Assembly: GCA_965214605.1 (NCBI GenBank)
Contig: OZ243961.1
Coordinates: 2,208,001-2,272,000, forward strand
DNA from: an uncultured Candidatus Binatia bacterium
GTDB lineage: Bacteria > Desulfobacterota > Binatia > Bin18
Direction: 5' to 3'
DNA length: 64,000 bases
Below are positions 1 through 64,000 of the stretch, piece after piece. The translations under genes were made by a program, and so were the position numbers. Within the stretch, counting starts at the first letter, position 1; every line of letters begins with the position of its first letter. Below the pieces are notes generated by a model. It was not told the DNA's origin and ran no database searches. It saw nothing but the letters and a program-made list of their open reading frames with translations.

Positions 1-94
1 TGCCCGGCGGCGGGCCTCCCCGCGCAGCTTTCCGCCGGGCTCGGTCTGGGTCAAAACCGTGACAACTTGTGCTCTGGGCTTCAGGTTCGCCGGC

Positions 95-445
95 TTAGTC
101 AATCGGAGAGTGTTCTGAATGGACCGGAAGTCCATGACCGAGGGCTTGCAGGCGATCAGGATGATGGCGGTCTATACCTTCATGATCGTGGCCCAGCGTG
201 GTCAGAGCGATGACGGCGAGCATTTCGCACAGCCCATCCGGCATCTGTACGGATCTGGTGTCGGCGAACTTCCGTCCCCAGCGAATAGAGGATTTTTCGA
301 GCGGCGGTACTCTCCGTGCGAGAGCGGTGGCCATAGCGAAAGCCCAGAAGTCCACCTGGCGCCGGAAGGGAGCTTGCTCCTGGCTAACAGTCCCTTTCTG
401 ATGCTGGAGCACGTACCGTTCGATGGCGTCCGTAGACCTGTTCAA
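95..445 (-). pseudogene. fragment of a small hypothetical protein, possibly partner of an SMC/DndD-like ATPase
   Basis: Protein-like core (PFRRQVDFWAFAMATALAR) directly downstream of a coiled-coil fragment; both ends look disrupted. Confidence 0.3.
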
Positions 446-830
446 GGATTGTGACGACGAGATTCGCCATGCCCTCCGCCGCCCGTTTGTCAGCAGCAGC
501 TCGTTCGTTACGTTGCCGTTGGTCGATCTGCTTCTGGTGGGAATCGATGGTGCTGAGGAGGGCTGGCTGCTGACTCTGGTTGATGGCGATGTTGCTTTGC
601 AGGCGCCCCACTTGGGTCTTCAGCGCCTCGATTTCGTCGCGGATGATCTCTATTCTCTCTGCATCGAGGGCGTCGAGTTTGTTGTCGATATCTCGCTTTT
701 CAAGCGCGAGATTGGCGATCTCCTTAGGGCTAAAATGGCGGGCGGCGAGGCGCCCCAGGGCCAGCCACGGCAAAATTTGTTGCAAACCGCTGGAGGAACA
801 TGGTAGAAGGGAGTCAAGCGATGGATTCAA
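384..830 (-). pseudogene. coiled-coil fragment, SMC/DndD-like ATPase arm
   Basis: Heptad-like stretch EKRDIDNKLDALDAERIEIIRDEIEALKTQVGRLQSNI; no Walker motifs are present, so it is a fragment. Confidence 0.35.
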
Positions 831-1009
831 TAGACGTCAAAGGCCTTCCTGAATCGCTGGCCCGGGCCGTTGAAAGCTTGGTTATTGCCTGGCGGCTGCG
901 GTTCGCGGAGCAAAACGGCGAACCGCAGCCGCCCGCGGCCTTGCCCGAGTGGAAAGGGAAGGCCGTAGGCAGCCTCAGCCGTGACGAAATCTACCGAGAG
1001 ATCGGCTGA
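800..1009 (+). CDS. small antitoxin-like protein (VapB-type)
   Basis: 69 aa, GGAGG RBS at 792-796, C-terminal SLSRDEIY motif, overlaps the start of a PIN-domain gene. Confidence 0.6.
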   Translation: MVEGSQAMDSIDVKGLPESLARAVESLVIAWRLRFAEQNGEPQPPAALPEWKGKAVGSLSRDEIYREIG

Positions 1010-3317
1010 CCTCGCTCTCTTGGACACCAACGTCCTCGTCGGTGCTCTGCTCACCGACGATTACCGCTACCCGACCGCGCGCCCTTTACTTGAGCAGGCC
1101 CACCGCAGCCAGGTGGGCTTTTGTCTTGTGCCGCAAGTGCTCGCGGAATTTTACGCGGTCATAACCAATCCGCAAAAAGTGACCGCGGTGAAAACCTCGG
1201 CGGAGGCGGTCGAGGCGGTTCGCGCCTTGTTAGCCTACCCCGGTCTTCGTCTGCTGTTTCCTCCGGTCGATAGTGTTGAGCGCTGGGCCGATCTTTTAGC
1301 CCGGCACCCGGCGACGGGCCCCCGGTTTTTCGATGTTCAGCTTGTGGCCGCGATGCTTGGAAACGATGTGCGAACTCTTTACACCTACAACGTCTCCGAC
1401 TTTGAGCCGTTCACACGCATTGCAGGCATAGAGGTCATCGACCCGCGCCGCAGCGTCCCGGGGGGTGGAAGAAAGGGAATGGCGGAAAAGCCGACAGGAC
1501 CGAGAGAGATAGGGGGAAGGCGGGGGGAGCGGACCTCAACGAGAGAATCAGGTCCGCGCCGGCCGTCAGCCGCCCCTCCTGGGTTGGTCTGCCGCCGGTT
1601 ACCGGATTCGGGGCAGTGGCAGGTTCTTCTATCCGCGGATGATGAATGCCGAATCACGGCAGTGAAGCTCGATGGGAGACTTCTGGACATGGTGAACCAC
1701 GAGTGCTGTCTGCCAGCACTCACCGGCCGCCTGACTATTGAGTTCCGGGACGAAGGGAAGAAGGAGGTATCGTTGTTCGACGATAAACCCCTGATCTTCA
1801 AACTGCCGAAGAATTGGGTCGGGGAAGGTCACAGAATCGCTGCTCTCACGAAGGGATACTTCGTTGTCATCGTGCCGAACGAGTGGGAACGAACAGGTCA
1901 TGTACCTGTTGAACCTGAAGGTTGCACGGATACCGATTTCAGAGCGCACTATTTCTTCTGGGACGGAGGAGATGCCGGGGAGGACGTCGGCGGCTTCAGG
2001 CAGCGTGACATCATCCCAACCCCATCTGGATTCGAACTGACCGGTCAGCGTGTTTTCGACAATTCCACAGACGGCGATCTGTTCTCCGGGGCTGTTCCAA
2101 ATCTAGAATTATCGTCAAACGTCGCTTGGGTCCGCGTCGGCGAGGAAAAGAAAGGGGGGTGGAAAGGCGAAAATTTCAAACCCACTGAGAAAACCCTTCC
2201 CGAAGTCTTGAATGGGCGTTACGGGCGATTTTTCATCCGGGTTTACGATTCCCAAAGACACTTGCTCGACAGCGGCGCGTTTCGATATCTGCGTGATCTC
2301 AAGCAGATTCTCGTAAATGGAGAACCGTTTGCCGAGACAACCCTTCTCGTCCCTTCCCCGACCGGACATCCATCAACCAAGGTAAGCGTTATCGGCGTTG
2401 ATGGTACAACCGTCCGCCTAATCTCGCCGCACGCAGAAGTCCAAGGCGGCGATCTCGTCATTGATCCGCGTCCAGACGCGGACTGCGTCCGCTGCACTTT
2501 GGCATCCGAGGCCGGCTGCGTCGACACCGTATTGGAGCTGCCTCGTATCTGGTGGTGTGTCGCGCGAGACGAGAGTAGCTCCGGCGAGTGGCGCGACACC
2601 CCTCTAGAGATGACGCGACAGGAATTCCGCGAACACGCCTATGCAAAGGCGACGGTCGTGCTGCGATTCCCGCGACGAATCAAGTCGGTTCAGGTCGGGT
2701 TTGATGATGAATCGTCTCAGGTGAGTCGGAAGGGAGAAAAGGACATAGCAATTCCTTTGAGGGATTTCGTCGACTGCAGGCAGATCACCCGACGATTGCA
2801 TGAAGATGCCTCGTTCAACGTCAGATGCGCCGGAGAGATAGTGACCCCCATCCGGGTGTCTTCCGACCCCGTTCCCGAGATCGTCTCTTTCACGGCGGAG
2901 CCGGCGACGGTGAACACGGGGGAGAAAGTGATCTTGCGGTGGGCCACCCGGAATACGGAGGCCGGCCACGGTGTGATCGAGCCTGAAGTCGGAGGAGTCG
3001 AATCCAGTGGGTACCATGAGGTCACGCCCCTCGAGACCGTGACCTACACGCTGAGGCTGACTGCTTGTGACATGGACGATGTGACAAAGACCGTTGTCGC
3101 GACCGTTAACCCCCCCTCGCAGCCGGATGAAAAACTAATTGCTCAGGTGAGGATAGGCAAAAGACGGAGAGACGGCAGAGGATTCAGTAACGGTGAACTT
3201 CGGGACGCAGGCTTGCGGAAGGGCGACGCGGCTCTCCGATTGATCCCCATCGACAAACGCCGACGAACCGTCCATCGGGGCAACGTGGAGAAGCTGAGGA
3301 AGATGATTCATGGCTGA
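981..3317 (+). CDS. multidomain protein: PIN (VapC-like) RNase, unknown central region, Ig-like domain, C-terminal eL13-like domain
   Basis: PIN motifs LLDTNVLV, VLAEFY, FFDVQLVA, YTYNVSDF. Ig-like PEIVSFTAEP..LRW..VTPLETVTYTL. C-terminal GRGFSNGELRDAGL..IPIDKRRRTVHRGNVEKL. Alternative in-frame ATG at 1479 preceded by AAAGGGA. Confidence 0.8.
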   Translation: MTKSTERSADLALLDTNVLVGALLTDDYRYPTARPLLEQAHRSQVGFCLVPQVLAEFYAVITNPQKVTAVKTSAEAVEAVRALLAYPGLRLLFPPVDSVERWADLLARHPATGPRFFDVQLVAAMLGNDVRTLYTYNVSDFEPFTRIAGIEVIDPRRSVPGGGRKGMAEKPTGPREIGGRRGERTSTRESGPRRPSAAPPGLVCRRLPDSGQWQVLLSADDECRITAVKLDGRLLDMVNHECCLPALTGRLTIEFRDEGKKEVSLFDDKPLIFKLPKNWVGEGHRIAALTKGYFVVIVPNEWERTGHVPVEPEGCTDTDFRAHYFFWDGGDAGEDVGGFRQRDIIPTPSGFELTGQRVFDNSTDGDLFSGAVPNLELSSNVAWVRVGEEKKGGWKGENFKPTEKTLPEVLNGRYGRFFIRVYDSQRHLLDSGAFRYLRDLKQILVNGEPFAETTLLVPSPTGHPSTKVSVIGVDGTTVRLISPHAEVQGGDLVIDPRPDADCVRCTLASEAGCVDTVLELPRIWWCVARDESSSGEWRDTPLEMTRQEFREHAYAKATVVLRFPRRIKSVQVGFDDESSQVSRKGEKDIAIPLRDFVDCRQITRRLHEDASFNVRCAGEIVTPIRVSSDPVPEIVSFTAEPATVNTGEKVILRWATRNTEAGHGVIEPEVGGVESSGYHEVTPLETVTYTLRLTACDMDDVTKTVVATVNPPSQPDEKLIAQVRIGKRRRDGRGFSNGELRDAGLRKGDAALRLIPIDKRRRTVHRGNVEKLRKMIHG

Positions 3318-6300
3318 TGCAAACGACATTCAGTCTTGGCCGGAGGAGATCCGCCAACGTTACGAGAACTACCTGAAGACCTCCTTTTTCTTCAAGAGCC
3401 CCGACCTCCGGGCCGCGTTCCGGGCCGCGTTGCAGAAAGAGGACAGTCTGCTGAAAGGCCCGTATCCCGAACCGGCGCGGGACTTCGAGAAGGGATTGAG
3501 CGCCCCGGCATTGGCGCGGGAGTGCTTCTCGGACGGGAGCAAAGGTCTCCTTCCCGCACTGATCAACGATCGGTTGTATGCGCATCAGGAACGCGCTGTC
3601 CGCGCCACGCACCTCGAAGGCCGCAATATCGTCGTCGCCACCGGTACTGCCAGCGGCAAGACCGAGAGTTTTCTCTACCCGATCCTGTTCGAGCTGTATC
3701 GCCAAAATCTTGCAGGGGAACTCGAAGACCCGGGGGTGCGGGCCGTGATCCTGTACCCGATGAACGCGCTCGCCAACGACCAACGCGAGCGCCTCGGCCA
3801 AATCCTCCAGACGTTGTGCGAGACCGCATCGGAGTTCCAACCGACGTTCGGACAGTACATCGGCCAAACACCCCAAGACGCCAGGGACGAGCGGCGCAAC
3901 GCCGCCGCGCGGGAAGAGGAACGCCTGCCCGGAGAACTCATCTTCCGCGACGAGATGCGGAGCACGCCGCCCCACATCCTGCTGACCAACTACTCGATGT
4001 TGGAATATCTGCTTATCCGCCCGGCCGACAGTCCCCTGTTCGACGGCGGCCGGGGGGCGCGCTGGCAGTTCATCGTGCTCGACGAAGCGCACCAGTACCG
4101 GGGCGCCAGGGGCATGGAGATGGGCATGTTGATCCGGCGCCTCAAGCAGCGGTTGCGCGACGGGGGACGGCAAGGTCCGTTCCGCTGCGTCGCCACCAGC
4201 GCGACCATTTCCTCCGGCGAACACGAGGACGACAAGCAAGTGGTTGCCGAGTTCGCGCAGGAACTTTTCGGAGAGCCTTTTTCGACGTCCGGCATCATTT
4301 TCAGCAAGTCGCAGACGGCCGCCGACAGGCCTCCGCGACGCTATCACGCCTTCCTGCGCGCGCTTGAGGGAGCGTTTCTCGTGCACAGGGACGGCGCGGA
4401 TGTCGTGGTGCTCAACCGCAAAAGCGAAAGTAGGAACGGGGCCATTGCGAAGCCGTTGGAAATCGCCCTGTGTCGCGAATGCGGTCAACACTACTACGTC
4501 GGCCGGGAACGGGGTAGAAAGCTGGAAGAAGCCATCCGCGATCCCAGCCATCCCGACTTCGGGGTGGAGTACTACCTACCGGTGGACGCCGGGAACGAAC
4601 TGCTGCTGTGCAGGCGCTGCGGCGTGCTCTCCAGGTCTACGCCGACATGCGATTGCGGGGCAGCGATTTCCGTCAAGAGGTGTAAATCCGACCCGGCCCA
4701 TGCCGATCAACTGAAGAAATGCGAGGCCTGCGGCTATCAGCGCGGCGGCATCGGCGACCCGGTGCAGGAGATCGTTCACGGTTCGGACGGACCCAACACT
4801 GTCATCGCCACCGCCCTGCATGAACTGCTGCCGGAAAACAGGCGCAGGGTGCTTGCGTTCGCCGACAGCCGCCAGGAGGCGGCGTTCTTCGCCTGGTACG
4901 CAGAGGACTCATACAAAAAACTGCGCGATCGCAATTTCATCCTGCGCGCCTTGACCGCGGAACCGATCAACGCGGAGGGCTTGTCCATCGACGATCTCAG
5001 AAACCGGCTGCGCAAGCAGTGGGAGGAAGCCGGCCTGGTCGGCGCGGAGCAGACCGGGGAACAGAGAGATCGGCAGGTGCTGACGTCGATCCTGCGGGAG
5101 GCGTTGACAGACGAGAAGAGATTGTCGTTGAGCGGCGTTGGCTTGGTCAAGTGGTTCGTCGGGCTTCCCGACGATTTGAATTTGCCGGATGCCATGGGGC
5201 AGCCGCCGTGGAATTTCACGGATGACGAGGCGCGCCGCCTGATCGGATACCTGTTGGACGAGTTGCGCCCGCATCGCGCCGTGAATTTGCCGGAAGGTGC
5301 CGGAACGCCTACATGGAAGGATATCTCGCCCCGGCCGCAGTGGTCTTACGCTATCGGGCGGCCTCGCGGACGAAAGCATGTCTCCCAATGGGGTGCCCCC
5401 ACATCTGCGCTCGTGACACATTTCCTTTGCCGGTTACTCTCGGACAGCGGCCTGTCCGATGACCGGAAGAAATCGGCAGCGACGGAGCTCATGGAAAAGG
5501 TGTGGCGCGCATTACAGCAACAGACCGACGCCCCCGTCCTTTCGCCCGGAAAGGCTAACGGCACCTTTCGACTGAACCCGAACTGGTTGCGGATTAAGCT
5601 CGCCGAGCTTCACGAGATCTGGGAGTGCGATACCTGCGCGGCCTTGGCCGCCTACAACGTTCGCGGCGTCTGTCCTCGAAATCGTTGCCCCGGCACCCTG
5701 AGATGCGCCAACCAAGAGCGCCTTAAGGAAAACCATTATCGACTCCTTTACGAAAACACCGACCTGCCCCCCAAGCTGAGCGCGGAAGAACATACCGCGC
5801 AGATTGACAGCGACGAGGCGCGCCGAAGGCAGGACAAATTCAAGAAGGGCCGTATACACCTTCTCAGTTCCTCCACCACATTCGAGATCGGTGTCGACCT
5901 TGGGGACTTGGAGGCCGTGTTTCTCCGCAACGTGCCGCCGGAATCGTTCAACTACGCCCAGCGCGTCGGACGGGCGGGACGACGGGAAACTCCCGGCCTG
6001 GCGCTGACCTATTGCCGCCGCAATCCGCATGACCTGTATCACTATGAGGAGCCGCTCAAGCGGGTGGTCAACGGCGGATTGCATCCGCCACGCCTGCGGA
6101 TGACGAACGAAAAAATCATCCTACGGCACATGGTCGCCACTGCCCTGTCCGCGTTCTTCGGGAAGAATGCGGTGCGCTTCGAAAAGGTGGAATGCTTCGT
6201 CGGAGAGTGGTCGAGTCCCAGCGCCGCGTCCGAACTGAAGACGTTTTGCGAGAACAACGGCGGATTGAGGGAGGCATTGTGCCAGATCGTGCCGGAGAAC

Positions 6301-7542
6301 ATGCACGGCCAAGTTGGACTCCGGGACGATATCTGGGTTGACCGTATTGCGGGACCTGGGAGCCCTTTGGCTGATATGGAAGCGGAAGCCTGCGCGGATT
6401 ACCGCGGGATGGAGAAACTCAGAGGGAAGTATTTCGATGAAGGCAAAGATAGCTATGTCAACCGTATTCGCAGACGCATGGAGACCATCGCCGCCGAATC
6501 AACTCTGAATTTCCTTTCCCGGAAAGCCGTTATCCCGAAGTACGGGTTTCCGGTGGATGTCGTCGAACTCGAGATTCGTTCTGGAGACGGCAATCCACCT
6601 GGCGTTGCGCTCCAGCGGGACTTGTCCCAGGCCATCGCCGAATACGCGCCCGGCGGCAAGGTGGTGGCCAACAAACAAGAATGGGAATCCTGCGGCGTGA
6701 AGGCGCTTGCGGGGAAGACATGGCCTGTCCGGCGTTACCAATACGACGACGCGCGGAATTTTACGCAACGGCCTGAAGATGATCAGTCCGGATCGTCCGG
6801 GGAATGGAAGAAGTATCTCATCCCGGCGTTCGGTTTTGTAACGCCGCTTTCCAGGAACCGCCCCTCGGAGCCGCATGGACGCGCGCGGCGCTGGTATACG
6901 ACCCGGCCGTTTTTCTGCGGCTTCGGAAAGGATGCACGGCCTGAAACGAAGACCGTCCTGGGCGTACAAGTGACCAAAGCCTTGCCTGGCACCTTGGTCA
7001 TCCTCTGCGAGGGCAGAAAGAGAGGCGGTTTCTATATCTGCCGTTACTGCGGGGCCCACATGACGGAACCGAAAGCCAAGCACAAGTCCCCCTTGGACTT
7101 CGAGTGCAAGGGCACCTTGGAACGATTCTCGCTCGGTCACGAACTGGTCACGGACGCGGTGCGCCTGCAGTTTCCGCAACTGTGCGGCCAGTGGGACGCT
7201 TACTCCGTTGCTTATGCCGTCCTGCTCGGCGCGGCGGAGACGCTGGATGTCCCGGATACGGACCTGAATGTGACGATAACCCGCGGTGACAATCCGGGCG
7301 ACGCCGCGATCGTGCTTTATGACAACGTGCCGGGGGGCGCCGGACTTGTGGCGCAACTGGAGCGGGAGGGTGTCTTCGGTGAAGTACTCCGCAGCGCACG
7401 AGAGCGGGTGCGGGGCAATTGCGGCTGCGACTCAAGCTGTTATGGGTGCTTGCGCAGTTACCGCAATCAGTTTGCCCACTCGCATCTGCACCGCAAGCAA
7501 GCGTTGGATGTCCTGAGTTCGAATAACCGAAACGAGCCCTGA
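3310..7542 (+). CDS. DEAD/DEAH-box SF2 helicase with C-terminal DUF1998 Zn domain (Druantia DruE-like)
   Basis: Motifs ATGTASGKTE, YPMNALANDQ, TNYSMLEYLL, LDEAH, TSAT, FEIGVDLG, QRVGRAGRR; several CxxC pairs; YDNVPGGAG..CGCDSSCYGCLRSYRNQ. 8-nt overlap with the upstream gene. Confidence 0.93.
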   Translation: MADANDIQSWPEEIRQRYENYLKTSFFFKSPDLRAAFRAALQKEDSLLKGPYPEPARDFEKGLSAPALARECFSDGSKGLLPALINDRLYAHQERAVRATHLEGRNIVVATGTASGKTESFLYPILFELYRQNLAGELEDPGVRAVILYPMNALANDQRERLGQILQTLCETASEFQPTFGQYIGQTPQDARDERRNAAAREEERLPGELIFRDEMRSTPPHILLTNYSMLEYLLIRPADSPLFDGGRGARWQFIVLDEAHQYRGARGMEMGMLIRRLKQRLRDGGRQGPFRCVATSATISSGEHEDDKQVVAEFAQELFGEPFSTSGIIFSKSQTAADRPPRRYHAFLRALEGAFLVHRDGADVVVLNRKSESRNGAIAKPLEIALCRECGQHYYVGRERGRKLEEAIRDPSHPDFGVEYYLPVDAGNELLLCRRCGVLSRSTPTCDCGAAISVKRCKSDPAHADQLKKCEACGYQRGGIGDPVQEIVHGSDGPNTVIATALHELLPENRRRVLAFADSRQEAAFFAWYAEDSYKKLRDRNFILRALTAEPINAEGLSIDDLRNRLRKQWEEAGLVGAEQTGEQRDRQVLTSILREALTDEKRLSLSGVGLVKWFVGLPDDLNLPDAMGQPPWNFTDDEARRLIGYLLDELRPHRAVNLPEGAGTPTWKDISPRPQWSYAIGRPRGRKHVSQWGAPTSALVTHFLCRLLSDSGLSDDRKKSAATELMEKVWRALQQQTDAPVLSPGKANGTFRLNPNWLRIKLAELHEIWECDTCAALAAYNVRGVCPRNRCPGTLRCANQERLKENHYRLLYENTDLPPKLSAEEHTAQIDSDEARRRQDKFKKGRIHLLSSSTTFEIGVDLGDLEAVFLRNVPPESFNYAQRVGRAGRRETPGLALTYCRRNPHDLYHYEEPLKRVVNGGLHPPRLRMTNEKIILRHMVATALSAFFGKNAVRFEKVECFVGEWSSPSAASELKTFCENNGGLREALCQIVPENMHGQVGLRDDIWVDRIAGPGSPLADMEAEACADYRGMEKLRGKYFDEGKDSYVNRIRRRMETIAAESTLNFLSRKAVIPKYGFPVDVVELEIRSGDGNPPGVALQRDLSQAIAEYAPGGKVVANKQEWESCGVKALAGKTWPVRRYQYDDARNFTQRPEDDQSGSSGEWKKYLIPAFGFVTPLSRNRPSEPHGRARRWYTTRPFFCGFGKDARPETKTVLGVQVTKALPGTLVILCEGRKRGGFYICRYCGAHMTEPKAKHKSPLDFECKGTLERFSLGHELVTDAVRLQFPQLCGQWDAYSVAYAVLLGAAETLDVPDTDLNVTITRGDNPGDAAIVLYDNVPGGAGLVAQLEREGVFGEVLRSARERVRGNCGCDSSCYGCLRSYRNQFAHSHLHRKQALDVLSSNNRNEP

Positions 7543-8285
7543 CCCCCGGGCCGTCGCCGACAGCCGTCAACACTTCGTCCAGGTGCCGGTAGTCCCCATC
7601 GGGTCAATTCCAACAGAGGTAGGTAAACTCTCACAGCAATTTGCTTGCTGACGGCTTTTTGATACCGCGTTTTTTTCATCCAATTGTGAAGATTAGCTTC
7701 GGTGGTGTTGTAACGCTCAGAGATAAATTTCTGCGTTGAGCCGTTCGCCAGTAGCGCTTCGATTTCAGGGCGAAACGCATCCAGTTTGCTTTTCCCCGGC
7801 CCTTTAGGGCGACCGAGTTGCATGCCGGCCGCTTTTTTGACTCGGAGCGCTTCGATGGTGCGCTGCGAGATCAGATCACGCTCAATTTCGGCGGCCATCG
7901 AGAAAGCCATCGCAACGACCTGGCTGTGAATGCTCCGATCAAGCTGCCAGTTGCCCTTGACGGCATAACCCGCAATACCGCGCTCTAACGCGATGGACAA
8001 GATCTCCATACACTCCAGCATGCTGCGCCCAAGGCGTGACAGCTCACTGACGACAATCGCATCGCCTTTCTGACACACTTCCAGCAGTTGAGCGATTTTT
8101 CGCTTTTTCCACGACACCCGGTCTGAGACCGCCTCTTCGACAAATTCCACGCGGCCCAAATCGTGGGTATTGGCCAGCTTCAGGATATCGGCCTTGTTCT
8201 CTGCTACATCTTGATCGGCAGTTGACACCCCCAAGTACCCCATCGCCTTGGCTTGTGATGGAGTTTTTTTGGTGCGTCGGGTCAT
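7467..8285 (-). pseudogene. serine resolvase of a Tn3-family element, degenerate
   Basis: YLGVSTADQD (R to G in the YxRVST motif), ELSRLGRS, AEIERDLISQRT, LGRPKG, C-terminal HTH that runs on past its expected end. Confidence 0.8.
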
Positions 8286-8421
8286 AATTCGAAGCAAACC
8301 ACTATTTTCGTATTAAACAATAATAGTGGTTGTCTTTTTATCAATGAGTTTGGTTGAAGATATCCGCTCCTCAAAACGTTCGTTTTCCCGATAATTTTAG
8401 CCGCCGGCGCAAGGGGATGCT

Positions 8422-8960
8422 ATGCCGAGGATGAAAATACTCAGCACCATCGAACAAGAGACCTTTGACACACCGCCGCTGTTCAATAGCGCCCAGCGCA
8501 AGCAGTATTTTGATGCCTCGCTGCAAATCCAACAGATTGCCAATGGGTTACGCACACCGATCAATCGGTTGTATTTTCTACTGAGCCGCGATTATTTCAA
8601 AGCGACCAAGCGCTTTTTTCCAGCGCGGACATTTCACTCACGCGATATTGAATATGTCGCCTCCCGAGACGGGCTTGCGTTTGTTGAACTCGCCCTCAGC
8701 CAAGCAGAAAAACAGGAACAAGAAACCGCCGAGGGCTGCAAACGATTGATCAAAAACTGTATCACCTGCTGGAATTATCTGTACCTGAGTCAGAAACTGA
8801 CCGAAGCCAAAGAGGAGGAAAAACGACAAATCCTACTTCACGCCATCGCTAACGGTTCCGTGGTGTCCTGACAGCACTTCAACCTGCTTGGCGAGTCCGA
8901 TTTCTCGGAAGAAAAACTGCAGGATTCCGTCGGAATTAAGCCCCCAAAGTTGACCACTTC
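8422..8960 (+). pseudogene. Tn3-family transposase, internally deleted
   Basis: N-terminus (MPRMKILS..PPLFNSAQRKQYF) joined directly to C-terminus (RLIKNCITCWNYLYLSQKL..SVVS*QHFNLLGE); stop at 8869-8871; divergent from the resolvase. Confidence 0.85.
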
Positions 8961-9150
8961 AATCAGCATGAATCTTGGGAGGCGTAAAAATAAGTCGGGG
9001 CACCATCGAAAGCGGCCATTTGCCGAAGCAGTGCGGACTCGCAATGGCGACAGCGGTCTGCTTCGGGCCCACTTCAGACCTCATTGATAGTCGCAGCATC
9101 CTTTGCGACGGGTGGTGGGAGAGCTACAGGGGAATATTTGGCGGTAGGGG

Positions 9151-9189
9151 CGTACCGTAAAAAATTTTTCCGTTGCTCAGAAAAGGCCT
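9151..9189 (-). repeat. Tn3-family terminal inverted repeat
   Basis: Reverse complement AGGCCTTTTCTGAGCAACGGAAAAATTTTTTACGGTACG resembles the 38-bp Tn21/Tn3 IR pattern (AACGGAAAA..ACGxTAAG); lies downstream of tnpA. Confidence 0.55.
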
Positions 9190-9195
9190 AGTGGC

Positions 9196-9687
9196 CTACT
9201 CCGTCAAGTTTGCCACCCTTTGGGTAAGAGCTTCATTCGCTCTGGAATAGGCAGGCTCAATCCAATCGGAATTCCAGAACCAGAGGAACGCGCCACGATC
9301 GACCTCGTGCTGCGTGACTTTCGTTCCGCCATCGACAGGCTCCAGCAGCCAGCGGTGGTCGAATGTGATGATGCCGTGCATGCCGCCGGTTTGGCGCAGT
9401 TCCCGGTTGGGCGTGAGTGTTCTCACGGTGGTCGTCATCTCAAGGATCTTACCCGTGGGCTCTTTTACCTTGCTTGGCAATTTGGCACCAACTTCGTATT
9501 GGCCATCGACCTGGACGACAGTCGGATTCCAGTCCGGGTAGCTTTCGGTATCCATCAAGACAGCCCAGACATCCTCCGGCGGGGCCGGAATGATGATCTC
9601 AACATGGAAGGTCTTGGTCGTCAGCAGCGAAGCGACTGCAAGCACAACAACGATCGGCAAGCCGAACTTCAAGATTGTCCAAAACAT
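9196..9687 (-). CDS. SRPBCC (polyketide cyclase/dehydrase) family protein
   Basis: IIIPAPPEDVWAVLMDTESYPDWNP..FDHRWLLEPVDGGTKVTQHE; N-terminal hydrophobic segment. Confidence 0.85.
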   Translation of the reverse strand: MFWTILKFGLPIVVVLAVASLLTTKTFHVEIIIPAPPEDVWAVLMDTESYPDWNPTVVQVDGQYEVGAKLPSKVKEPTGKILEMTTTVRTLTPNRELRQTGGMHGIITFDHRWLLEPVDGGTKVTQHEVDRGAFLWFWNSDWIEPAYSRANEALTQRVANLTE

Positions 9688-9730
9688 GGATCAGTCCCCG
9701 GTATATGTTTGGTGCTGCCGGATTGGCTCG

Positions 9731-10297
9731 TCATTTGGTCACACCAGCTGCAGCCAAGCAGAGATGCTTGAGTGTTTCGAGCTGTCGGAGCAGGTGTTCC
9801 CGATCGCTCGCATACCGCTTAGCCGCTGAAGCCGAACGTTGAACGAAATCTGCCAAGTCGGTCGCCGAAAGACCGGACCGTGTGAGTACTGTCTCATGGG
9901 AAGACAGAATTTTTTCGATGACTGCACTGAAACTTTTTGAAGCACGCTCCAGCTCTTTGCGGCTGCTTGCGTCAAAGCCCTCGACAATGTCTTCTGCATT
10001 GGGAGTAGCTCGAACCATGTCGAAACCTACCACAACCATCTTGTCGAAAACAAGGTCGAGCTGCGCGCTCAAACCATTCGTGGCCTCAAGCCCGGTTTCG
10101 ACCTCGGCGATTGCATTTTCGGTATAGAGCTGGATGTGGGCCCGCAGGATCTCATCCTTGTTGCTGAAGGCGTTGTAGAGGGTTTGCCTTGAAATGCCAG
10201 CCTCGTTGGCCAGGTCGCCCATGCTCGTGCGTTTGACACCGTAGCGCGAAAACAAGCGCATCGCAGCGTCGAGAATATTTTTTTCTTTCTCGTGCAT
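9731..10297 (-). CDS. TetR/AcrR family transcriptional regulator
   Basis: ILDAAMRLFSRYGVKRTSMGDLANEAGISRQTLYNAFSNKDEIL HTH; likely start at ATG 10297. Confidence 0.92.
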   Translation of the reverse strand: MHEKEKNILDAAMRLFSRYGVKRTSMGDLANEAGISRQTLYNAFSNKDEILRAHIQLYTENAIAEVETGLEATNGLSAQLDLVFDKMVVVGFDMVRATPNAEDIVEGFDASSRKELERASKSFSAVIEKILSSHETVLTRSGLSATDLADFVQRSASAAKRYASDREHLLRQLETLKHLCLAAAGVTK

Positions 10298-10303
10298 TTT
10301 TAC

Positions 10304-10360
10304 ATATTGACAAAAATAGTTCATAGGTCAAGATATTGACAATCATACTGATATTGTACA
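10304..10360. promoter_or_regulatory. divergent promoter and putative TetR operator
   Basis: Two ATATTGACAA copies and a TTGAC-N15-GTCAA palindrome (10307-10331) between divergent tetR and hydrolase genes. Confidence 0.5.
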
Positions 10361-10403
10361 CTTGTCGGACCTCGAATGACTACTGACCACAGGAGAAACG
10401 AAG

Positions 10404-11300
10404 ATGAATGAAGAGCAGGCAAGACAAATCGTAAATGCCGCTGTCCAAGGATTGGCACTACAGAATCTTCCCAGAACACCCATTCTGTATCGGCCGAGTG
10501 ATTATGACATGTCTTACGAAGATGTGTTTTTTCACGCCATAGACGGGACGGTTCTGGAAGGCTGGTTCATACCGTCCGAATCCGACAACTTGATTATCTG
10601 CAATCATTTTGGCACCGCTAATCGCTCAGGTTTTTCTGGTGGAGAATCCGAGTTTTGGAAGCAACGAGGTGTCGCAATAAACTTTCTGCCAAAATATAAG
10701 GCGCTCCATGATGCGGGATACAATATGCTCGCTTACGACCTGCGTGGCCATGGCCTCAGTGCGCCCAGGACCCTACCCCAGTGTGGGTCTTGGCAAGCTT
10801 GAATATCGCGATGTGATCGGCTCACTGCGATACGCACAAGCACGCAACGGCCCATATGCAAGTTTCTCTGCTGAGCATGTGCTCCGGCGCCGTCTCCACA
10901 ATCATCGCCATGGAGAAACATCCCGAAGAATTTGAACATGTAAAATCCATGATTGCACTTCAACCGCTTTCAGCGAAGCCGGGCGTGGACGCAGGAATGC
11001 AAAATGGATTGGAATTATTCGACGAAGCATTTCGACAGCTAACGGGATGTAGAGTGAGCGACTTCGCTATGCCGGCATCTGCAAAATCGATACGCGTTCC
11101 AACGTTTCTCGTTCAGGTACGTGATGACGTGATGACAAAACCATAGGACATGCAGTCGGTTTACGACACCATGCCGATTGAAGACAAAAAACTGTTTTGG
11201 ATTGAAGGGACAACCGTACGTGAGGAGGCATACAGATATTTCCCTGAGCATCCCGAGCAAATGCTCCAGTGGTACGCCGCGCCCATGAAGACGTCGCTGA
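10404..11300 (+). pseudogene. alpha/beta hydrolase, frameshifted with internal stop
   Basis: DGTVLEGWFIP, AYDLRGHGLS, VPTFLVQV..D, KKLFWIEG spread over several ORF pieces; TAG at 11144-11146. Confidence 0.8.
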
Positions 11301-11389
11301 CGCTGCAAGGAGGTCCCTATGCAAGACTTCACGGACAAAGTAGTGGGGAGAACAGCGGCGCGAGAATGCTCCCCTGAAGCGCCTGGTTG

Positions 11390-11470
11390 CTCGGAAAAAA
11401 AGCGGCCGGATGCCGTCGGAATCAAGCCCCCAAAATTGCCGAGTGAGATCCGCTTGAATGTTGGGGAGCG
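11390..11470 (+). mobile_element. second diverged copy of the Tn3 tnpA 3' end
   Basis: CTCGGAAAAAAAGCGGCCGGATGCCGTCGGAATCAAGCCCCCAAAATTG aligns with 8904-8952 (peptide SE.K..D.VGIKPPKL). Confidence 0.7.
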
Positions 11471-11794
11471 GACAATGATCAAAAACGCTTTTCCGGCTTC
11501 TCCTCGCGGAAGTGCCTGATGTTCCGGCATGGGTTCGAGCCGGCCGGCCTCATGCTCTCTATCTCCGCCAGGGTGAACATGCGCGACGGCGTTCGCTCCT
11601 TTTCCTAGCACCCTGCCGGGACCGCCGCGCCGAGAGACGGATCAGCTGGAAAAATGACTCATGGGAAAAGCAGGGATGGCCAGCAACAGGGACAAGTCGG
11701 ACCGCCGGGAAGCACGCCATTGACTCCGCTTCGGCTGAATCCTGAACTCAAGACCCTGTGTGAGGAGGTATGAGCGCTACGGAAGACGACTCAC

Positions 11795-12881
11795 TCACGT
11801 TCGTGACCCCTCATCATCGCGCTTCGATAGGTTTCTTCCCGCCCTTTCGGACAAATTCCCATTCAGTAGGGCCCCTCGGTTGGCCCGAACGAAATCTGCG
11901 TAAACTCCCAGGACCGACTTCGCTTCTCTACTGAGCCTTTGGATTTTCTTCGGATCCACATGATGGGCGCACGCATCTAGCTCCTTGGCTACGTCAACCA
12001 AGACCCGAGCATTGTGTTCCTTGGTGAAATACTCAGCGATAATATCGGCGCGGAGATCCTGGAATCTCTTGTCCATGGCCGCTTCGGCTTGCTTTGAGAT
12101 GACGCGGCCGTTTTCCAGGCTCCTTGCTATGATGTCGAGCACCGCTTTGAGACTATTCTGGACTCGTGCATCGCCCGCATCGCCATAGGTCACTCCGTCC
12201 TGAATAGTGCGGTGAGGTGATTGCGGATCGTCATACACGACGCGTTCAAGTGCACTGTCGAGAGCAATGCAGGCAAGGGCGGCTGTGAAGTACGCGCCGC
12301 GGAGCGCCTGTTCCTTGCAATAAGGCCTTGCTTCGGCCCGTTCTGCAAAAAAATTAAATCCTGTCATTGCCTTATTAAAGGCGGGGTAGCCCTGTAAGCT
12401 AATGAGAGCTGACTTAGCGTCAGTGATGCGCCTCAGCCAGTCACCGTCCTCCTTATGGCGCTTGTACTTTTTAATGATTGTTAGTGAACTCCTCAAGCGT
12501 CATACGGTCTCTCGTGTCGAGATTTTTCTTGATCCGGGTCAGAAAAGCTTTGGTCAGGACTGCGACGTTCTGTTGGCGTGCGAATCTGGCGATCTTCGAC
12601 CCGTCATTAGTTGTAGCTACAACAGCTCTATTGCATCCCAAGGCAAGCTGTATTCCACGCATCCACAGGATTCGTTCAAACGCTCTGGGAGATCGCCTAT
12701 TCTTGACATCTATAACGATGCGGGTCTGGACACTTGAGGATTGTCGGCCGTAGAGCCATACGTCGATATCGGTAACTTGCTCATCCTCGTGTTTGTACGC
12801 GGCGCTTCTCAGTGCGAAGAAGCCTTGGTGAGCAAAGTATGCCCGCACGAGTTCCTCCAAATCTGAGCCTTTTCGTGTCAT
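11795..12881 (-). pseudogene. PD-(D/E)xK restriction-endonuclease-like protein, split by frameshift
   Basis: GSDLEELVR..TDIDVW..IVIDVKNR nuclease motif in 12471-12881; continues in another frame at 11795-12496. Confidence 0.6.
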
Positions 12882-12882
12882 A

Positions 12883-13477
12883 TCACCCTCCGCTCCGTAG
12901 TCGGTCTAGCATCTCACCGACAAAATGCTTATCCGAAGGACTATCCTTTTTCCGGCCCTCGACTCTGACCTCACGCGGTCCCTCGAAAGCAGTTGCCGCT
13001 GATTCAGCGAGCAGCAAGGCCTCCTGCGCCGCCACGTACGATTGTGAGAGCCAATTCGCCGACATCTTTTTTTAGCAGATGGAATGTATAGCGATCATGA
13101 TCTGTCCGAGCCACTTGTACGACCTGTCGCCTCTCAAGCTCTCGGTAGTCCTCACCGATGGCGGCCACACCTGGGCCACCAACCTCATGTCCAGCAATTA
13201 AGGCTCTCAGGAGAGAGCATCTGGAAGAGTAATTTTTCCTCAGGCGTCTATCGTTGCGAGTGCGCCCATACGTTAAGGACGCAAGCAATGCCTTTGCATC
13301 GTCTATGGGATCTTCCTCAAAAGGCCGGTGGTATTTCTGGAAATCGTCGGGCGACATAACATAGCCGACCGCCTCCTTGGAGTTACTCACCTCCATTCGG
13401 TCGAACAAGCCCACGCTGACCAAGCGGCGGTATAGGTCTCTACCGAGCAGTTTCTCGACCTCTTCTTCATGCAACAC
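12883..13477 (-). pseudogene. C-terminal part of a hypothetical protein, operonic with the nuclease gene
   Basis: Protein-like sequence (AIGEDYRELERRQVVQV..LLKKDVGELAL) with a frameshift; stop codon sits 1 nt before the nuclease ATG. Confidence 0.5.
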
Positions 13478-13502
13478 TCCGTTTTGTGTCAGCTTTTAAG
13501 GT

Positions 13503-13796
13503 ATGGGAATCGCTTTCGCGGTCGTCAACGCCAAAGGTGGGGTCGGCAAAACGACAAGTGCGGTCAATATCGCGGCCATGGCTGCGGCTATTCCCAAGCC
13601 GGACGGCTCAAAACGACGCGTCTTAGTCTGCGATATGGATCAACAGATGAATCCCACGCAGCAATTATTGGGGGGAAGAGAAATCGAGGCCACGGATACC
13701 CTCGCCTCCCATGTCACGCGTAATGCGGGTCTGGAGAAGATTATCCTCCACGATGGTGCTTTTATTGAGACGGCCCGAGAGTATTTTAACCGGTGA
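13503..13796 (+). pseudogene. ParA/Soj ATPase N-terminal fragment
   Basis: Deviant Walker [23 protein letters not shown]; truncated at 97 aa. Confidence 0.75.
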
Positions 13797-14446
13797 CCGC
13801 ACGGGGGTTTCGTTCCAGGCGGGGTGGTCGGGACTCACACCGCTGCCCGGCCCCGGCGCTTTAGACCGGATTGTGCACGGCCAGCTTATCCCGAGCAACC
13901 CATCAAGCGCAGTCCGTCGCTCTAAGAAGGCATCACAAAATCTCTTCAAATTCTTGACTTTTGTCTTTCTATTTGCTATAGTTCTGAACTTCACCGCCGA
14001 CTTCAGTATACCAACAAAGACTGAAGCTCACCACAATACAGCCCAAGCACTGTCGGCTCTATATTCGCTCCAGCCCTTGAAACCCTCTTTGAGGTGGCCC
14101 AGCGTTCGCTCGAAAATAACGCGGAGTATCAGCAGGAAGCGAGCAGGAGGCGGATCAATTCTCTCAAGCCACTGATTTGCTCTCTCGCCGCTATGTTGAC
14201 TGGACGCAGCGCGGCTTACGAATTTTTCTTCGCTTGCAAGGACGTGAAGAGAGAAAAGTGGGCAGTGGGCTGCTGAAAACAGTGCGGGAGAGGCAAGCCA
14301 CTGAGCTGACCGTCCGTTCTTACGTAGATGAAATTTTAGAGAGAGAAGGAGGTGCAGAGCCGCGACCATCAGCATGACTATCTACTCGGAAGGAAGCCCA
14401 AGGTCCCAGATTTGACGCCTTGTCGCTAGAGGGAGATACAATACTT

Positions 14447-14728
14447 ATGGTGAAGTCTTTTAAGAATAGCGCGCTCAAAAAACTTTACGAAACGGGTGAG
14501 ACACGGAGGCTCCCCTCGCAACACATCCGCCAATTGAGAGATATCCTGACCGCGCTTGATCACAGCCGGAGCCAGGCGGATATGGCGGCCCTCCCGGGAT
14601 TTGGGCTTCATCCACTGAAAGGCAATCGGTGCGGTTATTATGCGGTGAAGGTATCGCGCAATTGGCGGGTGACGTTCCGGTTTGCGGAGGAGCACGCGGC
14701 CGATGTCGACTACATTGACTATCACTAA
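14447..14728 (+). CDS. higB: HigB toxin (plasmid maintenance killer, RelE superfamily)
   Basis: MVKSFKNSALKKLYETG..LHPLKGNRCGYYAVKVSRNWRVTFRF..DVDYIDYH. Confidence 0.9.
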   Translation: MVKSFKNSALKKLYETGETRRLPSQHIRQLRDILTALDHSRSQADMAALPGFGLHPLKGNRCGYYAVKVSRNWRVTFRFAEEHAADVDYIDYH

Positions 14729-14769
14729 GAAAATAGAGAAGAGGAGAAAGAGATAAGGCGGGCGCCTGG

Positions 14770-14890
14770 CAAAAGTCGGCCTCTCAGTCCGAGATGGCCC
14801 TCCGGCTCTTGAAAGCGCGCGGATGGTCTCTGCTCTCTGTCGGCCCGGCCCATGACGAGCACCTCAGGATTGAGAAGTTCACGGCGATCT
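14770..14890 (+). pseudogene. degenerate higA copy
   Basis: GAGATGGCCCTCCGGCTCTTGAAAGCG and CTCAGGATTGAGAAGTTCACGGCG match segments of the intact higA at 15317-15598. Confidence 0.7.
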
Positions 14891-15074
14891 CGCTTGAGGG
14901 CATGGCGGCTCGCCGAGAAGCCTGGCGCCTTCCCCTCAAACAGTAAAGCCAATATCGACCGCGAAACGCTCGCCCCCTGCGTCGTGCCCTACCCGTCCAA
15001 GGTCAATGGGGCACTTGGCAGATCGACTTCCTCGATCTGACACAGACACCCACGTCAGGGGGGAGGTCCAAGAG

Positions 15075-15300
15075 CAGATTTGACGCCTTGTCGCTTGACA
15101 GGTGACGGGCGACAAGTTAGCGTCTTAGTATTATCGCTTCTTACAGCCTGCAAGAGCACGAAGACATGGGACTGACGGAGAAGTCTTTTGAGAAGAGTTT
15201 GCTCGAAAAATTCTAGGAAGAACGGGCGAGCCCGCAGAGGCGGCCTCTGCAACGCCGCTGGAAGCGGAGAGAGGTCCTGGTCACGCTCGGCCGAGACAAA
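15075..15300 (+). pseudogene. duplicated higBA promoter/operator and degenerate higB copy
   Basis: 21-bp CAGATTTGACGCCTTGTCGCT identical to 14407-14427; palindrome CTTGTCGC..GCGACAAG at 15087-15116; GAAGTCTTTTGAGAAGAG..GAACGGGCGAG resembles the higB 5' end. Confidence 0.6.
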
Positions 15301-15316
15301 CAGAGAGGAAGAGTCC

Positions 15317-15598
15317 ATGTACGATCCTCCCCACCCAGGCGGAGTGGTGAGACGGCAGTGTCTTGAGCCGCTGGCCCTTTCTGTGACACGGGCGGCTCAA
15401 GGACTCGGAGTGACGCGCCAAGCGTTGTCGGATCTGGTCAATGAAAAAGCCGGGATCTCGGTCGAGATGGCCTTCCGGCTCTCGAAAGCGTTCGGGGCGA
15501 GCCCGGAGATGTGGCTGGGGATGCAGATGGCCTATGATCTCTGGCAGGCCCGGGACCGGGGCGAGCAACTCAGGGTTGAGAAGTTCACGGCGGCCTAG
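15317..15598 (+). CDS. higA: HigA antitoxin (XRE HTH)
   Basis: MYDPPHPGGVVRRQCLEPLALSVTRAAQGLGVTRQALSDLVNEKAGISVEMAFRLSKAFG..WLGMQMAYDL; GAGGAAG RBS. Confidence 0.9.
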   Translation: MYDPPHPGGVVRRQCLEPLALSVTRAAQGLGVTRQALSDLVNEKAGISVEMAFRLSKAFGASPEMWLGMQMAYDLWQARDRGEQLRVEKFTAA

Positions 15599-15814
15599 GA
15601 CGAACAGCGCAGGCCGCAGCGGAACACGCCTCCCTCCGGAGGGCACTGGCTCCGCAGACTCGTGCTCCGTGTCGTGCGCCGGGGCGGCGGGGGCCTATTT
15701 TCGCGGGCAATTGCAGGCGCGCGCGGGCGAGATATAGAGTCGTTTCTGCTGGATTCCCCAAGAGGGGCGTGATAGACAGTCCTTGATCCCCCAAAAAGAC
15801 TGTATGCCGACACC

Positions 15815-16334
15815 ATGCCTGCAAAACGCCCCATCGACATTCTGACCCCTAAGGAAGTGCTGACCTTGAACCGTGACGACTTCCGGCTGAGCAAGCCCTA
15901 TGAACGGCGCGCTTACGAGAGAGCCCGCAAGCCTTGTGGCCGCAACAAGGAAGGGAAAATGGACCTTGAACTGCTGCGCAAGAAAATGGGCGCGACCAGC
16001 CCACTCAAGAAATTCCGCTTTTTCCTCAAAGACTTGTCAGACAGCGACCATCTGCCGGACGACACGGTCGAATTGACCGAAGCCGATCAAGTGATCTTCC
16101 GAAACTGCGAAATGTGGTGGAAAACCGAAGCCGACGAGGACGCCCCGCCCCGTGCTCTCTACCGAAGCCGACGAGCGCGCCAAGAAATACACAGGCCGCG
16201 AGAGCGTTTATGCATGGGAGCAGGACTGGATTCAATTCTGGCGTGATTCCGGCTGCCCTACCCTCAAGCGCGCGGACGCCGCCTTTATCGGCTTCTGCAA
16301 ATCGCGCGTTGTCCGGCTTGGTAGGAAAGCGTGA
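15815..16334 (+). pseudogene. plasmid replication initiator protein A, C-terminal remnant
   Basis: EVLTLNRDDFRLSKPYERRAYERARK.CG..DHLPD and frameshifted tail YAWEQDW..ADAAFIGFCK. Confidence 0.7.
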
Positions 16335-16388
16335 TATCCGGCTCTCCTGCTAACCGGACCTGATAGCATGAAAACAGGGTAGCAGGGT

Positions 16389-16948
16389 ATGCCGTACAAA
16401 ATCGCCGATCTGGACACGCAGCAAAGCACCAGCGTGCATTGGGCTGGGCGGCGCGCTGAGAACGCCATCACGCCGGAAGTACGCGCCAAGGCCTTCAAGT
16501 CAGTGGATCCCGTGCTCAAAGACGTGGAGAGGTTCGACCTCTCCATTTTCGACGGGGCGCGGCACTCGTCAGCCGAAACGCGGCAGGCCTGTCAAGCCGC
16601 CGATTTGGTCATCATTCCAACGAGCGAAGGCCTCGCCGACCTACAGCCCTCGGTAATCCTCGCGAATAACCTTCTGAAAGCGGAGATTCCGGTCGAAAGA
16701 ATCGCCTTCGCGTCTGCATCACATCGGACTCGGCGCGCGAGATCGCAGGAGCGCGCGCCTATCTCGGCAAGACGCCATGCACCGTGCTCGCCGGCGAAAT
16801 CCCGTTCCGCTCAGCGTTCAAAACCGCAATGGATCAGGGGAAGGCAATTACGGAAACGTCTTTCCCGACCCTGCGAAAACGCGCCGATGCGAGGGCGCAG
16901 AACATCATTGACGCGGTCGCCGCTGCCGCGAACAGAGAGGGAGCGTGA
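16389..16948 (+). pseudogene. plasmid ParA-like protein, 5'-truncated and frameshifted
   Basis: [37 protein letters not shown]; second frame [14 protein letters not shown] ends at TGA 16946-16948, overlapping the ATG of a short partner remnant. Confidence 0.75.
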
Positions 16949-17243
16949 TGGCCGATATCATCACACTGAGAGCGAAAGCAGACAAAGGCGCGCCGCCACT
17001 GCCGGAGTGGCAGACGTATCTTGGAAGCTGAGATCAGACGGAGGCTCCCGAACGTCATCGCACAATAAACGGGCTTGTCCGACCGCGGGGCAGGCGTGGG
17101 CCACTATTTTTGGCTTGGCTCGACACGAACCGTCGAACAGGTGGGGGAAGGACAGGCGCGGGGAAGATTGTATAGAATTCCCGAGCTTGAGGGTTGCTTA
17201 TCATGGCACCTCGAGGAAAGTCTGCAAGGAAGGGGGAGTGTCC

Positions 17244-18968
17244 ATGGCGCAGGATGTCCCGTATCCCGTAAAACCGGCCGCCTTGCCCGGCAGGGAGCCG
17301 GTCGAAGCAGCGCAAGCCGCGCTGGCCGAAGCCGGGAGCGCGCAGCGCGGGGCGATTTTTACGCGGCGCGAGATTACCGCGTTCATCCTCGATCTGGTCG
17401 GCTACACGGCCAACCGGCCCCTGCACGAGCGCCAGCTGCTGGAGCCCGCGGTCGGCGGCGGGGATTTCTTGCTGGTCGCGATTGAGCGGTTACTCATGGC
17501 CTGGCAGAAAACCCCGCGCCAAGATGATCCCGGTACGGCGTTGGCGGATGCCGTGCGCGGCGTCGAGCTGCACGGCCGCACCTTCGCGGTCACCTGCGAA
17601 AAGGTGCGCGCCACGGTCAAGGCGGCCGGGATTCCGGAGAAGGCGGCGACGACGCTCGCCGACCGTTGGCTCATCCATGCCGATTTCTTGCTGACTCCGC
17701 TCCCCTCCCCTTTCCATTACGTCGTCGGCAATCCGCCCTACGTCCGCCACGAACGGATCCCCCCCGCCCTCCTTGCTGCCTACCGGACGCGCTATACCAC
17801 CGTCTTTGATCGGGCCGATTTGTATGTCCCCTTTCTGGAACGCTCGCTCGGGTGTCTGGCCCCAGGCGGCCTGCTCGGCTTTATCTGCGCCGACCGCTGG
17901 ACGAAGAACCGCTATGGGGCCCCTTTGCGCCAACTGATTGCCGACCGGTTCCATCTCCGGACCTATATCGATATGGCCGAGACGACTGCTTTTCAGAGAC
18001 CGGTGAGCGCCTATCCGGCGATCATCATCATTGGCAACGAACAGCCGGGCCCAACCCGGGTAGCCCGGCGCCCCGCCATCCAAGCCGCCCCGCTCACAGC
18101 TCTCGGGCAGACCCTCTTGTCGAAAGCCCCCCCGGCTCCTGAGAGCGGGGTGCAGGAACTGCGTGGGGTCGCAGCGAGCGCGGCGCCCTGGATTCTGGAG
18201 TCCGGGGCGCCGCCGGCGCTGGCGCGCCGCCTGGAACAGCGCTTTCCGCCGCTTGAAGAGGCTGGCTGCAAGGTCGGAATCGGGGTGGCTACCGGAGCCG
18301 ATCAGGTCTTTATCGGGCAGTATGACACGCTTGACGTCGAACCGAGCCGCAAACTGCCCCTGGCCATGACCCGCGATATCGCGAGCGGCACCGTCCACTG
18401 GCGCGGTCGGGGCCTGGTTAATCCCTTTACGGAGGCAGGCCGGGTGGTCGATCTGAACGCCTACCCCCGGCTCAAAGCCTATCTGGAAGCGCGCAAGGAG
18501 CAGTTGAGCAAGCGCCACATTGCCAAGAAGGTGCCGGCCCACTGGTATCGTACCATCGATCGCATTCAGCCGGCGCTGGCTCGGCAGCCGAAATTACTGA
18601 TCCCCGATATTAAGGGCGACGCGCAGGTCGTCTATGAGGGCGGCCACCTCTATCCGCACCACAATTTGTATTTCATGACCAGCGCGGAATGGGATTTGCA
18701 CGCGTTGCAGGCGGTTCTGCGCGCCGGGCTGGCCCAGCTGTTCGTGTCGGTCTACTCGCCCCGTCTGCGGGGAGGATATCTGCGCTTTCAGGCCCAGTAC
18801 TTGCGCCGCATTCGGCTGCCGCGCTGGCAGGACGTCGAGGCCCGGCTGAAAACGACGCTCATCGCCGCCGCCCGGCGGGGCGATCTCGCGGGCGGTACGG
18901 TGGCCGTAGGCCGCTTGTACGGCCTCTCCAAAGAGGAAGAGCGCGTGCTCGGGCGGCATGGGAGATGA
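17244..18968 (+). CDS. N6-adenine DNA methyltransferase, M.PaeR7I/M.XhoI-like
   Basis: [20 protein letters not shown] (motif I), VVGNPPYVR (motif IV), [20 protein letters not shown]; GGGGAG RBS before ATG 17244. Confidence 0.9.
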
Positions 18969-18986
18969 ACGGGAGAAGCCAGGCGG

Positions 18987-19718
18987 ATGGCGGTGGCTCG
19001 AGCAGATTATGAGGAGCAGGCCCGGGCGGCCGTGCCAGCCTTTTGGGGGAGCCGGGACAAAGCGCGGCGGAAACAACTCGCCGGCGACCGGGCCGAGCGG
19101 GGCGCGGTCACCGGGGGCAAGACCCTGGACGGGTTTGTGGCCTGAGTGCGGGAGAGCGTCACCGCCAATGGGCTGGATCAGGCGCAGCTCCATCACCAGC
19201 AGCGGGTGGTGACGGTGCCCGGCTATTTTCGCCCAACCAAGCGCTGGGATTTGCTCGTGCTGAACGCCGGCCGCCTGATCGCAGCCCGGGAGTTCAAAAG
19301 CCAAGTCGGGCCGTCTTTTGGGAACAATGCCAATAATCGTGCCGAGGAAGCCATCGGCACGGCGCAGGACTTCTGGATCGCCTACCGGGCAGGCGCGTTT
19401 GGGGAACAGCCGCGCCCGTTCGGGGGCGGGCTCCTGCTTCTTGAAGAGGCCCCGCAATCCCGCACGCCGGTGCGCGAGCCGTCGCTGCATTTTCCCGTGT
19501 TCGAGGAGTTTCACAAGGCTTCCGACGATGCCGAGCGCTACCATATGCTGTGTCGTAAGCTCGTGCAGGAGCGGCTGTATACTGCTGCAGCGCTCCTGGT
19601 TTCGCCGCGCACGGCGGTGAAGACGAGCGCCTATACGGAACTGAGCGCCCTGACCGGTCTGCGGATGTTCGTGACCGAGCTGGCCGGCCATGTCGCTGCC
19701 GAAGCGGCAAGAGTCTGA
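18987..19718 (+). pseudogene. PaeR7I/XhoI-family type II restriction endonuclease with nonsense codon
   Basis: [51 protein letters not shown]; in-frame TGA at 19143-19145 (codon 53). Confidence 0.9.
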
Positions 19719-19863
19719 GGGGAGTGCCAACAGGCACGTTGTCCTTATGCCTGGGGTATCCAATAATTGCTGAAACCACTGCATGACCTCGGGCACTTTC
19801 AGCGGTGTGGACTTTTTCAGCACTTTTCACCGGTTGCGCCGCCCGAGGTCGACGAGATACGCC

Positions 19864-20214
19864 TCACCCGCCGCCGTTCGTTTTGCGTTCGCTCCCGCCA
19901 TCACTCCCGCTCCCGGCGTGCTTCGCCCGACGCTGCGCGACGGCCCTGTTCCGCCGTGCCCGGGCAAGGGCGTCGCTCGTCTGCAGCCGCATCCCGTGCT
20001 CGGCCGTGCCCCAGCCGATAGCCTCCAGCGCCATGTTCGCCGACACCCCGGCCGTGCCGTTCAGTAGGCGCGACAGCGTGCCCCCCTCGCAGCCGAGACG
20101 CGCCGACGTCTCGGTGACGTTCCAGCCCACCTCGTCCCTGCTCTCGCGGATCAGTGCGCCCAGGCGCGGCGGGTTCACCATCAGGCTGCCGCGATCGTTT
20201 GCCCTCTCGTTCAT
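19864..20214 (-). pseudogene. HigA-like antitoxin remnant
   Basis: NPPRLGALIRES..GWNVTETSARLGC..TLSRLLNGTAGVSANMAL..WGTAEHGMRLQ. Confidence 0.55.
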
Positions 20215-20299
20215 GGTCAGCGCTCCCTTTCCACGGCTTCGCCGTCCTCGAAGCGGAACACCACGCATCCGTTGTCGGAGCCGCGGCCCCCGCCCCGCT

Positions 20300-20529
20300 G
20301 GCAGCCCCGCGGCGGCGGTGAGGTCTTCGCCGGGGGCGGCGGACAGGGAGACGTGCAGGACGGCGTTGCCCAAGTTGGGCCGGAGCTGGCGGATGGGCCC
20401 GAACGCGGAGGCCAGCTCGAGGGCGGTCTCCCCGGTCCTGTTGGTGTCGCGCAGGGTGCCTTTGTCCGGGGCGAGGTCGTAGGTGAGCGCCCCCCGGAAG
20501 CCGCGCCCTTTGACGAGTGTGGCGATCAT
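20300..20529 (-). pseudogene. MOBP-type relaxase, N-terminal fragment
   Basis: MIATLVKGRGFRGALTY (motif I Tyr)..AVLHVSLSAAPGEDLT (motif II); truncated before the HUH motif. Confidence 0.75.
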
Positions 20530-20875
20530 GGGGGGCCTTGCTCTTTGCGCCGAGAAGGGACGGGCGCAGCTGGGCGGACTTCGGGGGTGAGGAATTGCAA
20601 GAGACCGGCGGCAATGACACCGGGCGGCCCCGAGTTGGCGAGGCGGATGAGCTGGGTTGAGGTTGGCGGCCAGGCGGCCGAGCGCCGCGTATTGCTCGCG
20701 GGTGACGGCCGGCACGGGCGACGAGGGTAGGCGGCGGGTGAGGGCGGCCTCGCGTAGCCACTGGGCAGGGGTCATACCCATGTGGGCGGCTTTGGTGTGC
20801 CGCGCGGCGTATTCCGCGGCGAGGACACGGACGCCGATGGTGGCGCCGGCGATGGGGGGGAGCGGTGTCAGCCAT
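20530..20875 (-). pseudogene. MobC relaxosome accessory protein, frameshifted
   Basis: TIGVRV..AEYAA..GMTPAQWLREAAL..LGRLAANLN directly upstream of the relaxase. Confidence 0.65.
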
Positions 20876-20899
20876 AAGCGAACCTCCAACGGCGGCGCA

Positions 20900-20950
20900 G
20901 AAGCGGGTGGCCAGGGCCATCCCGCAGGGGGCGTAGCCCTGACCACGCAG
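20900..20950. promoter_or_regulatory. putative oriT / nic site
   Basis: CATCCCGC at 20918-20925 fits the MOBP nic consensus YATCCYG/Y and lies just upstream of mobC. Confidence 0.5.
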
Positions 20951-21116
20951 TTTGAGCAAAGCGAAAACGAGGGATTTCGACGTCTGTCGAACGGTCGGCT
21001 TCATTGTCCTGTTGCCATTATCGACCGCTCACAACCCAGCCTCTCAATACTTCATCTTGCTTTCTCCACCTCTCTCACGATAGGTATAGACAAATATCCT
21101 AAAGGAGGACGCTGTC

Positions 21117-21986
21117 GTGCAGGAGTTTGATTTCGCTGTCCCAGACACCTTGCAGCAGGCGGTTGAGCTGCTGAGCCGCGCCAATGGCGAGGCACGAGTC
21201 TTGGCCGGAGGGACCGACCTGATCCCCCAGATCAAAGAAAACCGATGCCGCCCGAATCTGGTTGTGGACATCAAAAAGATTCCGGAACTCAATGTGCTAT
21301 CCTCCGATGCCGACGGACTCCGCATCGGAGCCGCGGTGTCGTGTAGCGCCATTGCAAACTTTGCTGCGGTCAAGGAACACTATCCGGCGTTGGCCGAGGC
21401 TTGCGCCCTGATCGGCTCATATCAGATTCAGAACCGAGCTGCCCTGGGCGGCAATATCTGTAACGCCGCACCATCGGCCGACGCAGTGCCGCCGGTCCTG
21501 TCGTACGGAGGTAGCCTGGTAATTGCCGGTCCGAACGGACAACGAAAGCTCGCCGCAGAAACATTTTTTACCGGTCCAGGGCAAACCGTCCTGACCAGCG
21601 GAGAAGTACTAGTTGAGATACAGCTGCCGCACCCGCCGACCAAATCGGGCGCAGCGTATCTGCGCTTTATCCCCCGTGAGGAAATGGACATTGCGGTGGC
21701 CGGAGTTGGTGCGTTTGTTCAACTCAGCGCCGATGGCCGGAGCTGCCAGCAGGCTCGAATTACGCTCGCCTCGGTAGCACCCACGCCGGTCCGGGCCCAC
21801 GAAGCCGAGGCTTTTATGGCTGGGAAGGCGTTGGACGCGCCCACCATCGCCGAGGCCGGCGAGCTGGCGGCAAAATCGGCGCGTCCTATCTCGGACGTGC
21901 GTGGTTCGGCCGCCTATCGGCTTGAACTGGTCAAGGTCCTCACCTGCCGGACCTTGCAGACAGCGCTGGAAAGAGCCAGCAAATAG
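21117..21986 (+). CDS. xanthine dehydrogenase family FAD-binding subunit (CoxM-like)
   Basis: VLAGGTDLIP, QIQNRAALGGNICNAAPSAD, PISDVRGSAAYR. Confidence 0.93.
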   Translation: MQEFDFAVPDTLQQAVELLSRANGEARVLAGGTDLIPQIKENRCRPNLVVDIKKIPELNVLSSDADGLRIGAAVSCSAIANFAAVKEHYPALAEACALIGSYQIQNRAALGGNICNAAPSADAVPPVLSYGGSLVIAGPNGQRKLAAETFFTGPGQTVLTSGEVLVEIQLPHPPTKSGAAYLRFIPREEMDIAVAGVGAFVQLSADGRSCQQARITLASVAPTPVRAHEAEAFMAGKALDAPTIAEAGELAAKSARPISDVRGSAAYRLELVKVLTCRTLQTALERASK

Positions 21987-21999
21987 GGAGGAGAGGCGA

Positions 22000-22476
22000 A
22001 TGAAACGGGCGATAGAGCTCACCGTCAACGGAGACCCCCACACCGCAATCATTGATTCACGCGAGACTTTGCTCGATAGCCTGCGCTATAAACTAGACTT
22101 CATGGGGCCCAAAGAGGGCTGCGGAAACGGGAACTGCGGAGCCTGCACCGTCGAACTGAACGACCAGCTGGTTAATTCCTGCCTAGTATTGGCCCTGGAG
22201 GCGGAAGGGGCCGAGGTGCGGACGGTCGAAGGTGTGGCCGACGGAGACCGGCTGCACCCTGTCCAGCAAGCATTTGTCGACAACACCGGTCTGCAATGTG
22301 GTTTTTGCACGCCGGGTTTCATTATGTCGGCAAAATCCCTCTTAGAGCGCAACCCCAATCCCAGTGAAGCCGAAATTCGCCTGGCGATTTCGGGCAACCT
22401 GTGCCGCTGTACCGGTTATGACAAGATCGTCAAGGCTATCCAAGCCGCGTCCCAGGCTCTTTCACGGGCCGCCTAA
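22000..22476 (+). CDS. xanthine dehydrogenase family 2Fe-2S subunit (CoxS-like)
   Basis: KEGCGNGNCGACTV..NSCL, QCGFCTPG, GNLCRCTGY; GGAGG RBS. Confidence 0.93.
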   Translation: MKRAIELTVNGDPHTAIIDSRETLLDSLRYKLDFMGPKEGCGNGNCGACTVELNDQLVNSCLVLALEAEGAEVRTVEGVADGDRLHPVQQAFVDNTGLQCGFCTPGFIMSAKSLLERNPNPSEAEIRLAISGNLCRCTGYDKIVKAIQAASQALSRAA

Positions 22477-22493
22477 GATCAAGGAGAATTTTT

Positions 22494-24779
22494 ATGGCGG
22501 AGCATACTATTATTGGTAGACGTTTAGCAAAGGTTGATGGCCCGGAACGGGTGACCGGCAAGGCCGCCTTTGGCGCCGATCTGAGCCTGCCCAACATGCT
22601 GTGGGCCAAGCTGGTCCGCAGCCCCTATAGCCATGCCCGGATTAAAAAGATTGATCCCAGCAAAGCCCTGGCCCTGCCCGGAGTGAAGGCTGTTATCTGC
22701 GCCGACGACCTCCCACCCCTGGCCAAAGGCACGACCGCACCGCTAGTCGGCGAGGTGAGTATCGACATGAGTGCCATTCGCGAGCTGGTCATGGCCTCGG
22801 ACAAGGCGCGCTATCACGGACAAGCCGTGGCCGCGGTGGCCGCGACCGATCCGTTTACAGCCGAGGAAGCGGCAGAGTTGGTCGAGGTTGAGTACGAGGA
22901 ACTACCGGTGGTCGGCGGGATACTGCAGGCCATGGAGCCCGACGCACCACTGGTGCATGAAGACTTGTACACCACCGAAGAGGCGACCCAGGAGAAGTCG
23001 GCCCAGCCGAGCAATATCGCCACCCATATGGTGTACAGCCACGGCGATCCGGAAGCCGGTTTTAAGGAAGCCGATGTTGTCCTAGAGAAGACTTATACCA
23101 CACAAATGGTCCATCAAGGGTATATGGAACCCCAGGCCTGTGCGGCTCGGGTCGAACCGGACGGCAGGCTGACCGTCTGGACCTCGGCTCAGGGGCATTT
23201 TACTGTTCGCAATCAGCTCATCGCCCTGCTGAATCTACCAGCCAGCCGTCTGAACGTCATTCCAATGGAAATCGGCGGCGGCTTTGGCGGCAAAGCCCTG
23301 GCCCTCTTTGAACCGACAGTGGCAACTCTGGCCCAAAAAACCGGTCGGCCGGTCAAACTCGTTATCTCGCGGGAAGAAGTGCTGCGCGCGACCGGGCCGG
23401 GTTCGCCGGCGGTGATTACTGTCAAAGCCGGGGCTAAAAAGGACGGCACCTTGACGGCCGCCTCAGCCATCATGCGCTACGACGCCGGAGCGTTTCCCGG
23501 CTCGCCGGTTTCGCGCGGGCTGCTGGTTGGCCTCGCACCGTATAAACTGGCCAATCTCCATGCCGAAGGCTATGACGTGGTCACCAACAAACCCCGGGTG
23601 GCCGCCTACCGGGCGCCGGGCGGCACGCCGTCCGGGTTTGCCGTGGATTCCCTGATGGATGAGCTAGCCGAAGCCCTTGATATCGACCCGCTGGAGTTCC
23701 GCCGTCGCAACGCGGCCGAGGAGGGCGATATCTTGCCGCTGGGCATGCCGCTCAACCGTATCGGCCTGAGCCAGATGCTCGACCAGATCAAAACTCACCC
23801 GTGCTGGACAGACCCTCTGGAAGGTCCCAACCGGGGCCGAGGTTTGGCCCTAGGCTATTGGATCGGAGGGTCTTTCACGTCGAGTGCAGAAATCAAGATC
23901 AATCCCGACGCAACGGTGGCGATCTTCGTCGGGACCGTCGATCTGACAGGGACGCGGACGACGATTAGCCAAATGGTAGCCGATGAATTCCAGCTCGATC
24001 CCGGCCAGGTCACTATCAAAGTCGGTGATACCGATAGCGCGCCCTACGCCGACCTCAGCGGCGGCAGCCGGATTACGTATACGATGAGCGCGGCCATCCA
24101 TCAGGCCTGTCAGGATGTCCTCAGCCAGTGCAAAGCCCGGGCGGCCGAAAAGCTCAAGGTTCCGCCCGACGAGATTGAGTACGCCAATAAAAAGCTGTGG
24201 GCCAAGAGCAACCCCCAGCGGGTGGTGACACTCAAAGAGATTGCCCGCGAGAGTGTCGCCTGGGGGAGTGGACCCATCATCGGCAAGGGCAGCACCACTC
24301 GCATGCAACCGGCCCACGCCTACGCGGCCCACGTTGCCGATGTAGAAGTCGATCCAGATACAGGCAAGGTCCAGATCCTACGCTACACCTGTTTTCAAGA
24401 TGTTGGTAAGGCGATTAATCCGGCCCAGGTCGAGGGTCAGATCCAGGGCGGAGCGGTGCAGGGCATCGGTTGGGCTCTGAACGAGGAGTATATTTTTGAC
24501 AACGGGGTACTGGCCAACGCCAGCCTGCTTGACTATCGCTGCCCGGTTGCGCTTGACTTGCCGATGATCGAGGTCTCGCTGACCGAGGTCCCGGCCTCGG
24601 AGGGCCCGTACGGGCTGCGTGGAGTGGGCGAGGTGCCAATTGTGCCGCCAGCGGCCGCTCTGGCCAATGCCATCTATCGGGCGACCGGCGTGCGTTTACA
24701 GGAACTCCCAATGAACCCGGAGCGCATATTCTGGGCGCTGCACCAGAAAGACGATCAGCCGCTGGCCGCCGCAGATTGA
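22494..24779 (+). CDS. xanthine dehydrogenase family molybdopterin-binding subunit
   Basis: IGGGFGGK, AAYRAPG, GGSRIT, VEGQIQGGAVQGIGWAL, RGVGEVP. Confidence 0.93.
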   Translation: MAEHTIIGRRLAKVDGPERVTGKAAFGADLSLPNMLWAKLVRSPYSHARIKKIDPSKALALPGVKAVICADDLPPLAKGTTAPLVGEVSIDMSAIRELVMASDKARYHGQAVAAVAATDPFTAEEAAELVEVEYEELPVVGGILQAMEPDAPLVHEDLYTTEEATQEKSAQPSNIATHMVYSHGDPEAGFKEADVVLEKTYTTQMVHQGYMEPQACAARVEPDGRLTVWTSAQGHFTVRNQLIALLNLPASRLNVIPMEIGGGFGGKALALFEPTVATLAQKTGRPVKLVISREEVLRATGPGSPAVITVKAGAKKDGTLTAASAIMRYDAGAFPGSPVSRGLLVGLAPYKLANLHAEGYDVVTNKPRVAAYRAPGGTPSGFAVDSLMDELAEALDIDPLEFRRRNAAEEGDILPLGMPLNRIGLSQMLDQIKTHPCWTDPLEGPNRGRGLALGYWIGGSFTSSAEIKINPDATVAIFVGTVDLTGTRTTISQMVADEFQLDPGQVTIKVGDTDSAPYADLSGGSRITYTMSAAIHQACQDVLSQCKARAAEKLKVPPDEIEYANKKLWAKSNPQRVVTLKEIARESVAWGSGPIIGKGSTTRMQPAHAYAAHVADVEVDPDTGKVQILRYTCFQDVGKAINPAQVEGQIQGGAVQGIGWALNEEYIFDNGVLANASLLDYRCPVALDLPMIEVSLTEVPASEGPYGLRGVGEVPIVPPAAALANAIYRATGVRLQELPMNPERIFWALHQKDDQPLAAAD

Positions 24780-25727
24780 GGAGAGGGAGAACAGACGCAG
24801 CACTGGGCTATTCCGGCGGAGAGCTACACTCAACGTGGCGATATGATTCGGTAACACAGACGGTCTGGGCTAATAAATTTTTGACCTGGGGGAAAGCCCC
24901 ACAACCTCCCGTGCTCCACTCCTGTAAAGCGTAATCAGGGGAACAGTGCGGGGGATCAGGGGGTTTGCGCCAGGCGGAAGCCAAGATGTTATTGCGAGAG
25001 CTAAGTCGACACCGTGAGCCGCAGAGCGGCAATCACGGGTGTGGATCGCCACGGCGACTCGCCACGCCGCGACTGACGCGGCGGTGCCCGAAGAATGCCC
25101 TCTGAGGGGCCGCCAGCCGGTGGGACGGATAGTCGGCAGTCCGCCCCACCCCCTCCCACACCCCATCCATGCGGACGCCTGCTCCCCACGGGAGAGGTTG
25201 TATTATCGGAGTTGCCCCTGTGCCGGCATCGAATACTCTCGGCCAACTCCTCAGCTCCGCCGCCACTGTCGCGGCACCGTCCTGATGACTGACGAACAAT
25301 CCGTCCGCAGCGCCTATCGGGGGCTTGAGTGCCGCCGGCTCCCGCAGCGCGCCTGCCCATCACGACTCGCCAGGCGAGCGTCTCCAGGCACCCCCTGCGC
25401 TTCCACCACATACGCTCTGCTCAAATACTTCTTTAGATGGGTCTCCTCCTCCCGCCCGCGTCCTCGCAACCACGCCAAAAGACATCTTCGTAATCTCCTA
25501 CGCCGTCCAGTTCCGGGCAACAGTCGTGAGCACCGGCATGATCAGAAGGCCGGTCCCCACACTCGCAGGAGAACGCAGGACTTTACTTGTTTCCCCATCG
25601 TTTTCCATATTTCCGCAGCCGGAAATCAAGGGTAGAAAAGAGGCAGCCCTTGTGGATTCCCATCCGATTCTCCACACCCTCCGGAGAGAGGGAGGAGCAA
25701 GGAGGGTACAGCCCGCATTGGGTTAAA

Positions 25728-25925
25728 GGATGAGCAGAGCCAAAACACACCAGACCTGGGAACACGGACCGGAAGGTCAAGCAACGGCTTTAGCAATCAA
25801 GACCAAGGCGATCCGCCCTGGTCGGAGGGATTTTTGGAGCCGTTCATCCGCCGCCTAGAGATGCGTCTTCATGCTCCCGATCCACCTGTTCGGGCTCAGT
25901 CAGTCCATCTGGGTTGGCCTTTTTA
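25728..25925 (+). promoter_or_regulatory. structured leader and putative intrinsic terminator upstream of lysA
   Basis: GGATGAGC/GTTCATCC closing stem with internal hairpins; G-U-rich hairpin 25899-25918 followed by CTTTTT. Confidence 0.4.
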
Positions 25926-25976
25926 TGTGTTTCTGCTTATCTAGGCTGAACGACTTTTGCAAACGAGGATGAACAT

Positions 25977-27269
25977 ATGCCATCAGACACATCGGCCCCG
26001 AGCTGGTCGCCAAGCATGCTTGAAGACCTGGCTCAAAAAGTGGGCACGCCCTTTCTCATATATCAAGCTGATATCATTCGCAAAAAGATCGCCGCTATTA
26101 AGGATATGACTGCAACCCCAGGCCTACAGGCCCGCTTTGCTATGAAGGCGTGTTCCGGCCACCAGGTTTTGCACACCATGCGGCAGAACGGAATCTGGAT
26201 TGACGCGGTCTCGGGCAATGAGGTTTTGCGGGCGATGAAAGCTGGTTTTCCGTCCGGCCAGAATCCGCCGACGATTTTATATACCTCGGATGTGTTCCGC
26301 GACAACGCGCTTGAGGTCATTCTGGCTGAGAATATTCTCCCCAACGTCGGCAGCCCGTATATGATTGAGGCCTTGGCCCGGACCGGCTATCAAGGTGCGA
26401 TTGGACTGCGCCTGAACCCCGGTTTCGGTCACGGCCATGTCAAAGAGTGCGATACCGGCGGACCCAGCTCAAAACATGGGCTCTGGTACGAAGATATTGA
26501 CGATATCAAAAATGACGTTGAGGCTGCCGGCTTCACGGTCAGCCTACTGCACGCCCATATCGGAACCGGCCCTGAGGTTTCCGAGTTTGAAGCCAACATG
26601 CGTCGCCTGGTCGATTTTTTTATCGAACGCCTGCCACTCTTTCCCCAAGTCGAGGCGATCAACTTCGGGGGTGGTATTCCCCACCCCTATAAGCCTAGAG
26701 CGGCTAGCATCGACCTGGCAGCCTGTGGGGTGGTGTTCCGCCACGCTCAGCGGGCGTTTCAGGAGGCGGCCGGACGTGACATTCGGGTCGAGATTGAGCC
26801 GGGTCGTTTTTTGGTTGCTGACGGGGCGTCGCTGATCACCCGAGTCCACGGCCTCAAATCGACTCGGCCGAACGAAAAAGGCCCGGGCCAAAAATTTGTG
26901 ATGGTCGACGCTGGGTTCTGCGACCTGATCCGTCCGGCCATGTACGGCTCCTACCACCATATCGAAGTTATCGGTAAAACTGGCCAACCCGAGGAAGAGC
27001 TGGTCGTCGCCGGCCCGATGTGTGAGTCGGGCGACGTGTTTACCCGTGATGCCGACGAAATGCTTGACCCCCGCCTCCTGCCGACCCCGGAGGTCGATGA
27101 CCTGATTGCCATCCACGATGCTGGAGCTTACGGCGAGACCATGAGCTCCAACTACAATTCGCTCGGTCGCGTGCCCCAGGTGTGGTGCGACGACAGCGGA
27201 GCTTACCTGGTGTCTCGCCGTCAGACGCTGGACGACATTATTCGGACCGAGTGTTTTGAGGAGTTGTGA
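25977..27269 (+). CDS. lysA: diaminopimelate decarboxylase
   Basis: FAMKAC (PLP Lys), HAHIG, FGGG, EPGRFLVA, RPAMYG, GPMCESGD, GAYG..MSSNYN. Confidence 0.95.
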   Translation: MPSDTSAPSWSPSMLEDLAQKVGTPFLIYQADIIRKKIAAIKDMTATPGLQARFAMKACSGHQVLHTMRQNGIWIDAVSGNEVLRAMKAGFPSGQNPPTILYTSDVFRDNALEVILAENILPNVGSPYMIEALARTGYQGAIGLRLNPGFGHGHVKECDTGGPSSKHGLWYEDIDDIKNDVEAAGFTVSLLHAHIGTGPEVSEFEANMRRLVDFFIERLPLFPQVEAINFGGGIPHPYKPRAASIDLAACGVVFRHAQRAFQEAAGRDIRVEIEPGRFLVADGASLITRVHGLKSTRPNEKGPGQKFVMVDAGFCDLIRPAMYGSYHHIEVIGKTGQPEEELVVAGPMCESGDVFTRDADEMLDPRLLPTPEVDDLIAIHDAGAYGETMSSNYNSLGRVPQVWCDDSGAYLVSRRQTLDDIIRTECFEEL

Positions 27270-27291
27270 CCCATACTCGAGAGAGGGAAGC

Positions 27292-28062
27292 GTGCCTATC
27301 TGCGGTAGCGTGTCTGTCACGGTCGTCTGCCTTTGCCTACTCTGCTGCGACTTGAGTATGGCCTCTGACGCCCCCCAAACCGCCTTTTTCCGGGCCAACA
27401 CGCTCTACAGCCAGGGCCAATACACCCATGCCGCCCAAGCCTATGAACAACTCCTGACTACGGGCCAGCACAGCGGGAATCTGTATTTTAATCTGGGCAA
27501 CGCCTATTTCAAAAATGACCACATTGGCAAAGCGATTCTGAACTATGAACGCGCCCGGCGTATCGCGCCCGGCGACACCGATATTGAGGCCAACCTGGTG
27601 TATGCTCGCTCTGTCGCCGGCACAGAGGACTGTCCCCCCAGACTGTGGCACAGGCTGGTCTTTCCCCTCACCCACCGTTTCTCTACCGACGCCCTGGTAT
27701 GGATAACGAGCGCGGCGTACAGCCTTTGTCTCTTCGCTTTTACCGTGTACCGCCTGTGGCCCCGCCATCCCCGCTGGCTGGTGTCCGTGGCGCTGCTATG
27801 CACCGGGCTGTTTGTAATCATCGGGATGTCCTTGGTGCGCCAAATCTTCGTGAACGACTGGCAGCGTCCGGCGGTCGTCCTGGCCGATGGACAGACGCCG
27901 GTCCGATTTGAACCGGCCGAAACCGGGACGGAGCACTTTGTCCTCAAACAGGGCGCGCTGGTCCGCCTGCTCGAAAGCCGCCCGGGCTGGCATCAGATTG
28001 CCCGCTGCGACGGTCGTCGTGGTTGGGCAGCTGAACAGAGTGTGGAGAGCCTGTGGCAATAA
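27292..28062 (+). CDS. TPR plus SH3 membrane protein (BatE-like)
   Basis: ANTLYSQGQY..LYFNLGNAYFK..GKAILNYERA, two TM segments, C-terminal SH3-like GW..I..GRRGW. Confidence 0.8.
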   Translation: MPICGSVSVTVVCLCLLCCDLSMASDAPQTAFFRANTLYSQGQYTHAAQAYEQLLTTGQHSGNLYFNLGNAYFKNDHIGKAILNYERARRIAPGDTDIEANLVYARSVAGTEDCPPRLWHRLVFPLTHRFSTDALVWITSAAYSLCLFAFTVYRLWPRHPRWLVSVALLCTGLFVIIGMSLVRQIFVNDWQRPAVVLADGQTPVRFEPAETGTEHFVLKQGALVRLLESRPGWHQIARCDGRRGWAAEQSVESLWQ

Positions 28063-28654
28063 CGAATCGGGAAAATCGGCAATAGCCCTGTGGATGATGT
28101 GGCTTGACCCTTTCGCTTCTTGGAGAGAGAGCCCTCCATAATACTACCAACACGGAGGCACGCACCTACGCAACAAGCAAGCTGGACGCGGCCGCGATGC
28201 TGTCCGCATCCTAGGGACACAGACAACGCCCAGAACCTGGGGGGGGGGGGAGGTTCATAGGCACAGCCGCTCACGAGGGCGTGGAGTTGCTGCTGAAAGT
28301 CTATCTCAAAAGGGGCCTAGGCATAGCGCGGGAAGAGCCTGGGGACACGATCTTGGCAAGCTGTTCCAAGCAGGACCGTACCAAGGCCGAACTCCCCTAT
28401 CAACGCGTTGAGCAGCACCGTCCCGGACCTGGCAAACGGCTCGCAGTGATGGTGACGGGGGGCAACAGAGGCAGCGGCAAGTCCAGGTGAGCGAACTTCC
28501 CGGCATACTCACTAAAGACGATACGCCGTCTGCTGCATCCTCATATGGGCAATAAGATTTGATCGCGCCGATACAGCGCTGGCATCAAGCATAGGTAGGG
28601 GAAGGGGCCTGCCCCGAGGTGCTCTGTCCGGCCTTGGTCATGTTTTGCCCTCGC

Positions 28655-29857
28655 CTACCCCCAGGTCGCGTCATCGGCACTCATCGAGATGTCAAACGCT
28701 GTCTTGCCCAGCAGCTCAAGCGTGTCATCGGTGTCAACCGGGTGAAACAGGCCGGCCCGCACGTCACGGAAATAGCGTTCCAGGGGAAGCCGTTTGTAGT
28801 AGGAGATACCGCCGACCGCACGCATGGCTAGATCAACTACGCGGACTGAATTTTCAATAGCGATCATCCGGGCAGCCACGCTTTTTCGTCCCCACACACG
28901 GATGTCGTCGCGTTCGACCTCAGCCCCAGCTTTCCACATCGCCGCTCGCGCCCCCTCGATCAGGACGTCCATCTCACCGACTTTGTTATACACGCTAGGC
29001 AGATGACTCATTGGCTGCTTGTGCGGAAAACGCGACCGATCACGCATGAACTCTACCACAAAATTGCGTGCCGCTACCGCAATGCCGAGATATACCGCGC
29101 CCATGGAAAACGGGGCTTTGAGAAACAGACTCAGGATGCCGCCACGGGTAAAGACCGGCCGCTCCAGAAAAATCGCGTCATCCGGGATAAAGGCATTCTG
29201 GAGTTCGGTGCTGCGGGACTCAGTCGCCCGCATGCCCATCGTATTCCAGTCGTCTTTCATCAACAAGCCGGGAGTGTCGCGGGGAATCAAAAACGAGATA
29301 ATCTTCCCCTCTTTGGGATTGCTACTCGGCCCCCAGGTGGCTTCGGAAAAATAGCGATCAACGGCAATGCTCTGGGTGCTAAAAATCTTCTTACCGCTGA
29401 CCTTCCAACCTCCGGTCGTTGGCTCAGCCGTGGCCCTGGGGCGCAGCACGGTGACCGCATTATCGGCTTCTGAGCCTGAGCCACCGACAATCCAACGGTT
29501 CTCCGCGATCTGTCGCAGTAGGGCTTTGGCCCGCGTGTCTTTGGTTATGCGCCACGCATCGGTCACCACGCCGAGAATGTTGAAATGCATGTTGATCGCC
29601 AGAGCGGTTGGACCGCAGCCCTGGGCCAGGCGCTCCTGGGCTTTAATTCGTTCTAGCAAACTAGCCCCACCTCCCCCCAACTCGGTCGGGATAGTCATAA
29701 TCGAGTAGCCTGTCTTACGTAGCTCGACGTAGTTTTCGTACGGGAAAGAACGTTCTTCGTCGTGCTGGGCAGCGCGCTGCGCAAAATCATCGGCCATGCG
29801 GCCCGCCACATCAATCCAGTTCTGCTCATCCGCACTGTGATGTTGTTGCATGTCCAT
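28655..29857 (-). CDS. acyl-CoA dehydrogenase family protein
   Basis: VSGKKIFST, WNTMGMRATES, AMRAVGG..LERYFRDVRAG. Confidence 0.9.
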   Translation of the reverse strand: MDMQQHHSADEQNWIDVAGRMADDFAQRAAQHDEERSFPYENYVELRKTGYSIMTIPTELGGGGASLLERIKAQERLAQGCGPTALAINMHFNILGVVTDAWRITKDTRAKALLRQIAENRWIVGGSGSEADNAVTVLRPRATAEPTTGGWKVSGKKIFSTQSIAVDRYFSEATWGPSSNPKEGKIISFLIPRDTPGLLMKDDWNTMGMRATESRSTELQNAFIPDDAIFLERPVFTRGGILSLFLKAPFSMGAVYLGIAVAARNFVVEFMRDRSRFPHKQPMSHLPSVYNKVGEMDVLIEGARAAMWKAGAEVERDDIRVWGRKSVAARMIAIENSVRVVDLAMRAVGGISYYKRLPLERYFRDVRAGLFHPVDTDDTLELLGKTAFDISMSADDATWG

Positions 29858-29876
29858 AGTGTTCCCCTTTGTTTCC

Positions 29877-30776
29877 CTATCTCGATGTGAGTCCAACCTC
29901 CCTGGCAAAACGTTCCATCAGCCTCAGGACCCCGTCAAATTGATCGGTCCAGGCGAAGAATGCCAGGACGACGTGATTCAGACCATTCGCCTCATAACGC
30001 GGCAGGGCTACGAGCACGTCTTCAAAGCTGCGTTCGTATGAGAGCGCGGCATAAGTCAGTGAGTCGGGATCGCGGCCAGCCTGCTCGGCGAGCCGTTTGA
30101 TTGACACAATATCCTTGGCAAAGCCGTCTGGGTCGCGCCAAAACACGTGGCCATACCAACCATCACCGAGCGTGGCGGTGCGCCGCAGGGCGCGCTTGCT
30201 GTGACCGCCGATCCAGATCGGCGGATGCGGTTTTTGGACCGGTTTGGGCGCGCAAACAATGTCCGAGAATTTTTCGTAACGTCCGTCGAACCGAGCTTGG
30301 TCTTGGGTCCACAGCGCTTTCATGACCTGCAAATATTCATCGGTCTGGTCTCCGCGCTGGTGGTAGGGGGCATGCAGTACCTCAAATTCCTCTTGCAGCC
30401 ACCCCGAGCCACCGCCGAGTATCACCCGACCGTGCGACAAGACATCCATGCTAGCGACCATCTTGGCAGTCACGACCGGACTCCGATATGGCACAATCAG
30501 TACCCCGGTGCCCAGCCGGATGGTCGTGGTACAGGCGGCGACATAGCTCAGGACGGTCAGGGGATCGAGAAAGTTATCGTTGCTATCAACCGGGAATTTC
30601 CCTTCCGGGTGATACGGATACTTGGACTGGAGCTGAGCTGGAAATACCACGTGATCGCCGACCCAGACCGAGTGATAACCCAGCGCATCTGCCCGCTGGG
30701 CGACAGCCTGAATCCGCTCAGCCACCTGCTCGCGGGCAAATGCGCCAATGTGGGGAAGCACAACGCCGAATTCCAT
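29877..30776 (-). CDS. LLM class, probably F420-dependent, oxidoreductase
   Basis: GYHSVWVGDHV, DPLTVLSYVAACTTTIRLGTGVL, PKPVQKPHPPIWIGG. Confidence 0.92.
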   Translation of the reverse strand: MEFGVVLPHIGAFAREQVAERIQAVAQRADALGYHSVWVGDHVVFPAQLQSKYPYHPEGKFPVDSNDNFLDPLTVLSYVAACTTTIRLGTGVLIVPYRSPVVTAKMVASMDVLSHGRVILGGGSGWLQEEFEVLHAPYHQRGDQTDEYLQVMKALWTQDQARFDGRYEKFSDIVCAPKPVQKPHPPIWIGGHSKRALRRTATLGDGWYGHVFWRDPDGFAKDIVSIKRLAEQAGRDPDSLTYAALSYERSFEDVLVALPRYEANGLNHVVLAFFAWTDQFDGVLRLMERFAREVGLTSR

Positions 30777-30895
30777 GAGCCCTCCTTACTGTGTCAGCCT
30801 CCAAAACGCGGGCCATTCTTCTCAGCGTCTTGCCACGTTTTGCCCAAAAAGCCAAGATCTGTTCGCTGGCAGAGCGGAAGACTTGAGCCGCTCGG

Positions 30896-31400
30896 GATGG
30901 GACGCGATTGACAGGGTTACAGAGAAAAACCTGCGTCTTGTGGACGCGGTCGGTGTGTGGTGCGCCTTGGGCTACGCTATCCTGGCCGCGCTGGTCCCCG
31001 ACAACCCGGCGAGCCTCAGCTGCCCGCCTTCGGCGTCCTCGTCATCTGGAGCGGCCTGCCGGTCTTCAGCCTGTATCTATACAACCACGACACATCTTTC
31101 CCTGTCGGTCGGATGCTGTTCTGGGCGGTGGTGTTTAGGATGTGTGGGCTGATCGGCGGACCGTTCTTTGAGGACGACTTTTATCGCTACCTCCGGCTCT
31201 CCTTTGCAACGGCCGGTACGCCTTACGGTAACCGGGCTCAATATGAACGACACCAGCCTGCAAGCCTACCAACAGCCGATGTGGGCGCGGCTTGTGGAGT
31301 TCGGTATGATCCTGCTAGCGCTAGCTTGGCCGCTATTCAGACCCCGCCCCATGGACACTGCACCCCGCCCGGTCCCCGAGAGACGCGACCTGTCGTATCA
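30896..31400 (+). pseudogene. membrane glycosyltransferase (DUF2029/GT87-like) remnant
   Basis: Hydrophobic segments then PFFEDDFYRYL; frameshifted, most of the gene missing. Confidence 0.45.
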
Positions 31401-31679
31401 ATCACAACCTAAGGAGAAATATGCAGTCTATCCAGATCAAGAAGTGCGTCAAATGCGCAAGGATCCGTCATTCGCGCTTAGAAGAGGTCGCAAGAATAAC
31501 TGAGCGATACACTGAAAACATGGGAGCCCACGGTATTCTCCGGTCTCCAATGCCCGAGGTTCGCCTGATCCGACACGGCACAGTGACTCCACGCCACTCA
31601 GTTCTCCCCGAACTTCAGGAATACGGTCGGGGGAAAATCCGGGTTTACCCACGCTTATCTCCATTGGACGCCAGGACTC

Positions 31680-31959
31680 CCTGATGATAAGGCCTCGATG
31701 TGCTCATCGTCCGGCGTACCCGGTTTGGTCGGTGTGTCCCGGACTTCGATATTGTTTTTCAGACTCTGAACACGGACCCTGTCCAATTCGCCCCTCTGGA
31801 TAGAGCAGGCGACGCAGACGATCTTTTTGAATACGAGGGTTTTGCCCTGCGTATAGGCCCCCTAAAGCAGCGACCCGACGAAAGAGAACCGGAGATGAAC
31901 GCTGCCGGCATGAAGCGGTCGATGACGACCAAGGCGAGCAAACCGACTAGCTGTTTCAT
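31680..31959 (-). pseudogene. remnant of a small secreted protein
   Basis: RBS plus signal-like MKQLVGLLALVV; another frame gives YTQGKTLVFKKIVCVACSIQRGEL (CxxC). Confidence 0.3.
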
Positions 31960-32117
31960 TCTTCCCCTTTCCCCTCACAGAACCGTTGCATACCCACGCC
32001 GCATTCGGAGGAGCAGGGCGGTATGCCCTACGATACACGGGAAAATCCCCCAGGCTTCATCCTCGTTCCTCAACGACAGGACCGTTCGCTCGGGTTAAGA
32101 GTAGGTTCGATTGTTCA

Positions 32118-35100
32118 TTACGTATCGACCCAGCGCTCCAGGAGTGTTCTGGCCTGGTGCAGGTCGGGGGTTTCAAGTCCGGGATCAAACCACCTATATA
32201 CCTCAGCGACCAGCTGCCGCGCCTCAGCCGCCCTGTCCTGCGTTTGCCACAACCGACCAAGACTCATCGCTGCCCGTAGCTCCAAAGACTTGGCCGCCTG
32301 ACGGCGAGCAATATCGATCGCGCGCTGAAAACATGCTTCGGCGGTGGACGTATGAAGGCCGCGGTGGGTGACCTTTCGTCCTTCGATTTCCTGTGTCAGC
32401 AGCCCCTCCCCTTTGCGCCGGTACAGCTCGGCCTCATAAAAGCGTTCCCCGTGTTCCTCAACCGTCCGTAAGGCTTCGTCCAGACTATCTATCCCGTCGG
32501 CCACACGTCCGTTGCGTTGCTGGACCTCTGCCAATAGAGACAGAAAATACGGACGCAGCAGCTCCGAGCCGGTCGCACGCCAGGCGGCCAGCCCCTTTTG
32601 TAACCGCGCGAATCCGTCGCCGGTCGGCGTTTGCATTGCTGCTGCCCAGCTCTGAAACATCTGCCCCATTGCTAACCAGTGGGGAAAGCCCTGTTCCTGG
32701 GACACGGCTATGGCGGCCGTAGCTGCCTCATTGCTGGCCGACAGATCCCCCCGAATCTGGTGCAGCATAGCCGTCCAATTCTGGGCCGCAGCAAGACTGT
32801 GGAGGTGGGCGGTGCGTAACGCCTCTTCACACTGTCCTAGGGCCTGGTCAGGATAGCCGAGCAGCCACAGGGTTAGGGCATTGTACAATAGGCACACTAC
32901 CTTGGGGTCAGAGCCATAGCGAAAGGCCAGAGTGTGGTGGGTGTCGGGCTGGTAGAGCGCAATCGCGTGTTCAAGATGCTCGCGGGCGAGGCCAAACTCC
33001 CCTAGCCAGAATAAAGTGTTGCCGCACGCCCGGTGGACTTCGATAAGCGAGGCCTGATCGGGCAGGCTGGAGGTCATCGACAGCAGCTGCTCGCCGAGTT
33101 CTCGGGCGGTTTGGAGTTCTCCGCGCATCTCAGAGACGACCCACAGCCCGCGCAGTGCGGAAAACGCGCGGGACGGCTGCCCAATCTGGTCTCCCAGCTC
33201 TTGCGCCCGGACATAGGTGTCTTTGACCTCTTGGTCAGCATAGCCCTTGGTCGCAATCAGCCCAGGTCCACGCGTGGTGTGAAACTCCAACTCCTGCTCG
33301 GCCCGCTCGGCTCCCTCGGGCAGGACTTTGAGCAGGGCCAACCCTTGTCCCAAGTGTTCGAGCGCTTCGACGTAGGCTGAGCGTTCAAATGCGCGTTGAC
33401 CAGCGCGTTTCCAGTAGCTGAGCGCCTCTTCCCGTAAACCCGCCTGGGTATAATGGTGGGCGATCAGTTCGGGCTGTGTCTCGACAGTCTCAGGAAAATG
33501 TTTCTCTAAAACACGGGCAATATGTGCGTGCAACTGGAGGCGGTCGCTTTTGAGCAGGGATTGATACGCCGCGTCCTGGATCAGGGCGTGTTTAAAGACC
33601 CAGCGGGTGTGCGGCGGCTCTCCCCTTTGGGATATAATCTCTGCGGCCCCCAGCTGTTCCAAGCCGTGCTGTAGCGCCTGGTCGTCGAGAGACCACACCA
33701 TCCGGATCACCTCGTGCGGAAAGGCGCGGCCCAGTGCGGCCCCCAGCTGGGCAACTTCTTTGGCCGGGCCGAGCCGATCAAGGCGGGCCATCAACAAGTC
33801 GCGCAGTGTCGTCGGAATAGTCAGTTTTGGCAGAGGGGACTCGGCAGACGAGGACTCGGTCTCCAGCACCATCTTGGTGAGTTCTTCTATAAATAGCGGA
33901 ATGCCGTCGGTCTTATCCAGAACCTGTTGGATAATGTCGGACGCTAAGCTCTGGTCGCCCGTCAGCTCGGCGATCAGCTGGGCGGCCTGGTGGCGTCCGA
34001 GGCGGGCCAGACTGAGATGTTTCATGTGCGGGCGCATGGCCCAGGCTGGCATAAAATCAGACCGAAAGGTCAAGACGACCAGGATACGAGCGCTGGGAGC
34101 CCTATCAATCAGGACTTGGAGCAGGTCTAAGGTCGAGGGGTCGGCCCACTGGATATCCTCCCACACGACCAGCAGAGGGCCTTGGGTGGCCTGATGCAGC
34201 AACCCGCTAACAATGGCCTCTTGGGTGCGCTGCTTTTGGCGCCGAGGGCTTCCCTGCCAGGCCGTGTAGCGATCATCGAGTGGGATGGACAGTAGCGCCG
34301 CGAGCAGAGGGATGACCTCTTGGCTACCAAAAGGGTGACTGGCCAACAAGGTTTCCAGCCTGGAGAGTTTATCGGCAGCCCGCTCCTCCCGCCATGCCTG
34401 GACCTGGCGCTGGAAATACTCGATCTGGGGATAGAAGGCACTGTGTTGGAAGTGGTCTGAGCATCGAAACTCGATCTCGCTACCGCCCTCAGATGGGAGG
34501 CGTTCCTTGAGTTCCTGCACCAAGCGAGATTTTCCGATTCCTGGTTCCCCGGTCATGAGTACCACTTGACCGGAACCGTTTTTGGCCTTGTACCAACTGT
34601 CGAGCAGTACCTCCAGAGTCTCCTGTCGGCCAACCATGGGCGACAGACCGCGCCGAACCGCGACCCGAAAGCGGTCCCATACCCCACTTTCGCGGATGAC
34701 TTGATACACCGCAATTGGCTTAGACAGACCGCGTAGCGGACGTTCGCCAAGCGCCCGCCACTCACACAACCCCTCAACCAGGCGGGCCGTTGCCCCGCTG
34801 ATAACAACTGTATCAGGATGGGCCAGATTTTGCAGACGCGCCGCAATATTCGGGGTCTCGCCCAGCGCCAGCCGTTCGTGCCGACCGCCGCCTCCCATCT
34901 CACCGACCACCACCTGGCCGGTATGAATACCGACCCGCACCCGTACCGGCTGGGCGGCCTGCTTGAGCAGGGGCGAAGTTTGAACTGTCTCAACGATACG
35001 CAGGCCGGATCGCACGGCTTGGATCGCGTCGTCCTCGTGGGCGACTGGATGACCAAAATAGACCAGCAGCCCATCACCTAGGTATTGGGCAATGTAGCCG

Positions 35101-35342
35101 TCAAAGGCGACGACCACTTCTGCGCAAAGCTGCTGGTAGGTTCGGACAACATCGCGCAGCTCCTCCGGGTCCAGCTGTTCGGCAAGGCGGGTTGAACCCA
35201 CCACATCGCAGAACAGCACGGTCAGCTGACGCCGCTCGGCCGCAGGGCCGACCGTCCCGGACACGGGAGACAGGGCGGTTCCGCATTCATCACAAAACTT
35301 GGCCGCCGAGCGATTTCGAGTTCCGCAGCGGAGACAGCGCAT
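32118..35342 (-). CDS. adenylate/guanylate cyclase with zinc ribbon, AAA/STAND ATPase and TPR domains
   Basis: CLRC..CDEC, ERRQLTVLFCDVVGST, YLGDG, GETPNIAARLQ, GEPGIGKSRL, FKHALIQDAAYQSLL, C-terminal TPRs. Confidence 0.93.
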   Translation of the reverse strand: MRCLRCGTRNRSAAKFCDECGTALSPVSGTVGPAAERRQLTVLFCDVVGSTRLAEQLDPEELRDVVRTYQQLCAEVVVAFDGYIAQYLGDGLLVYFGHPVAHEDDAIQAVRSGLRIVETVQTSPLLKQAAQPVRVRVGIHTGQVVVGEMGGGGRHERLALGETPNIAARLQNLAHPDTVVISGATARLVEGLCEWRALGERPLRGLSKPIAVYQVIRESGVWDRFRVAVRRGLSPMVGRQETLEVLLDSWYKAKNGSGQVVLMTGEPGIGKSRLVQELKERLPSEGGSEIEFRCSDHFQHSAFYPQIEYFQRQVQAWREERAADKLSRLETLLASHPFGSQEVIPLLAALLSIPLDDRYTAWQGSPRRQKQRTQEAIVSGLLHQATQGPLLVVWEDIQWADPSTLDLLQVLIDRAPSARILVVLTFRSDFMPAWAMRPHMKHLSLARLGRHQAAQLIAELTGDQSLASDIIQQVLDKTDGIPLFIEELTKMVLETESSSAESPLPKLTIPTTLRDLLMARLDRLGPAKEVAQLGAALGRAFPHEVIRMVWSLDDQALQHGLEQLGAAEIISQRGEPPHTRWVFKHALIQDAAYQSLLKSDRLQLHAHIARVLEKHFPETVETQPELIAHHYTQAGLREEALSYWKRAGQRAFERSAYVEALEHLGQGLALLKVLPEGAERAEQELEFHTTRGPGLIATKGYADQEVKDTYVRAQELGDQIGQPSRAFSALRGLWVVSEMRGELQTARELGEQLLSMTSSLPDQASLIEVHRACGNTLFWLGEFGLAREHLEHAIALYQPDTHHTLAFRYGSDPKVVCLLYNALTLWLLGYPDQALGQCEEALRTAHLHSLAAAQNWTAMLHQIRGDLSASNEAATAAIAVSQEQGFPHWLAMGQMFQSWAAAMQTPTGDGFARLQKGLAAWRATGSELLRPYFLSLLAEVQQRNGRVADGIDSLDEALRTVEEHGERFYEAELYRRKGEGLLTQEIEGRKVTHRGLHTSTAEACFQRAIDIARRQAAKSLELRAAMSLGRLWQTQDRAAEARQLVAEVYRWFDPGLETPDLHQARTLLERWVDT

Positions 35343-35417
35343 ACGACCCTCTTCCCAAACGCGTTATGAGATCAAGGGGAACAATGATCTCTTCTTCATG
35401 CCAGTGGTCGCCATTGT

Positions 35418-36572
35418 TCACTTTGCAGGACTGAAAGACGCCGGAGCCAGAAAGCGAGGCAACGCGTAGGCCGTCAGCCCGAGTGAAACCGCCAACAAGA
35501 GAGCCGCCCCAAAAACGTGCAGCTGCTCGGTAACATAGCCACCCAGCCAAGGACCGAGGACAATGCCTATGCTGAAGGCAACATTATAGAAACCAAACGC
35601 CTTGCCAGCTTGGCCGTGGCTTAACCCATCTGCAATGAGGGGCATAGACGGGGCCAGGGCAGCCGACAGCGCGATGATTACACTCAGAGTCAGCACGAAG
35701 AACCATGCTGACTCTAAGGCCAAAAACAGGCTCGGAATCAGCAATGCCGCCGCAACCAGGCCCAGGACCATCGGTTCTTGGCGTCCGCGCCAGTCTGACC
35801 AGACGCCGATCAGCGGTTGAGCAATCAGAGCTGCTGCTCCCCAGGCGGTAAATAACAGGCCGATCTCGCGACGCGACCAGCCGATTTGGGAAAGCTCAAG
35901 CGGAAGGAGCATCTCAATCGCGCCCAGCGCCGCGCAGGAGACTAAAATGACCAAACACGCGCTTGTTAGACGCGACGAGAGGAGTTGCTGCATAGCTGCC
36001 AACGACAGAGGAGCGTCGGGCTCGGCCGTCGTTACGCGAGCCGGGATAATAAAAAAGGCCAGAACGGCCAGGACAAAGGGGAGGACGGCAAAATACCCAA
36101 ACGGCTCACGGGCTTGGCCAAAACTGCCCAGGAGCGGTCCCCCAATCGTCCCCAAACTAAAGGCGATAGGCACGACACTCATTTCCAGGCCCCGTTGGTC
36201 CTTATCAGCCAGGCGGGCGGCCAACGGGAGAGTCGCCGCCCAGGTTGCCGAAGCGGCTGCCCCTTGGGCAAGCCGACACACCAGCAAAGGCCAAAAGCCC
36301 GAGGCCACCGAAAACGCGACTGAGGTCAGGCCCAGCACCAACATTCCAACCGTTAACCACAGACGCTCTCCGACCCGATCGACCGCATAGCCAAAGGGCA
36401 GATAGAGCATGAGGGAGATCAGCCCATACGAGGCGTAAAAGAGACCTGCCCAGGTTTCGGTCAGCCCCAGTTCCTGTACCATGGTTGGCAGGACAGGGAT
36501 AATCAGAGTATAGCCGACCGAGTCGGCAAACATGATGGCGGCGGCAATACCTAAGACGAACCAGCGTGACAT
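35418..36572 (-). CDS. MFS transporter
   Basis: About 12 hydrophobic segments, GYAVDRVGER and GVWSDWRGRQ MFS motifs. Confidence 0.9.
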   Translation of the reverse strand: MSRWFVLGIAAAIMFADSVGYTLIIPVLPTMVQELGLTETWAGLFYASYGLISLMLYLPFGYAVDRVGERLWLTVGMLVLGLTSVAFSVASGFWPLLVCRLAQGAAASATWAATLPLAARLADKDQRGLEMSVVPIAFSLGTIGGPLLGSFGQAREPFGYFAVLPFVLAVLAFFIIPARVTTAEPDAPLSLAAMQQLLSSRLTSACLVILVSCAALGAIEMLLPLELSQIGWSRREIGLLFTAWGAAALIAQPLIGVWSDWRGRQEPMVLGLVAAALLIPSLFLALESAWFFVLTLSVIIALSAALAPSMPLIADGLSHGQAGKAFGFYNVAFSIGIVLGPWLGGYVTEQLHVFGAALLLAVSLGLTAYALPRFLAPASFSPAK

Positions 36573-36799
36573 CGTACGCGTTCCCTTTGCCCGCCAAGGG
36601 CAAGAGGTCGAACCATCCTCAGCCATATGCCTTTTACTAACGTTCGGCAATGGTGGGCAGGTCAGCCGGCCGTCTATGTGGTCCGGGCCTCCGGCTATCG
36701 CCAGAGTATGATGTCGACTTGGCACAACAAGGAACGTCCTCAGCCTTGCCAGCCGAACGGCGGCATGCCTATATCCATATCGCAGGAGGAGGATTTAGC

Positions 36800-37561
36800 A
36801 TGGAAGGCTTACTGAGCGGAAAAGTCGCGTTAGTCACAGGTGGCGGCTCGGGTATCGGCCGGGCGGCAGCCCTCACGTTTGCCCGGGAAGGAGCTAGGGT
36901 TGTTGTTTCCGATGTGGTGGCCGAGGCCGGCCAAGAGACGGTGCGGCTGATAGGCGAGGCGGGGGGTGAGGCGCGTTTTGTGGCTGCGGATGTGTCACGG
37001 GCGGCCGAGGTTGAGGCCCTGGTCGCCGGCTGTGTTGACGCCTACGGCGGACTCGACTGCGCCTATAATAACGCCGGCATTGAGGGGCCAGGGGCACAAA
37101 CGGTTGACTATGATGAGGCCGCTTGGGAACGGGTAATTGCGATTAACCTGACCGGGGTGTGGTTGTGCATGAAGTATGAGATTCCTGAGATGTTGAAACA
37201 TGGCGGCGGAGCCATCGTGAATACTTCGTCGGCAGCCGGCCTAGTGGGGTTTCGGGGCGGCTCAGCCTACGTCGCCAGCAAACACGGGGTGCTTGGTCTG
37301 ACAAAAACCGCTGCCCTGGAGTATGCAAAATCAAGCCTGCGGATCAATGCCGTGTGTCCCGGCGCAGTTGATACCCCAATGATGGGCCGCATCACCGGCC
37401 ACAAATCGCACCGGGCCGAGCGTATGGCGGCCAGCGAGCCGGTCGGGCGTATGGGCAGTCCCCAAGAAATTGCCGAGGCGGTGATGTGGTTGTGCTCCGA
37501 CGCCGCCTCGTTCGTGACCGGACACGCGATGGCGGTCGATGGCGGGATGGTCGCGCAGTAA
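36800..37561 (+). CDS. SDR family oxidoreductase
   Basis: TGGGSGIG, NNAG, YVASK, INAVCPG; AGGAGG RBS. Confidence 0.95.
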   Translation: MEGLLSGKVALVTGGGSGIGRAAALTFAREGARVVVSDVVAEAGQETVRLIGEAGGEARFVAADVSRAAEVEALVAGCVDAYGGLDCAYNNAGIEGPGAQTVDYDEAAWERVIAINLTGVWLCMKYEIPEMLKHGGGAIVNTSSAAGLVGFRGGSAYVASKHGVLGLTKTAALEYAKSSLRINAVCPGAVDTPMMGRITGHKSHRAERMAASEPVGRMGSPQEIAEAVMWLCSDAASFVTGHAMAVDGGMVAQ

Positions 37562-37569
37562 ACAGGTCC

Positions 37570-38373
37570 CTACCTCTGGGCCTGAAGCACCAGCGTCGCA
37601 CAGCCGAGCGCCCAACAGTAGTAGGCGAACGGCGAAAGGCTCCGGGCCCGGGTCAGGCGGATCAGCAGCGGAATGCTAGCGTAACCGACCCCGGCCGCGA
37701 CCAAGGTTCCGAGCGTATAGGACACCACGTCAAGCCTGTTGATGACTTCTTCCCAGTGCGACACGAGCTGTAAGACAAACGCACCGCCCACCGCGGGAAT
37801 TGACAACAAAAACGAATAGCGGACCAACAGCTCACGCTCCAGGCCGAGGAATATTCCGGTTGCAATCGTGCTCCCCGACCGAGATAAACCCGGAATAAGA
37901 GCAAAGCCCTGAGCGAGCCCGATCAGCATTGAGTCACGCACACACATCTCGGTCCGGCCCGGCGGCGGCACCCGGTCGGTGGTAAATAAGAGACCGCCTG
38001 TGACCAGCAGGGCCAGGCTGGCACTGTATGGATCGCTAAACAGAGCTTCAAGGTGTTCACGCAGGCTGAGACCGATGAGCAGAGTCGGGACTGAGCCGGT
38101 TATCAGCAGCCACAGCAGACGCCGGGAAGCCGCGGCCTGAGGATGGTGGGAAGAGACGCACGAGACCGCCAAGAGATACAAGTCGTGCCGAAAATAGATG
38201 CACACCGCCCCCAGGGTGCCCAGATGCAGGGCTGCGTCCAGTAACACGCCTGGTTGAGAGAAGCCCGGAATACAGGTCTGGGCCACCACAAGATGGCCCG
38301 AACTACTGACCGGAAGGAATTCGGTCAAGCCCTGCAGTAGGCCGAGCAACACCACCGGCAGGCTGAAGCCCAC
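37570..38373 (-). CDS. uppP: undecaprenyl-diphosphate phosphatase
   Basis: QGLTEFLPVSSSGHL, PGLSRSGSTI, SFLLSIP. Confidence 0.95.
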   Translation of the reverse strand: MGFSLPVVLLGLLQGLTEFLPVSSSGHLVVAQTCIPGFSQPGVLLDAALHLGTLGAVCIYFRHDLYLLAVSCVSSHHPQAAASRRLLWLLITGSVPTLLIGLSLREHLEALFSDPYSASLALLVTGGLLFTTDRVPPPGRTEMCVRDSMLIGLAQGFALIPGLSRSGSTIATGIFLGLERELLVRYSFLLSIPAVGGAFVLQLVSHWEEVINRLDVVSYTLGTLVAAGVGYASIPLLIRLTRARSLSPFAYYCWALGCATLVLQAQR

Positions 38374-38399
38374 AGCCCTTCCCCCCTCAAGTGGAATTT

Positions 38400-39620
38400 T
38401 TAGACCGAAAAGATATGGATAGAAGCCGCGGCGTTCTCTCCACCAAGCACCCCACCCCCATTTTCGGTCAGCCCCACCCGCGCGCCGGACACCTGGCGTT
38501 TATCGGCCTGGCCTCGTAGCTGCCAAAAGATTTCGGCTATCTGGGCCACCCCGGTGGCCCCCACCGGATGGCCCTTGGCCAACAGTCCACCGCTCGGATT
38601 GACCGGCAGCCGGCCCCCCAGAGAGGTGACGCCGTCGGCAATCAGTTGGCCACCCCCGCCAGCTTTGCACAGCCCCAGCTCTTCGTACACGAGTAGCTCA
38701 GCCGGTGCGGTTGCGTCGTGCACCTCAACCACGTCGAGTTCGTCCGGCCCAATCCCGGCCATAGTGTAGGCTTTGTCTGCCACCTTGGCCACGATACCGG
38801 GGGCATGTGGACCGTGCTCTTCGCTCGAGCCAAGCGTAGACGCTCTGACAAAGACTGGCTTGGACGACAGCTGGCGGGCTTTGTTGGCCGTGGTGACAAT
38901 GACCGCAGCCGCCCCATCACCGATCGGTGAACACATCATGCGGGTCAGCGGCTCGGCAATCAGCGGAGCCGCTAAGACTTCTTCGACTGTGCGCGGCGTC
39001 TGATACTGGGCGTGCGGATTCAGGCTCCCGTTGGTATGGTTTTTGGCCGCAATCTGCGCGTAGTGCTCTTTGGTCGTCCCATACTTGGCCATGTGGCGGC
39101 GGGCCAGATTGGCGTAAAAGTCCATAAATACGCTGCGCGACTCCCCCGCTCCGGCACTCTGCTCTCCGCTCATTTCACGCGCAAACGCCTCGGCCTGTTC
39201 GAGATCGATGGCGCTACCAATGGCCTCAAAGGTGCGCCGTTTTTCGGCGTGGAAGAGCTTCTCCATACCCAGCGCTAAGACCGTGTCATACATTCCCGAG
39301 GCGACGTACAACCAGGCCAGATGAAAAGCGGTTGACGAACTCGCACACGCGTTTTCGGTATTAATTACCGGAATGCCGCCGATCCCCATATCGCGCAACA
39401 CCACCTGGCCACGAATACACTCCTGGCCGGTGACCAAGCCGGCCACCGCGTTGCCGACCGCGGCGGCTTGCAGCTCATGCTGTTCGACACCGGCTGTGCG
39501 CAGCGCGTGTTCCACAGCTTCCCGAGCCAGGTTTTTCATACTCCGATTAATATATTTCCCAAAACGGGTCATGCCTGCGCCAATGACCGCGACCTCTCGC
39601 ATACGCACCTCCTCTGTCAC
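38400..39620 (-). CDS. thiolase family (SCP2-type) protein
   Basis: ENACASSSTA, CSPIGDGAAA, EVHDA, NPSGGLLAKGHPVGATG. Confidence 0.93.
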   Translation of the reverse strand: MTEEVRMREVAVIGAGMTRFGKYINRSMKNLAREAVEHALRTAGVEQHELQAAAVGNAVAGLVTGQECIRGQVVLRDMGIGGIPVINTENACASSSTAFHLAWLYVASGMYDTVLALGMEKLFHAEKRRTFEAIGSAIDLEQAEAFAREMSGEQSAGAGESRSVFMDFYANLARRHMAKYGTTKEHYAQIAAKNHTNGSLNPHAQYQTPRTVEEVLAAPLIAEPLTRMMCSPIGDGAAAVIVTTANKARQLSSKPVFVRASTLGSSEEHGPHAPGIVAKVADKAYTMAGIGPDELDVVEVHDATAPAELLVYEELGLCKAGGGGQLIADGVTSLGGRLPVNPSGGLLAKGHPVGATGVAQIAEIFWQLRGQADKRQVSGARVGLTENGGGVLGGENAAASIHIFSV

Positions 39621-39710
39621 GGAATAATCTGCTCAGTATTCGCCAATCAGCTCCAACATGCTAGGCTGAGTAGTCTAGCAGGCAGGACACCAAAGGCAAA
39701 GGAGACTGGC

Positions 39711-39941
39711 ATGGAAGACGCACTGGCGGTAATGGGGAATTGGATCGGCTTACTCAAGGCTGCCAAGTTTGCCGTGACCGAGGTCAACCGCGACTGTGAG
39801 GAGCGCGTCGCCGCCGGGAGTGCAGAAGCCGAAGACGAGTTCCGTCACGACCTAGATACGGTCTTTGAAGCCCTGAGTGCCCTAATCGTCCGCTTAGAGG
39901 AGCAAACAGAAATCTTGGAAGACGAGTTAGAGGAGGAATGA
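39711..39941 (+). CDS. small acidic helical hypothetical protein
   Basis: AAGGAG RBS, 76 aa, divergent from the thiolase gene. Confidence 0.6.
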   Translation: MEDALAVMGNWIGLLKAAKFAVTEVNRDCEERVAAGSAEAEDEFRHDLDTVFEALSALIVRLEEQTEILEDELEEE

Positions 39942-39998
39942 GGTCACGACTGCCGGTGATTCTCTATTCCTTGGACGACTTGCGTGTGGATCGCGGCC

Positions 39999-40931
39999 TC
40001 AATCCTGCCAGCGCAGCAGGCGAAAGCGTCCGGTTCCAATCCGTTCGACAACGCCCGCCACCCGTCGCGTCACCTTACTTGCATTCAGGGACCCCACACT
40101 CTCAATCGTCATCATGGTCGGTGGACTTAAACTTCCTGGACTCTGACCATAGGCGACTAGCAGGCTTGCCGCGTCGGGCCCGGACATCTCGGCCCGCTGC
40201 CGGGCAAGCTGCTCGGCTTCCTCGACTCCAACGCCTAAAATCGTCTGCAAGACCAGCGGACCGGCCGTCATCAGGTTGACCCTCCCTGCCCCATACACCG
40301 TGAAGACCTCAGCCAAAACGTGCTCGTACAACTGGGAGCTGACCCCGCGTACCAGCAGCAGTTCGTCCGGGGTATCAAACGGGCCGTCCTTGGCCGGGTA
40401 GGACAGCGGCAAGCTTAAGTAATAGTCACTTTCGACCCCGTTTAAGCGCTCTAAAGGATCTGGGTCGCGCCAGTCCAAAATAGCGTCGGCCAACTCCTGC
40501 CCCTGTTCGGGCTCAAAGTCAAGGTGGGTAAAAACCTCCCGTAGGACAGCCTCCTCAACAGTGTTTATATTGATCTTGCCGCTCTCATCGCTGACCCGGA
40601 CTCGATACCCACCTGCGCCAAATGCTTCGCTGACCCAGCGGCCGTCCCCCCGTAGCCATATTCCGACCGGATCAACCTGAGCCGACGGATCAAGCGCCTC
40701 CGGAGTATTCGCAACATCCTCTCCCAGCTGAACCGCCTGCAGGACAGCATGCAGTGCCCGATGAAAGCCAGCCTGGGCCAGATAATACGCCTGGATTTCC
40801 CGCTCATGGGTTAGGGCTGTCAGCGCCTCAATCCGCATCGTGTGTGAGAGCTCGAAGGACAACACCATCAGCGCCATCAGCGCCCACAACACAACGACTA
40901 GGATGAAGCCCCGCTCGTTTTTCATGCGCAT
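39999..40931 (-). CDS. gspK: type II secretion minor pseudopilin K
   Basis: ERGFILVVVLW, DESGKININ, ADAILDWRD, ELLLVRGV. Confidence 0.9.
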   Translation of the reverse strand: MRMKNERGFILVVVLWALMALMVLSFELSHTMRIEALTALTHEREIQAYYLAQAGFHRALHAVLQAVQLGEDVANTPEALDPSAQVDPVGIWLRGDGRWVSEAFGAGGYRVRVSDESGKININTVEEAVLREVFTHLDFEPEQGQELADAILDWRDPDPLERLNGVESDYYLSLPLSYPAKDGPFDTPDELLLVRGVSSQLYEHVLAEVFTVYGAGRVNLMTAGPLVLQTILGVGVEEAEQLARQRAEMSGPDAASLLVAYGQSPGSLSPPTMMTIESVGSLNASKVTRRVAGVVERIGTGRFRLLRWQD

Positions 40932-40939
40932 TCCCGCCT

Positions 40940-41596
40940 CTACCGCTGGGGACTCGCCCGCAGCTCAGAGGGAGCGGTGCGAACCTGAATCGGAACCTCC
41001 AACTGCCAGTCCAGGGGCAGCTGGCCGAGCTGGGCGCGCCAAACGCAGCGGATTGCCCTGGGCAAACGACGATACTCTTGGCCATCCCATTCGTCGGTCC
41101 ACTCTTGTTGGGCCTGGATCTGCCCGAAATAGCTCCAACTCAGCTCTTCCACCTGGGAAAGAAGCCGAGTTTCCTGCACCACACCGCCCTCAACATCGTC
41201 TATCAAGTCGGCGGGCAAGACGGGAGCAGTAGTGCGCACCCACAGGCTGACATTCCCGTCTTCTTCTTTGAGGAAATACGTAATTTTACTCAGCCCGCCA
41301 ACTTCGGCTCGCCCGTCTCCAGAGATAAAACTCAGTTCCTGAGATCCGCCAAAAAAATAGACAATAGTCTCATCTTCGACCTGGAGGGTGAGCGGATAGG
41401 CCGATTTGAGCTGACGGGTCAGGAGCGACAGCGCCGCCCGAGCGCGTTGATTATCAAACGCCCGCGTTGTTCCCCGCACGGCAGATTCGGCTCCGATATT
41501 GAGAGCAGCGTAGACCGCCACAATGATCAGGCTAAAGATGGTCAGGCTGATCATCAGCTCTAGGAGGGTAAACCCACCTGCCGCCGAGCGCCTCAC
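40940..41596 (-). CDS. gspJ: type II secretion pseudopilin J-like
   Basis: GFTLLELMISL prepilin motif; position upstream of gspK. Confidence 0.8.
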   Translation of the reverse strand: MRRSAAGGFTLLELMISLTIFSLIIVAVYAALNIGAESAVRGTTRAFDNQRARAALSLLTRQLKSAYPLTLQVEDETIVYFFGGSQELSFISGDGRAEVGGLSKITYFLKEEDGNVSLWVRTTAPVLPADLIDDVEGGVVQETRLLSQVEELSWSYFGQIQAQQEWTDEWDGQEYRRLPRAIRCVWRAQLGQLPLDWQLEVPIQVRTAPSELRASPQR

Positions 41597-42087
41597 CGCT
41601 CCGGATCTCCGACCATATCTGTGTCCAACCCCGCCTCAATCTCTTCGGTGAGCGCGCGCAGAGAGCGCAGGACAAAGACTTTGGGCTGAGAATATTCCTG
41701 CCACCCGATCCGTACCTCAATCTCTTTGAGATGCAGAAAATCCCCAGGACTCTCCTCCGCGGAGCGCAGGTAGTCATCTGCGTCATCCGGAGAGATCTCC
41801 CGGACCCGGGCTTGCCAGGTATAGCCGTTGGGCAATGCTCCACCCTGTTCGCCATCTTCAAGGACGGCTTGGGCAAAGAGTCGATCCATCATATTTTGTC
41901 CATACAGCGCCGCCTGAGTGCGGTAGGAGGCTTTGCCGCCGAGCCGCACGCTCCCGGCAAAGAGTTCCAGGACGGTCACAAGACCAACCGCCAATATCAT
42001 CAGGGCGACCATAACTTCGAGCAGAGTGAAACCAGCCTGCGCGGGCGTCTGCCGAGCACTAGCCCGCGTGCAGCGTGACGTATCCAT
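41593..42087 (-). CDS. gspI: type II secretion pseudopilin I-like
   Basis: GFTLLEVMVALMIL prepilin motif; gene order. Confidence 0.8.
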   Translation of the reverse strand: MDTSRCTRASARQTPAQAGFTLLEVMVALMILAVGLVTVLELFAGSVRLGGKASYRTQAALYGQNMMDRLFAQAVLEDGEQGGALPNGYTWQARVREISPDDADDYLRSAEESPGDFLHLKEIEVRIGWQEYSQPKVFVLRSLRALTEEIEAGLDTDMVGDPER

Positions 42088-42094
42088 ACCGAAC

Positions 42095-42577
42095 TCAGCC
42101 TCCTGCGCGGTGTATGCTGACCGTGCCCAGGAGCGGGTCGAGGGTCACGATAAAGACCACCTCAGAGCCCGTGTCTTGTCCATCCCGATTCTGCTCGATC
42201 CGAATTTCTCCTCCGGAATTTGTCCCGTCCGGATAAAAACGAAACTCCACTTCCTCCTCCTCACCCAACCACCGACCGGAGGCCGATAAGAGGCCGTCCC
42301 GAGGTGCCACCTCGACCACTCTGTCGCTGCCTTGGTGCCAATAGGTGTTGCTACGTGGAGCCACGACAAAGACCTGCTGTTGGGCGCGCTGGACCGCATA
42401 GATACGCATCAGGCTGAGCGCTGAACGCAGCCGCCCAGCGGTCTGCTGGAGATCTCCCCGGTTCAGTCGCTGGCTGACCATCGGCATCGCCAAGCCAACG
42501 GTGACGGCCATGATCAATACGACTAGGAGCAGTTCCAGGAAGCTAAATCCGGCGGGGTGTTTCCCAATAGAACGCAT
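42095..42577 (-). CDS. gspH: type II secretion pseudopilin H-like
   Basis: GFSFLELLLVVLI, FRFYPDGTNSGG. Confidence 0.8.
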   Translation of the reverse strand: MRSIGKHPAGFSFLELLLVVLIMAVTVGLAMPMVSQRLNRGDLQQTAGRLRSALSLMRIYAVQRAQQQVFVVAPRSNTYWHQGSDRVVEVAPRDGLLSASGRWLGEEEEVEFRFYPDGTNSGGEIRIEQNRDGQDTGSEVVFIVTLDPLLGTVSIHRAGG

Positions 42578-42647
42578 CGTACAGGACTCGGCTTGTCCTT
42601 ATTACCGCTTCAGGAGTGAGACACCCGGAGGTCGAACAGGAGTCGTC

Positions 42648-42833
42648 TTACTCGTCTGCTGGGGCGTTTTTCAGGGCCTGTATTTTGAAGACAATGACCA
42701 AACCCGCCAGGCCAGTCGCCACCAAACAGCGGACCTCGCTAAGAGGCGCTGGCGAGGCCAGCAGCTCCTGGCCACACACGAAAATCACTATCGCCATCAA
42801 GCCGATCATGAGCCGGTCCCAGAGTTTGCGCAT
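42648..42833 (-). CDS. small two-TM membrane protein
   Basis: 61 aa, AGGAG RBS, two hydrophobic helices, 10 nt downstream of the acyl-CoA dehydrogenase. Confidence 0.5.
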   Translation of the reverse strand: MRKLWDRLMIGLMAIVIFVCGQELLASPAPLSEVRCLVATGLAGLVIVFKIQALKNAPADE

Positions 42834-42843
42834 CGCTTGTCTC

Positions 42844-44019
42844 CTAGCGAATCACATCCATCCGGCGGGTCAAATCTTTGGTAATATTTTTCTGATGGGC
42901 CTCTAGCGTTCCGCCCCCAATCTCCAAAAGCTTGGCGTCCCGCCACAAACGTTCGACCACGTATTCGTTAAAATAGCCGTAGCCGCCCAAGACCTGCATG
43001 GCATTGTCGGCCACCTGTTTAGCCATGGTGGTCGCAACGAGCTTGACGCCGTCCGAGTCGATCCGCTGGCCCGGAGTGTCTAAACTCATACGTGTTGCAG
43101 TGTGATACAAATAGGTCCGGGCGGCCATGTACTGGGCGTAGGAATCGGCAATATAGCGCTGGATTTGTCCAAAGGAGTTGATCGGCTCGCCGTAGGCGGT
43201 ACGCTCGCTGGCGTAGCGGGTCATGATTTCGACACACCGCCCGGCAATCCCGGTCGCCATGGCAGCAATCGTGACCCGCTCGATTTCGAGGTTACGCATC
43301 AGGTGCAACAGGCTCTCACCTTCTTGGCCCAGACGGTTCTCAACCGGCACCGCGCAGTCCTCGAACACCAGCTCGGCGGTCATTGAGGCTCGCATCCCGC
43401 TTTTGCCGTGCAGGCGTTGGCCGAGCGAAAAGCCGGGGAAGTCTTTTTCAACCACAAACGAGCTCAGGCCCTGGTCGGTTTTGGCATAGACCAGGAAAAT
43501 ATCGCCCAGCGTTGTATCATCCAGGGCCCCGTTGGTGATAAACATTTTACGGCCGTTCAAATAATAGGTATCCCCGCGCTGGACGGCCTGCGATTTCATA
43601 CCTAGCACATCAGTACCTGCAGACGGCTCGGTCATACACATGCCGCCCACCCACTCGCCCGATATCACTTTATTGAGGTAGCGACGGCGCTGTTCGGCGT
43701 TAGCGTTCCGGCAGAAATTATTCACAAACAGCATAGAATGGGCCAGATAGGCCAAACAAAACCCCGGATCAACAGCCGACAGCTCTTCGTGGGCGATGAC
43801 GGCCGCCACGGCATCCATACCGGCCCCGCCGTAGCTCTCCGGCACCGAGATCCCAAGCAAGCCCAAGTCTCCCAGCCGACGGAAGAGACCGAGGTTAAAG
43901 CGTTCCTGTCTGTCCGATTCGAGAGCCTGGGGTTCGACCTGTTCACGGGCAAAATCGCGCACGGTCTGGCGCAACAAGGCGTGCTCCCCGGTTGGTTGAA
44001 ACAGGCTGTCCGTCTCCAT
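42844..44019 (-). CDS. isovaleryl-CoA dehydrogenase-like acyl-CoA dehydrogenase
   Basis: MCMTEPSAGTDV, LNGRKMFITNG, GMRASMTAELVF, QVLGGYGY, RLWRDAKLLEIGGGT. Confidence 0.92.
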   Translation of the reverse strand: METDSLFQPTGEHALLRQTVRDFAREQVEPQALESDRQERFNLGLFRRLGDLGLLGISVPESYGGAGMDAVAAVIAHEELSAVDPGFCLAYLAHSMLFVNNFCRNANAEQRRRYLNKVISGEWVGGMCMTEPSAGTDVLGMKSQAVQRGDTYYLNGRKMFITNGALDDTTLGDIFLVYAKTDQGLSSFVVEKDFPGFSLGQRLHGKSGMRASMTAELVFEDCAVPVENRLGQEGESLLHLMRNLEIERVTIAAMATGIAGRCVEIMTRYASERTAYGEPINSFGQIQRYIADSYAQYMAARTYLYHTATRMSLDTPGQRIDSDGVKLVATTMAKQVADNAMQVLGGYGYFNEYVVERLWRDAKLLEIGGGTLEAHQKNITKDLTRRMDVIR

Positions 44020-44051
44020 ACCTCAGTCTCCTTAGCGGACGGTAGACGGTC

Positions 44052-45521
44052 CTAGGCCGTCTCAGAAGCCCCATTGGTGTCGGAGAGAAACTGCTGGACC
44101 TGCGACTCGATAGCCGTGCCGGTAAAAAAGGCAGGGTTCATACTCGTCCACAGCCGGACCGGATTGGCAAACACAAATTCGCGAAAATCGTCTTGGCTGA
44201 TCACGCCATCTTCAACCCCTTCATACGCCTCACCCAATACGTCGGTCATATTCGGGACGTCAAAATGGCCGATGTCTGAGCCAAAAACCGCGTTCAGCTT
44301 CACCCCAAACGGATTCACCTTACGATTAAATGCCCAGGCGTTAATCGGATCATCGGCTTCACACCCAAAATAAAAATTTGACACAAACAAATCCCGAATA
44401 TCCTCGGCTCGCTCAATCTGACATCGGGCAAAGTCGTCGAGTTGGTCAGGTTCTTCGGTCAACAGCCCGCGACTGATAGAAGAGCGTAGCTCGCCAGCCT
44501 TCTCCACCACCCCGGCGGAACCATAGCGTTGGATCAGGTCGATTAGCAGTTCATGATTCAGATTAGCCGGATTGACCTCTTCTAAGGCCCCGGGGTTACG
44601 TTTGCTCCAGTGGCCAATCAGATCGCTGTACAGGCCGCACGCCCAGCCGACTCCACCCTCCAGAAAAGACAGACGCAGGGTTGGAAAGCGCCGGGTTACC
44701 CCGTTCATAAAGATGGACTTGCACACGGCTTCACCAGCGGCAGCAAAATGGCCAATGTGATTGTAGACAAAGTTGGAGATCGAGGTCCGCAGCCCGATCC
44801 CCGACGATGCCGAATGAAAGCTGGGCGGAATACCAAGTTCCACACACTTGGCCCACACCGGATCGTAATCGTGCTCGCTATCCAGCCCCAGGGTATCGTG
44901 CCACTGGGCATAGCGACTCGCCTCTGGGACATTTTTTGCCACCGACGGGACTGGCCGACGCTGGAGACTGGCCAGCATGGCCGCCTTGGTGCCAAGGTTC
45001 TTGGCCACAAACTCTAACTCTTCAACCGCCTCTTGAGGCGTATGCATGGGAATAACCGCGGCCGGGGTCAACCGCTCCTCTAGGCCCTTGAACTGATCGG
45101 CTGTATACATGTTAAACGCTCGGCAAGCGGCTCGGCGGACCTCCTCATTCCGCAAAAAGGGGGCGAACAAAGCACCGCCCGTGGGGTACATCACCGAAAA
45201 GTCCAGTCCCAGCTCACCCATCCGTTCGTACAGCAGTTCAGGCAGCATAGCCGTTGCCCGGTCGCGCGTATTCTTGGTCGGCACCCCCCACCAGGCGGGT
45301 TGCAGCATCCGCCGCTCACGGCGCTCTTGTCTGGACATCTGGGCCCACTTTTTATTGCCAAACTGGTTGGCGACTTTTTGGTAGCTCTCAACAATGCGAG
45401 CGCCGCCGACCTGACGCAGATAATCCATGGCCGCAGGTTCAAATTCGATCCAGTGACCGTCAGAGTCAATAACCGGATGACGCAAACGGGCGTGAATAGT
45501 TTCTGGGGAGGGGTATGGCAT
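44052..45521 (-). CDS. amidohydrolase_2 family protein
   Basis: VIDSDGHWIE, YDPVWAKCVELG..FH, FLEGGVGW, VFGSDIGHFD. Confidence 0.9.
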   Translation of the reverse strand: MPYPSPETIHARLRHPVIDSDGHWIEFEPAAMDYLRQVGGARIVESYQKVANQFGNKKWAQMSRQERRERRMLQPAWWGVPTKNTRDRATAMLPELLYERMGELGLDFSVMYPTGGALFAPFLRNEEVRRAACRAFNMYTADQFKGLEERLTPAAVIPMHTPQEAVEELEFVAKNLGTKAAMLASLQRRPVPSVAKNVPEASRYAQWHDTLGLDSEHDYDPVWAKCVELGIPPSFHSASSGIGLRTSISNFVYNHIGHFAAAGEAVCKSIFMNGVTRRFPTLRLSFLEGGVGWACGLYSDLIGHWSKRNPGALEEVNPANLNHELLIDLIQRYGSAGVVEKAGELRSSISRGLLTEEPDQLDDFARCQIERAEDIRDLFVSNFYFGCEADDPINAWAFNRKVNPFGVKLNAVFGSDIGHFDVPNMTDVLGEAYEGVEDGVISQDDFREFVFANPVRLWTSMNPAFFTGTAIESQVQQFLSDTNGASETA

Positions 45522-45607
45522 AGCTCTCGTCTCCTTTTCCCACGGCGTAGGCCTTGTACGACCCGGCCCACCAGGGCATCCTACTCGGCCCCCCACACAA
45601 TTCCTAG

Positions 45608-45634
45608 ACCCGTCCCAAGTGGCTTGGGACGGGT
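45608..45634. repeat. perfect 12-bp hairpin (terminator or stabiliser)
   Basis: ACCCGTCCCAAG-TGG-CTTGGGACGGGT between the SLT and amidohydrolase genes; no clear U tract. Confidence 0.6.
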
Positions 45635-45697
45635 GGGCCGAACGGCGTAACCGTGAATCACGAGCCCTCGGGCGTTCGCCATTCCCCACTGGGCCGC

Positions 45698-46405
45698 TCA
45701 GGAAACCAGGCAGGACTGCACAGGAGCGATCTCTGGATATACTGAGGAGGACAGCCCATATTGGGACAGCGAGTAGTCAAGAACCGGATAGAAAGGGGTA
45801 TGACCAGAGCGAATTTTTCCAGTCCGGTGCAGCACCTGATGGACATACCGCTGCGTTATCTGATACGGACGGTACCCTCGCTCTTTCAGACGAGTTGGTC
45901 CCATATTATAGGCAGCCAGGGCAGTTTCCAGATTATCAAAGTGGGACAGCATGGTTTTGAGATAGCGCAGCCCGCCGTACACCAGAACCGGTAAGGCGTA
46001 TTCGGACCGGGACAGGCCGACTTCCTCCAGGGCAATAGGTCTGATTTGCAGCGGCCCGCGACCACCCCGCGGGCCGAGTTTCATCGGGTTTCGGGCGTCA
46101 CTTTCCTGAATCAGGACCGCAATGGCCAAGGTTTCGTCAAGTTCCAACTCCCGCGCCACGCAGCGAGTATACTGCTCAAGGGTGAGCTGGTTGTCTTCCT
46201 GGGGGATCTTGTCCGTGACCGGCGGTTGCGGAGTCACCCGTATCGCTACGCTCTCGCTCGGCTCTTGCTTTGGCTCTTGCTTCGGAATCAGCGTTGCACT
46301 CATCGGTGGCTGAGGGACGAGGCATACGACGCTCAACAGCACGAGAGCGAGGCAGCCATAACGCCACGCCGAATGGGTCAGAGAGGGGGACGGGACAGCG
46401 TTCAT
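45698..46405 (-). CDS. lytic transglycosylase (SLT domain) protein
   Basis: AVLIQES, GPLQI, GLRYLK, ALAAYNMG, TQRYV; N-terminal TM segment; start codon uncertain. Confidence 0.85.
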   Translation of the reverse strand: MNAVPSPSLTHSAWRYGCLALVLLSVVCLVPQPPMSATLIPKQEPKQEPSESVAIRVTPQPPVTDKIPQEDNQLTLEQYTRCVARELELDETLAIAVLIQESDARNPMKLGPRGGRGPLQIRPIALEEVGLSRSEYALPVLVYGGLRYLKTMLSHFDNLETALAAYNMGPTRLKERGYRPYQITQRYVHQVLHRTGKIRSGHTPFYPVLDYSLSQYGLSSSVYPEIAPVQSCLVS

Positions 46406-46604
46406 ACCAACACATTTCTCCTTACGGGCGCAGCTTTTCCTAAACACGTGCAATTCAACAATAGGCGGGGTTGGGGGGACAGACAGGTTGGTCCGTGTCA
46501 CTCCTCAGAAGCGATGAGAGGCGGGGCCGTTATGCCACCTGAATTGATTCGCAGGAATAAGTCTCCTAGCATAGGAAATACAAGTCTTGCACAGGAGATC
46601 CGAT

Positions 46605-49600
46605 ATGGCGGCATCTCAATACCCACAGTCCGCAGCGGCAGATACCCGGCTTGACCAACTCGCTGAGCGGGCGATTTCTCTGGCTGCCCATCTTCTTGTC
46701 AGCGCCAAGCAGCAGCAGAACACCCGAGAGTTCGCCCATAATGTCAAAATTGCGCGCATGATGAAAGACCCCTTGGGCAAAGCCTCGACCATAGCTCTGG
46801 CCGACCAAGCCTTCCGGAGCCGTAATCCGGCTCGGATTGCGGACCAGCTCAAGCACCTCATCAAGCAGCATGGGGTGCCGCACTACTTCGCCGTGTGGGA
46901 ACAGGCCGGCCTGTACTTAGTCGGCTTGATGGCCACCTATATGCCCCAGGTGATCGTACCCTGGGTTGTAGCCAAGCTGCGCCACGAAACGCATGATGTG
47001 ATTCTCCCAGCCGAAGAGCAAGAGCTGCAGACCTATCTAAGCCGGCGCTCTCGCGCTGGCATCCGCCTCAACCTCAACCAGTTGGGGGAAGCTGTTCTTG
47101 GCGAACACGAAGCCCAACGCCGCCTGCGCGCGTATCTCTCTCTGTTAGAGCGTGACGATGTCGAATATATTTCGGTCAAGATTTCATCCATTGTCAGCCA
47201 AATTAGTCTCATCGCTTTTGATCAGACTCTGGCCGCTATCGCGAACCGTTTGCGTGACCTGTATCGGATGGCCATGACGCATCACTACATCACGCAGAGT
47301 GGGCGGCGGGTTGCCAAATTTGTCAATCTGGACATGGAAGAATACCGCGACCTGCACCTAACCCTGGCAGCCTTTCGGCAGGTACTGAGCGAGGAGGAGT
47401 TCCTCAACTACAGCGCCGGCATTGTGCTGCAAGCTTATCTGCCCGACTCGTATCCGCTCCAGCAAGAGCTGACCCAATGGGCTCAACAGCGGGTGAGGCG
47501 AGGCGGAGCGCCGATCAAGCTGCGCATTGTCAAGGGAGCCAATTTGGCCATGGAACGTCTTGAGGCCGCCCGGCACGGCTGGGAGCAGGCCCCCTATCCC
47601 ACCAAGCTTGAGGTTGATGCCAACTACAAACGGATGGTCCACTACGGCTGCCAACCGGCCCACGCAGAGGCGGTGAGGCTTGGCATTGCCAGCCACAACT
47701 TGTTCGATATTGCCTATGGCCTGCTGCTGCGAGATCACTACGGCGTTGTGGCCGAGGTCGAGTTCGAGATGCTCGAAGGCATGGCCAACCATCAGGCCCG
47801 AGCGGTCCAAAATGAAGCAGGTGGGCTGCTGCTCTACGCCCCGGTCGTCAAACAGCAGGATTTCCACAGTGCGATTGCCTATCTGGTGCGCCGTCTAGAT
47901 GAAAACACCGCGTCCCAAAACTTTCTGCACGACGCGTTTGGACTTGCGCCGGGCAGCCCCGAGTGGGAGCGGCAAAAGACCGCTTTCCTAGACGCCGTCC
48001 GTGCTCAGAACAGCGTCTCAGTTGGACCGCGTCGGACGCAAGACCGGACGGCCGCCTTGCGGCCCTTGCCACCCGACGCTCCTTTTATGAATACGCCCGA
48101 TACCGACTGGTCGCTGCGTCGTAATCAGCGCTGGGTAGCGGATATTGTTGCCCGCTGGAGTCAGCGTGTACCCGAACCGATTCGGCTCCAAATCGGGGGC
48201 GTGTTCATTGCGGATTCGTTCTCCGGGCAGGGGAAGGACCCCTCTCGCCCGCAGGACATCGCCTACCGCTACGCTCAGGCAAACCATGAACACGTGACAA
48301 AGGCTCTGGACAGCGCGCAGCACGCCCAGACAGACTGGGCCTCGCGCCCGATTTCAGAACGCAAGGAACTCCTTGAGCGGTGTGCCCAGGTCTTGGCTCG
48401 GGAGCGCGGTGAGTTGATCGGAGCGCTCATGCTAGACGGAGGGAAAGCCGCCGCCGAGGCCGATGGGGAAGTCTCTGAGGCAATCGATTTTGCCAACTAC
48501 TACGCCCGGTGTCTTGACGGCGTGGAAACCGAACTGACCGACTGTGCCTTCGCGCCGTTGGGGACCGTCCTGGTTACGCCCCCCTGGAATTTTCCGCTGG
48601 CGATTCCGTGTGGGGGCGTCTTAGCCGCTCTCATGGCAGGCAATACGGCCATCTTGAAACCCGCCCCGGAGACCGTCCTCGTCGGTTGGCAGCTGTGTAG
48701 CACCCTCTGGGAAGCGGGCATTCCAAAAGCTGTCCTGCAGTTTGTACCAACTCGTGAGGATGCGGCCGGCAAAGCCTTAATCATTGATGAGCGGGTCCAT
48801 GGAGTTATCCTGACCGGGGCGTATGCCACCGGCTGTCTGTTTCAGTCCTGGAGACCCGCTCTCAGACTTATGGCCGAAACTAGCGGCAAAAACAGTCTAA
48901 TCATCACGGCCTTAGCCGATCGCGATCAAGCCATCAAAGATCTGGTCCACTCTGCCTTCAGCCATGCTGGACAGAAATGCTCGGCGATCAGCCTAGCGGT
49001 GTTGGAGGCCGAGGTATACGACGATCCAAGCTTCCTCCGCCAGCTTCGGGATGCCGCGGCCAGCCTCGAGGTAGGCTCGGTCTGGGATGTGGCAAGTACG
49101 ATCACCCCGCTGATTCGGGAGCCCGGACCCGAGCTCCGGCGAGCCCAGACACGGCTGGACGACAGAGAGTCGTGGCTCTTAGAACCCCACCTCGTGAACG
49201 CGAACTCTCAGCTGTGGTCGCCCGGAATCAAGCTAGGCGTTCAACCCGGATCCTTTTTTCACACCACAGAATGCTTTGGTCCTGTGCTGGGGTTGATGCG
49301 GGCAAAAGACCTGGAGCACGCCATCTCGATTGTCAATGCCTCTGAGTTTGGCCTGACCAGTGGTATCCACAGTTTGGACGATCGAGAAACGACACACTGG
49401 CAAGAGCGGATCGAGGTCGGCAACGCCTATATCAATCGTCCAACCACAGGAGCGCTCGTTCGCCGTCAGCCTTTTGGCGGCTGGAAAAAGTCGGTTTTCG
49501 GGGGCGGTGCCAAGGCGGGAGGACCAAATTATGTCCTGAGCTTGGGTCGTTGGACCCAAGCTCAGCTACCGCTTCGGCAGCGGGAACCTCTTCCTGCGAC

Positions 49601-50189
49601 CAGCGCTCTCTTGCATGACCTGATCGCCCTAGGTCAGGCCCAAGGTTTTCTGACTGATGAGGAGGTCGCCTTGTTACAGGCCAGTGCCGGAAACTATACC
49701 TACGCATGGCAAACCCACTTTAGTCAGGCTCACGATCCGAGTCAGGTCTTGGGTGAACGCAACATCTTTCGCTATCGAACGCTTCAACAGATGCTGTTTC
49801 GCATCGAAGCGAACGATCCGTGGCATGCGATCGGACAGATTCTGCTTGCGGCCGCCATCTGCCAGACTCGGGTCGCGCTCAGTATTGATCCTCGGGCTCC
49901 GAGCCTCACTCCGCTCCTTACGCTCAATCCAGGAAAGCTTTTCGCTGAGTGTGGGACAAGGTTCAGGCAAAGTCTGCCACAATCCAAGGCAGAACGGCTG
50001 CGCGTCTTATCGCCCGTCCCCCAATCTATCCATGAGGCGGCCAACACCGCCCATATACCGATTATCGACGAACCGGTTCTGGCCAATGGACGTCTCGAAC
50101 TGCGCCACTATCTCCGGGAGCAGACGCTATCTCACACGACCCACCGGTATGGGAATATTTTTCCAGAGCCGAGGACAGAAGAAGTGTAA
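46605..50189 (+). CDS. putA: bifunctional proline dehydrogenase / P5C dehydrogenase
   Basis: NLDMEEY, GIVLQAYL, RIVKGAN, ASHN, YLVRRLDEN; ALDH motifs PPWNFPLAI, AETSGKN, AGQKCSA, ECFGPV. Confidence 0.96.
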   Translation: MAASQYPQSAAADTRLDQLAERAISLAAHLLVSAKQQQNTREFAHNVKIARMMKDPLGKASTIALADQAFRSRNPARIADQLKHLIKQHGVPHYFAVWEQAGLYLVGLMATYMPQVIVPWVVAKLRHETHDVILPAEEQELQTYLSRRSRAGIRLNLNQLGEAVLGEHEAQRRLRAYLSLLERDDVEYISVKISSIVSQISLIAFDQTLAAIANRLRDLYRMAMTHHYITQSGRRVAKFVNLDMEEYRDLHLTLAAFRQVLSEEEFLNYSAGIVLQAYLPDSYPLQQELTQWAQQRVRRGGAPIKLRIVKGANLAMERLEAARHGWEQAPYPTKLEVDANYKRMVHYGCQPAHAEAVRLGIASHNLFDIAYGLLLRDHYGVVAEVEFEMLEGMANHQARAVQNEAGGLLLYAPVVKQQDFHSAIAYLVRRLDENTASQNFLHDAFGLAPGSPEWERQKTAFLDAVRAQNSVSVGPRRTQDRTAALRPLPPDAPFMNTPDTDWSLRRNQRWVADIVARWSQRVPEPIRLQIGGVFIADSFSGQGKDPSRPQDIAYRYAQANHEHVTKALDSAQHAQTDWASRPISERKELLERCAQVLARERGELIGALMLDGGKAAAEADGEVSEAIDFANYYARCLDGVETELTDCAFAPLGTVLVTPPWNFPLAIPCGGVLAALMAGNTAILKPAPETVLVGWQLCSTLWEAGIPKAVLQFVPTREDAAGKALIIDERVHGVILTGAYATGCLFQSWRPALRLMAETSGKNSLIITALADRDQAIKDLVHSAFSHAGQKCSAISLAVLEAEVYDDPSFLRQLRDAAASLEVGSVWDVASTITPLIREPGPELRRAQTRLDDRESWLLEPHLVNANSQLWSPGIKLGVQPGSFFHTTECFGPVLGLMRAKDLEHAISIVNASEFGLTSGIHSLDDRETTHWQERIEVGNAYINRPTTGALVRRQPFGGWKKSVFGGGAKAGGPNYVLSLGRWTQAQLPLRQREPLPATSALLHDLIALGQAQGFLTDEEVALLQASAGNYTYAWQTHFSQAHDPSQVLGERNIFRYRTLQQMLFRIEANDPWHAIGQILLAAAICQTRVALSIDPRAPSLTPLLTLNPGKLFAECGTRFRQSLPQSKAERLRVLSPVPQSIHEAANTAHIPIIDEPVLANGRLELRHYLREQTLSHTTHRYGNIFPEPRTEEV

Positions 50190-50273
50190 CAGCACTCCTC
50201 AGCCGCTTTGACAACGAGGCGTGTTTGGCCGCATCTCTCGAAGCGAGCGAGACAGCCCGAACTTTTCACCGCT

Positions 50274-51992
50274 TCACTCTTCAGCCAAAGCAAAGACCCA
50301 CAACACGCCCCCCTGAGGAACGTGGACCGTATGGCCAAAGACTTTGTCAAGCAGTTCCTGCTTGCGCTGGGCATCCACGCCCCAACCGGACTGAACGGCG
50401 ATATACTGCACCCCGTCAATCGCATAACTACTCGGCACACCGGTCACACCCGAATTGGTCCGCTGCCGCCACACCACCCGGCCGGTTGTGGCGTCAAAGG
50501 CACGAAAGTAGCGGTCGTTGGTTCCGCCCGAGAACACCAAGCCCCCGCCGGTGGTCAGCACCGGCCCCCAGTTATGGTACTGGAAAGTTGCCGTCCAGAC
50601 CTTCTCGCTGGTGTTCATATCCCAGGCTTGCAGCTCACCAATATGATCTTTAGCGTCCTCATGCAGGAGGATTTCGATGTCGGAGATCTTCAGACCAATG
50701 AACAGATCGCCCGGCCGGTAGGTGGCTGGCTCGCCCTGCATGGCGCCACACAGATTTTCGTTGGCCGGGATGTACACATAGCCGGTCTTGGGATTATAGG
50801 CCGATGGAGGCCAGTCTTTACCGCCCCAGACCGAGGGACAGAACTCAGCCCGCTTGCCGATATCGGGAATTTTGTCTGGATCATACTCGGGTCGGCCGGT
50901 CTTGGGGTCAAGCCGTGTGAAAACGTTTTGGCGGACAAACGGTCGACCATCGACAAAGGTGATTTTGTCGGCGCTGCGCTCCAACAGCCACAAATACCCA
51001 TCGCGCCCGGCGTGGACCAATCCCTTAAAGGTTCTGCCGTCCCGCTGCACGTCGAGCAAGAGCGGAGCAGAGACCTCGTCCCAATCCCAGGAACCGTTCC
51101 AGTGATACTGGTGATAGCCCTTGAGTTCGCCACTGTCGGCATCCAGGGCGATGACAGAGGTGGCGTACAGATTATCGCCGGGACGGGCGCTTCCCATAAA
51201 CGGCCCGCCGTTGCCCGTCCCCCAGTAGGTCAAATTCGTTTCAGGGTCATAACTACCAGTGATCCAGATCGGCACCCCGCCCGTCTTCCAGCTGTCCCCG
51301 GCCCAGGTGTCGTGGCCGGGCTCGCCAGGCCCCGGAATGGTATAGGTTTTCCACACCGACTCACCCGTCTCGGCGTCGAACGCCTGAATAAAACCCCGAA
51401 TGCCCATCTCACCGCCGGACACGCCAACGACAACCTTGCCCTTCACAATCAGGGGGGCCAGAGTCATGTAATAGCCGACCAGATAATTCTCGACCTCGGT
51501 CTCCCACACCACGGCGCCGGTCTTGGCGTCGAGCGCGACCAAATAGGCATCAACCGTGGCCACATACACCTTGTCCCCATACAGGCCAACACCCCGGTTG
51601 GTTGGGTGCAGCTGGAACACATCCTCGGGCAGCTCTCGACGATAGCGCCAGATCAGATCACCTTTCTTGGCGTCCAAGGCCAGCACCTGGTTCTGCGGGG
51701 TGGTGATAAACATCACCCCATTGTTGACAATAGGTGGCGCCTGATGGCCTTCATCGACCCCGGTCGAAAAGGTCCACACCGGCACCAGCTTCTTTACATT
51801 CTGGGGCGTGATCTGATCCAGTGGGCTATAGCCCCAGCCGTTGTAGGTCGCCCGGTACATCAGCCAGTTTTCCGGCTCGGGCTTGAGCAGACGCTCATCG
51901 GTGACCGGGCTGTAGTTCATAGCCTGGGCAGAGGCAAAGCCGGGGAACAATCCGAGGACCAGCAGAGTGAGCAGAACTATCGTTGTGAACAT
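50274..51992 (-). CDS. PQQ-dependent dehydrogenase (methanol/ethanol family), secreted
   Basis: Signal peptide, WLMYR..GWGYSPLDQI, TNRGV, GGEMGIRG, YWGTGNG, WDWD, Trp docking repeats. Confidence 0.93.
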   Translation of the reverse strand: MFTTIVLLTLLVLGLFPGFASAQAMNYSPVTDERLLKPEPENWLMYRATYNGWGYSPLDQITPQNVKKLVPVWTFSTGVDEGHQAPPIVNNGVMFITTPQNQVLALDAKKGDLIWRYRRELPEDVFQLHPTNRGVGLYGDKVYVATVDAYLVALDAKTGAVVWETEVENYLVGYYMTLAPLIVKGKVVVGVSGGEMGIRGFIQAFDAETGESVWKTYTIPGPGEPGHDTWAGDSWKTGGVPIWITGSYDPETNLTYWGTGNGGPFMGSARPGDNLYATSVIALDADSGELKGYHQYHWNGSWDWDEVSAPLLLDVQRDGRTFKGLVHAGRDGYLWLLERSADKITFVDGRPFVRQNVFTRLDPKTGRPEYDPDKIPDIGKRAEFCPSVWGGKDWPPSAYNPKTGYVYIPANENLCGAMQGEPATYRPGDLFIGLKISDIEILLHEDAKDHIGELQAWDMNTSEKVWTATFQYHNWGPVLTTGGGLVFSGGTNDRYFRAFDATTGRVVWRQRTNSGVTGVPSSYAIDGVQYIAVQSGWGVDAQRKQELLDKVFGHTVHVPQGGVLWVFALAEE

Positions 51993-52070
51993 ACCGATTT
52001 CCTTACTTTAGTCTGGCCGCCGACTCTCCCACTTCCCTCTCGGTGATAATCCGACGTCTGTTTCTCTCCC

Positions 52071-53369
52071 TTACGCTGCCCGTTTGAACTCGATATGGAG
52101 TTCCTTGAGCGCTCGTAGGGCGAAGTTGGGAGCGACAGTGAAGTCGTTCTTGCCCGGTGCAAACCACATCTCGTCAACGCGGTCTAGCAGCGCCTTGAAG
52201 GCCCAGTATAGCTCCCGTCGGGCAAGCGGTGCCCCTAGGCAGTGATGGACACCGGATCCAAACGCCAAATGCCGACCGGACTTATCGCGCTCCAGATCCA
52301 GCTTCGCAGGGCACTCGAACTCCCGCTCGTCGCGGTTACCAGCGGCGTATCGGAGGTTGAGCATGGCCCCCTTGGGGATGGGGACACCGCGCAATTCGGT
52401 GTCTTTGGCGGCAGTGCGGAACAAGCCCTGCACGGGGCTCTCCAGGCGCAGCACCTCCTCGACGAAGGTGCGTAAGTACGTGTCCGGCTCCGCCTTAAGC
52501 ATCCGCCAGGCTTGCGGGTTCTCAATGAGCAGCTTCACGCCAAAACCGATGGCATTGGTGGAAGTCTCAGAGCCGCCGACAAAGGTATCCGCCATCATTT
52601 CGGCGTGCAGTTCGTTGTCGGTCAGCGGCCGCCCCCACTCGGGGACGGGGCGGTTGACCAGCTCGGACAACAGCGTATCGTCCGGCTCCCTGCGCAACCG
52701 CTCGAAGATGGGCTGAAAGTAGTGTTGCGCCTCTATTTCCATCTCTACCGACCATTTTTCTTCTTGCTCGGTCTGCATCATGCCGAGGCGTTGCACCCAG
52801 GCGTCCGTCCAGGCTTTGATTTTCCAGATGTCGGCTTCGGGCACACCCATTTGGCGGCCGATGACGATCAGGGGCAACGGCACGGCTAGCTGCTTTACCC
52901 AGTCGCAGTAGCCATCGTCGATGAACGCGTCGAGCAGCTTGTAGGCGGTTGCCTGAACAAAAGGGTCCATTTCGTTGATCTTCCTGGGGCGGAACGCTTC
53001 GTTGAAGATGGCCCGCATCTGCCTGTGGTTCGGGTCGTCACGGCCGGCTAGTGTCTGCGCAGGGACCCAGCCGTTTTCCTCGTACAGCTTCAGCATTCGC
53101 TCGGCGCGCTGCGGGTCGATGCGATTACGCCCACCCCCCTGGCCACCGCGCATGCTATTAACGAAGCGTTCGGGGTCAAGCAAGATGTCGTGCAAATCCT
53201 CGAAACGGGTGATGATATAGAACCCGGTCAGCGGGTCTTTCCACACCGGCATTTCGTCACGCAGCTTTTCGTAGGCGTGATACGGGCAGTTCTGCAAGTC
53301 CACATCCAGTAGGTTGATATCGTCGAGGGATTCCGGCACGACCGGCCGGTAGGGCGTTTTTGCGGTCAT
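52071..53369 (-). CDS. cytochrome P450
   Basis: GGSETS (I helix), EEVLR (ExxR), HLAFGSGVHHCLG (heme Cys). Confidence 0.95.
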   Translation of the reverse strand: MTAKTPYRPVVPESLDDINLLDVDLQNCPYHAYEKLRDEMPVWKDPLTGFYIITRFEDLHDILLDPERFVNSMRGGQGGGRNRIDPQRAERMLKLYEENGWVPAQTLAGRDDPNHRQMRAIFNEAFRPRKINEMDPFVQATAYKLLDAFIDDGYCDWVKQLAVPLPLIVIGRQMGVPEADIWKIKAWTDAWVQRLGMMQTEQEEKWSVEMEIEAQHYFQPIFERLRREPDDTLLSELVNRPVPEWGRPLTDNELHAEMMADTFVGGSETSTNAIGFGVKLLIENPQAWRMLKAEPDTYLRTFVEEVLRLESPVQGLFRTAAKDTELRGVPIPKGAMLNLRYAAGNRDEREFECPAKLDLERDKSGRHLAFGSGVHHCLGAPLARRELYWAFKALLDRVDEMWFAPGKNDFTVAPNFALRALKELHIEFKRAA

Positions 53370-53379
53370 TCAGGTCTCC

Positions 53380-53976
53380 TCACTTTCTCTTGCCGCCGAC
53401 TCTGCCGCTGAACGGCCCAGCAACCTTCAGGCTGTCGTTGACGAGTTGCAGTGGCAGGGCCGGCAGCGGCTTGGGCGCGGGGCCGCCGTGAATCCGCGCC
53501 CGGTCTTTGGGATCAAAGGCTGAGGAATGACACGGACACACAAAATGCTGTCGCTCGGCGTCCCACTCAGAGATGTTGCATCCAGTGTGGGTACACACCC
53601 CGGAGTAGGCCACAATGCCGTCGACCGCGACCTGTTGAGTTTTTGCGCTCAGTTCTTCTTGGGCAAAACGGATCAAAAGAATCTGGTTCAGACGCGATCG
53701 GTCGCGGATGACTCGGGTTTGCGGGTCTCTAGGATAGGCCAGGACCGGGGGGCCGCCGAACGGGATATCAGCCTGGGTGATGAGGCGTCCGGCATTTTCC
53801 CAGAACGGGTAGACCAGCTCATCCCCGGCTTGAGGACGGAGTTTTCTGGGGTCGTCCTCTCTGACGTCGGCAGCCTCGGCAGCAAGCGACAGGCTCACCC
53901 CAGCCGCCCCCAGCAGCGACTTGAGCACCCTTCGCCGGCTCAGACCTCGGACACGCAGACAGTCGCCACAGTTCAT
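53380..53976 (-). CDS. Tat-exported Rieske 2Fe-2S protein
   Basis: SRRRVLK Tat motif, CTHTGC, CPCHSS, GPAPKPL. Confidence 0.92.
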   Translation of the reverse strand: MNCGDCLRVRGLSRRRVLKSLLGAAGVSLSLAAEAADVREDDPRKLRPQAGDELVYPFWENAGRLITQADIPFGGPPVLAYPRDPQTRVIRDRSRLNQILLIRFAQEELSAKTQQVAVDGIVAYSGVCTHTGCNISEWDAERQHFVCPCHSSAFDPKDRARIHGGPAPKPLPALPLQLVNDSLKVAGPFSGRVGGKRK

Positions 53977-54529
53977 CGTCGGAGACTCCTTTGCATGTGA
54001 ATTTTTCTACTTGTGGGATGGATTGGAGTCAACTGAGGCAGGGAGCGGCGGAGACGGATAATCTGTTGTCTTCGTAGAGGAGTGTGGTTCTTGTGTTTCG
54101 ACCTCATCCGCTATGCTGTGTAGCATTTTGGTATGCCGTACGCTGGATCTTAGTTTTCACACAAGCCAGCCTGAAAGCTTGGGCAAAGCGGAATATCGGC
54201 GCCGAAGATGTCGCGGAGGCCGTGTTGAGTCGATACGGCATGGCCCGGGTTGGTAGGGGCGGCAGAAGCCGCGTTGGGTCGTGATTGCTCCTTAATATGG
54301 CTGGCAGTAGGCTGCTCACCTGCGTGTTCCGCGCAGCCCCCCCCCCCGCGATCTTTCCGCGCAAGGCGTATGCATCCCGACAGGAAGCGGAGTCCCGGAA
54401 AAGCTCGGATCTTTTCGGCAGTCGATACGCTTAACGGTAAGCGCGCGTTTGGCGGACAGAGACGAAATACACGCGGCGGCCGGAGCCGGCAACACGGGAG
54501 GGGAGGTCGGAGAGAGGGCAAGAACAAAA

Positions 54530-54690
54530 CATCGCTTCCCCATTTCGAGAATGACCGGAAAGAGCATGAGTTTTGAGAGCGTCGCAGCGTGGAAGAGTTC
54601 GCTGAGGAATATAGGGCTCCAGATATCGTCCTCCAGCCGGCGCGACCAGATCGCCCTGTGATTGTCAGAAGAAAACCTAGAGACCCTGTG
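54530..54690 (+). pseudogene. possible CopG/BrnA-type antitoxin remnant
   Basis: LPHFENDRKEHEF* resembles the xPxFxxxxEExEFW start of such antitoxins; heavily decayed. Confidence 0.25.
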
Positions 54691-55013
54691 ACCTATTGCC
54701 AGGGACAGAGTCATTGATTATACCACCCCGGCCTCAGAGGATCGTCGAAGGGACAGCAGGATCAATTGAGGTGGGCATCTCAACGCGAGGCAAACCGTGT
54801 GAGGAGAGGTTGACATATGGTAGCCTGATCGGAGGAAGTGAGGAGGTCGGATCTTTTTTTACCGAGCTGACTCGTCTTCGGGCCAGCGCCTGTCTTCGCA
54901 ATCGGTCTCATACTCGCATACATCCATCTTGTCCGCGAAGTCTGTTACGGCGCTCAGATCTCCGAACCCGCTCTCAGGCAGGTTGAGAGCGGGAGATAAC
55001 CAAGGGGGTCATG

Positions 55014-55043
55014 TTGACAGCAAAAAGCGCCCTGAGATAGAAA
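55014..55043 (+). promoter_or_regulatory. sigma70-like promoter of the tRNA
   Basis: TTGACA-N18-TAGAAA about 27 nt upstream of the tRNA. Confidence 0.5.
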
Positions 55044-55069
55044 AGCAGCCGACCGTAAGCTTCCACCGC

Positions 55070-55153
55070 GCCGGGATGGCGGAATTGGCAGACGCAGTGG
55101 ACTCAAAATCCACCGCTGGCGACAGCGTGCGAGTTCGAGTCTCGCTCCCGGCA
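55070..55153 (+). tRNA. tRNA-Leu (CAA)
   Basis: GCCGGGA/TCCCGGC acceptor stem, GTGGA-CTCAAAA-TCCAC anticodon arm, long variable arm, GTTCGAG T loop; CCA not encoded. Confidence 0.97.
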
Positions 55154-55331
55154 TTCATCCTTCATCAAGGACTTCTCTGCAGCTTGGCCATGTCTTATTC
55201 CATCAAAATTGTCCGTGTTCTGCCCGTATTGAAACCATGCCGAGCCGGGAAAGGCGACCGGAGGCGCGGCCGTGTGTCTGGGACCGGGGCGCAGACGGTC
55301 AGGGGAGCAGCGGCCAAACTGAGGAGACTCC

Positions 55332-55829
55332 ATGAGCACGCAATATCAACTCCACCGGGGACCGACCAGAGACTTTGCAATGCAAGAGGACGATCTTCGA
55401 GGTCCGGAGATCATCGCGTTGCTGGAACAACATCTTGCTCTCATGTTTTCGATCACGCCACCCGAGAGCGTTCACGCGCTTGACCTAGATGGCTTGAGGA
55501 GGCCAGACGTGACCGTATGGTCGGCGTGGTCTCGCGGTAGGCTGCTCGGCTGCGGTGCGCTTAAGGAGCTAGCTCCGGCGCACGGTGAGATCAAGTCGAT
55601 GCATACAGCTGCAGCATTTCGCGGCCAAGGTGTGGGCGCGACGATCCTGGTGCACATCCTTAATGAAGCGCGGAGGCGCGGCTATTGTCGCGTCAGTCTG
55701 GAAACGGGATCAATGCCAGCCTTCACCGCTGCCCGCTCGTTGTACCGACGCTATGGATTCTCTCCTTGTCCACCGTTCGGCGACTACTCAGACGATCCGA
55801 ACAGCGTCTTCATGACACGTGTGCTCTAG
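55332..55829 (+). CDS. GNAT family N-acetyltransferase
   Basis: PPESVHALDLDGL, GEIKSMHT..RGQGVG, SLETGS..LYRRYGF. Confidence 0.9.
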   Translation: MSTQYQLHRGPTRDFAMQEDDLRGPEIIALLEQHLALMFSITPPESVHALDLDGLRRPDVTVWSAWSRGRLLGCGALKELAPAHGEIKSMHTAAAFRGQGVGATILVHILNEARRRGYCRVSLETGSMPAFTAARSLYRRYGFSPCPPFGDYSDDPNSVFMTRVL

Positions 55830-55979
55830 CGAGCGAAATGTCGACAGCACTGCGCCCCTATGACATCTATTGTCGGGCTTCCTGTCTGTATCGCTTTGGG
55901 GCGGTGGTCTGGCAGGGTGCCCCAGCCAACAGCAGAAGATGAACTGTCACGTTTGTAGGTAACGTAATCAGGTATCAAC

Positions 55980-56506
55980 GTGAAATTTGTTTTTCAGACG
56001 ACAGAGCCCGCCACAATCTTCTTGCCAGTGCTCCCCAGGCGGCATTCGACGACTGCGCAACAGCAGTTCTCAAGAATGCCAGGCCGCTCTCACTAGCGCC
56101 AACCAGCCGGCTGGAGCAACGCCATCAGCTTAGTGGTGGCCGGAGCAGTCAGTCCGCCGTCGATCTCGGGCATTTCTACCAGCTGGTTTTTGAACCACAC
56201 TCTAAACCATTCCTGTGTGGGGTGAATGGAGAAGTGGACACGGCCTAGGAATCTCCCTGACCCTCACTGTTGCGCCGGGCAGAAGGCCTTACGAGACTCG
56301 GCATCTCGCAGGCTGAGGTCAGCCGGCGGGGTGACCGTTTCGCAAAGCTCATAAGCGAGCTCATCGCCGGGAAGGCGCTGCTTGAACTGGAGAGCGCTCC
56401 ACAATTCGAGAAAGTCTTCGATGGCGACGCAAGCATCTTGCTCGGCATCAAAACAGATTATCAGCTTCAGCGGCGACCTCGATTTCGGCCTGTACAAGGA
56501 TTATGA
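55980..56506 (+). pseudogene. degenerate higB-higA-like pair
   Basis: RHQLSGGRSSQSAVDLGHFYQLVFEP (HigB-like) then GISQAEVSRR..AKLISELIAGKA..QFEKV (HigA-like). Confidence 0.55.
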
Positions 56507-56729
56507 ACCTGAAGGCGAAGCAGAGTGCACTTCCTCAACAAGGACACGTAGCCTCCCCGAATCTTCCCCTAAATTCCGCTCATTTCCCTTGATTTCCATC
56601 TATTAGGTGGGCAGTGCCGACTTTCGGCGGAAATCTCGACCCTTGGAACACGGACAATCTCGCGGACAGTCTCGCCTCGTCAAGGAAGGAGGAGTAAAGC
56701 GAGGCGGGCGATGAGGAGCATAAATAGAA

Positions 56730-56760
56730 CTGCCCCCATTTGTTGGCCAAATGGGGGCAG
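56730..56760. repeat. perfect 13-bp inverted repeat
   Basis: CTGCCCCCATTTG-TTGGC-CAAATGGGGGCAG. Confidence 0.7.
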
Positions 56761-57156
56761 CAAATCTGTCACTCCAAAAGCAGTATTCCCCAACCAGCTG
56801 CAACTGGGAGAGGCAATCGCCTCAAAGGGGAGATACTCCCTAGCCATGGAGCAACTCCAGTGCAGCCATCACGCTACCGCACACCGGCTGCTGACCGCTC
56901 TGCACGGCGGCCAGACGCCCGAAGACGGCGTCCCGGCGTGGTCCGAACTCCTGCACGATAGCTGGTGGTATGACAACCGTGAGGACCTGTCTGTATGCCC
57001 ACGTGCAGGCGCTTTCCGATGAGGACCTGAAGACGCTGCACCTGCTCCTGCCGGTCCTAGCCTTCGGTCAACAGACCGGCGAACGCCTGGACACCGAAGC
57101 CAGCCTGTTCAGCACTGTCGCGCAAGACCTGAGTATTCAGAACCCAGGAGGCACCC

Positions 57157-58079
57157 ATGATGCCACGCTACACGTCCCAACACTGGGGCAAGCCGGATGC
57201 CTACCGCATCCCGGACGACGACCGTTTCCGTATTATCAACTTCTCCGGCGGCCGCAGCAGCGCGTTCATGCTGCGCCGCATCCTTGATGCCCACCACGGC
57301 GCCCCGCCGCCGCGTACCCGCGTCGTATTCACCAACACCGGCAGGGAGCACCGCGAGGAAACCCTGATCTTCGTCAGCCAGGTAGAACGGCGTTGGCGCG
57401 TCCCGATCGTCTGGCTCGAATACGTCCATGACGCCCAGGCCCAGGGCGGTGCCAGGGACCCCAAGCGCACCTACCGCGTCGTCTGCTACGAAACCGCCAG
57501 CCGCCACGGAGAGCCGTTCGCCGCTCTCAACCAGGCGCGCGGCATGCTGCCCACCGCCAGCACGCGAGCCTGCACCGCCGAACTCAAGGTTTCCACCGCC
57601 GACCGCTTCGCCCGCCGCAGCCTCGGATGGCCAAAGAAGCAGACCCGCAACGTGCTCGGCATCCGCTACGACGAACCCTGCCGCTGGCAGGAGGCCCTCT
57701 TGACCCAATGCCGCACGGAAACCCGATGGTCCATGCCCGTGTCTCGAAGGCCGACGTGCAGGACTACTGGCAGCGCCAGGACTTCGACCTCGGCATTCCT
57801 TCCGACCTCGGAAACTGCGACCTCTGTTTCATGAAAGGACACCGCAAGATCATCAACACGCTGCGCTGCGAACCCCATCTTGCCGACTGGTGGATTCACC
57901 AGGAGACCACCGCTTGCAGCCGAAACAGCGGCAAACTGCGCAACCCCTCCGTGGCCCGCTTCTCGAAACGCTGGACGTACCGAGAACTCAGAGACATGGC
58001 CTTGACCAGGCCGATGCTTCCCGGCCTTGACCTCACCGAGACCGAAGTCCAACCCCAACCCTGTCTCTGCACCGACTGA
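57157..58079 (+). pseudogene. phage-type PAPS-reductase/PP-loop family protein, one frameshift near 57720
   Basis: NFSGGRSSAFM, FTNTGREH..ETL, RACTAELK, LGIRYDE; second frame VSKADVQDYW..LGNCDLCFMKG. Confidence 0.8.
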
Positions 58080-58268
58080 ATCACAGGAGACACCATATCC
58101 GGGGCGGTGACCTGCTCGATACCTGCACCGTTACCACCGACGCCGAAATCAGCTTGGCCGAGCTCATCCGCCGTTCCGAATCAATCCAAAGCCGGCAGAA
58201 AATCTTGATCCATCCGAGACAATGATCTACGGTGAAGAACGATTACTACTGATTACAGGAGAAAAACC

Positions 58269-58553
58269 ATGGCCAGCAACACTGGACGTATGAGCCTGTC
58301 CGTTCCAGCGGACAAACAGGCCAAGCTTGATGCCATCGCCGCCAACACCGACCGTTCGCGAAGCTACATTGTCAATGAAGCCATCGACCACTATCTCGCC
58401 CTGTACGAATGGCAGACAAGGCGAATCGAGGAAAGGCTGGAGAGAGCGCAAAGCGGCGATGCCAGCTGGATTGCGCACGATGCGGTCTTTGACAGGCTGG
58501 AAGCAAAGATCAGAGACCGGATTGAACGTGGTCCGTCATTGCGCCAGGGTTGA
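58269..58553 (+). CDS. ribbon-helix-helix (CopG-like) antitoxin
   Basis: MSLSVPADKQAKLDAIAANTDRSRSYIVNEAIDHYL..WQ; AGGAG RBS. Confidence 0.8.
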   Translation: MASNTGRMSLSVPADKQAKLDAIAANTDRSRSYIVNEAIDHYLALYEWQTRRIEERLERAQSGDASWIAHDAVFDRLEAKIRDRIERGPSLRQG

Positions 58554-58720
58554 TCTATACGATCAGGGAGGCAACACGGGTTTTGAGCGAACACCCCAAC
58601 ATCGGCCGCACTGGCCGTGTGGAAGGGACACGGGAGCTTGTCATCTCGGGACTTCCCTATCTCCTATCAGATTGCGGGTCAGGAGATCAGGATTCTGGCC
58701 GTCATGCATACATCGAGAAA
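58550..58720 (+). pseudogene. ParE/RelE toxin remnant
   Basis: LSEHPNIGRTGRVEGTRELVISGLPY; N-terminus missing, tail frameshifted. Confidence 0.75.
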
Positions 58721-58935
58721 ATGGCCGGATACTTTTCGGTAAAATCGTCCTCACCCCCTGCCGCGCTTGGGCCAATTCGTAGCTCGCCTGTGAACCCGGC
58801 TCTATCTCAAGGTGGTGCGTCATGCTTTTGATGAACTCCAACTCCTCAAGGCTGTGTAACATGACTTCATAACCGAAACGGTGCGAATTGCCGAACCTGT
58901 TATCAAAGGCCCATGAAAGCTTTGGCGGTTCGCAC

Positions 58936-59568
58936 TCATCTTGAGGCGAGGTCTTGAACGAATTTACGGAGAGCAGCGAACGCCGGGGAGCGAAAATTCC
59001 ACACGCCCTGCAGAGAACCTTCGCCAACTCTGGCTACAGGATCACTCGTTGCGGCAAGGTAGGCGTGAGTGAAAGTCTTGTCTAGAACATTTGACTTCAA
59101 GGCATTGTGGGCTGTCAGACAGCCTATGTACTCATCGACACACCCTGCAGCCTTCTCATTCTGCACGGAACGCCGACAGATGGTCTCAATGGCACCAGGT
59201 TCATTTCCATCGGGTACGATGAATATGCCAATCGACGGTCTGGTGTCCGAAAACTCGGCGTGAGCCGACGGCGGTGTATACCCAGCATGCTCAACGCTGT
59301 CGCAGACGCTCTTAAAGCTATCCGCGGCACTCGTGTCCGCATCCCGCACAATGCCAATTGACAACAGAGGAGGCCGGGAAAGAGCAGCTGTGTATACCGT
59401 CTTCAGATTTTTTCCGAGAGTGGTCTTGCCTCCAATATCCATCACCTGTATCCCTATGTTGGTGAAGCAAGTCTTGATCAATTTTCCAAACAGATGTGAC
59501 TCATCTCGGCCTTCGACCAGCAGGAGCCGTCTCTCCGAAATTTGTATCCTTGAGTCCCTCGTGGGCAT
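58936..59568 (-). CDS. DUF3226-like TOPRIM-type nuclease
   Basis: LLLVEGRDE, GGKT, IGIVRDAD, PDGNEPGAIET; coupled to the ATPase stop codon. Confidence 0.8.
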   Translation of the reverse strand: MPTRDSRIQISERRLLLVEGRDESHLFGKLIKTCFTNIGIQVMDIGGKTTLGKNLKTVYTAALSRPPLLSIGIVRDADTSAADSFKSVCDSVEHAGYTPPSAHAEFSDTRPSIGIFIVPDGNEPGAIETICRRSVQNEKAAGCVDEYIGCLTAHNALKSNVLDKTFTHAYLAATSDPVARVGEGSLQGVWNFRSPAFAALRKFVQDLASR

Positions 59569-60614
59569 TATCGGACCTCCAGATGAAGGTCACGGGCACC
59601 CTCAAGGGTTTCACCCGTATAGGTCACTGCCTTGATACGTCCTGACTCGTCCGTAAAGAGCTTGTGTATAGACAAATCATTGGGCTCGCACTCAAAAGCC
59701 GTCATTGCTGTCTCGATGCACTCGGCGCTGTGCGTCGTCGCCACGAACTGTACATTCCATTCTCGTATCCCGTCGCGCACGAGGCTCCACAGGTCCCGCA
59801 GCACCGAATAATGCATGCCATTCTCTACCTCATCGATAAGCACTATACCGTCACGGGCGGTGAAAAAGTTCAGATACAGCCTGAGCAGCCGGACCATCCC
59901 GCCTCCAAGGGCTTGGAGGGGTAGTTGTTGTACATTCGCGGATGTATTGGCAGACAGGTAGGACATCCCCGTCTCATCGGTCAGGAGTTCAATGTCCTTG
60001 ATTCTTGGAAGAATCAGACTGAGTGCTTTTGTCAACTCCTGCTTGTACCCTTTTCTAACCATGTCGGAGTAGCGCTGCAGGTACTCATTCGAGGGCACGA
60101 GTTGCCAGCTAGTGCCCTCGATAATGCTATATCGCTTCCCCGCTGGCTTCGGAGGAAAACCGTACAGTACCGCGCCCATTGGCGTGTGATGTATTTTACT
60201 CCTGTTATTGATGCTCTTGTCGTCAATCCATATACGAAGCCTGCCAACGACCGGGACTGAAACTTGTACCGTTTCCTTGACATCATCTCTACTGACCAAC
60301 ACCTGTTCGACCTGTTCGATACGTTCAAATTCAGCTTTCCATTTGCATTCCTTTCCGTTTTCTTTTCCTCGGAGTTCAATAAAACCGTCCGATAATTCCG
60401 AAACTGGATCGATCACTGGATGGTCGGATCGTAGGACGTTTGTGTTCCACAACAACCCCGTGTTGTGTCTTCCTGTGAAGAGCCAAATTGCTTCGATAAG
60501 CGCTGTTTTTCCAATACCGTTTACACCCGTAATCAGGTTCGCGCGGCTCAAATTGTTCAATGACAAGCCACTAATACCACGGTAGCGAATGGCCTCGAAA
60601 CTGCTGATGTTCAT
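59568..60614 (-). CDS. ABC-type ATPase (AAA_15/AAA_21 family)
   Basis: GVNGIGKT, LGGGM, VLIDEVENGMH, ATTHS. Confidence 0.9.
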   Translation of the reverse strand: MNISSFEAIRYRGISGLSLNNLSRANLITGVNGIGKTALIEAIWLFTGRHNTGLLWNTNVLRSDHPVIDPVSELSDGFIELRGKENGKECKWKAEFERIEQVEQVLVSRDDVKETVQVSVPVVGRLRIWIDDKSINNRSKIHHTPMGAVLYGFPPKPAGKRYSIIEGTSWQLVPSNEYLQRYSDMVRKGYKQELTKALSLILPRIKDIELLTDETGMSYLSANTSANVQQLPLQALGGGMVRLLRLYLNFFTARDGIVLIDEVENGMHYSVLRDLWSLVRDGIREWNVQFVATTHSAECIETAMTAFECEPNDLSIHKLFTDESGRIKAVTYTGETLEGARDLHLEVR

Positions 60615-60623
60615 ATCGGCACC

Positions 60624-60858
60624 TCACCTTCCCGCACCGTTGGCGCTCAACCCATCCTTACCAAGACGTTGCAATTGAACCAAGCGCCGTATGTTGTCGG
60701 CGAGATTCTCAAGACCTATCCGTGTCGTCGCCCGTACAAGCCCGATACTGCGAACCAAGAGCCTGCCCTCGGACTTGATCCAGGGTCCCGCCCGTGTCGC
60801 CTCTCTGCGCTGCGAAGCCATGCTCTACACGAGCCCGAAACTGGAATGACTCTTGGCT
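60624..60858 (-). mobile_element. IS5-family transposase C-terminal remnant
   Basis: RARVEHGF..LVRSIGLVRATTRIGLENLADNIRRL. Confidence 0.7.
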
Positions 60859-60940
60859 GTCGGGTAAGGGGATGTCATCGCTGACGACCCCTCCCCTAAG
60901 AACCGTGCATGAAAGTTTCCCTTCGCACGGCTCAAGCAAA
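60859..60940 (-). ncRNA. group II intron domains V-VI (3' end)
   Basis: Minus strand GAGCCGTGCGAAGGGAAACTTTCATGCACGGTTC (domain V, 60900-60933), then a domain VI hairpin ending TTACCCGAC. Confidence 0.9.
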
Positions 60941-61054
60941 TCAGTCGTAGAGGCGTTGCCTCAGATGCCGCACCCGCTTCCTGTTGTGAGGCCGGCGTTC
61001 TGGCTCCATTTGCAGCCGTTTCCTGCCACATCCAACATCCACCGAAGCCTGTCC

Positions 61055-61325
61055 TGAACTTGATTCAGGGTCAAAACCGTCAATCTGGCCCAACTCGTCA
61101 CCACCTTCCCAGGTCCCGCCAACATCGACTCGCACGACCTGCGCCGGCAACGCTTCTTCCAACACGTACACCTGCAACCCGCTCGCCTGGCTCAATTCGT
61201 GCTCTCTTTTCTACCCGACACCCCATACACCCTAGCTCTCGACCGAACCCAGTGGATGCTCGGCAGGGTGCCCATCAACTTGCTCGTCCTGTCGGTCGTC
61301 CACGACGACATCGCTTTTCCTCACC
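61055..61325 (+). mobile_element. IS4-family transposase N-terminal remnant
   Basis: VNLAQLVTTFPG..RRQRFF..YTLALDRTQWMLGRVPINLLVLSV. Confidence 0.7.
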
Positions 61326-61363
61326 CGGCCCTAACCTCGGTCTCTAACCACCCGGGGGCTTCG

Positions 61364-61680
61364 TCAAATGGGCATCTTCCGATAATCACCCGGCTGTAGC
61401 TCGTTGATCGCCTCTCGTATGTCGGCGGTAAGTGACTCGACGCGGGCCATGACGTGGATTGCAAGACTAGGATTGCCAGTCGCCGACCGGATAGATTCTG
61501 TTGATGACGAAGCTGTTGGTCCGTGGTAATGAGGAACTCGTAACCACTCGCTTCGGCTCGATCAAGCAGTTCGCCATTGCGCAGATCGGACCAGCCCAGC
61601 TCGAATGCCGTGTCTGCCGAGTGCCCGGCCAAGCTTCGCCGCAGGGGCACAGGCATTCCCTGATTGAACAGGACTTTCAC
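61364..61680 (-). pseudogene. DUF5615-like PIN toxin, degenerate
   Basis: VKVLFNQGMPVPLRR..GWSDLRNGELL..LITTDQQLRHQQNL; first acidic residue replaced by Asn; frameshift near the end. Confidence 0.7.
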
Positions 61681-61719
61681 GAGGAAGCGGTATCGGCCAG
61701 CGAACTCGTCGCATGGTCG

Positions 61720-61916
61720 AGGCGCCACGGCTTCCGCGCTCGGCCCGAAACTGGTCACGTCCACAAAGCAAACGTCCTCTTTCACCTCGCCCCCCTGGCG
61801 GTACCGGCATTGCTCGCCAGTCCAAAAGAAGCCACGGCCACGCCCTTCGGCGTATAGCGCAACTCAGGATCACGAGTGAGATTGCCAGCCATCACAATGA
61901 CGTTTGTGTCCGACAT
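61720..61916 (-). pseudogene. ssb: single-stranded DNA-binding protein N-terminal remnant
   Basis: [36 protein letters not shown], frameshift, then [20 protein letters not shown]. Confidence 0.85.
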
Positions 61917-62439
61917 GGTAGTTCTTCTTCAGCTTTTGGGCGCACGGGTGGCACCGATGGATTGGCCGCGGGATGCAGCCCAGGAGTTGCCCGGTCAAGA
62001 GCAACGCGCCCTTCTGCGGATTGAACGGCCACGGGATGCAGCCGATGAGTTGACCGCGTGGAGCAGTCGAGGTGCCGTCAGGCGAGTCTTTCAGTGCGGT
62101 GAGGCAGATCTTTCGGTGCCGTTAGGCGAGCGCACTACTGCGTATTTCGGATGGCCGCGAAACATCACGACCGGGTGTCCAAGAAAGCCAGTAAAACTTG
62201 AACGATGCGGGATGCGGCTGGCTTTTTTGTCAGGAAAGAAACCCCGTGAAAACTTCCTGGATGGGGGATGCGGTCGGGGTTTTTGTCAAGGCACCCTACC
62301 TATACCAACCTGCAAGAAATGGCAAACAAAAAAAGGGCTGGTTTCCCAGAGAAGGGAACCAGCCCGTCAAAACGCCAATTTCTTACCTAGTGATGTTATG
62401 CACTTTTGAGTCATTGAGTCATGAACTGGAGGAGAGACG

Positions 62440-62526
62440 ATGAACAGAGAACTCGCAGACCTCTACAGCGATTACCTCTTGAGTTCCTTCGGAGCAACCA
62501 CCGCAACAGGTCTGTGCAATCGGTAG
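62440..62526 (+). mobile_element. IS701-like transposase N-terminal stub
   Basis: GGAGG RBS then MNRELADLYSDYLLSSFGATTATGL*. Confidence 0.55.
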
Positions 62527-62779
62527 TGGCTCAACACGCAGGCACCGCTTCAAGCACCAGCACTCACCACCATGTCATGGAACTGAGGTCTAGTAGTCGC
62601 ATTTTTAGTTGAGCGATGCTCGTGCATACTTCCCCGCTGGCCGTCCGAACCTTACGCCATCACTCGCTCATCCGCAATCGCCCCACATTTTGGTAATGCC
62701 TTTTAAGCCTTGGCTTGATTCTGCCTGACTAGTACACCGTCAGCCTGATGAGGTACGGGCGCCGCTGCCGATGAGCCCG

Positions 62780-63292
62780 CGTCACACGGCCCGCTTTGAT
62801 GCCGAATATGAGCGCAACGGAGTGGGCTGTACTATGCGCCGTTCGAGGATTGGCGCTGGGTCGACGCGGCTGCTGACCACAAGGCGCTGACCTGGGCCGA
62901 AGGGGTTCGCCGGTTGGTCGAAGAAGACTATCCGCGGGCGCAGCACATCACGCTGGTGATGGACAATCTGAGCACCCACAGCGGTGCTTCGCTGTACAAG
63001 GCGTTTGCGCCCGAGCAGGCGCGCGCGTTGTTGGACAAGCTGTCCTTTGTTACACGCCGAAACATGGCAGTTGGCTGAACATGGCTGAGTTGGAGTTCAG
63101 CGTGCTGGCCCGTCAGTGTTTGGCCCGCCGGGTGGCTGACATCGGCACGCTGCACAATCAAGTAAGCGCCTGGACCGAACGCCGTGATCAAACGAGCCAG
63201 CCGGTTCAGTGGCGCTTTACCACCGCTGATGCACGGATCAAGTTGCGCCGCGCAGCTTATATCCGGTCATTAAGAGATTGACGATCTACTAA
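62780..63292 (+). mobile_element. IS630-family transposase C-terminal remnant
   Basis: DAEYERNG, ITLVMDNLSTH, TPKHGSWLNMAELEFSVLARQCL, WRFTTADARIKL across frameshifts. Confidence 0.85.
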
Positions 63293-63424
63293 GTGTTGCG
63301 TCACATCATAGCTTTCGTGTAATAAAGTGATCCGCCGGATGGCGCGTGACACACCGATCAAGGAGGATCACATAGCTGTCAAGCACGTATGGAGTTCATT
63401 GCAATCCATCTCCGCCATGCCTCA

Positions 63425-63620
63425 CAGGCGAGACCGTGCGTTTTGTAGGCTCAGGAATGAACCATGAAGCGTTCGGGCACTCCGCCCGGAACAAGCAATT
63501 GAACGATTCGATGAAGGTATTGTCCGCGGGCTTGCCCAGGCCGCGAAAAGTCCAGCGTTACCCCTGTTTAACGGTATATGGATGTCCAACTGGCGGAAAA
63601 TGAAATGCTTTCTCTTGGAC
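63425..63620 (-). mobile_element. IS3-family transposase integrase-core remnant
   Basis: GVTLDFSRP, GKPADNTFIESFN..FRAEC across frameshifts. Confidence 0.75.
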
Positions 63621-63787
63621 ATGTTTGGAAGGTAGAAGAATTTTAAGCGCGGTCTGACCGCTACGGAAGGCGGCGCGATAGCCGACTACGCGACGTGGGG
63701 CGACCCGGCAGGGCGCTCGACGCCGTTTTGTTTCTCGGGTGGTTGCCGGACAGGGAAGGGCGCGGGCACAAGGGGCTGGGGCAGCCG

Positions 63788-64000
63788 CTATACCCTTATT
63801 TCTTGCCGTATCCTCTTGGTAGCGGCCGGAAGATTGGCGCGAACGATTAGTTCGTTCGCCACGATCACGACAATGCTACCACCACTGTCACGGTAGCGGG
63901 TAATGGCTGAGTCGGCCGGATGGTTTATTGTCAACGGACCCGACAGAGTGATGATGAACTCCTGACCAGTGATCGTCTTTGCCAGTATGGGAGCCGTCAG
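63788..64000 (-). CDS. 3' end of a CDS entering from beyond the window, product unknown
   Basis: Open frame LTAPILAKTITGQEFIITLSGPL..IVVIVANELIVRANLPAATKRIRQEIRV*. Confidence 0.4.
   Translation of the reverse strand: MTAPILAKTITGQEFIITLSGPLTINHPADSAITRYRDSGGSIVVIVANELIVRANLPAATKRIRQEIRV

What the first reader, a model, noticed from the sequence alone, without database searches (positions are those of the whole stretch)
981..7542. Candidate undescribed defence system: eL13-domain partner protein coupled to a DUF1998 SF2 helicase
Seen: two long intact genes overlap by 8 nt (ATGGCTGA) while most neighbours are decayed. Gene 2 has all SF2 motifs, Zn fingers and DUF1998. Gene 1 reads PIN, unknown region, Ig-like, eL13-like. 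Known: single-chain helicase-DUF1998 proteins are the core of Druantia (DruE) and relate to DISARM DrmA/DrmB and DpdJ; I know of no described partner carrying an eL13 domain. Inference: a two-gene Druantia-like anti-phage system in which the basic eL13-like module binds RNA or DNA and acts as sensor or adaptor for the helicase.
Basis: partly seen in the sequence, partly recalled or inferred. Interest (0 to 1): 0.9.

Follow-up and report, generated by a model that had tools for sequence, protein, structure and literature searches.

The report
New partner protein for Druantia-type helicase
A compact helicase of the kind found in the Druantia anti-phage system always travels with an undescribed upstream protein built of beta-sandwich domains and a ribosomal-protein-like basic tail, so this is probably a new two-gene variant of that defence system, not yet tested.

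Summary
ORFs 981-3317 (778 aa) and 3310-7542 (1410 aa) are intact and overlap by ATGGCTGA.

Gene 2 is a DruE-family YprA helicase (PADLOC DruE1, E 2e-152). It is colinear with solved E. coli DruE but ends at the Zn-binding MZB domain, so it has no nuclease part.

Gene 1 is two things read in one frame. Residues 1-166 are an ordinary VapC/PIN toxin, and standalone relatives of 146-162 aa reach 75% identity. Residues 167-778 belong to a large unnamed family: 1258 representatives at E<=1e-30. It matches no PADLOC model and shows no similarity to DruH.

The family's helicase lies directly downstream in 50 of 56 related loci from many phyla. The same 8-nt junction occurs in 32 of 37 loci, and no third gene is conserved.

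The predicted partner is a chain of beta-sandwich/Ig-like domains. Its roughly 50-aa eL13-like tail is real (E 4e-9), but other basic tails replace it in some loci.

Verdict: probably a new Druantia-like variant. Defence activity and mechanism are inferred, not shown. The window's own copy lacks the family's usual N-terminal helix and linker.

The parts
800..1009 (+). 69-aa ORF overlapping the PIN ORF start by 29 nt; candidate VapB-type antitoxin by position only
   Evidence: ORF; no Pfam match at E<=0.01
981..1478 (+). VapC-type PIN toxin, complete, lacking its own stop codon and running in frame into the partner gene
   Evidence: Pfam PIN 13-137, TIGR00028 res 12-155. Standalone homologs of 146-162 aa reach 75% identity and end 2-13 residues after 'IEVIDP'. 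Junction identical in contigs of runs X1, X2, X3 and X4.
1479..3317 (+). Partner protein proper (612 aa from M167): the conserved family member
   Evidence: Homologs cover 88-100% of residues 167-778. 1258 representatives at E<=1e-30. AlphaFold pLDDT 84.7, pTM 0.68.
1500..1523 (+). Conserved basic motif P-R-x-I-G-G-R-R that precedes the folded part
   Evidence: alignment A3, columns 11-18
1581..2858 (+). Array of about five beta-sandwich domains; the most conserved core of the family
   Evidence: Models: (sub-model pLDDT 88.9, pTM 0.83). Foldseek finds only generic tandem-Ig matches, TM 0.10-0.18 for the whole model and at most 0.25 for the sub-model.
2877..3110 (+). Ig-like domain, absent from some family members
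   Evidence: Model strands 467-544. Deleted in L022, L023, L032 and L035.
3159..3308 (+). eL13-like basic C-terminal tail (G-[KR]-G-F-S...D-x-R-R-R..H)
   Evidence: NF008914 E 1.4e-12. Family profile against PDB eL13, E 4.4e-9. Invariant G568 F569 S570 E573 D592 R594 R595 H599 in A3.
3310..3317 (+). ATGGCTGA start/stop overlap (translational coupling junction)
   Evidence: The same 8-nt ATGNNTGA overlap occurs in 32 of 37 loci evaluated.
3310..7542 (+). Compact DruE-family YprA helicase without a nuclease domain
   Evidence: PADLOC DruE1 E 2.3e-152. PDB 9tu7 E 2e-68, colinear up to its residue 1717 of 2108.
3580..4215 (+). RecA1 / DEAD domain with Walker A and DEAH
4471..4731 (+). Cluster of invariant Cys pairs (Zn-binding module inserted between the RecA folds)
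   Evidence: The position matches the zinc-binding module described for the Druantia/ARMADA lineage in PMC12458937, section 7.
5737..5985 (+). Helicase_C (RecA2) with motif VI
7210..7452 (+). MZB / DUF1998 four-Cys domain; the protein ends 29 residues later
7467..8297 (-). Context: serine recombinase (resolvase)
   Evidence: Pfam Resolvase E 3e-22
8422..8871 (+). Context: Tn3-family transposase remnant (pieces of the N- and C-terminal parts joined in 149 aa)
   Evidence: Pfam DUF4158 and DDE_Tnp_Tn3

Best explanation
The locus is a self-contained, horizontally mobile two-gene module of the Druantia kind. Gene 2 is a compact, nuclease-less DruE-family (YprA-like) SF2 helicase with intact ATPase motifs and Zn-binding modules. 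It is translationally coupled to an upstream partner of an undescribed family.

In its usual form the partner has these parts, in order:
- an N-terminal basic-hydrophobic helix;
- a long acidic disordered linker;
- a PRxIGGRR motif;
- a chain of about five beta-sandwich domains;
- often one further Ig-like domain;
- a short basic tail, most often homologous to the core of archaeal/eukaryotic ribosomal protein eL13.

Proposed mechanism, inferred by analogy with DruH-DruE. The fast-evolving beta-sandwich partner is the specificity or sensor subunit. It recognises a phage component through its Ig-like domains and holds nucleic acid with its basic tail. It thereby licenses or positions the helicase, which loads on exposed single-stranded DNA of the invader and unwinds 3'-to-5', blocking replication without a nuclease of its own.

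Shown here: the homologies, the architecture, the strict linkage and co-inheritance, and the patchy distribution. Inferred: anti-phage function, the sensor role, nucleic-acid binding by the tail, and physical contact between the two proteins.

In this genome a vapBC-type cassette sits where the partner's N-terminal helix and linker should be. VapC is fused in frame to the partner, so this particular copy may be altered or impaired.
For: Helicase:
- PADLOC DruE1 E 2.3e-152, against DpdJ 6e-22 and DrmA 1e-17.
- PDB DruE-type chain 9tu7 E 2e-68, against YprA 6znp 1e-20.
- Colinear RecA1/RecA2/MZB matches, ending where the longer chain goes on for about 390 residues.
- All motifs invariant in 32 family helicases.

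Partner:
- 331 homologs at E<=1e-3 among 8000 candidates.
- 13885 / 5107 / 1258 representatives at E<=1e-3 / 1e-10 / 1e-30. The weaker ones include generic Ig proteins.
- No Pfam family covers residues 167-726.

Linkage:
- The helicase is directly downstream on the same strand in 41 of 44 genome loci and in 9 of 12 metagenome loci.
- Of the six misses, four are cut by a contig end (L024, L063, L064, L065), one is a weak Ig-only hit (L044), and one is a real exception (L004).
- The 8-nt overlap occurs in 32 of 37 loci.
- No other ORF family recurs in more than 4 loci.
- Partner and helicase distances co-vary: Mantel r 0.86, 0 of 2000 permutations as high, 25 loci. Mean pairwise identity is 46% for the partner and 70% for the helicase.

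Accessory or horizontally transferred character:
- The partner was found in none of 40 relatives searched, including 0 of 7 genomes of the same genus.
- Loci lie in MAGs titled as Thermodesulfobacteriota, Limisphaerales, Latescibacterota, Bryobacterales, Rhodothermales, Pseudomonadales, Binatia, Dehalococcoidia, Oligoflexales, Gemmatimonadota and others.

Defence context:
- In L004 the helicase slot is filled, with the same ATGNNTGA junction, by NsnA/NsnB/NsnC.
- Some flanks carry type I REase, SoFic, PglX-like and Eco57I-like genes.
- The window has a PIN toxin gene, a resolvase, Tn3 remnants and an Eco57I-type methylase nearby.

Analogy from papers:
- The PLD domains were dispensable in the III-A experiments, and III-B has a compact DruE lacking them (10.64898/2026.05.13.724758, passages).
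Against: - No phenotype, expression or binding data exist for any member.
- Defence-island enrichment is modest. Among 124 flanking ORFs scanned, 115 different Pfam families appear, many of them housekeeping (NAD synthase, tRNA synthetases). The commonest PADLOC families have only 2 members each. No background control was run.
- No relative was found on viral contigs.
- Neither protein of the family carries a recognisable nuclease or other effector domain, so how infection would be stopped is open.
- The eL13-like tail is not universal.
- The window's copy lacks the N-terminal helix and linker seen in most full-length homologs (113 of 172 against 12 of 172 control windows). It is fused to VapC, so it may not be functional.
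- Several related loci are broken: L021, L029 and L042.
- Bell et al. may already place this helicase clade in their tree.
Confidence: 0.6

Rival explanations
1. It is ordinary Druantia type III (subtype III-B, compact DruE without PLD domains). On this reading the partner is a strongly diverged and shortened DruH.
For: - The layout is the same: two genes, partner first, overlapping start. M. smegmatis DruH/DruE overlap by 17 bp (PMC13316683, passage).
- III-B is described as a compact DruE lacking PLDs plus DruH.
- DruH contains three Ig-like domains, and the partner here is a chain of Ig-like/beta-sandwich domains.
Against: - The partner hits 0 PADLOC families at E<=0.1, while E. coli DruH hits 10 DruH models.
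- hhalign of the family profile against E. coli DruH gives probability 0.4%.
- Described DruH proteins are 1119 and 1132 aa, against a 612-aa conserved part here.
- No eL13-like tail, N-terminal helix or acidic linker is mentioned for DruH in the passages read.
- The upstream 1069-aa protein of a Clostridium butyricum DruE-like helicase is also unrelated to the partner (probability 0.2%). It matches no PADLOC model either.
Confidence: 0.12
2. The pair is a DNA-repair or housekeeping helicase module of the MrfA/YprA kind, or serves the maintenance of a mobile element, and is not immunity.
For: - YprA-family helicases include repair enzymes (PMC12458937, section 5).
- Many flanks are housekeeping genes.
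- The family has no nuclease.
- There are no viral-contig hits.
Against: - The helicase is far closer to DruE than to YprA: E 2e-68 against 1e-20 in PDB, and 508 bits to the PADLOC DruE1 model.
- It carries the Cys-rich insertions between the RecA folds that Bell et al. describe for the Druantia/ARMADA lineage.
- It was found in none of 40 relatives, but it is 59-76% identical across phyla. That is the pattern of an accessory, transferred gene.
- Its slot is taken by NsnABC in L004.
Confidence: 0.1
3. In this particular genome the module is a decaying remnant. The vapBC insertion removed the partner's N-terminal helix and linker and fused VapC to it, so the locus is no longer a working system whatever the family does.
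For: - The family's N-terminal helix and roughly 170-aa linker are missing here.
- VapC has no stop codon of its own.
- Next to it lie Tn3 transposase fragments.
Against: - Both long frames are fully open, and every conserved motif of the helicase is intact.
- An ATG (1479) with a purine-rich stretch before it lies 6 codons upstream of the conserved PRxIGGRR motif, so a 612-aa partner could still be made.
- Some homologs are also short at the N-terminus, for example P0119 (630 aa) and P0012 (549 aa).
Confidence: 0.3

Closest known systems
Druantia type III, DruH-DruE (III-A of E. coli; III-B with compact DruE)
   Same: - It has two genes, with the partner upstream and an overlapping start.
- The helicase is of the DruE family, with DEAD, Helicase_C, Cys-rich insertions and MZB/DUF1998.
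- Like III-B, the helicase has no PLD nuclease part.
- The partner contains Ig-like domains, as DruH does.
   Different: - The partner shows no sequence similarity to DruH and its conserved part is about half DruH's size.
- The partner has an eL13-like or other basic tail, plus an N-terminal helix and acidic linker.
- The helicase is at most 31% identical to any DruE-like helicase in the plasmid collection, where all 346 records fall under 60%. It is 1410 aa, against 1667-2108 aa for described DruE proteins.
Druantia types I, II and IV (DruABCDE, DruMFGE, DruE+DruF+DruL)
   Same: The core helicase is of the DruE family. PADLOC DruE1, DruE2 and DruE4 models all match at E<=1e-109.
   Different: None of the accessory proteins is present. 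The partner matches no PADLOC model, and no third gene is conserved. Type IV is as described in PMC8565338 (passage).
DISARM DrmA/DrmB, Dpd DpdJ, ARMADA/BRIGADE/TALON (YprA-family defence helicases)
   Same: They share the SF2 helicase with DUF1998/MZB. Bell et al. describe the general logic of a YprA helicase with variable partners.
   Different: - Matches are much weaker: DrmA 1e-17, DpdJ 6e-22.
- No BrxHII-like or PglX-like gene is conserved next to the pair, as ARMADA requires. A few flanks have PglX-like genes, 2 of 124 ORFs.
Ribosomal protein eL13 (Pfam PF01294; archaeal L13e, NF008914)
   Same: About 50 residues of the tail align with the conserved core of eL13, G-R-G-F-S...D-x-R-R-R (E 4.4e-9 to 9e6q).
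   Different: - The match is a tail on a 600-800-aa bacterial protein, not a ribosomal protein.
- Its scores are below the curated cut-offs: 23.5 against 24.9 bits, and 47 against 96 bits.
- It is replaced by other tails in 7 of 50 loci.
VapBC toxin-antitoxin (PIN domain toxin)
   Same: Residues 1-166 are a complete PIN toxin, 75% identical to a standalone 162-aa protein. A small ORF overlaps its start.
   Different: It has no stop codon of its own and is fused in frame to the partner. The putative antitoxin matches no Pfam family.
Menshen (NsnABC), seen in locus L004 only. The name Menshen for NsnABC is recalled; PADLOC gives only Nsn names.
   Same: It occupies the helicase's place directly after the partner gene, with the same ATGNNTGA junction.
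   Different: It is a different three-gene system and occurs in 1 of 51 loci that have downstream sequence. It may be a cassette swap and not a second effector for the partner.

Membership tests
DruE (Druantia core helicase, YprA family) | SF2 helicase with DEAD/DEAH, Helicase_C and C-terminal MZB/DUF1998, matching DruE profiles | tested here: met
   Pfam. PADLOC DruE1 E 2.3e-152 and six more DruE models. PDB 9tu7 E 2e-68.
DruE (Druantia core helicase, YprA family) | Cys-rich zinc-binding insertions between and within the RecA folds (lineage feature in PMC12458937, section 7) | tested here: inconclusive
   Invariant Cys pairs at 388-474 and 773-793 lie in the expected place. The folds (BrxA-like, beta-barrel, MarR-like) were not modelled because the protein exceeds the 1200-aa limit.
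DruE type III-A | C-terminal PLD-like nuclease domains after MZB | tested here: not met
   The protein ends 29 residues after MZB. 9tu7 continues for about 390 residues beyond the aligned MZB.
Druantia type III system | DruH (YjiT/STY4851 family) encoded next to DruE | tested here: not met
   The partner hits 0 PADLOC families, while the control E. coli DruH hits 10 DruH models. hhalign probability 0.4%.
Druantia types I, II, IV | DruA-D, DruM/F/G or DruF/DruL genes beside DruE | tested here: not met
   The partner has no PADLOC match. No further conserved neighbour was found in 44 loci plus the window.
Anti-phage defence system (any) | Protection against phage when expressed | not testable with these tools
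Anti-phage defence system (any) | Patchy, horizontally transferred distribution and defence-gene neighbourhood | tested here: inconclusive
   Patchiness is met: found in 0 of 40 relatives but in many phyla. The neighbourhood is only partly defence-like, and no control was run.
Ribosomal protein eL13 (PF01294 / NF008914) | Match above the curated cut-off over the family's length | tested here: not met
   23.5 bits against 24.9, covering profile positions 56-98 of 180. 47 bits against 96, covering 26-75 of 83. The homology of the ~50-aa core itself is significant.
VapC / PIN toxin | PIN domain over its full length, standalone size about 130-160 aa, paired with an upstream antitoxin | tested here: inconclusive
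   The domain is met (Pfam 24.6 against 23.6 bits; TIGR00028 61 against 73.6 bits). Standalone relatives exist. Here it has no stop of its own, and the upstream 69-aa ORF has no family match.

The most novel reading that the evidence does not exclude
The partner family is a new kind of infection sensor, made of three elements:
- an N-terminal basic-hydrophobic helix that may hold it at the membrane;
- an acidic linker of about 170 residues that acts as a tether;
- a fast-evolving Ig-like array that recognises phage proteins.

At its end it carries a nucleic-acid-binding module taken over from an archaeal ribosomal protein (eL13). Together these would switch on a nuclease-free DruE-type helicase.

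The sensor may also be modular. In one locus (L004) it is coupled through the same junction to NsnABC instead of the helicase. That would make it a portable trigger for unrelated effectors.
Probability: 0.15. Interest if true: 0.8.

Novelty: new variant of a known kind. Interest (0 to 1): 0.62.

Why it matters
Work posted in 2026 holds that DruE is the constant motor of Druantia and that subtype-specific partners decide how it is switched on. This locus adds a large partner family with no name in any library searched, seen mostly in metagenomes (1258 representatives at E<=1e-30).

The family shows no detectable similarity to DruH. It works with the smallest DruE-type helicase seen here, one that has no nuclease.

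If the pair protects against phages, three things follow:
- It would be a minimal system for asking how a DruE-type helicase stops infection without cutting DNA.
- It would show that different Ig-rich partners have been recruited to the same motor more than once.
- It would be a case of a ribosomal-protein RNA-binding module of archaeal/eukaryotic type reused in bacterial immunity.

It would also fill a gap in defence annotation for uncultured lineages, where PADLOC finds only an orphan DruE.

Tried and rejected
Complex prediction. Complex prediction with helicase residues 1-384 (alignment A6) and the whole partner (A3) gave no support (score 0.00 against a mark of 0.32), and the controls were not run. 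This is no evidence either way. Only about a quarter of the helicase fitted under the 1000-residue limit.

Expression. The look-up of sequencing runs listed no RNA holder, so nothing can be said about expression.

ESM Atlas gave no usable hit for the partner.

Fold searches:
- The whole partner model matched only generic tandem-Ig proteins (TM 0.10-0.18).
- The conserved N-terminal core (residues 30-300, pLDDT 88.9) had no match at E<=0.001.
- No functional fold could therefore be named.

Other searches and ideas:
- A viral-contig scan found no relative.
- A search for short proteins like the eL13 tail gave only 3 hits: two of 67 and 81 aa carrying only PF01294, and one HhH+L13e protein of 132 aa. 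That is too few to trace the tail's origin.
- Promoter-like and terminator-like sites were no more frequent than in shuffled sequence.
- Repeats gave no element boundaries.
- I considered that the PIN might be the system's missing nuclease effector. I rejected this because no homolog has it and it is a complete standalone-type VapC.
- I considered that the partner is a DruH. I rejected this.
- The upstream 19 kb (L069) holds nitrile hydratase, a glutathionylspermidine-synthase-like gene and a histidine kinase, with no tRNA. The accessory stretch therefore begins close to the window's start.

- Supplementary files of papers were closed. The supplementary tables of PMC12458937 may already list this helicase clade and its neighbours.

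Rows dropped. For the flank scans I selected 151 ORFs: the two nearest non-overlapping ORFs of at least 120 aa on each side of the pair in 41 loci. I dropped 26 ORFs shorter than 160 aa and one more to meet the 50,000-residue limit, leaving 124.
Full report
**Observation**

The two frames are as described. ORF 981..3317 (+, GTG, 778 aa) and ORF 3310..7542 (+, ATG, 1410 aa) are both open. They overlap by ATGGCTGA at 3310-3317.

Gene 2 carries DEAD (91-302), Helicase_C (810-892) and MZB/DUF1998 (1301-1381). In an alignment of 32 family helicases the Walker A, DEAH, SAT and motif VI residues are invariant. So are three clusters of Cys pairs and the four MZB cysteines.

Gene 1 has three recognisable parts:
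- A PIN domain at residues 13-137 (Pfam 24.6 bits against cut-off 23.6; TIGR00028 E 1e-16).
- An eL13-like stretch at 727-776 (NF008914 E 1.4e-12; Pfam L13e 23.5 bits, just under its cut-off of 24.9).
- An Ig-like domain before that stretch, seen in the model.

**The PIN is a separate gene read through**

Standalone PIN toxins of 146-162 aa are up to 75% identical to residues 1-166 (75 hits). They end 2-13 residues after the motif IEVIDP. In the window the frame instead continues for 11 codons to the ATG at 1479.

A 69-aa ORF (800..1009) overlaps the PIN start in the way of an antitoxin, but it matches no Pfam family.

No homolog of the partner has a PIN:
- None of the 120 listed rows carries PF01850 in the precomputed Pfam column.
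- Nine long homologs (950-1173 aa) scanned with Pfam show only L13e or nothing.

The junction is not an assembly slip in the record. Contigs of public runs X1 and X2 (each spanning 800-3678), X4 (1088-3678) and X3 (800-1756) cross it without a single difference. All four runs are of one study, which may be the source of the record.

**The partner family**

Residues 167-778 find 331 proteins at E<=1e-3 among 8000 candidates. The 120 listed are 46-61% identical over 80-100% of the region.

A profile of 30 members finds 13885 / 5107 / 1258 representatives at E<=1e-3 / 1e-10 / 1e-30 in the 50%-identity library. The weak end includes generic Ig-repeat proteins.

No library names the family:
- No Pfam or NCBIfam family covers residues 167-726.
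- PADLOC gives 0 families at E<=0.1.
- The Atlas gave nothing usable.

Full-length members have a recurring architecture:
- *N-terminal helix.* A basic-hydrophobic helix is present in 113 of 172 long homologs by a strict rule, against 12 of 172 control windows inside the folded part.
- *Linker.* A linker of mean 172 residues follows, rich in S, P, E and D.
- *Motif.* The conserved motif PRxIGGRR comes next.
- *Folded part.* The folded part follows the motif.

The window's copy has VapC where the helix and linker should be.

**Structure**

The AlphaFold model of the 612-aa part is confident (pLDDT 84.7, pTM 0.68). It is all-beta except for three C-terminal helices.

Foldseek against the PDB returns only generic tandem-Ig proteins with TM 0.10-0.18. 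A separate model of the most conserved part (residues 30-300; pLDDT 88.9, pTM 0.83) has no PDB match at E<=0.001.

The partner is therefore a chain of beta-sandwich domains with no nameable enzymatic fold.

**The eL13-like tail**

The family profile matches eL13 chains in the PDB over about 50 residues. The best is 9e6q at E 4.4e-9, and 70 sequences match at E<=1. In alignment A3 the residues G568, F569, S570, E573, D592, R594, R595 and H599 are invariant.

The tail is kept in members that have lost the Ig-like domain (L022, L023, L032, L035). It is not universal, however. Among the 50 loci that hold the pair:
- 37 align through the tail, and 2 more show it on inspection (L032, L038).
- 3 have a degenerate version (L039, L040, L067).
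- 7 have other tails (L027, L028, L031, L033, L034, L036, L041). These are mostly rich in K and R, and some are 99-210 residues long.
- 1 was not evaluated (L029).

The common denominator is a basic C-terminus. From this I infer nucleic-acid binding, but nothing here shows it.

**The helicase**

PADLOC places gene 2 with DruE: DruE1 E 2.3e-152 and six further DruE models at E<=1e-101. This is far above SngC, BrxH, DpdJ and DrmA (E 1e-17 to 2e-22).

In the PDB it matches a 2108-aa 'DEAD/DEAH box helicase' (9tu7, E 2e-68) and a 1970-aa helicase (9wae). Both score well above YprA (6znp, E 1e-20).

The match to 9tu7 is colinear:
- RecA1: 90-321 aligns with 98-318.
- RecA2: 825-962 aligns with 1076-1213.
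- MZB: 1274-1403 aligns with 1584-1717.

It stops about 390 residues before the end of that chain, so gene 2 lacks the C-terminal nuclease part. That fits what the literature says of compact forms. Bell et al. write that Druantia III-like helicases most frequently have no nuclease domain at all (PMC12458937, section 8 passage). [quoted passage not shown]

In the plasmid collection no helicase is closer than 31% identity. All 346 matching records fall in the band under 60%.

**Linkage**

A scan of one genome per species returned 44 loci. The helicase lies directly downstream on the same strand in 41 of them. The three misses are:
- L024, which is cut by the contig end.
- L044, which is a weak Ig-only hit (E 7e-5).
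- L004, which is a real exception and is described under 'Distribution and context'.

A metagenome scan returned 12 loci, 9 of them with the helicase. The other three end at the contig end.

Further evidence that the two genes form a unit:
- The junction is the same 8-nt ATGNNTGA overlap in 32 of 37 loci evaluated. Two more (L013, L017) contain ATGCCTGA, but my script chose an upstream TTG as the start.
- All-against-all clustering of ORFs found no other family in more than 4 loci outside the two genes.
- Pairwise identities of partner and helicase co-vary across 25 loci (Mantel r 0.86; 0 of 2000 permutations as high). The partner diverges faster: mean 46% against 70%.
- Linked genes share ancestry, so this co-variation shows co-inheritance as a unit. 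It does not show co-adaptation.

**Distribution and context**

The partner was found in none of 40 related genomes searched. That includes 0 of 7 of the same genus and 0 of 24 of the same family. The related loci lie in MAGs whose titles name at least ten different phyla or classes. Their helicases are 59-76% identical to the window's. This is the pattern of a transferred accessory module.

Flanks are heterogeneous. Among the 124 flanking ORFs scanned, 115 Pfam families appear:
- Some are restriction or defence-type: ResIII in 3 ORFs, and HSDR_N, Eco57I, Fic and Patatin in 2 each.
- Many are housekeeping genes.
- The commonest PADLOC families (type I REase, SoFic, PDC-S04, RmrA, MTase_II, PglX, PDC-S24) each have 2 members.
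- I ran no background control, so I call the defence-island signal moderate.

The most telling context is L004. There a full-length partner with an eL13-like tail is followed, through ATGACTGA, by NsnA (E 6e-145), NsnB (5e-104) and NsnC (8e-50) in place of the helicase.

In the window the accessory stretch runs from about the window's start to about 21 kb. It is bounded upstream by nitrile hydratase, a glutathionylspermidine-synthase-like gene and a histidine kinase. Downstream it is bounded by CO-dehydrogenase-type genes. It contains the PIN toxin gene, the pair, a resolvase, a Tn3 transposase remnant, a TetR gene and an Eco57I-type methylase.

**Comparison with DruH**

E. coli DruH was taken from a plasmid carrying Zorya II, Druantia III and an SNF2/methylase pair. 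It is annotated 'STY4851/ECs_5259 family protein' and is 1119 aa long. It hits 10 PADLOC DruH models, whereas the partner hits none.

Profile-sequence comparison of the partner family with E. coli DruH gives probability 0.4%. With the 1069-aa protein upstream of a Clostridium butyricum DruE-like helicase it gives 0.2%. That protein itself hits no PADLOC model. DruE-like helicases therefore come with several unrelated upstream partners.

Wu et al. report three Ig-like domains in DruH and evidence that it senses late phage proteins. They also hold that subtype-specific partners decide how the DruE core is activated (10.64898/2026.05.12.724681, abstract and passages). Another preprint finds that DruH binds ssDNA (10.64898/2026.05.12.722862, passages). 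The M. smegmatis study reports that a DruH-DruE interaction is needed for defence (PMC13316683, abstract and passages).

These papers give the working analogy for the mechanism I propose. They are not evidence about this family.

**Is it in print?**

None of these searches turned up this partner:
- Druantia with L13e: 0 papers.
- L13e, DUF1998, eL13-like, Ribosomal_L13e or L13e-like: 115 papers hold at least one term. None of the 25 listed holds both an L13e term and DUF1998.
- Druantia-like, DruE-like, 'Druantia type V' or 'Druantia IV': 4 papers, none describing this partner.
- The main text of PMC12458937 contains no occurrence of L13, ribosomal, Ig-like or immunoglobulin.

The supplements of PMC12458937 were closed and may list the clade.

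**Verdict**

It needs three corrections:
- The PIN is a fused neighbouring toxin gene.
- The eL13-like part is a common but replaceable tail.
- The window's own copy is N-terminally altered.

Function and mechanism remain inferred. I rate the finding a new variant of a known kind and of good but not exceptional interest.

Noticed in passing
own genome, G000:C1:2272148-2277304 (-) and C1:2756942-2760721 (+); loci L049-L054: The genome holds two more long YprA/DruE-like helicase frames, of 1847 aa and 2103 aa. The first lies just past the window's 3' end. This organism therefore has three helicases of this family.
   Followed up: no
L004:7425-13149: A full-length partner gene is followed by NsnA, NsnB and NsnC instead of the helicase, through the same ATGNNTGA overlap. 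It is either a cassette swap at a fixed junction or an alternative effector.
   Followed up: partly
partner homologs P0004-P0260 (first 45 residues and linker): Most full-length homologs begin with a basic-hydrophobic helix of the type (L)RKIIxxxxxWxRRLW, followed by an S/P/E/D-rich linker of about 170 aa. The helix might be a membrane-binding or docking element.
   Followed up: partly
window 8901-8989 and 11387-11475: An 89-nt direct repeat (76% identity) lies inside the low-GC stretch that has Tn3 remnants and few long ORFs.
   Followed up: no
window 384-830 (-): A 148-aa ORF on the minus strand just upstream of the vapB-like ORF has only weak coiled-coil-type Pfam matches. It overlaps plus-strand ORFs of similar length, so it is unclear which of them is real.
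   Followed up: no
window 3650-3700, 4062-4089, 4841-4910: Short-read contigs of runs X1-X4 break at these places inside the helicase, with loose ends that run into other sequence. This suggests that other variants of this helicase live in the same community.
   Followed up: no
window 32118-35342 (-): A 1074-aa protein combines a zinc ribbon, an adenylate/guanylate cyclase domain, an AAA_16 ATPase and TPR repeats. It is a STAND-like signalling architecture and is not linked to the finding.
   Followed up: no
L010:9826-15219: The helicase match is split into two pieces spanning about 5.4 kb instead of 4.2 kb. This suggests an insertion of about 1.2 kb inside the gene.
   Followed up: no

Follow-up and report, generated by a model that had tools for sequence, protein, structure and literature searches.

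The window examined here, a 64,000-nt stretch of DNA from an uncultured Candidatus Binatia bacterium, carries on its forward strand a 778-aa open reading frame (981..3317 in the ORF list) followed by the gene for a 1410-aa helicase (3310..7542). Sequence reading and family alignments divide the first ORF into an N-terminal PIN/VapC-like domain (981..1478; residues 13–155 matched by Pfam and TIGR00028) and a conserved partner protein, hereafter X (1479..3317). Within X, AlphaFold2 and Foldseek place an array of Ig-like β-sandwich domains at residues ~200–710 (1578..3110), and HMM, PDB-sequence profile and Foldseek searches place an eL13-like domain at the C-terminus (3132..3314; HMM-matched core, residues 723–776, at 3147–3308). 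The gene for X overlaps the beginning of the helicase gene by 8 nt, ATGGCTGA (3310..3317), which include the stop codon of X. The helicase, a DruE-like member of the YprA/MrfA family according to PADLOC and Pfam, contains DEAD (3580–4215; Pfam, 6.8e-19), Helicase_C (5737–5985; 5.5e-10) and MrfA Zn-binding (DUF1998; MZB) domains (7210–7452; 4.2e-14) and ends 29 residues past the MZB domain. A resolvase, a Tn3 remnant and an Eco57I-type methylase also lie near the pair.

The N-terminus of the first ORF is matched by the PIN model PF01850 (E 4.1e-5, 24.6 bits; gathering score 23.6) and by the VapC family model TIGR00028 (E 1.3e-16, 61.2 bits; cut-off 73.6), and the frame runs on into X with no stop codon before 3315. 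No PIN match was found in 16 related loci, and X homologues align only to the later part of the 778-aa query; judged against these loci and this homologue coverage, the in-frame PIN-X fusion is unique to this window. The PIN domain here replaces the usual N-terminus of family X, which the alignment shows to be a basic helix followed by an acidic disordered linker. Family-conserved sequence starts, in the alignments, 7 residues past an ATG at 1479, at a P-R-x-I-G-G-R-R motif, and this ATG is preceded by a purine-rich GGTGGAAG stretch. AlphaFold2 confidence is low across the PIN part, where the alignment consists of the query alone. A frameshift artefact at the G6 run at nt 1460–1465 was also considered; inspection of the other frames by eye gave nothing decisive. 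Directly upstream of the PIN ORF, and overlapping it, the ORF list holds a forward-strand ORF of 69 aa (800..1009) with no Pfam match at E ≤ 0.01. Its location ahead of a PIN domain of the VapC type is the sole ground for regarding it as a possible antitoxin of the VapB type.

The eL13-like domain and its archaeal relatives

Positions 3132–3317 of the forward strand translate to 61 residues and a stop codon, which form the C-terminus of the 778-aa ORF. An earlier note on this DNA had read this piece, whose translation includes the string that the note quoted, as an eL13 (L13e)-like domain in a non-ribosomal protein of a bacterium, and the subsequent searches bear the reading out. Against the Pfam model Ribosomal_L13e (PF01294), the 61-aa piece alone scored above the gathering score of 24.9 (E 1.2e-6, 29.0 bits), whereas the whole protein scored slightly below it (E 5.7e-5, 23.5 bits); the match covers only profile positions 56–99 of 180. 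The NCBIfam model of archaeal 50S L13e, NF008914, gave E 4.2e-14 and 51.9 bits against an equivalog cut-off of 96, covering only positions 26–75 of 83. When a family-X profile made from 120 homologues was compared with PDB chain sequences, 72 distinct sequences matched at E ≤ 1, and all 60 of those listed were named eL13 or L13, the best being Pyrobaculum calidifontis 9e6q_AH (E 2.3e-7). An AlphaFold2 model of the 61 residues (11-row alignment; pLDDT 73.9) predicts a β-hairpin and three helices. With this model, Foldseek returned 115 matches at E ≤ 10, of which a single one reached E ≤ 0.001. The best 50 of the 115 were all chains from ribosome entries, with query-normalised TM values of 0.52–0.69, 25–40% identity and a high rmsd of 6–8 Å, and 32 of these 50 were chains or entries named eL13 in the PDB-sequence profile search. 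The predicted model therefore shares its fold with the eL13 of solved ribosomes, a structural match that the earlier note had named as a check; because AlphaFold2 was trained on ribosome structures, this fold match is only partly independent of the sequence match.

Since the Pfam, NF008914, PDB-profile and Foldseek tests agree, the resemblance is one of homology and not of basic-residue composition: the last ~55 residues of X are a true homologue of the archaeal eL13 core. This homology is clear; the equivalog status of NF008914 is not reached, and the domain, placed at the end of a 778-aa ORF, is no full-length, free-standing eL13. That the likeness merely reflects a basic, Arg-rich tail, or that the ORF arose as a chimera in assembly or annotation, is very improbable. 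Such an explanation could draw on the shortness and strong basicity of the piece (net charge ~+13 over 61 residues by hand count), on the whole-protein Pfam score and on the fact that a repeat protein, P0138, with tandem G-F-S...E-L...A-G decapeptides, also matches the domain profile. It is countered by the agreement of the four tests and by the fact that the invariant residues, shared with archaeal L13e, are not the basic ones but G, G, F, S, E, A, G, D, H and N. The same fusion also recurs: 96 of 120 homologues have it, as do 10 of 15 genome loci in which the tail was read.

A word-based search for shorter proteins containing residues 715–778 gave no match, and an exhaustive search with the domain profile, covering 1.84 billion representative sequences, then found archaeal L13e among 1142 matches at E ≤ 1e-3 (346 at E ≤ 1e-10). 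The nearest relatives outside family X are short archaeal L13e proteins of 64–142 aa, which score 67–72 bits against the domain profile. An L13e source name was attached to five of nine short-protein clusters looked up, some of them from Thermoproteota or Korarchaeota, and all ten short proteins scanned matched NF008914 (66–91 bits). Compared with 25 short L13e-like proteins, the window domain is 34–57% identical (median 49%), an identity that extends over ~50 residues; against the domains of long family-X members, the median is 50%. Of the 20 columns at least 80% conserved among 163 family domains, 16 agree in their consensus residue with 34 archaeal L13e proteins, and per-column information content correlates between the two sets (r 0.62, Spearman 0.68). 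The domain thus has the predicted fold of archaeal L13e and its invariant R, G-x-G-F-S, E, A-G, D-x-R-R-R, H and N; unlike the free-standing archaeal protein, it comprises the conserved core only, at the tail of an Ig-array protein of ~610–780 aa.

eL13 is specific to archaea and eukaryotes and is no component of bacterial ribosomes, according to the accessible text of PMC9932298. In keeping with a bacterial host, bS6 is present in the source genome, and among 14 control genomes bS6 was detected only in the 10 bacterial ones. The sole L13e-like match in the source genome is the C-terminus of X, in an NF008914 search of undemonstrated sensitivity (0 of 14 control genomes gave a match). The relatedness to short archaeal L13e fits the cross-domain origin that had been suggested from the sequence, and the distribution of the domain points to its capture from an archaeon, in the direction archaea to bacteria. 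A quick IQ-TREE phylogeny of the domain (96 rows, 63 columns) recovered the proposed separation of family and archaeal sequences at an SH-aLRT support of only 67%; its resolution is too low to identify a donor lineage or count acquisitions. Two proteins classed as archaeal by length, P0209 and P0177, fell within bacterial groups in this tree and are probably fragments.

A second bacterial family, F2, also bears the module. Its members, ~300–480 aa in length, have a basic N-terminus, long acidic repeats and a C-terminal eL13-like domain whose invariant residues match those in X, and the basic helix and acidic linker with which they begin are similar to the N-terminus of most X proteins. In contrast to X, F2 proteins have no Ig array, have no DruE-like neighbor in any of five metagenome loci, and carry a domain that forms its own clade (SH-aLRT 98).

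An Ig-like array with an exchangeable terminus

X itself is not a ribosomal protein, as the earlier note had recognized. In an AlphaFold2 model computed from a 120-row alignment, residues 200–778 reach pLDDT values above 90 in most 10-residue blocks and are almost all β-strand, and the best Foldseek matches (E 2e-10 and weaker) are titin I65–I70, GhpA fragments, S-layer proteins and complement MG-domain proteins. On this predicted model, X is an array of Ig-like β-sandwich domains. Comparison of homologues shows the last of them (residues 633–710; 2877–3110) to be optional, as it is missing in 9 of 96 eL13-bearing members.

The family comprises 125 homologues at E ≤ 0.001, and its C-terminus is a modular, exchangeable slot. 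Most members (96/120) carry the eL13-type motif there; a few end in uS17, bS6, a TrcR-like segment or unrelated sequence. For example, the tail of P0074 is uS17 (E 2.4e-30) and that of P0070 is bS6 (E 5.7e-7). A Dehalococcoidia genome has a uS17 domain fused to X that scores 100.7 bits, compared with 85.8 bits for the product of the same genome's own rpsQ. Pfam searches of eight alternative tails gave a single match, a marginal TrcR in P0121, and the view of every tail as ribosomal was therefore abandoned. Because several alternative tails belong to no family recognizable by Pfam, nucleic-acid binding may not be common to all occupants of the slot.

Three ribosomal-protein families filling one slot could also be read as integrated decoys, in which eL13, uS17 and bS6 baits mimic the targets of phage factors and a bait that is modified or bound switches the helicase on. 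The fused uS17, which matches its family model as well as the genome's own S17 does, would suit a bait, as would the retention by the eL13-like module of the residue pattern of the ribosomal protein. However, eL13 is absent from bacterial ribosomes (accessible text of PMC9932298), and the one L13e-like match in the source genome is X, so a phage of this bacterium would have no native eL13 target, yet this is the module found in the majority of homologues; some other tails, moreover, are non-ribosomal. A decoy function is accordingly considered quite unlikely.

Pairing with a DruE-like helicase

Druantia is a widespread defense system. For its type III, preprints of 2025–2026 and one 2026 journal paper have established how the form with DruH and DruE works. 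The window helicase matches the PADLOC models DruE1 (E 2.3e-152) and DruE3 (E 1.3e-137), the former at 508 bits, whereas the best family outside Dru reaches 78 bits; the DrmA, DpdJ and BrxH models give 57–77 bits. With its DEAD, Helicase_C and MZB/DUF1998 domains, it is a large superfamily 2 helicase bearing the Druantia signature of DruE. No PLD nuclease domain was found in it by Pfam, which sets it apart from type III-A. The helicases of DISARM, ARMADA and Dpd likewise belong to the YprA family with an MZB domain (accessible text of 10.64898/2026.05.13.724758); their models match the window helicase far more weakly than DruE does.

The association of X with this helicase is strict. Of 16 related genome loci, which come from many phyla, 15 have a DruE-like gene immediately after X, and the products of these genes are 63.5–76.5% identical to the window helicase; in 10 of these 15 loci, ORF ends and helicase starts show the same 8-nt overlap. 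No third gene beside the pair is common to more than five loci, and no methyltransferase, BrxHII-type helicase or PLD gene there is conserved across the related loci. X was found in none of 40 relatives of the source genome, including seven of the same genus, and tblastn searches with the partner gave no match in 72,556 plasmid records and 50,697 phage records; the ESM Atlas yielded no usable match. The absence of X from all 40 relatives, together with the nearby resolvase, Tn3 remnant and Eco57I-type methylase, indicates that the pair is accessory in its distribution.

PADLOC includes models of DruH. None of its models matched the window X protein at E ≤ 0.01, and among 39 X members at E ≤ 1 the sole match was a chance-level hit of one member to PD-T4-6 (E 0.32). 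The helicase alone thus carries the link to Druantia. DruH, according to the accessible text of 10.64898/2026.05.13.724313, combines six Ig-like domains with helical domains at its ends, through which it contacts DNA and the stalk of DruE. The Ig-like array of X parallels this architecture, though X has no detectable sequence relation to DruH. The locus shares with Druantia type III a two-gene operon in which a large partner precedes a DruE-type YprA/MrfA helicase. In both, this helicase contains a BrxA-like insert region and, at its C-terminus, an MZB/DUF1998 domain, and the partner is Ig-rich with a small terminal non-Ig domain, as judged for X from its predicted model. It differs in that X matches neither PADLOC models nor YjiT-type Pfam domains (E ≤ 1), has no counterpart of the helical nuclease domain that is reported at the N-terminus of DruH, the YjiT family partner, and ends in an eL13-like (or uS17, bS6 or other) module where DruH ends in a C-terminal helical domain.

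In having no PLD nuclease, the window helicase fits the compact III-B or type III-like branch, in which this holds for most helicases (Bell et al., 2025; accessible text of 10.1101/2025.09.15.676423). The main text of that source does not describe the III-B 'DruH'; its supplementary tables may name the III-B partner family, which bears on the novelty of X. No report of an eL13-type domain in Druantia, in phage defense or in bacteria was found in the literature searched. The accessible portions of 10.64898/2026.05.13.724313, 10.64898/2026.05.13.724758, 10.64898/2026.05.12.722862 and 10.1101/2025.09.15.676423 held no mention of ribosomal proteins or eL13/L13e, and those of 10.64898/2026.05.12.724681 held none aside from a single 'L13' string.

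A candidate defense pair and its terminal module

Taken together, these results are best explained, at a probability of roughly 0.6, by a horizontally acquired, Druantia-III-like defense pair in which X carries an archaeal-derived nucleic-acid-binding module. X would be the dedicated partner of a compact, nuclease-less DruE-type superfamily 2 helicase. Its eL13-like module may keep its ribosomal role of gripping structured RNA or another nucleic acid and so supply the targeting or sensing contact of X; the Ig array may sense infection or bridge to the helicase, and DruE would be the motor acting on phage DNA intermediates. The overlap with a DruE-like gene supports the defense connection raised in the earlier note, and the pair presumably has anti-phage activity. 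As no recognizable nuclease was found in either X or the helicase, the effector step is unexplained.

The missing nuclease, and the lack of any defense model matching X, would also suit a non-immune module for DNA repair or mobile-element maintenance, given that YprA/MrfA helicases include DNA-repair clades (accessible text of 10.1101/2025.09.15.676423). This is unlikely in view of the gap between DruE1 and the next non-Dru family (508 against 78 bits), of a patchy distribution (0 of 40 relatives) that spans phyla at about 70% identity, and of the adjoining restriction-modification-type methylase and transposon remnants.

It is also rather unlikely that the eL13-like module is a docking piece for the DruE-like helicase and not a nucleic-acid binder. 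The position of the module speaks for docking, as it is the last domain of X and its codons overlap the helicase start, and so does the DruH C-terminal helical domain, which binds the DruE stalk (10.64898/2026.05.13.724313, in its accessible text). A docking surface should, however, co-vary with its partner, whereas the helicase remains 63.5–76.5% identical across loci with eL13-like, uS17-like or unrelated tails. Moreover, the conserved residues of the module are those of free-standing archaeal L13e, which has no DruE, and F2 bears the module without a helicase neighbor.

A more novel reading holds that the slot modules (eL13 and, in a few members, uS17 or bS6) are working ribosomal-protein modules that dock the helicase complex on ribosomes or rRNA. 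This reading is tentative and has a fairly small chance of being correct. If it were true, a DNA-helicase immune system would be physically wired to the translation machinery and could, for example, locate phage DNA undergoing transcription and translation, or read the state of the ribosome in an infected cell. The capture of an archaeal ribosomal-protein domain by bacterial immunity, with its original sequence constraints kept, would likewise be without a described precedent.

On the preferred reading of a Druantia-III-like defense pair, the locus represents a sister form of Druantia III, with a nuclease-less helicase, a partner unrelated in sequence to DruH and an exchangeable terminal module. 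The modules come mostly from ribosomal proteins, and the commonest is a protein type of archaea that bacteria do not have. The system offers testable questions, including the binding target of the module, the phage range upon swapping of eL13, uS17 and bS6 tails, and the RNA-binding constraints of a ribosomal-protein core kept outside the ribosome. If the archaeal capture is true, a ribosomal-protein domain would have moved from archaea to bacteria and then spread over many bacterial phyla.

Identity and archaeal affinity of the C-terminal domain

An earlier note held that a bacterial non-ribosomal protein ends in an eL13-like domain at 3132-3317. This segment (+ strand) closes a 778-aa ORF at 981-3317 (+), which encodes the partner protein described below. 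The string quoted in the note is present in the 61-residue translation of this segment, which runs to the stop codon, and the claim is borne out by Pfam and NCBIfam matches, a PDB profile search and Foldseek, all of which lead to eL13 or the ribosome. In the PF01294 (Ribosomal_L13e) scan that the note had proposed, the 61 residues alone scored 29.0 bits (E 1.2e-6; profile positions 56-99 of 180), over the gathering score of 24.9, and the whole protein fell slightly under it (23.5 bits, E 5.7e-5). The NCBIfam archaeal L13e model NF008914 was matched over positions 26-75 of 83 (E 4.2e-14), at 51.9 bits, far below its 96-bit equivalog cut-off. When a 120-homologue profile was scored against all PDB chain sequences, 72 distinct ones reached E<=1. 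The 60 listed are without exception eL13/L13; Pyrobaculum calidifontis, an archaeon, gave the best match (9e6q_AH, E 2.3e-7), and the others are eukaryotic eL13 (E approximately 1e-4 to 5e-3). AlphaFold2, given an 11-row alignment (the window plus ten related loci), folded the 61 residues into a beta-hairpin and three helices at a mean pLDDT of 73.9. Foldseek, likewise proposed in the note, returned 115 PDB matches for this model at E<=10; the 50 listed were all chains of ribosome entries (query-normalised TM 0.52-0.69, identity 25-40%), and 32 of these were eL13-named chains or entries, following the naming of the PDB profile search. Within the full-length model, the domain has a pLDDT of approximately 89-95. 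The resemblance to eL13 is thus homology rather than composition. That it reflects composition or artefact is vanishingly improbable, being excluded by four concordant tests, and an eL13-type motif recurs in the tails of 96 of the 120 listed homologues.

According to PMC9932298, eL13 is confined to archaea and eukaryotes, and Table 1 of that source lists it for TACK, Asgard and Nanoarchaeota and shows it missing from Euryarchaeota. The host genome is bacterial and contains bS6, a protein whose model matched ten bacterial genomes only among 14 controls. Its sole L13e-like match in an NF008914 search is this C-terminus; that search was silent in all 14 controls, so it has no demonstrated sensitivity. 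For one of them, Sulfolobus acidocaldarius, either there is no detectable L13e or the search filter misses short genes.

Scoring of 1.84 billion representative proteins with the domain profile (alignment A4) gave 1142 matches at E<=1e-3, of which 346 reached E<=1e-10. Three kinds of protein make up the best 150: long ones that end in the domain, which are the family of the partner; short ones (64-142 aa) that carry it close to the N-terminus; and ones of 300-480 aa, here termed F2. The short proteins are archaeal L13e: five of nine clusters looked up bear source names such as '50S ribosomal protein L13e' (Thermoproteota, Korarchaeota), and NF008914 was matched by all ten proteins scanned (66-91 bits). 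Identity between the window domain and 25 such archaeal-type proteins spans 34-57% (median 49%); with the same domain of other long family members, the median is 50%. When 163 family domains and 34 archaeal L13e were aligned with one HMM, the consensus residue was identical in 16 of the 20 columns at least 80% conserved within the family (shared residues: R, G-x-G-F-S, E, A-G, D-x-R-R-R, H and N), and per-column information content was correlated between the two sets (r 0.62, Spearman 0.68). This agreement and correlation indicate that the module is constrained much like the ribosomal protein. An archaeon would be its source, since eL13 is both ancestral and widespread in archaea and limited in bacteria to the partner family and F2.

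F2 (P0163, P0176, P0183, P0190 and P0205; loci L018-L022) is a second bacterial family of approximately 300-480 aa, in which a basic N-terminal part and long acidic repeats precede a terminal eL13-like domain that keeps the same invariant residues and forms a separate clade (SH-aLRT 98). In all five metagenome loci, F2 lacks a DruE-like neighbour and is flanked by metabolic and transporter-like ORFs. Three short proteins (P0213, P0246 and P0251, the last with the source name 'predicted flap endonuclease-1-like 5' DNA nuclease') carry an N-terminal L13e domain followed by helix-hairpin-helix-looking repeats; L13e may also be fused to DNA-binding repeats outside its ribosomal form. The long proteins P0138, P0148 and P0181 match the domain profile through 18-21 short stretches at profile positions of approximately 16-37. 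P0138 contains tandem decapeptides (A-G-F-S-A-x-E-L-K-x), and the match is probably to a repeat resembling the G-F-S...E-L...A-G segment rather than to an eL13 relative.

The DruE-like helicase and the two-gene module

The helicase (1410 aa; 3310-7542, +) contains DEAD (E 6.8e-19), Helicase_C (E 5.5e-10) and C-terminal MrfA Zn-binding/DUF1998 (E 4.2e-14) domains. Its top PADLOC matches are Druantia DruE models (DruE1, E 2.3e-152; DruE3, E 1.3e-137), followed by SngC, BrxH, DpdJ and DrmA at approximately 60-78 bits. The protein ends 29 residues past the Zn-binding domain and therefore lacks a PLD or Vsr nuclease. It is very likely that a true eL13-derived module sits on the partner of a DruE-type helicase.

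A scan with one genome per species found the partner at 16 loci, all in metagenome-assembled genomes, from Thermodesulfobacteriota, Limisphaerales, Latescibacterota, Rhodothermales, Vicinamibacteraceae, Oligoflexales, Azotimanducaceae, Binatia, Dehalococcoidia, Gemmatimonadota, Rhodobacterales, Bryobacterales and one gammaproteobacterium. At 15 of them, a partner 40.7-51.8% identical to that of the window is directly followed by a helicase 63.5-76.5% identical; the sixteenth holds only an 84-residue partner fragment. The partner stop and helicase start overlap by 8 nt in the window and in 10 of the 15 related loci. Upon clustering of all ORFs of at least 100 aa, the loci had only these two genes in common, the remaining clusters being overlapping frames of the two or present in at most five loci, all but one of them Latescibacterota. 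The pair is strictly coupled in gene order and probably also in translation. In the Rhodobacterales locus (L014), the DruE-like gene is in two pieces (10853-13024 and 17507-19561) separated by an insert of approximately 4.5 kb (13024-17507).

The partner was detected in none of 40 relatives of the host genome (same genus 0/7, same family 0/24), nor in the plasmid and phage collections searched. Downstream of the pair, at 7467-8871, 9731-10324 and 16389-18968, are genes for a serine resolvase (PF00239, E 3e-22), a TetR regulator and an Eco57I/N6-methylase/TaqI_C protein of 859 aa that is type IIG-like (restriction-modification), together with a Tn3 transposase remnant (a short ORF combining DUF4158 and DDE fragments); GC falls from approximately 0.60 to 0.49-0.55 between 8 and 15 kb. 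These features suggest mobile or island DNA. The pair is an accessory, mobile two-gene module of Druantia type, distributed across phyla. A role other than defence is quite unlikely in view of how well the helicase scores against DruE, how patchily the module is distributed and its setting in an island.

As described in preprints of 2025-2026, type III Druantia consists of DruH, of the YjiT family, and DruE, a 3'-to-5' helicase-nuclease acting on forked or single-stranded DNA intermediates (10.64898/2026.05.13.724313, 10.64898/2026.05.12.724681, 10.64898/2026.05.13.724758). A 'type III-like / III-B' branch is described as having a compact, mostly nuclease-less DruE (Bell et al., 10.1101/2025.09.15.676423; also 10.64898/2026.05.13.724758), and the window helicase agrees with this form. 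Resemblance of the partner to DruH is limited to an Ig-like array with a small domain at the end; its sequence matches none of the DruH-type models, and it lacks a helical domain at the N-terminus. The main text of Bell et al. (10.1101/2025.09.15.676423) leaves the III-B partner undescribed, and its supplementary tables might cover it. L13e or ribosomal domains are unmentioned in the Druantia main texts searched, bar one 'L13' in 10.64898/2026.05.12.724681. The helicase family and two-gene layout are already known; no account of the partner family, of its exchangeable ribosomal-protein-derived tail or of the putative archaeal origin of that tail's most frequent form turned up in the literature searched.

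Architecture of the partner and its C-terminal slot

Residues 13-155 of the window partner match PIN/VapC models (PF01850, 24.6 bits against a gathering score of 23.6; TIGR00028, E 1.3e-16, under that model's cut-off). Of the 125 relatives retrieved by a word-indexed search (E<=0.001), all but the protein of the window itself align only with the later 51-88% of the query, and therefore none of them contains the PIN part. No PIN match was obtained in the 16 related loci, and the fusion was seen in no other family member or locus. Family conservation starts at a P-R-x-I-G-G-R-R motif 7 residues past an ATG at nt 1479; a purine-rich stretch precedes this ATG, and a G6 run (1460-1465) is located just before it. 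In most relatives, the N-terminus is a short basic helix followed by a long acidic low-complexity linker, in place of which the window has a vapBC-like cassette (800-1478, +). This comprises a 69-aa ORF, which could encode the antitoxin, and the PIN domain, joined in frame to the partner without a stop. Expression may yield the PIN fusion, a partner begun at the internal ATG, or both products.

AlphaFold2 with a 120-row alignment gave pLDDT >90 across most of residues 200-778, nearly all beta-strand to residue 710 and then helical. Foldseek matched strings of Ig-like domains (titin I65-I70, GhpA, S-layer and complement MG domains; E 2e-10 and weaker). PADLOC models did not match the window partner; among 39 relatives scanned with them (E<=1), one member alone had a match, at chance level (PD-T4-6, E 0.32). 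The ESM Atlas returned nothing. P0235 (1173 aa) carries two near-identical tandem copies of the Ig-array core and one C-terminal eL13-like domain.

Among the 96 eL13-bearing homologues, 87 have the motif after the last Ig-like domain and nine lack that domain. The other 24 comprise three types of unrelated tail (two with six members each and a third with two), single cases of ribosomal uS17 (P0074; PF00366, E 2.4e-30, over its full length), ribosomal bS6 (P0070; PF01250, E 5.7e-7), a marginal TrcR-like match (P0121) and a MacB-like piece (P0107, which may be a chimera), and six that appear truncated or frameshifted. A second, distinct uS17-tailed partner occurs in a Dehalococcoidia genome (L010:10909-11178, +), its fused uS17 scoring 100.7 bits against the Pfam model vs 85.8 for the genome's own rpsQ, at approximately 55% identity by hand count. 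uS17 is an OB fold. The helicase keeps an identity of approximately 64-72% across the loci with these differing tails. The partner C-terminus is thus a modular slot.

Possible function of the module

The sole role known for eL13 is to hold rRNA. The module may still grip structured RNA or another nucleic acid, because it keeps the residues of the rRNA-holding protein and has a net charge of approximately +13; nucleic-acid binding as its function is given nearly even odds. It is unlikely that the module instead docks the helicase, as the slot swaps, the archaeal-type conservation and the existence of F2 count against this. An integrated decoy would fit a slot common to three ribosomal proteins, but the majority module mimics a protein absent from bacterial ribosomes, making this reading very unlikely. 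The boldest reading, that the tails dock the complex onto ribosomes or rRNA, is doubtful. The slot would provide a target-binding or sensing contact instead of a surface for helicase docking, because uS17, bS6 or a TrcR-like piece can also occupy it with little change in the helicase. Taken together, an eL13-derived module on a DruE partner that binds RNA or another nucleic acid has a probability of approximately 0.6. By analogy with DruH-DruE, the Ig array may sense infection or bridge to the helicase, which would then work on phage DNA intermediates.
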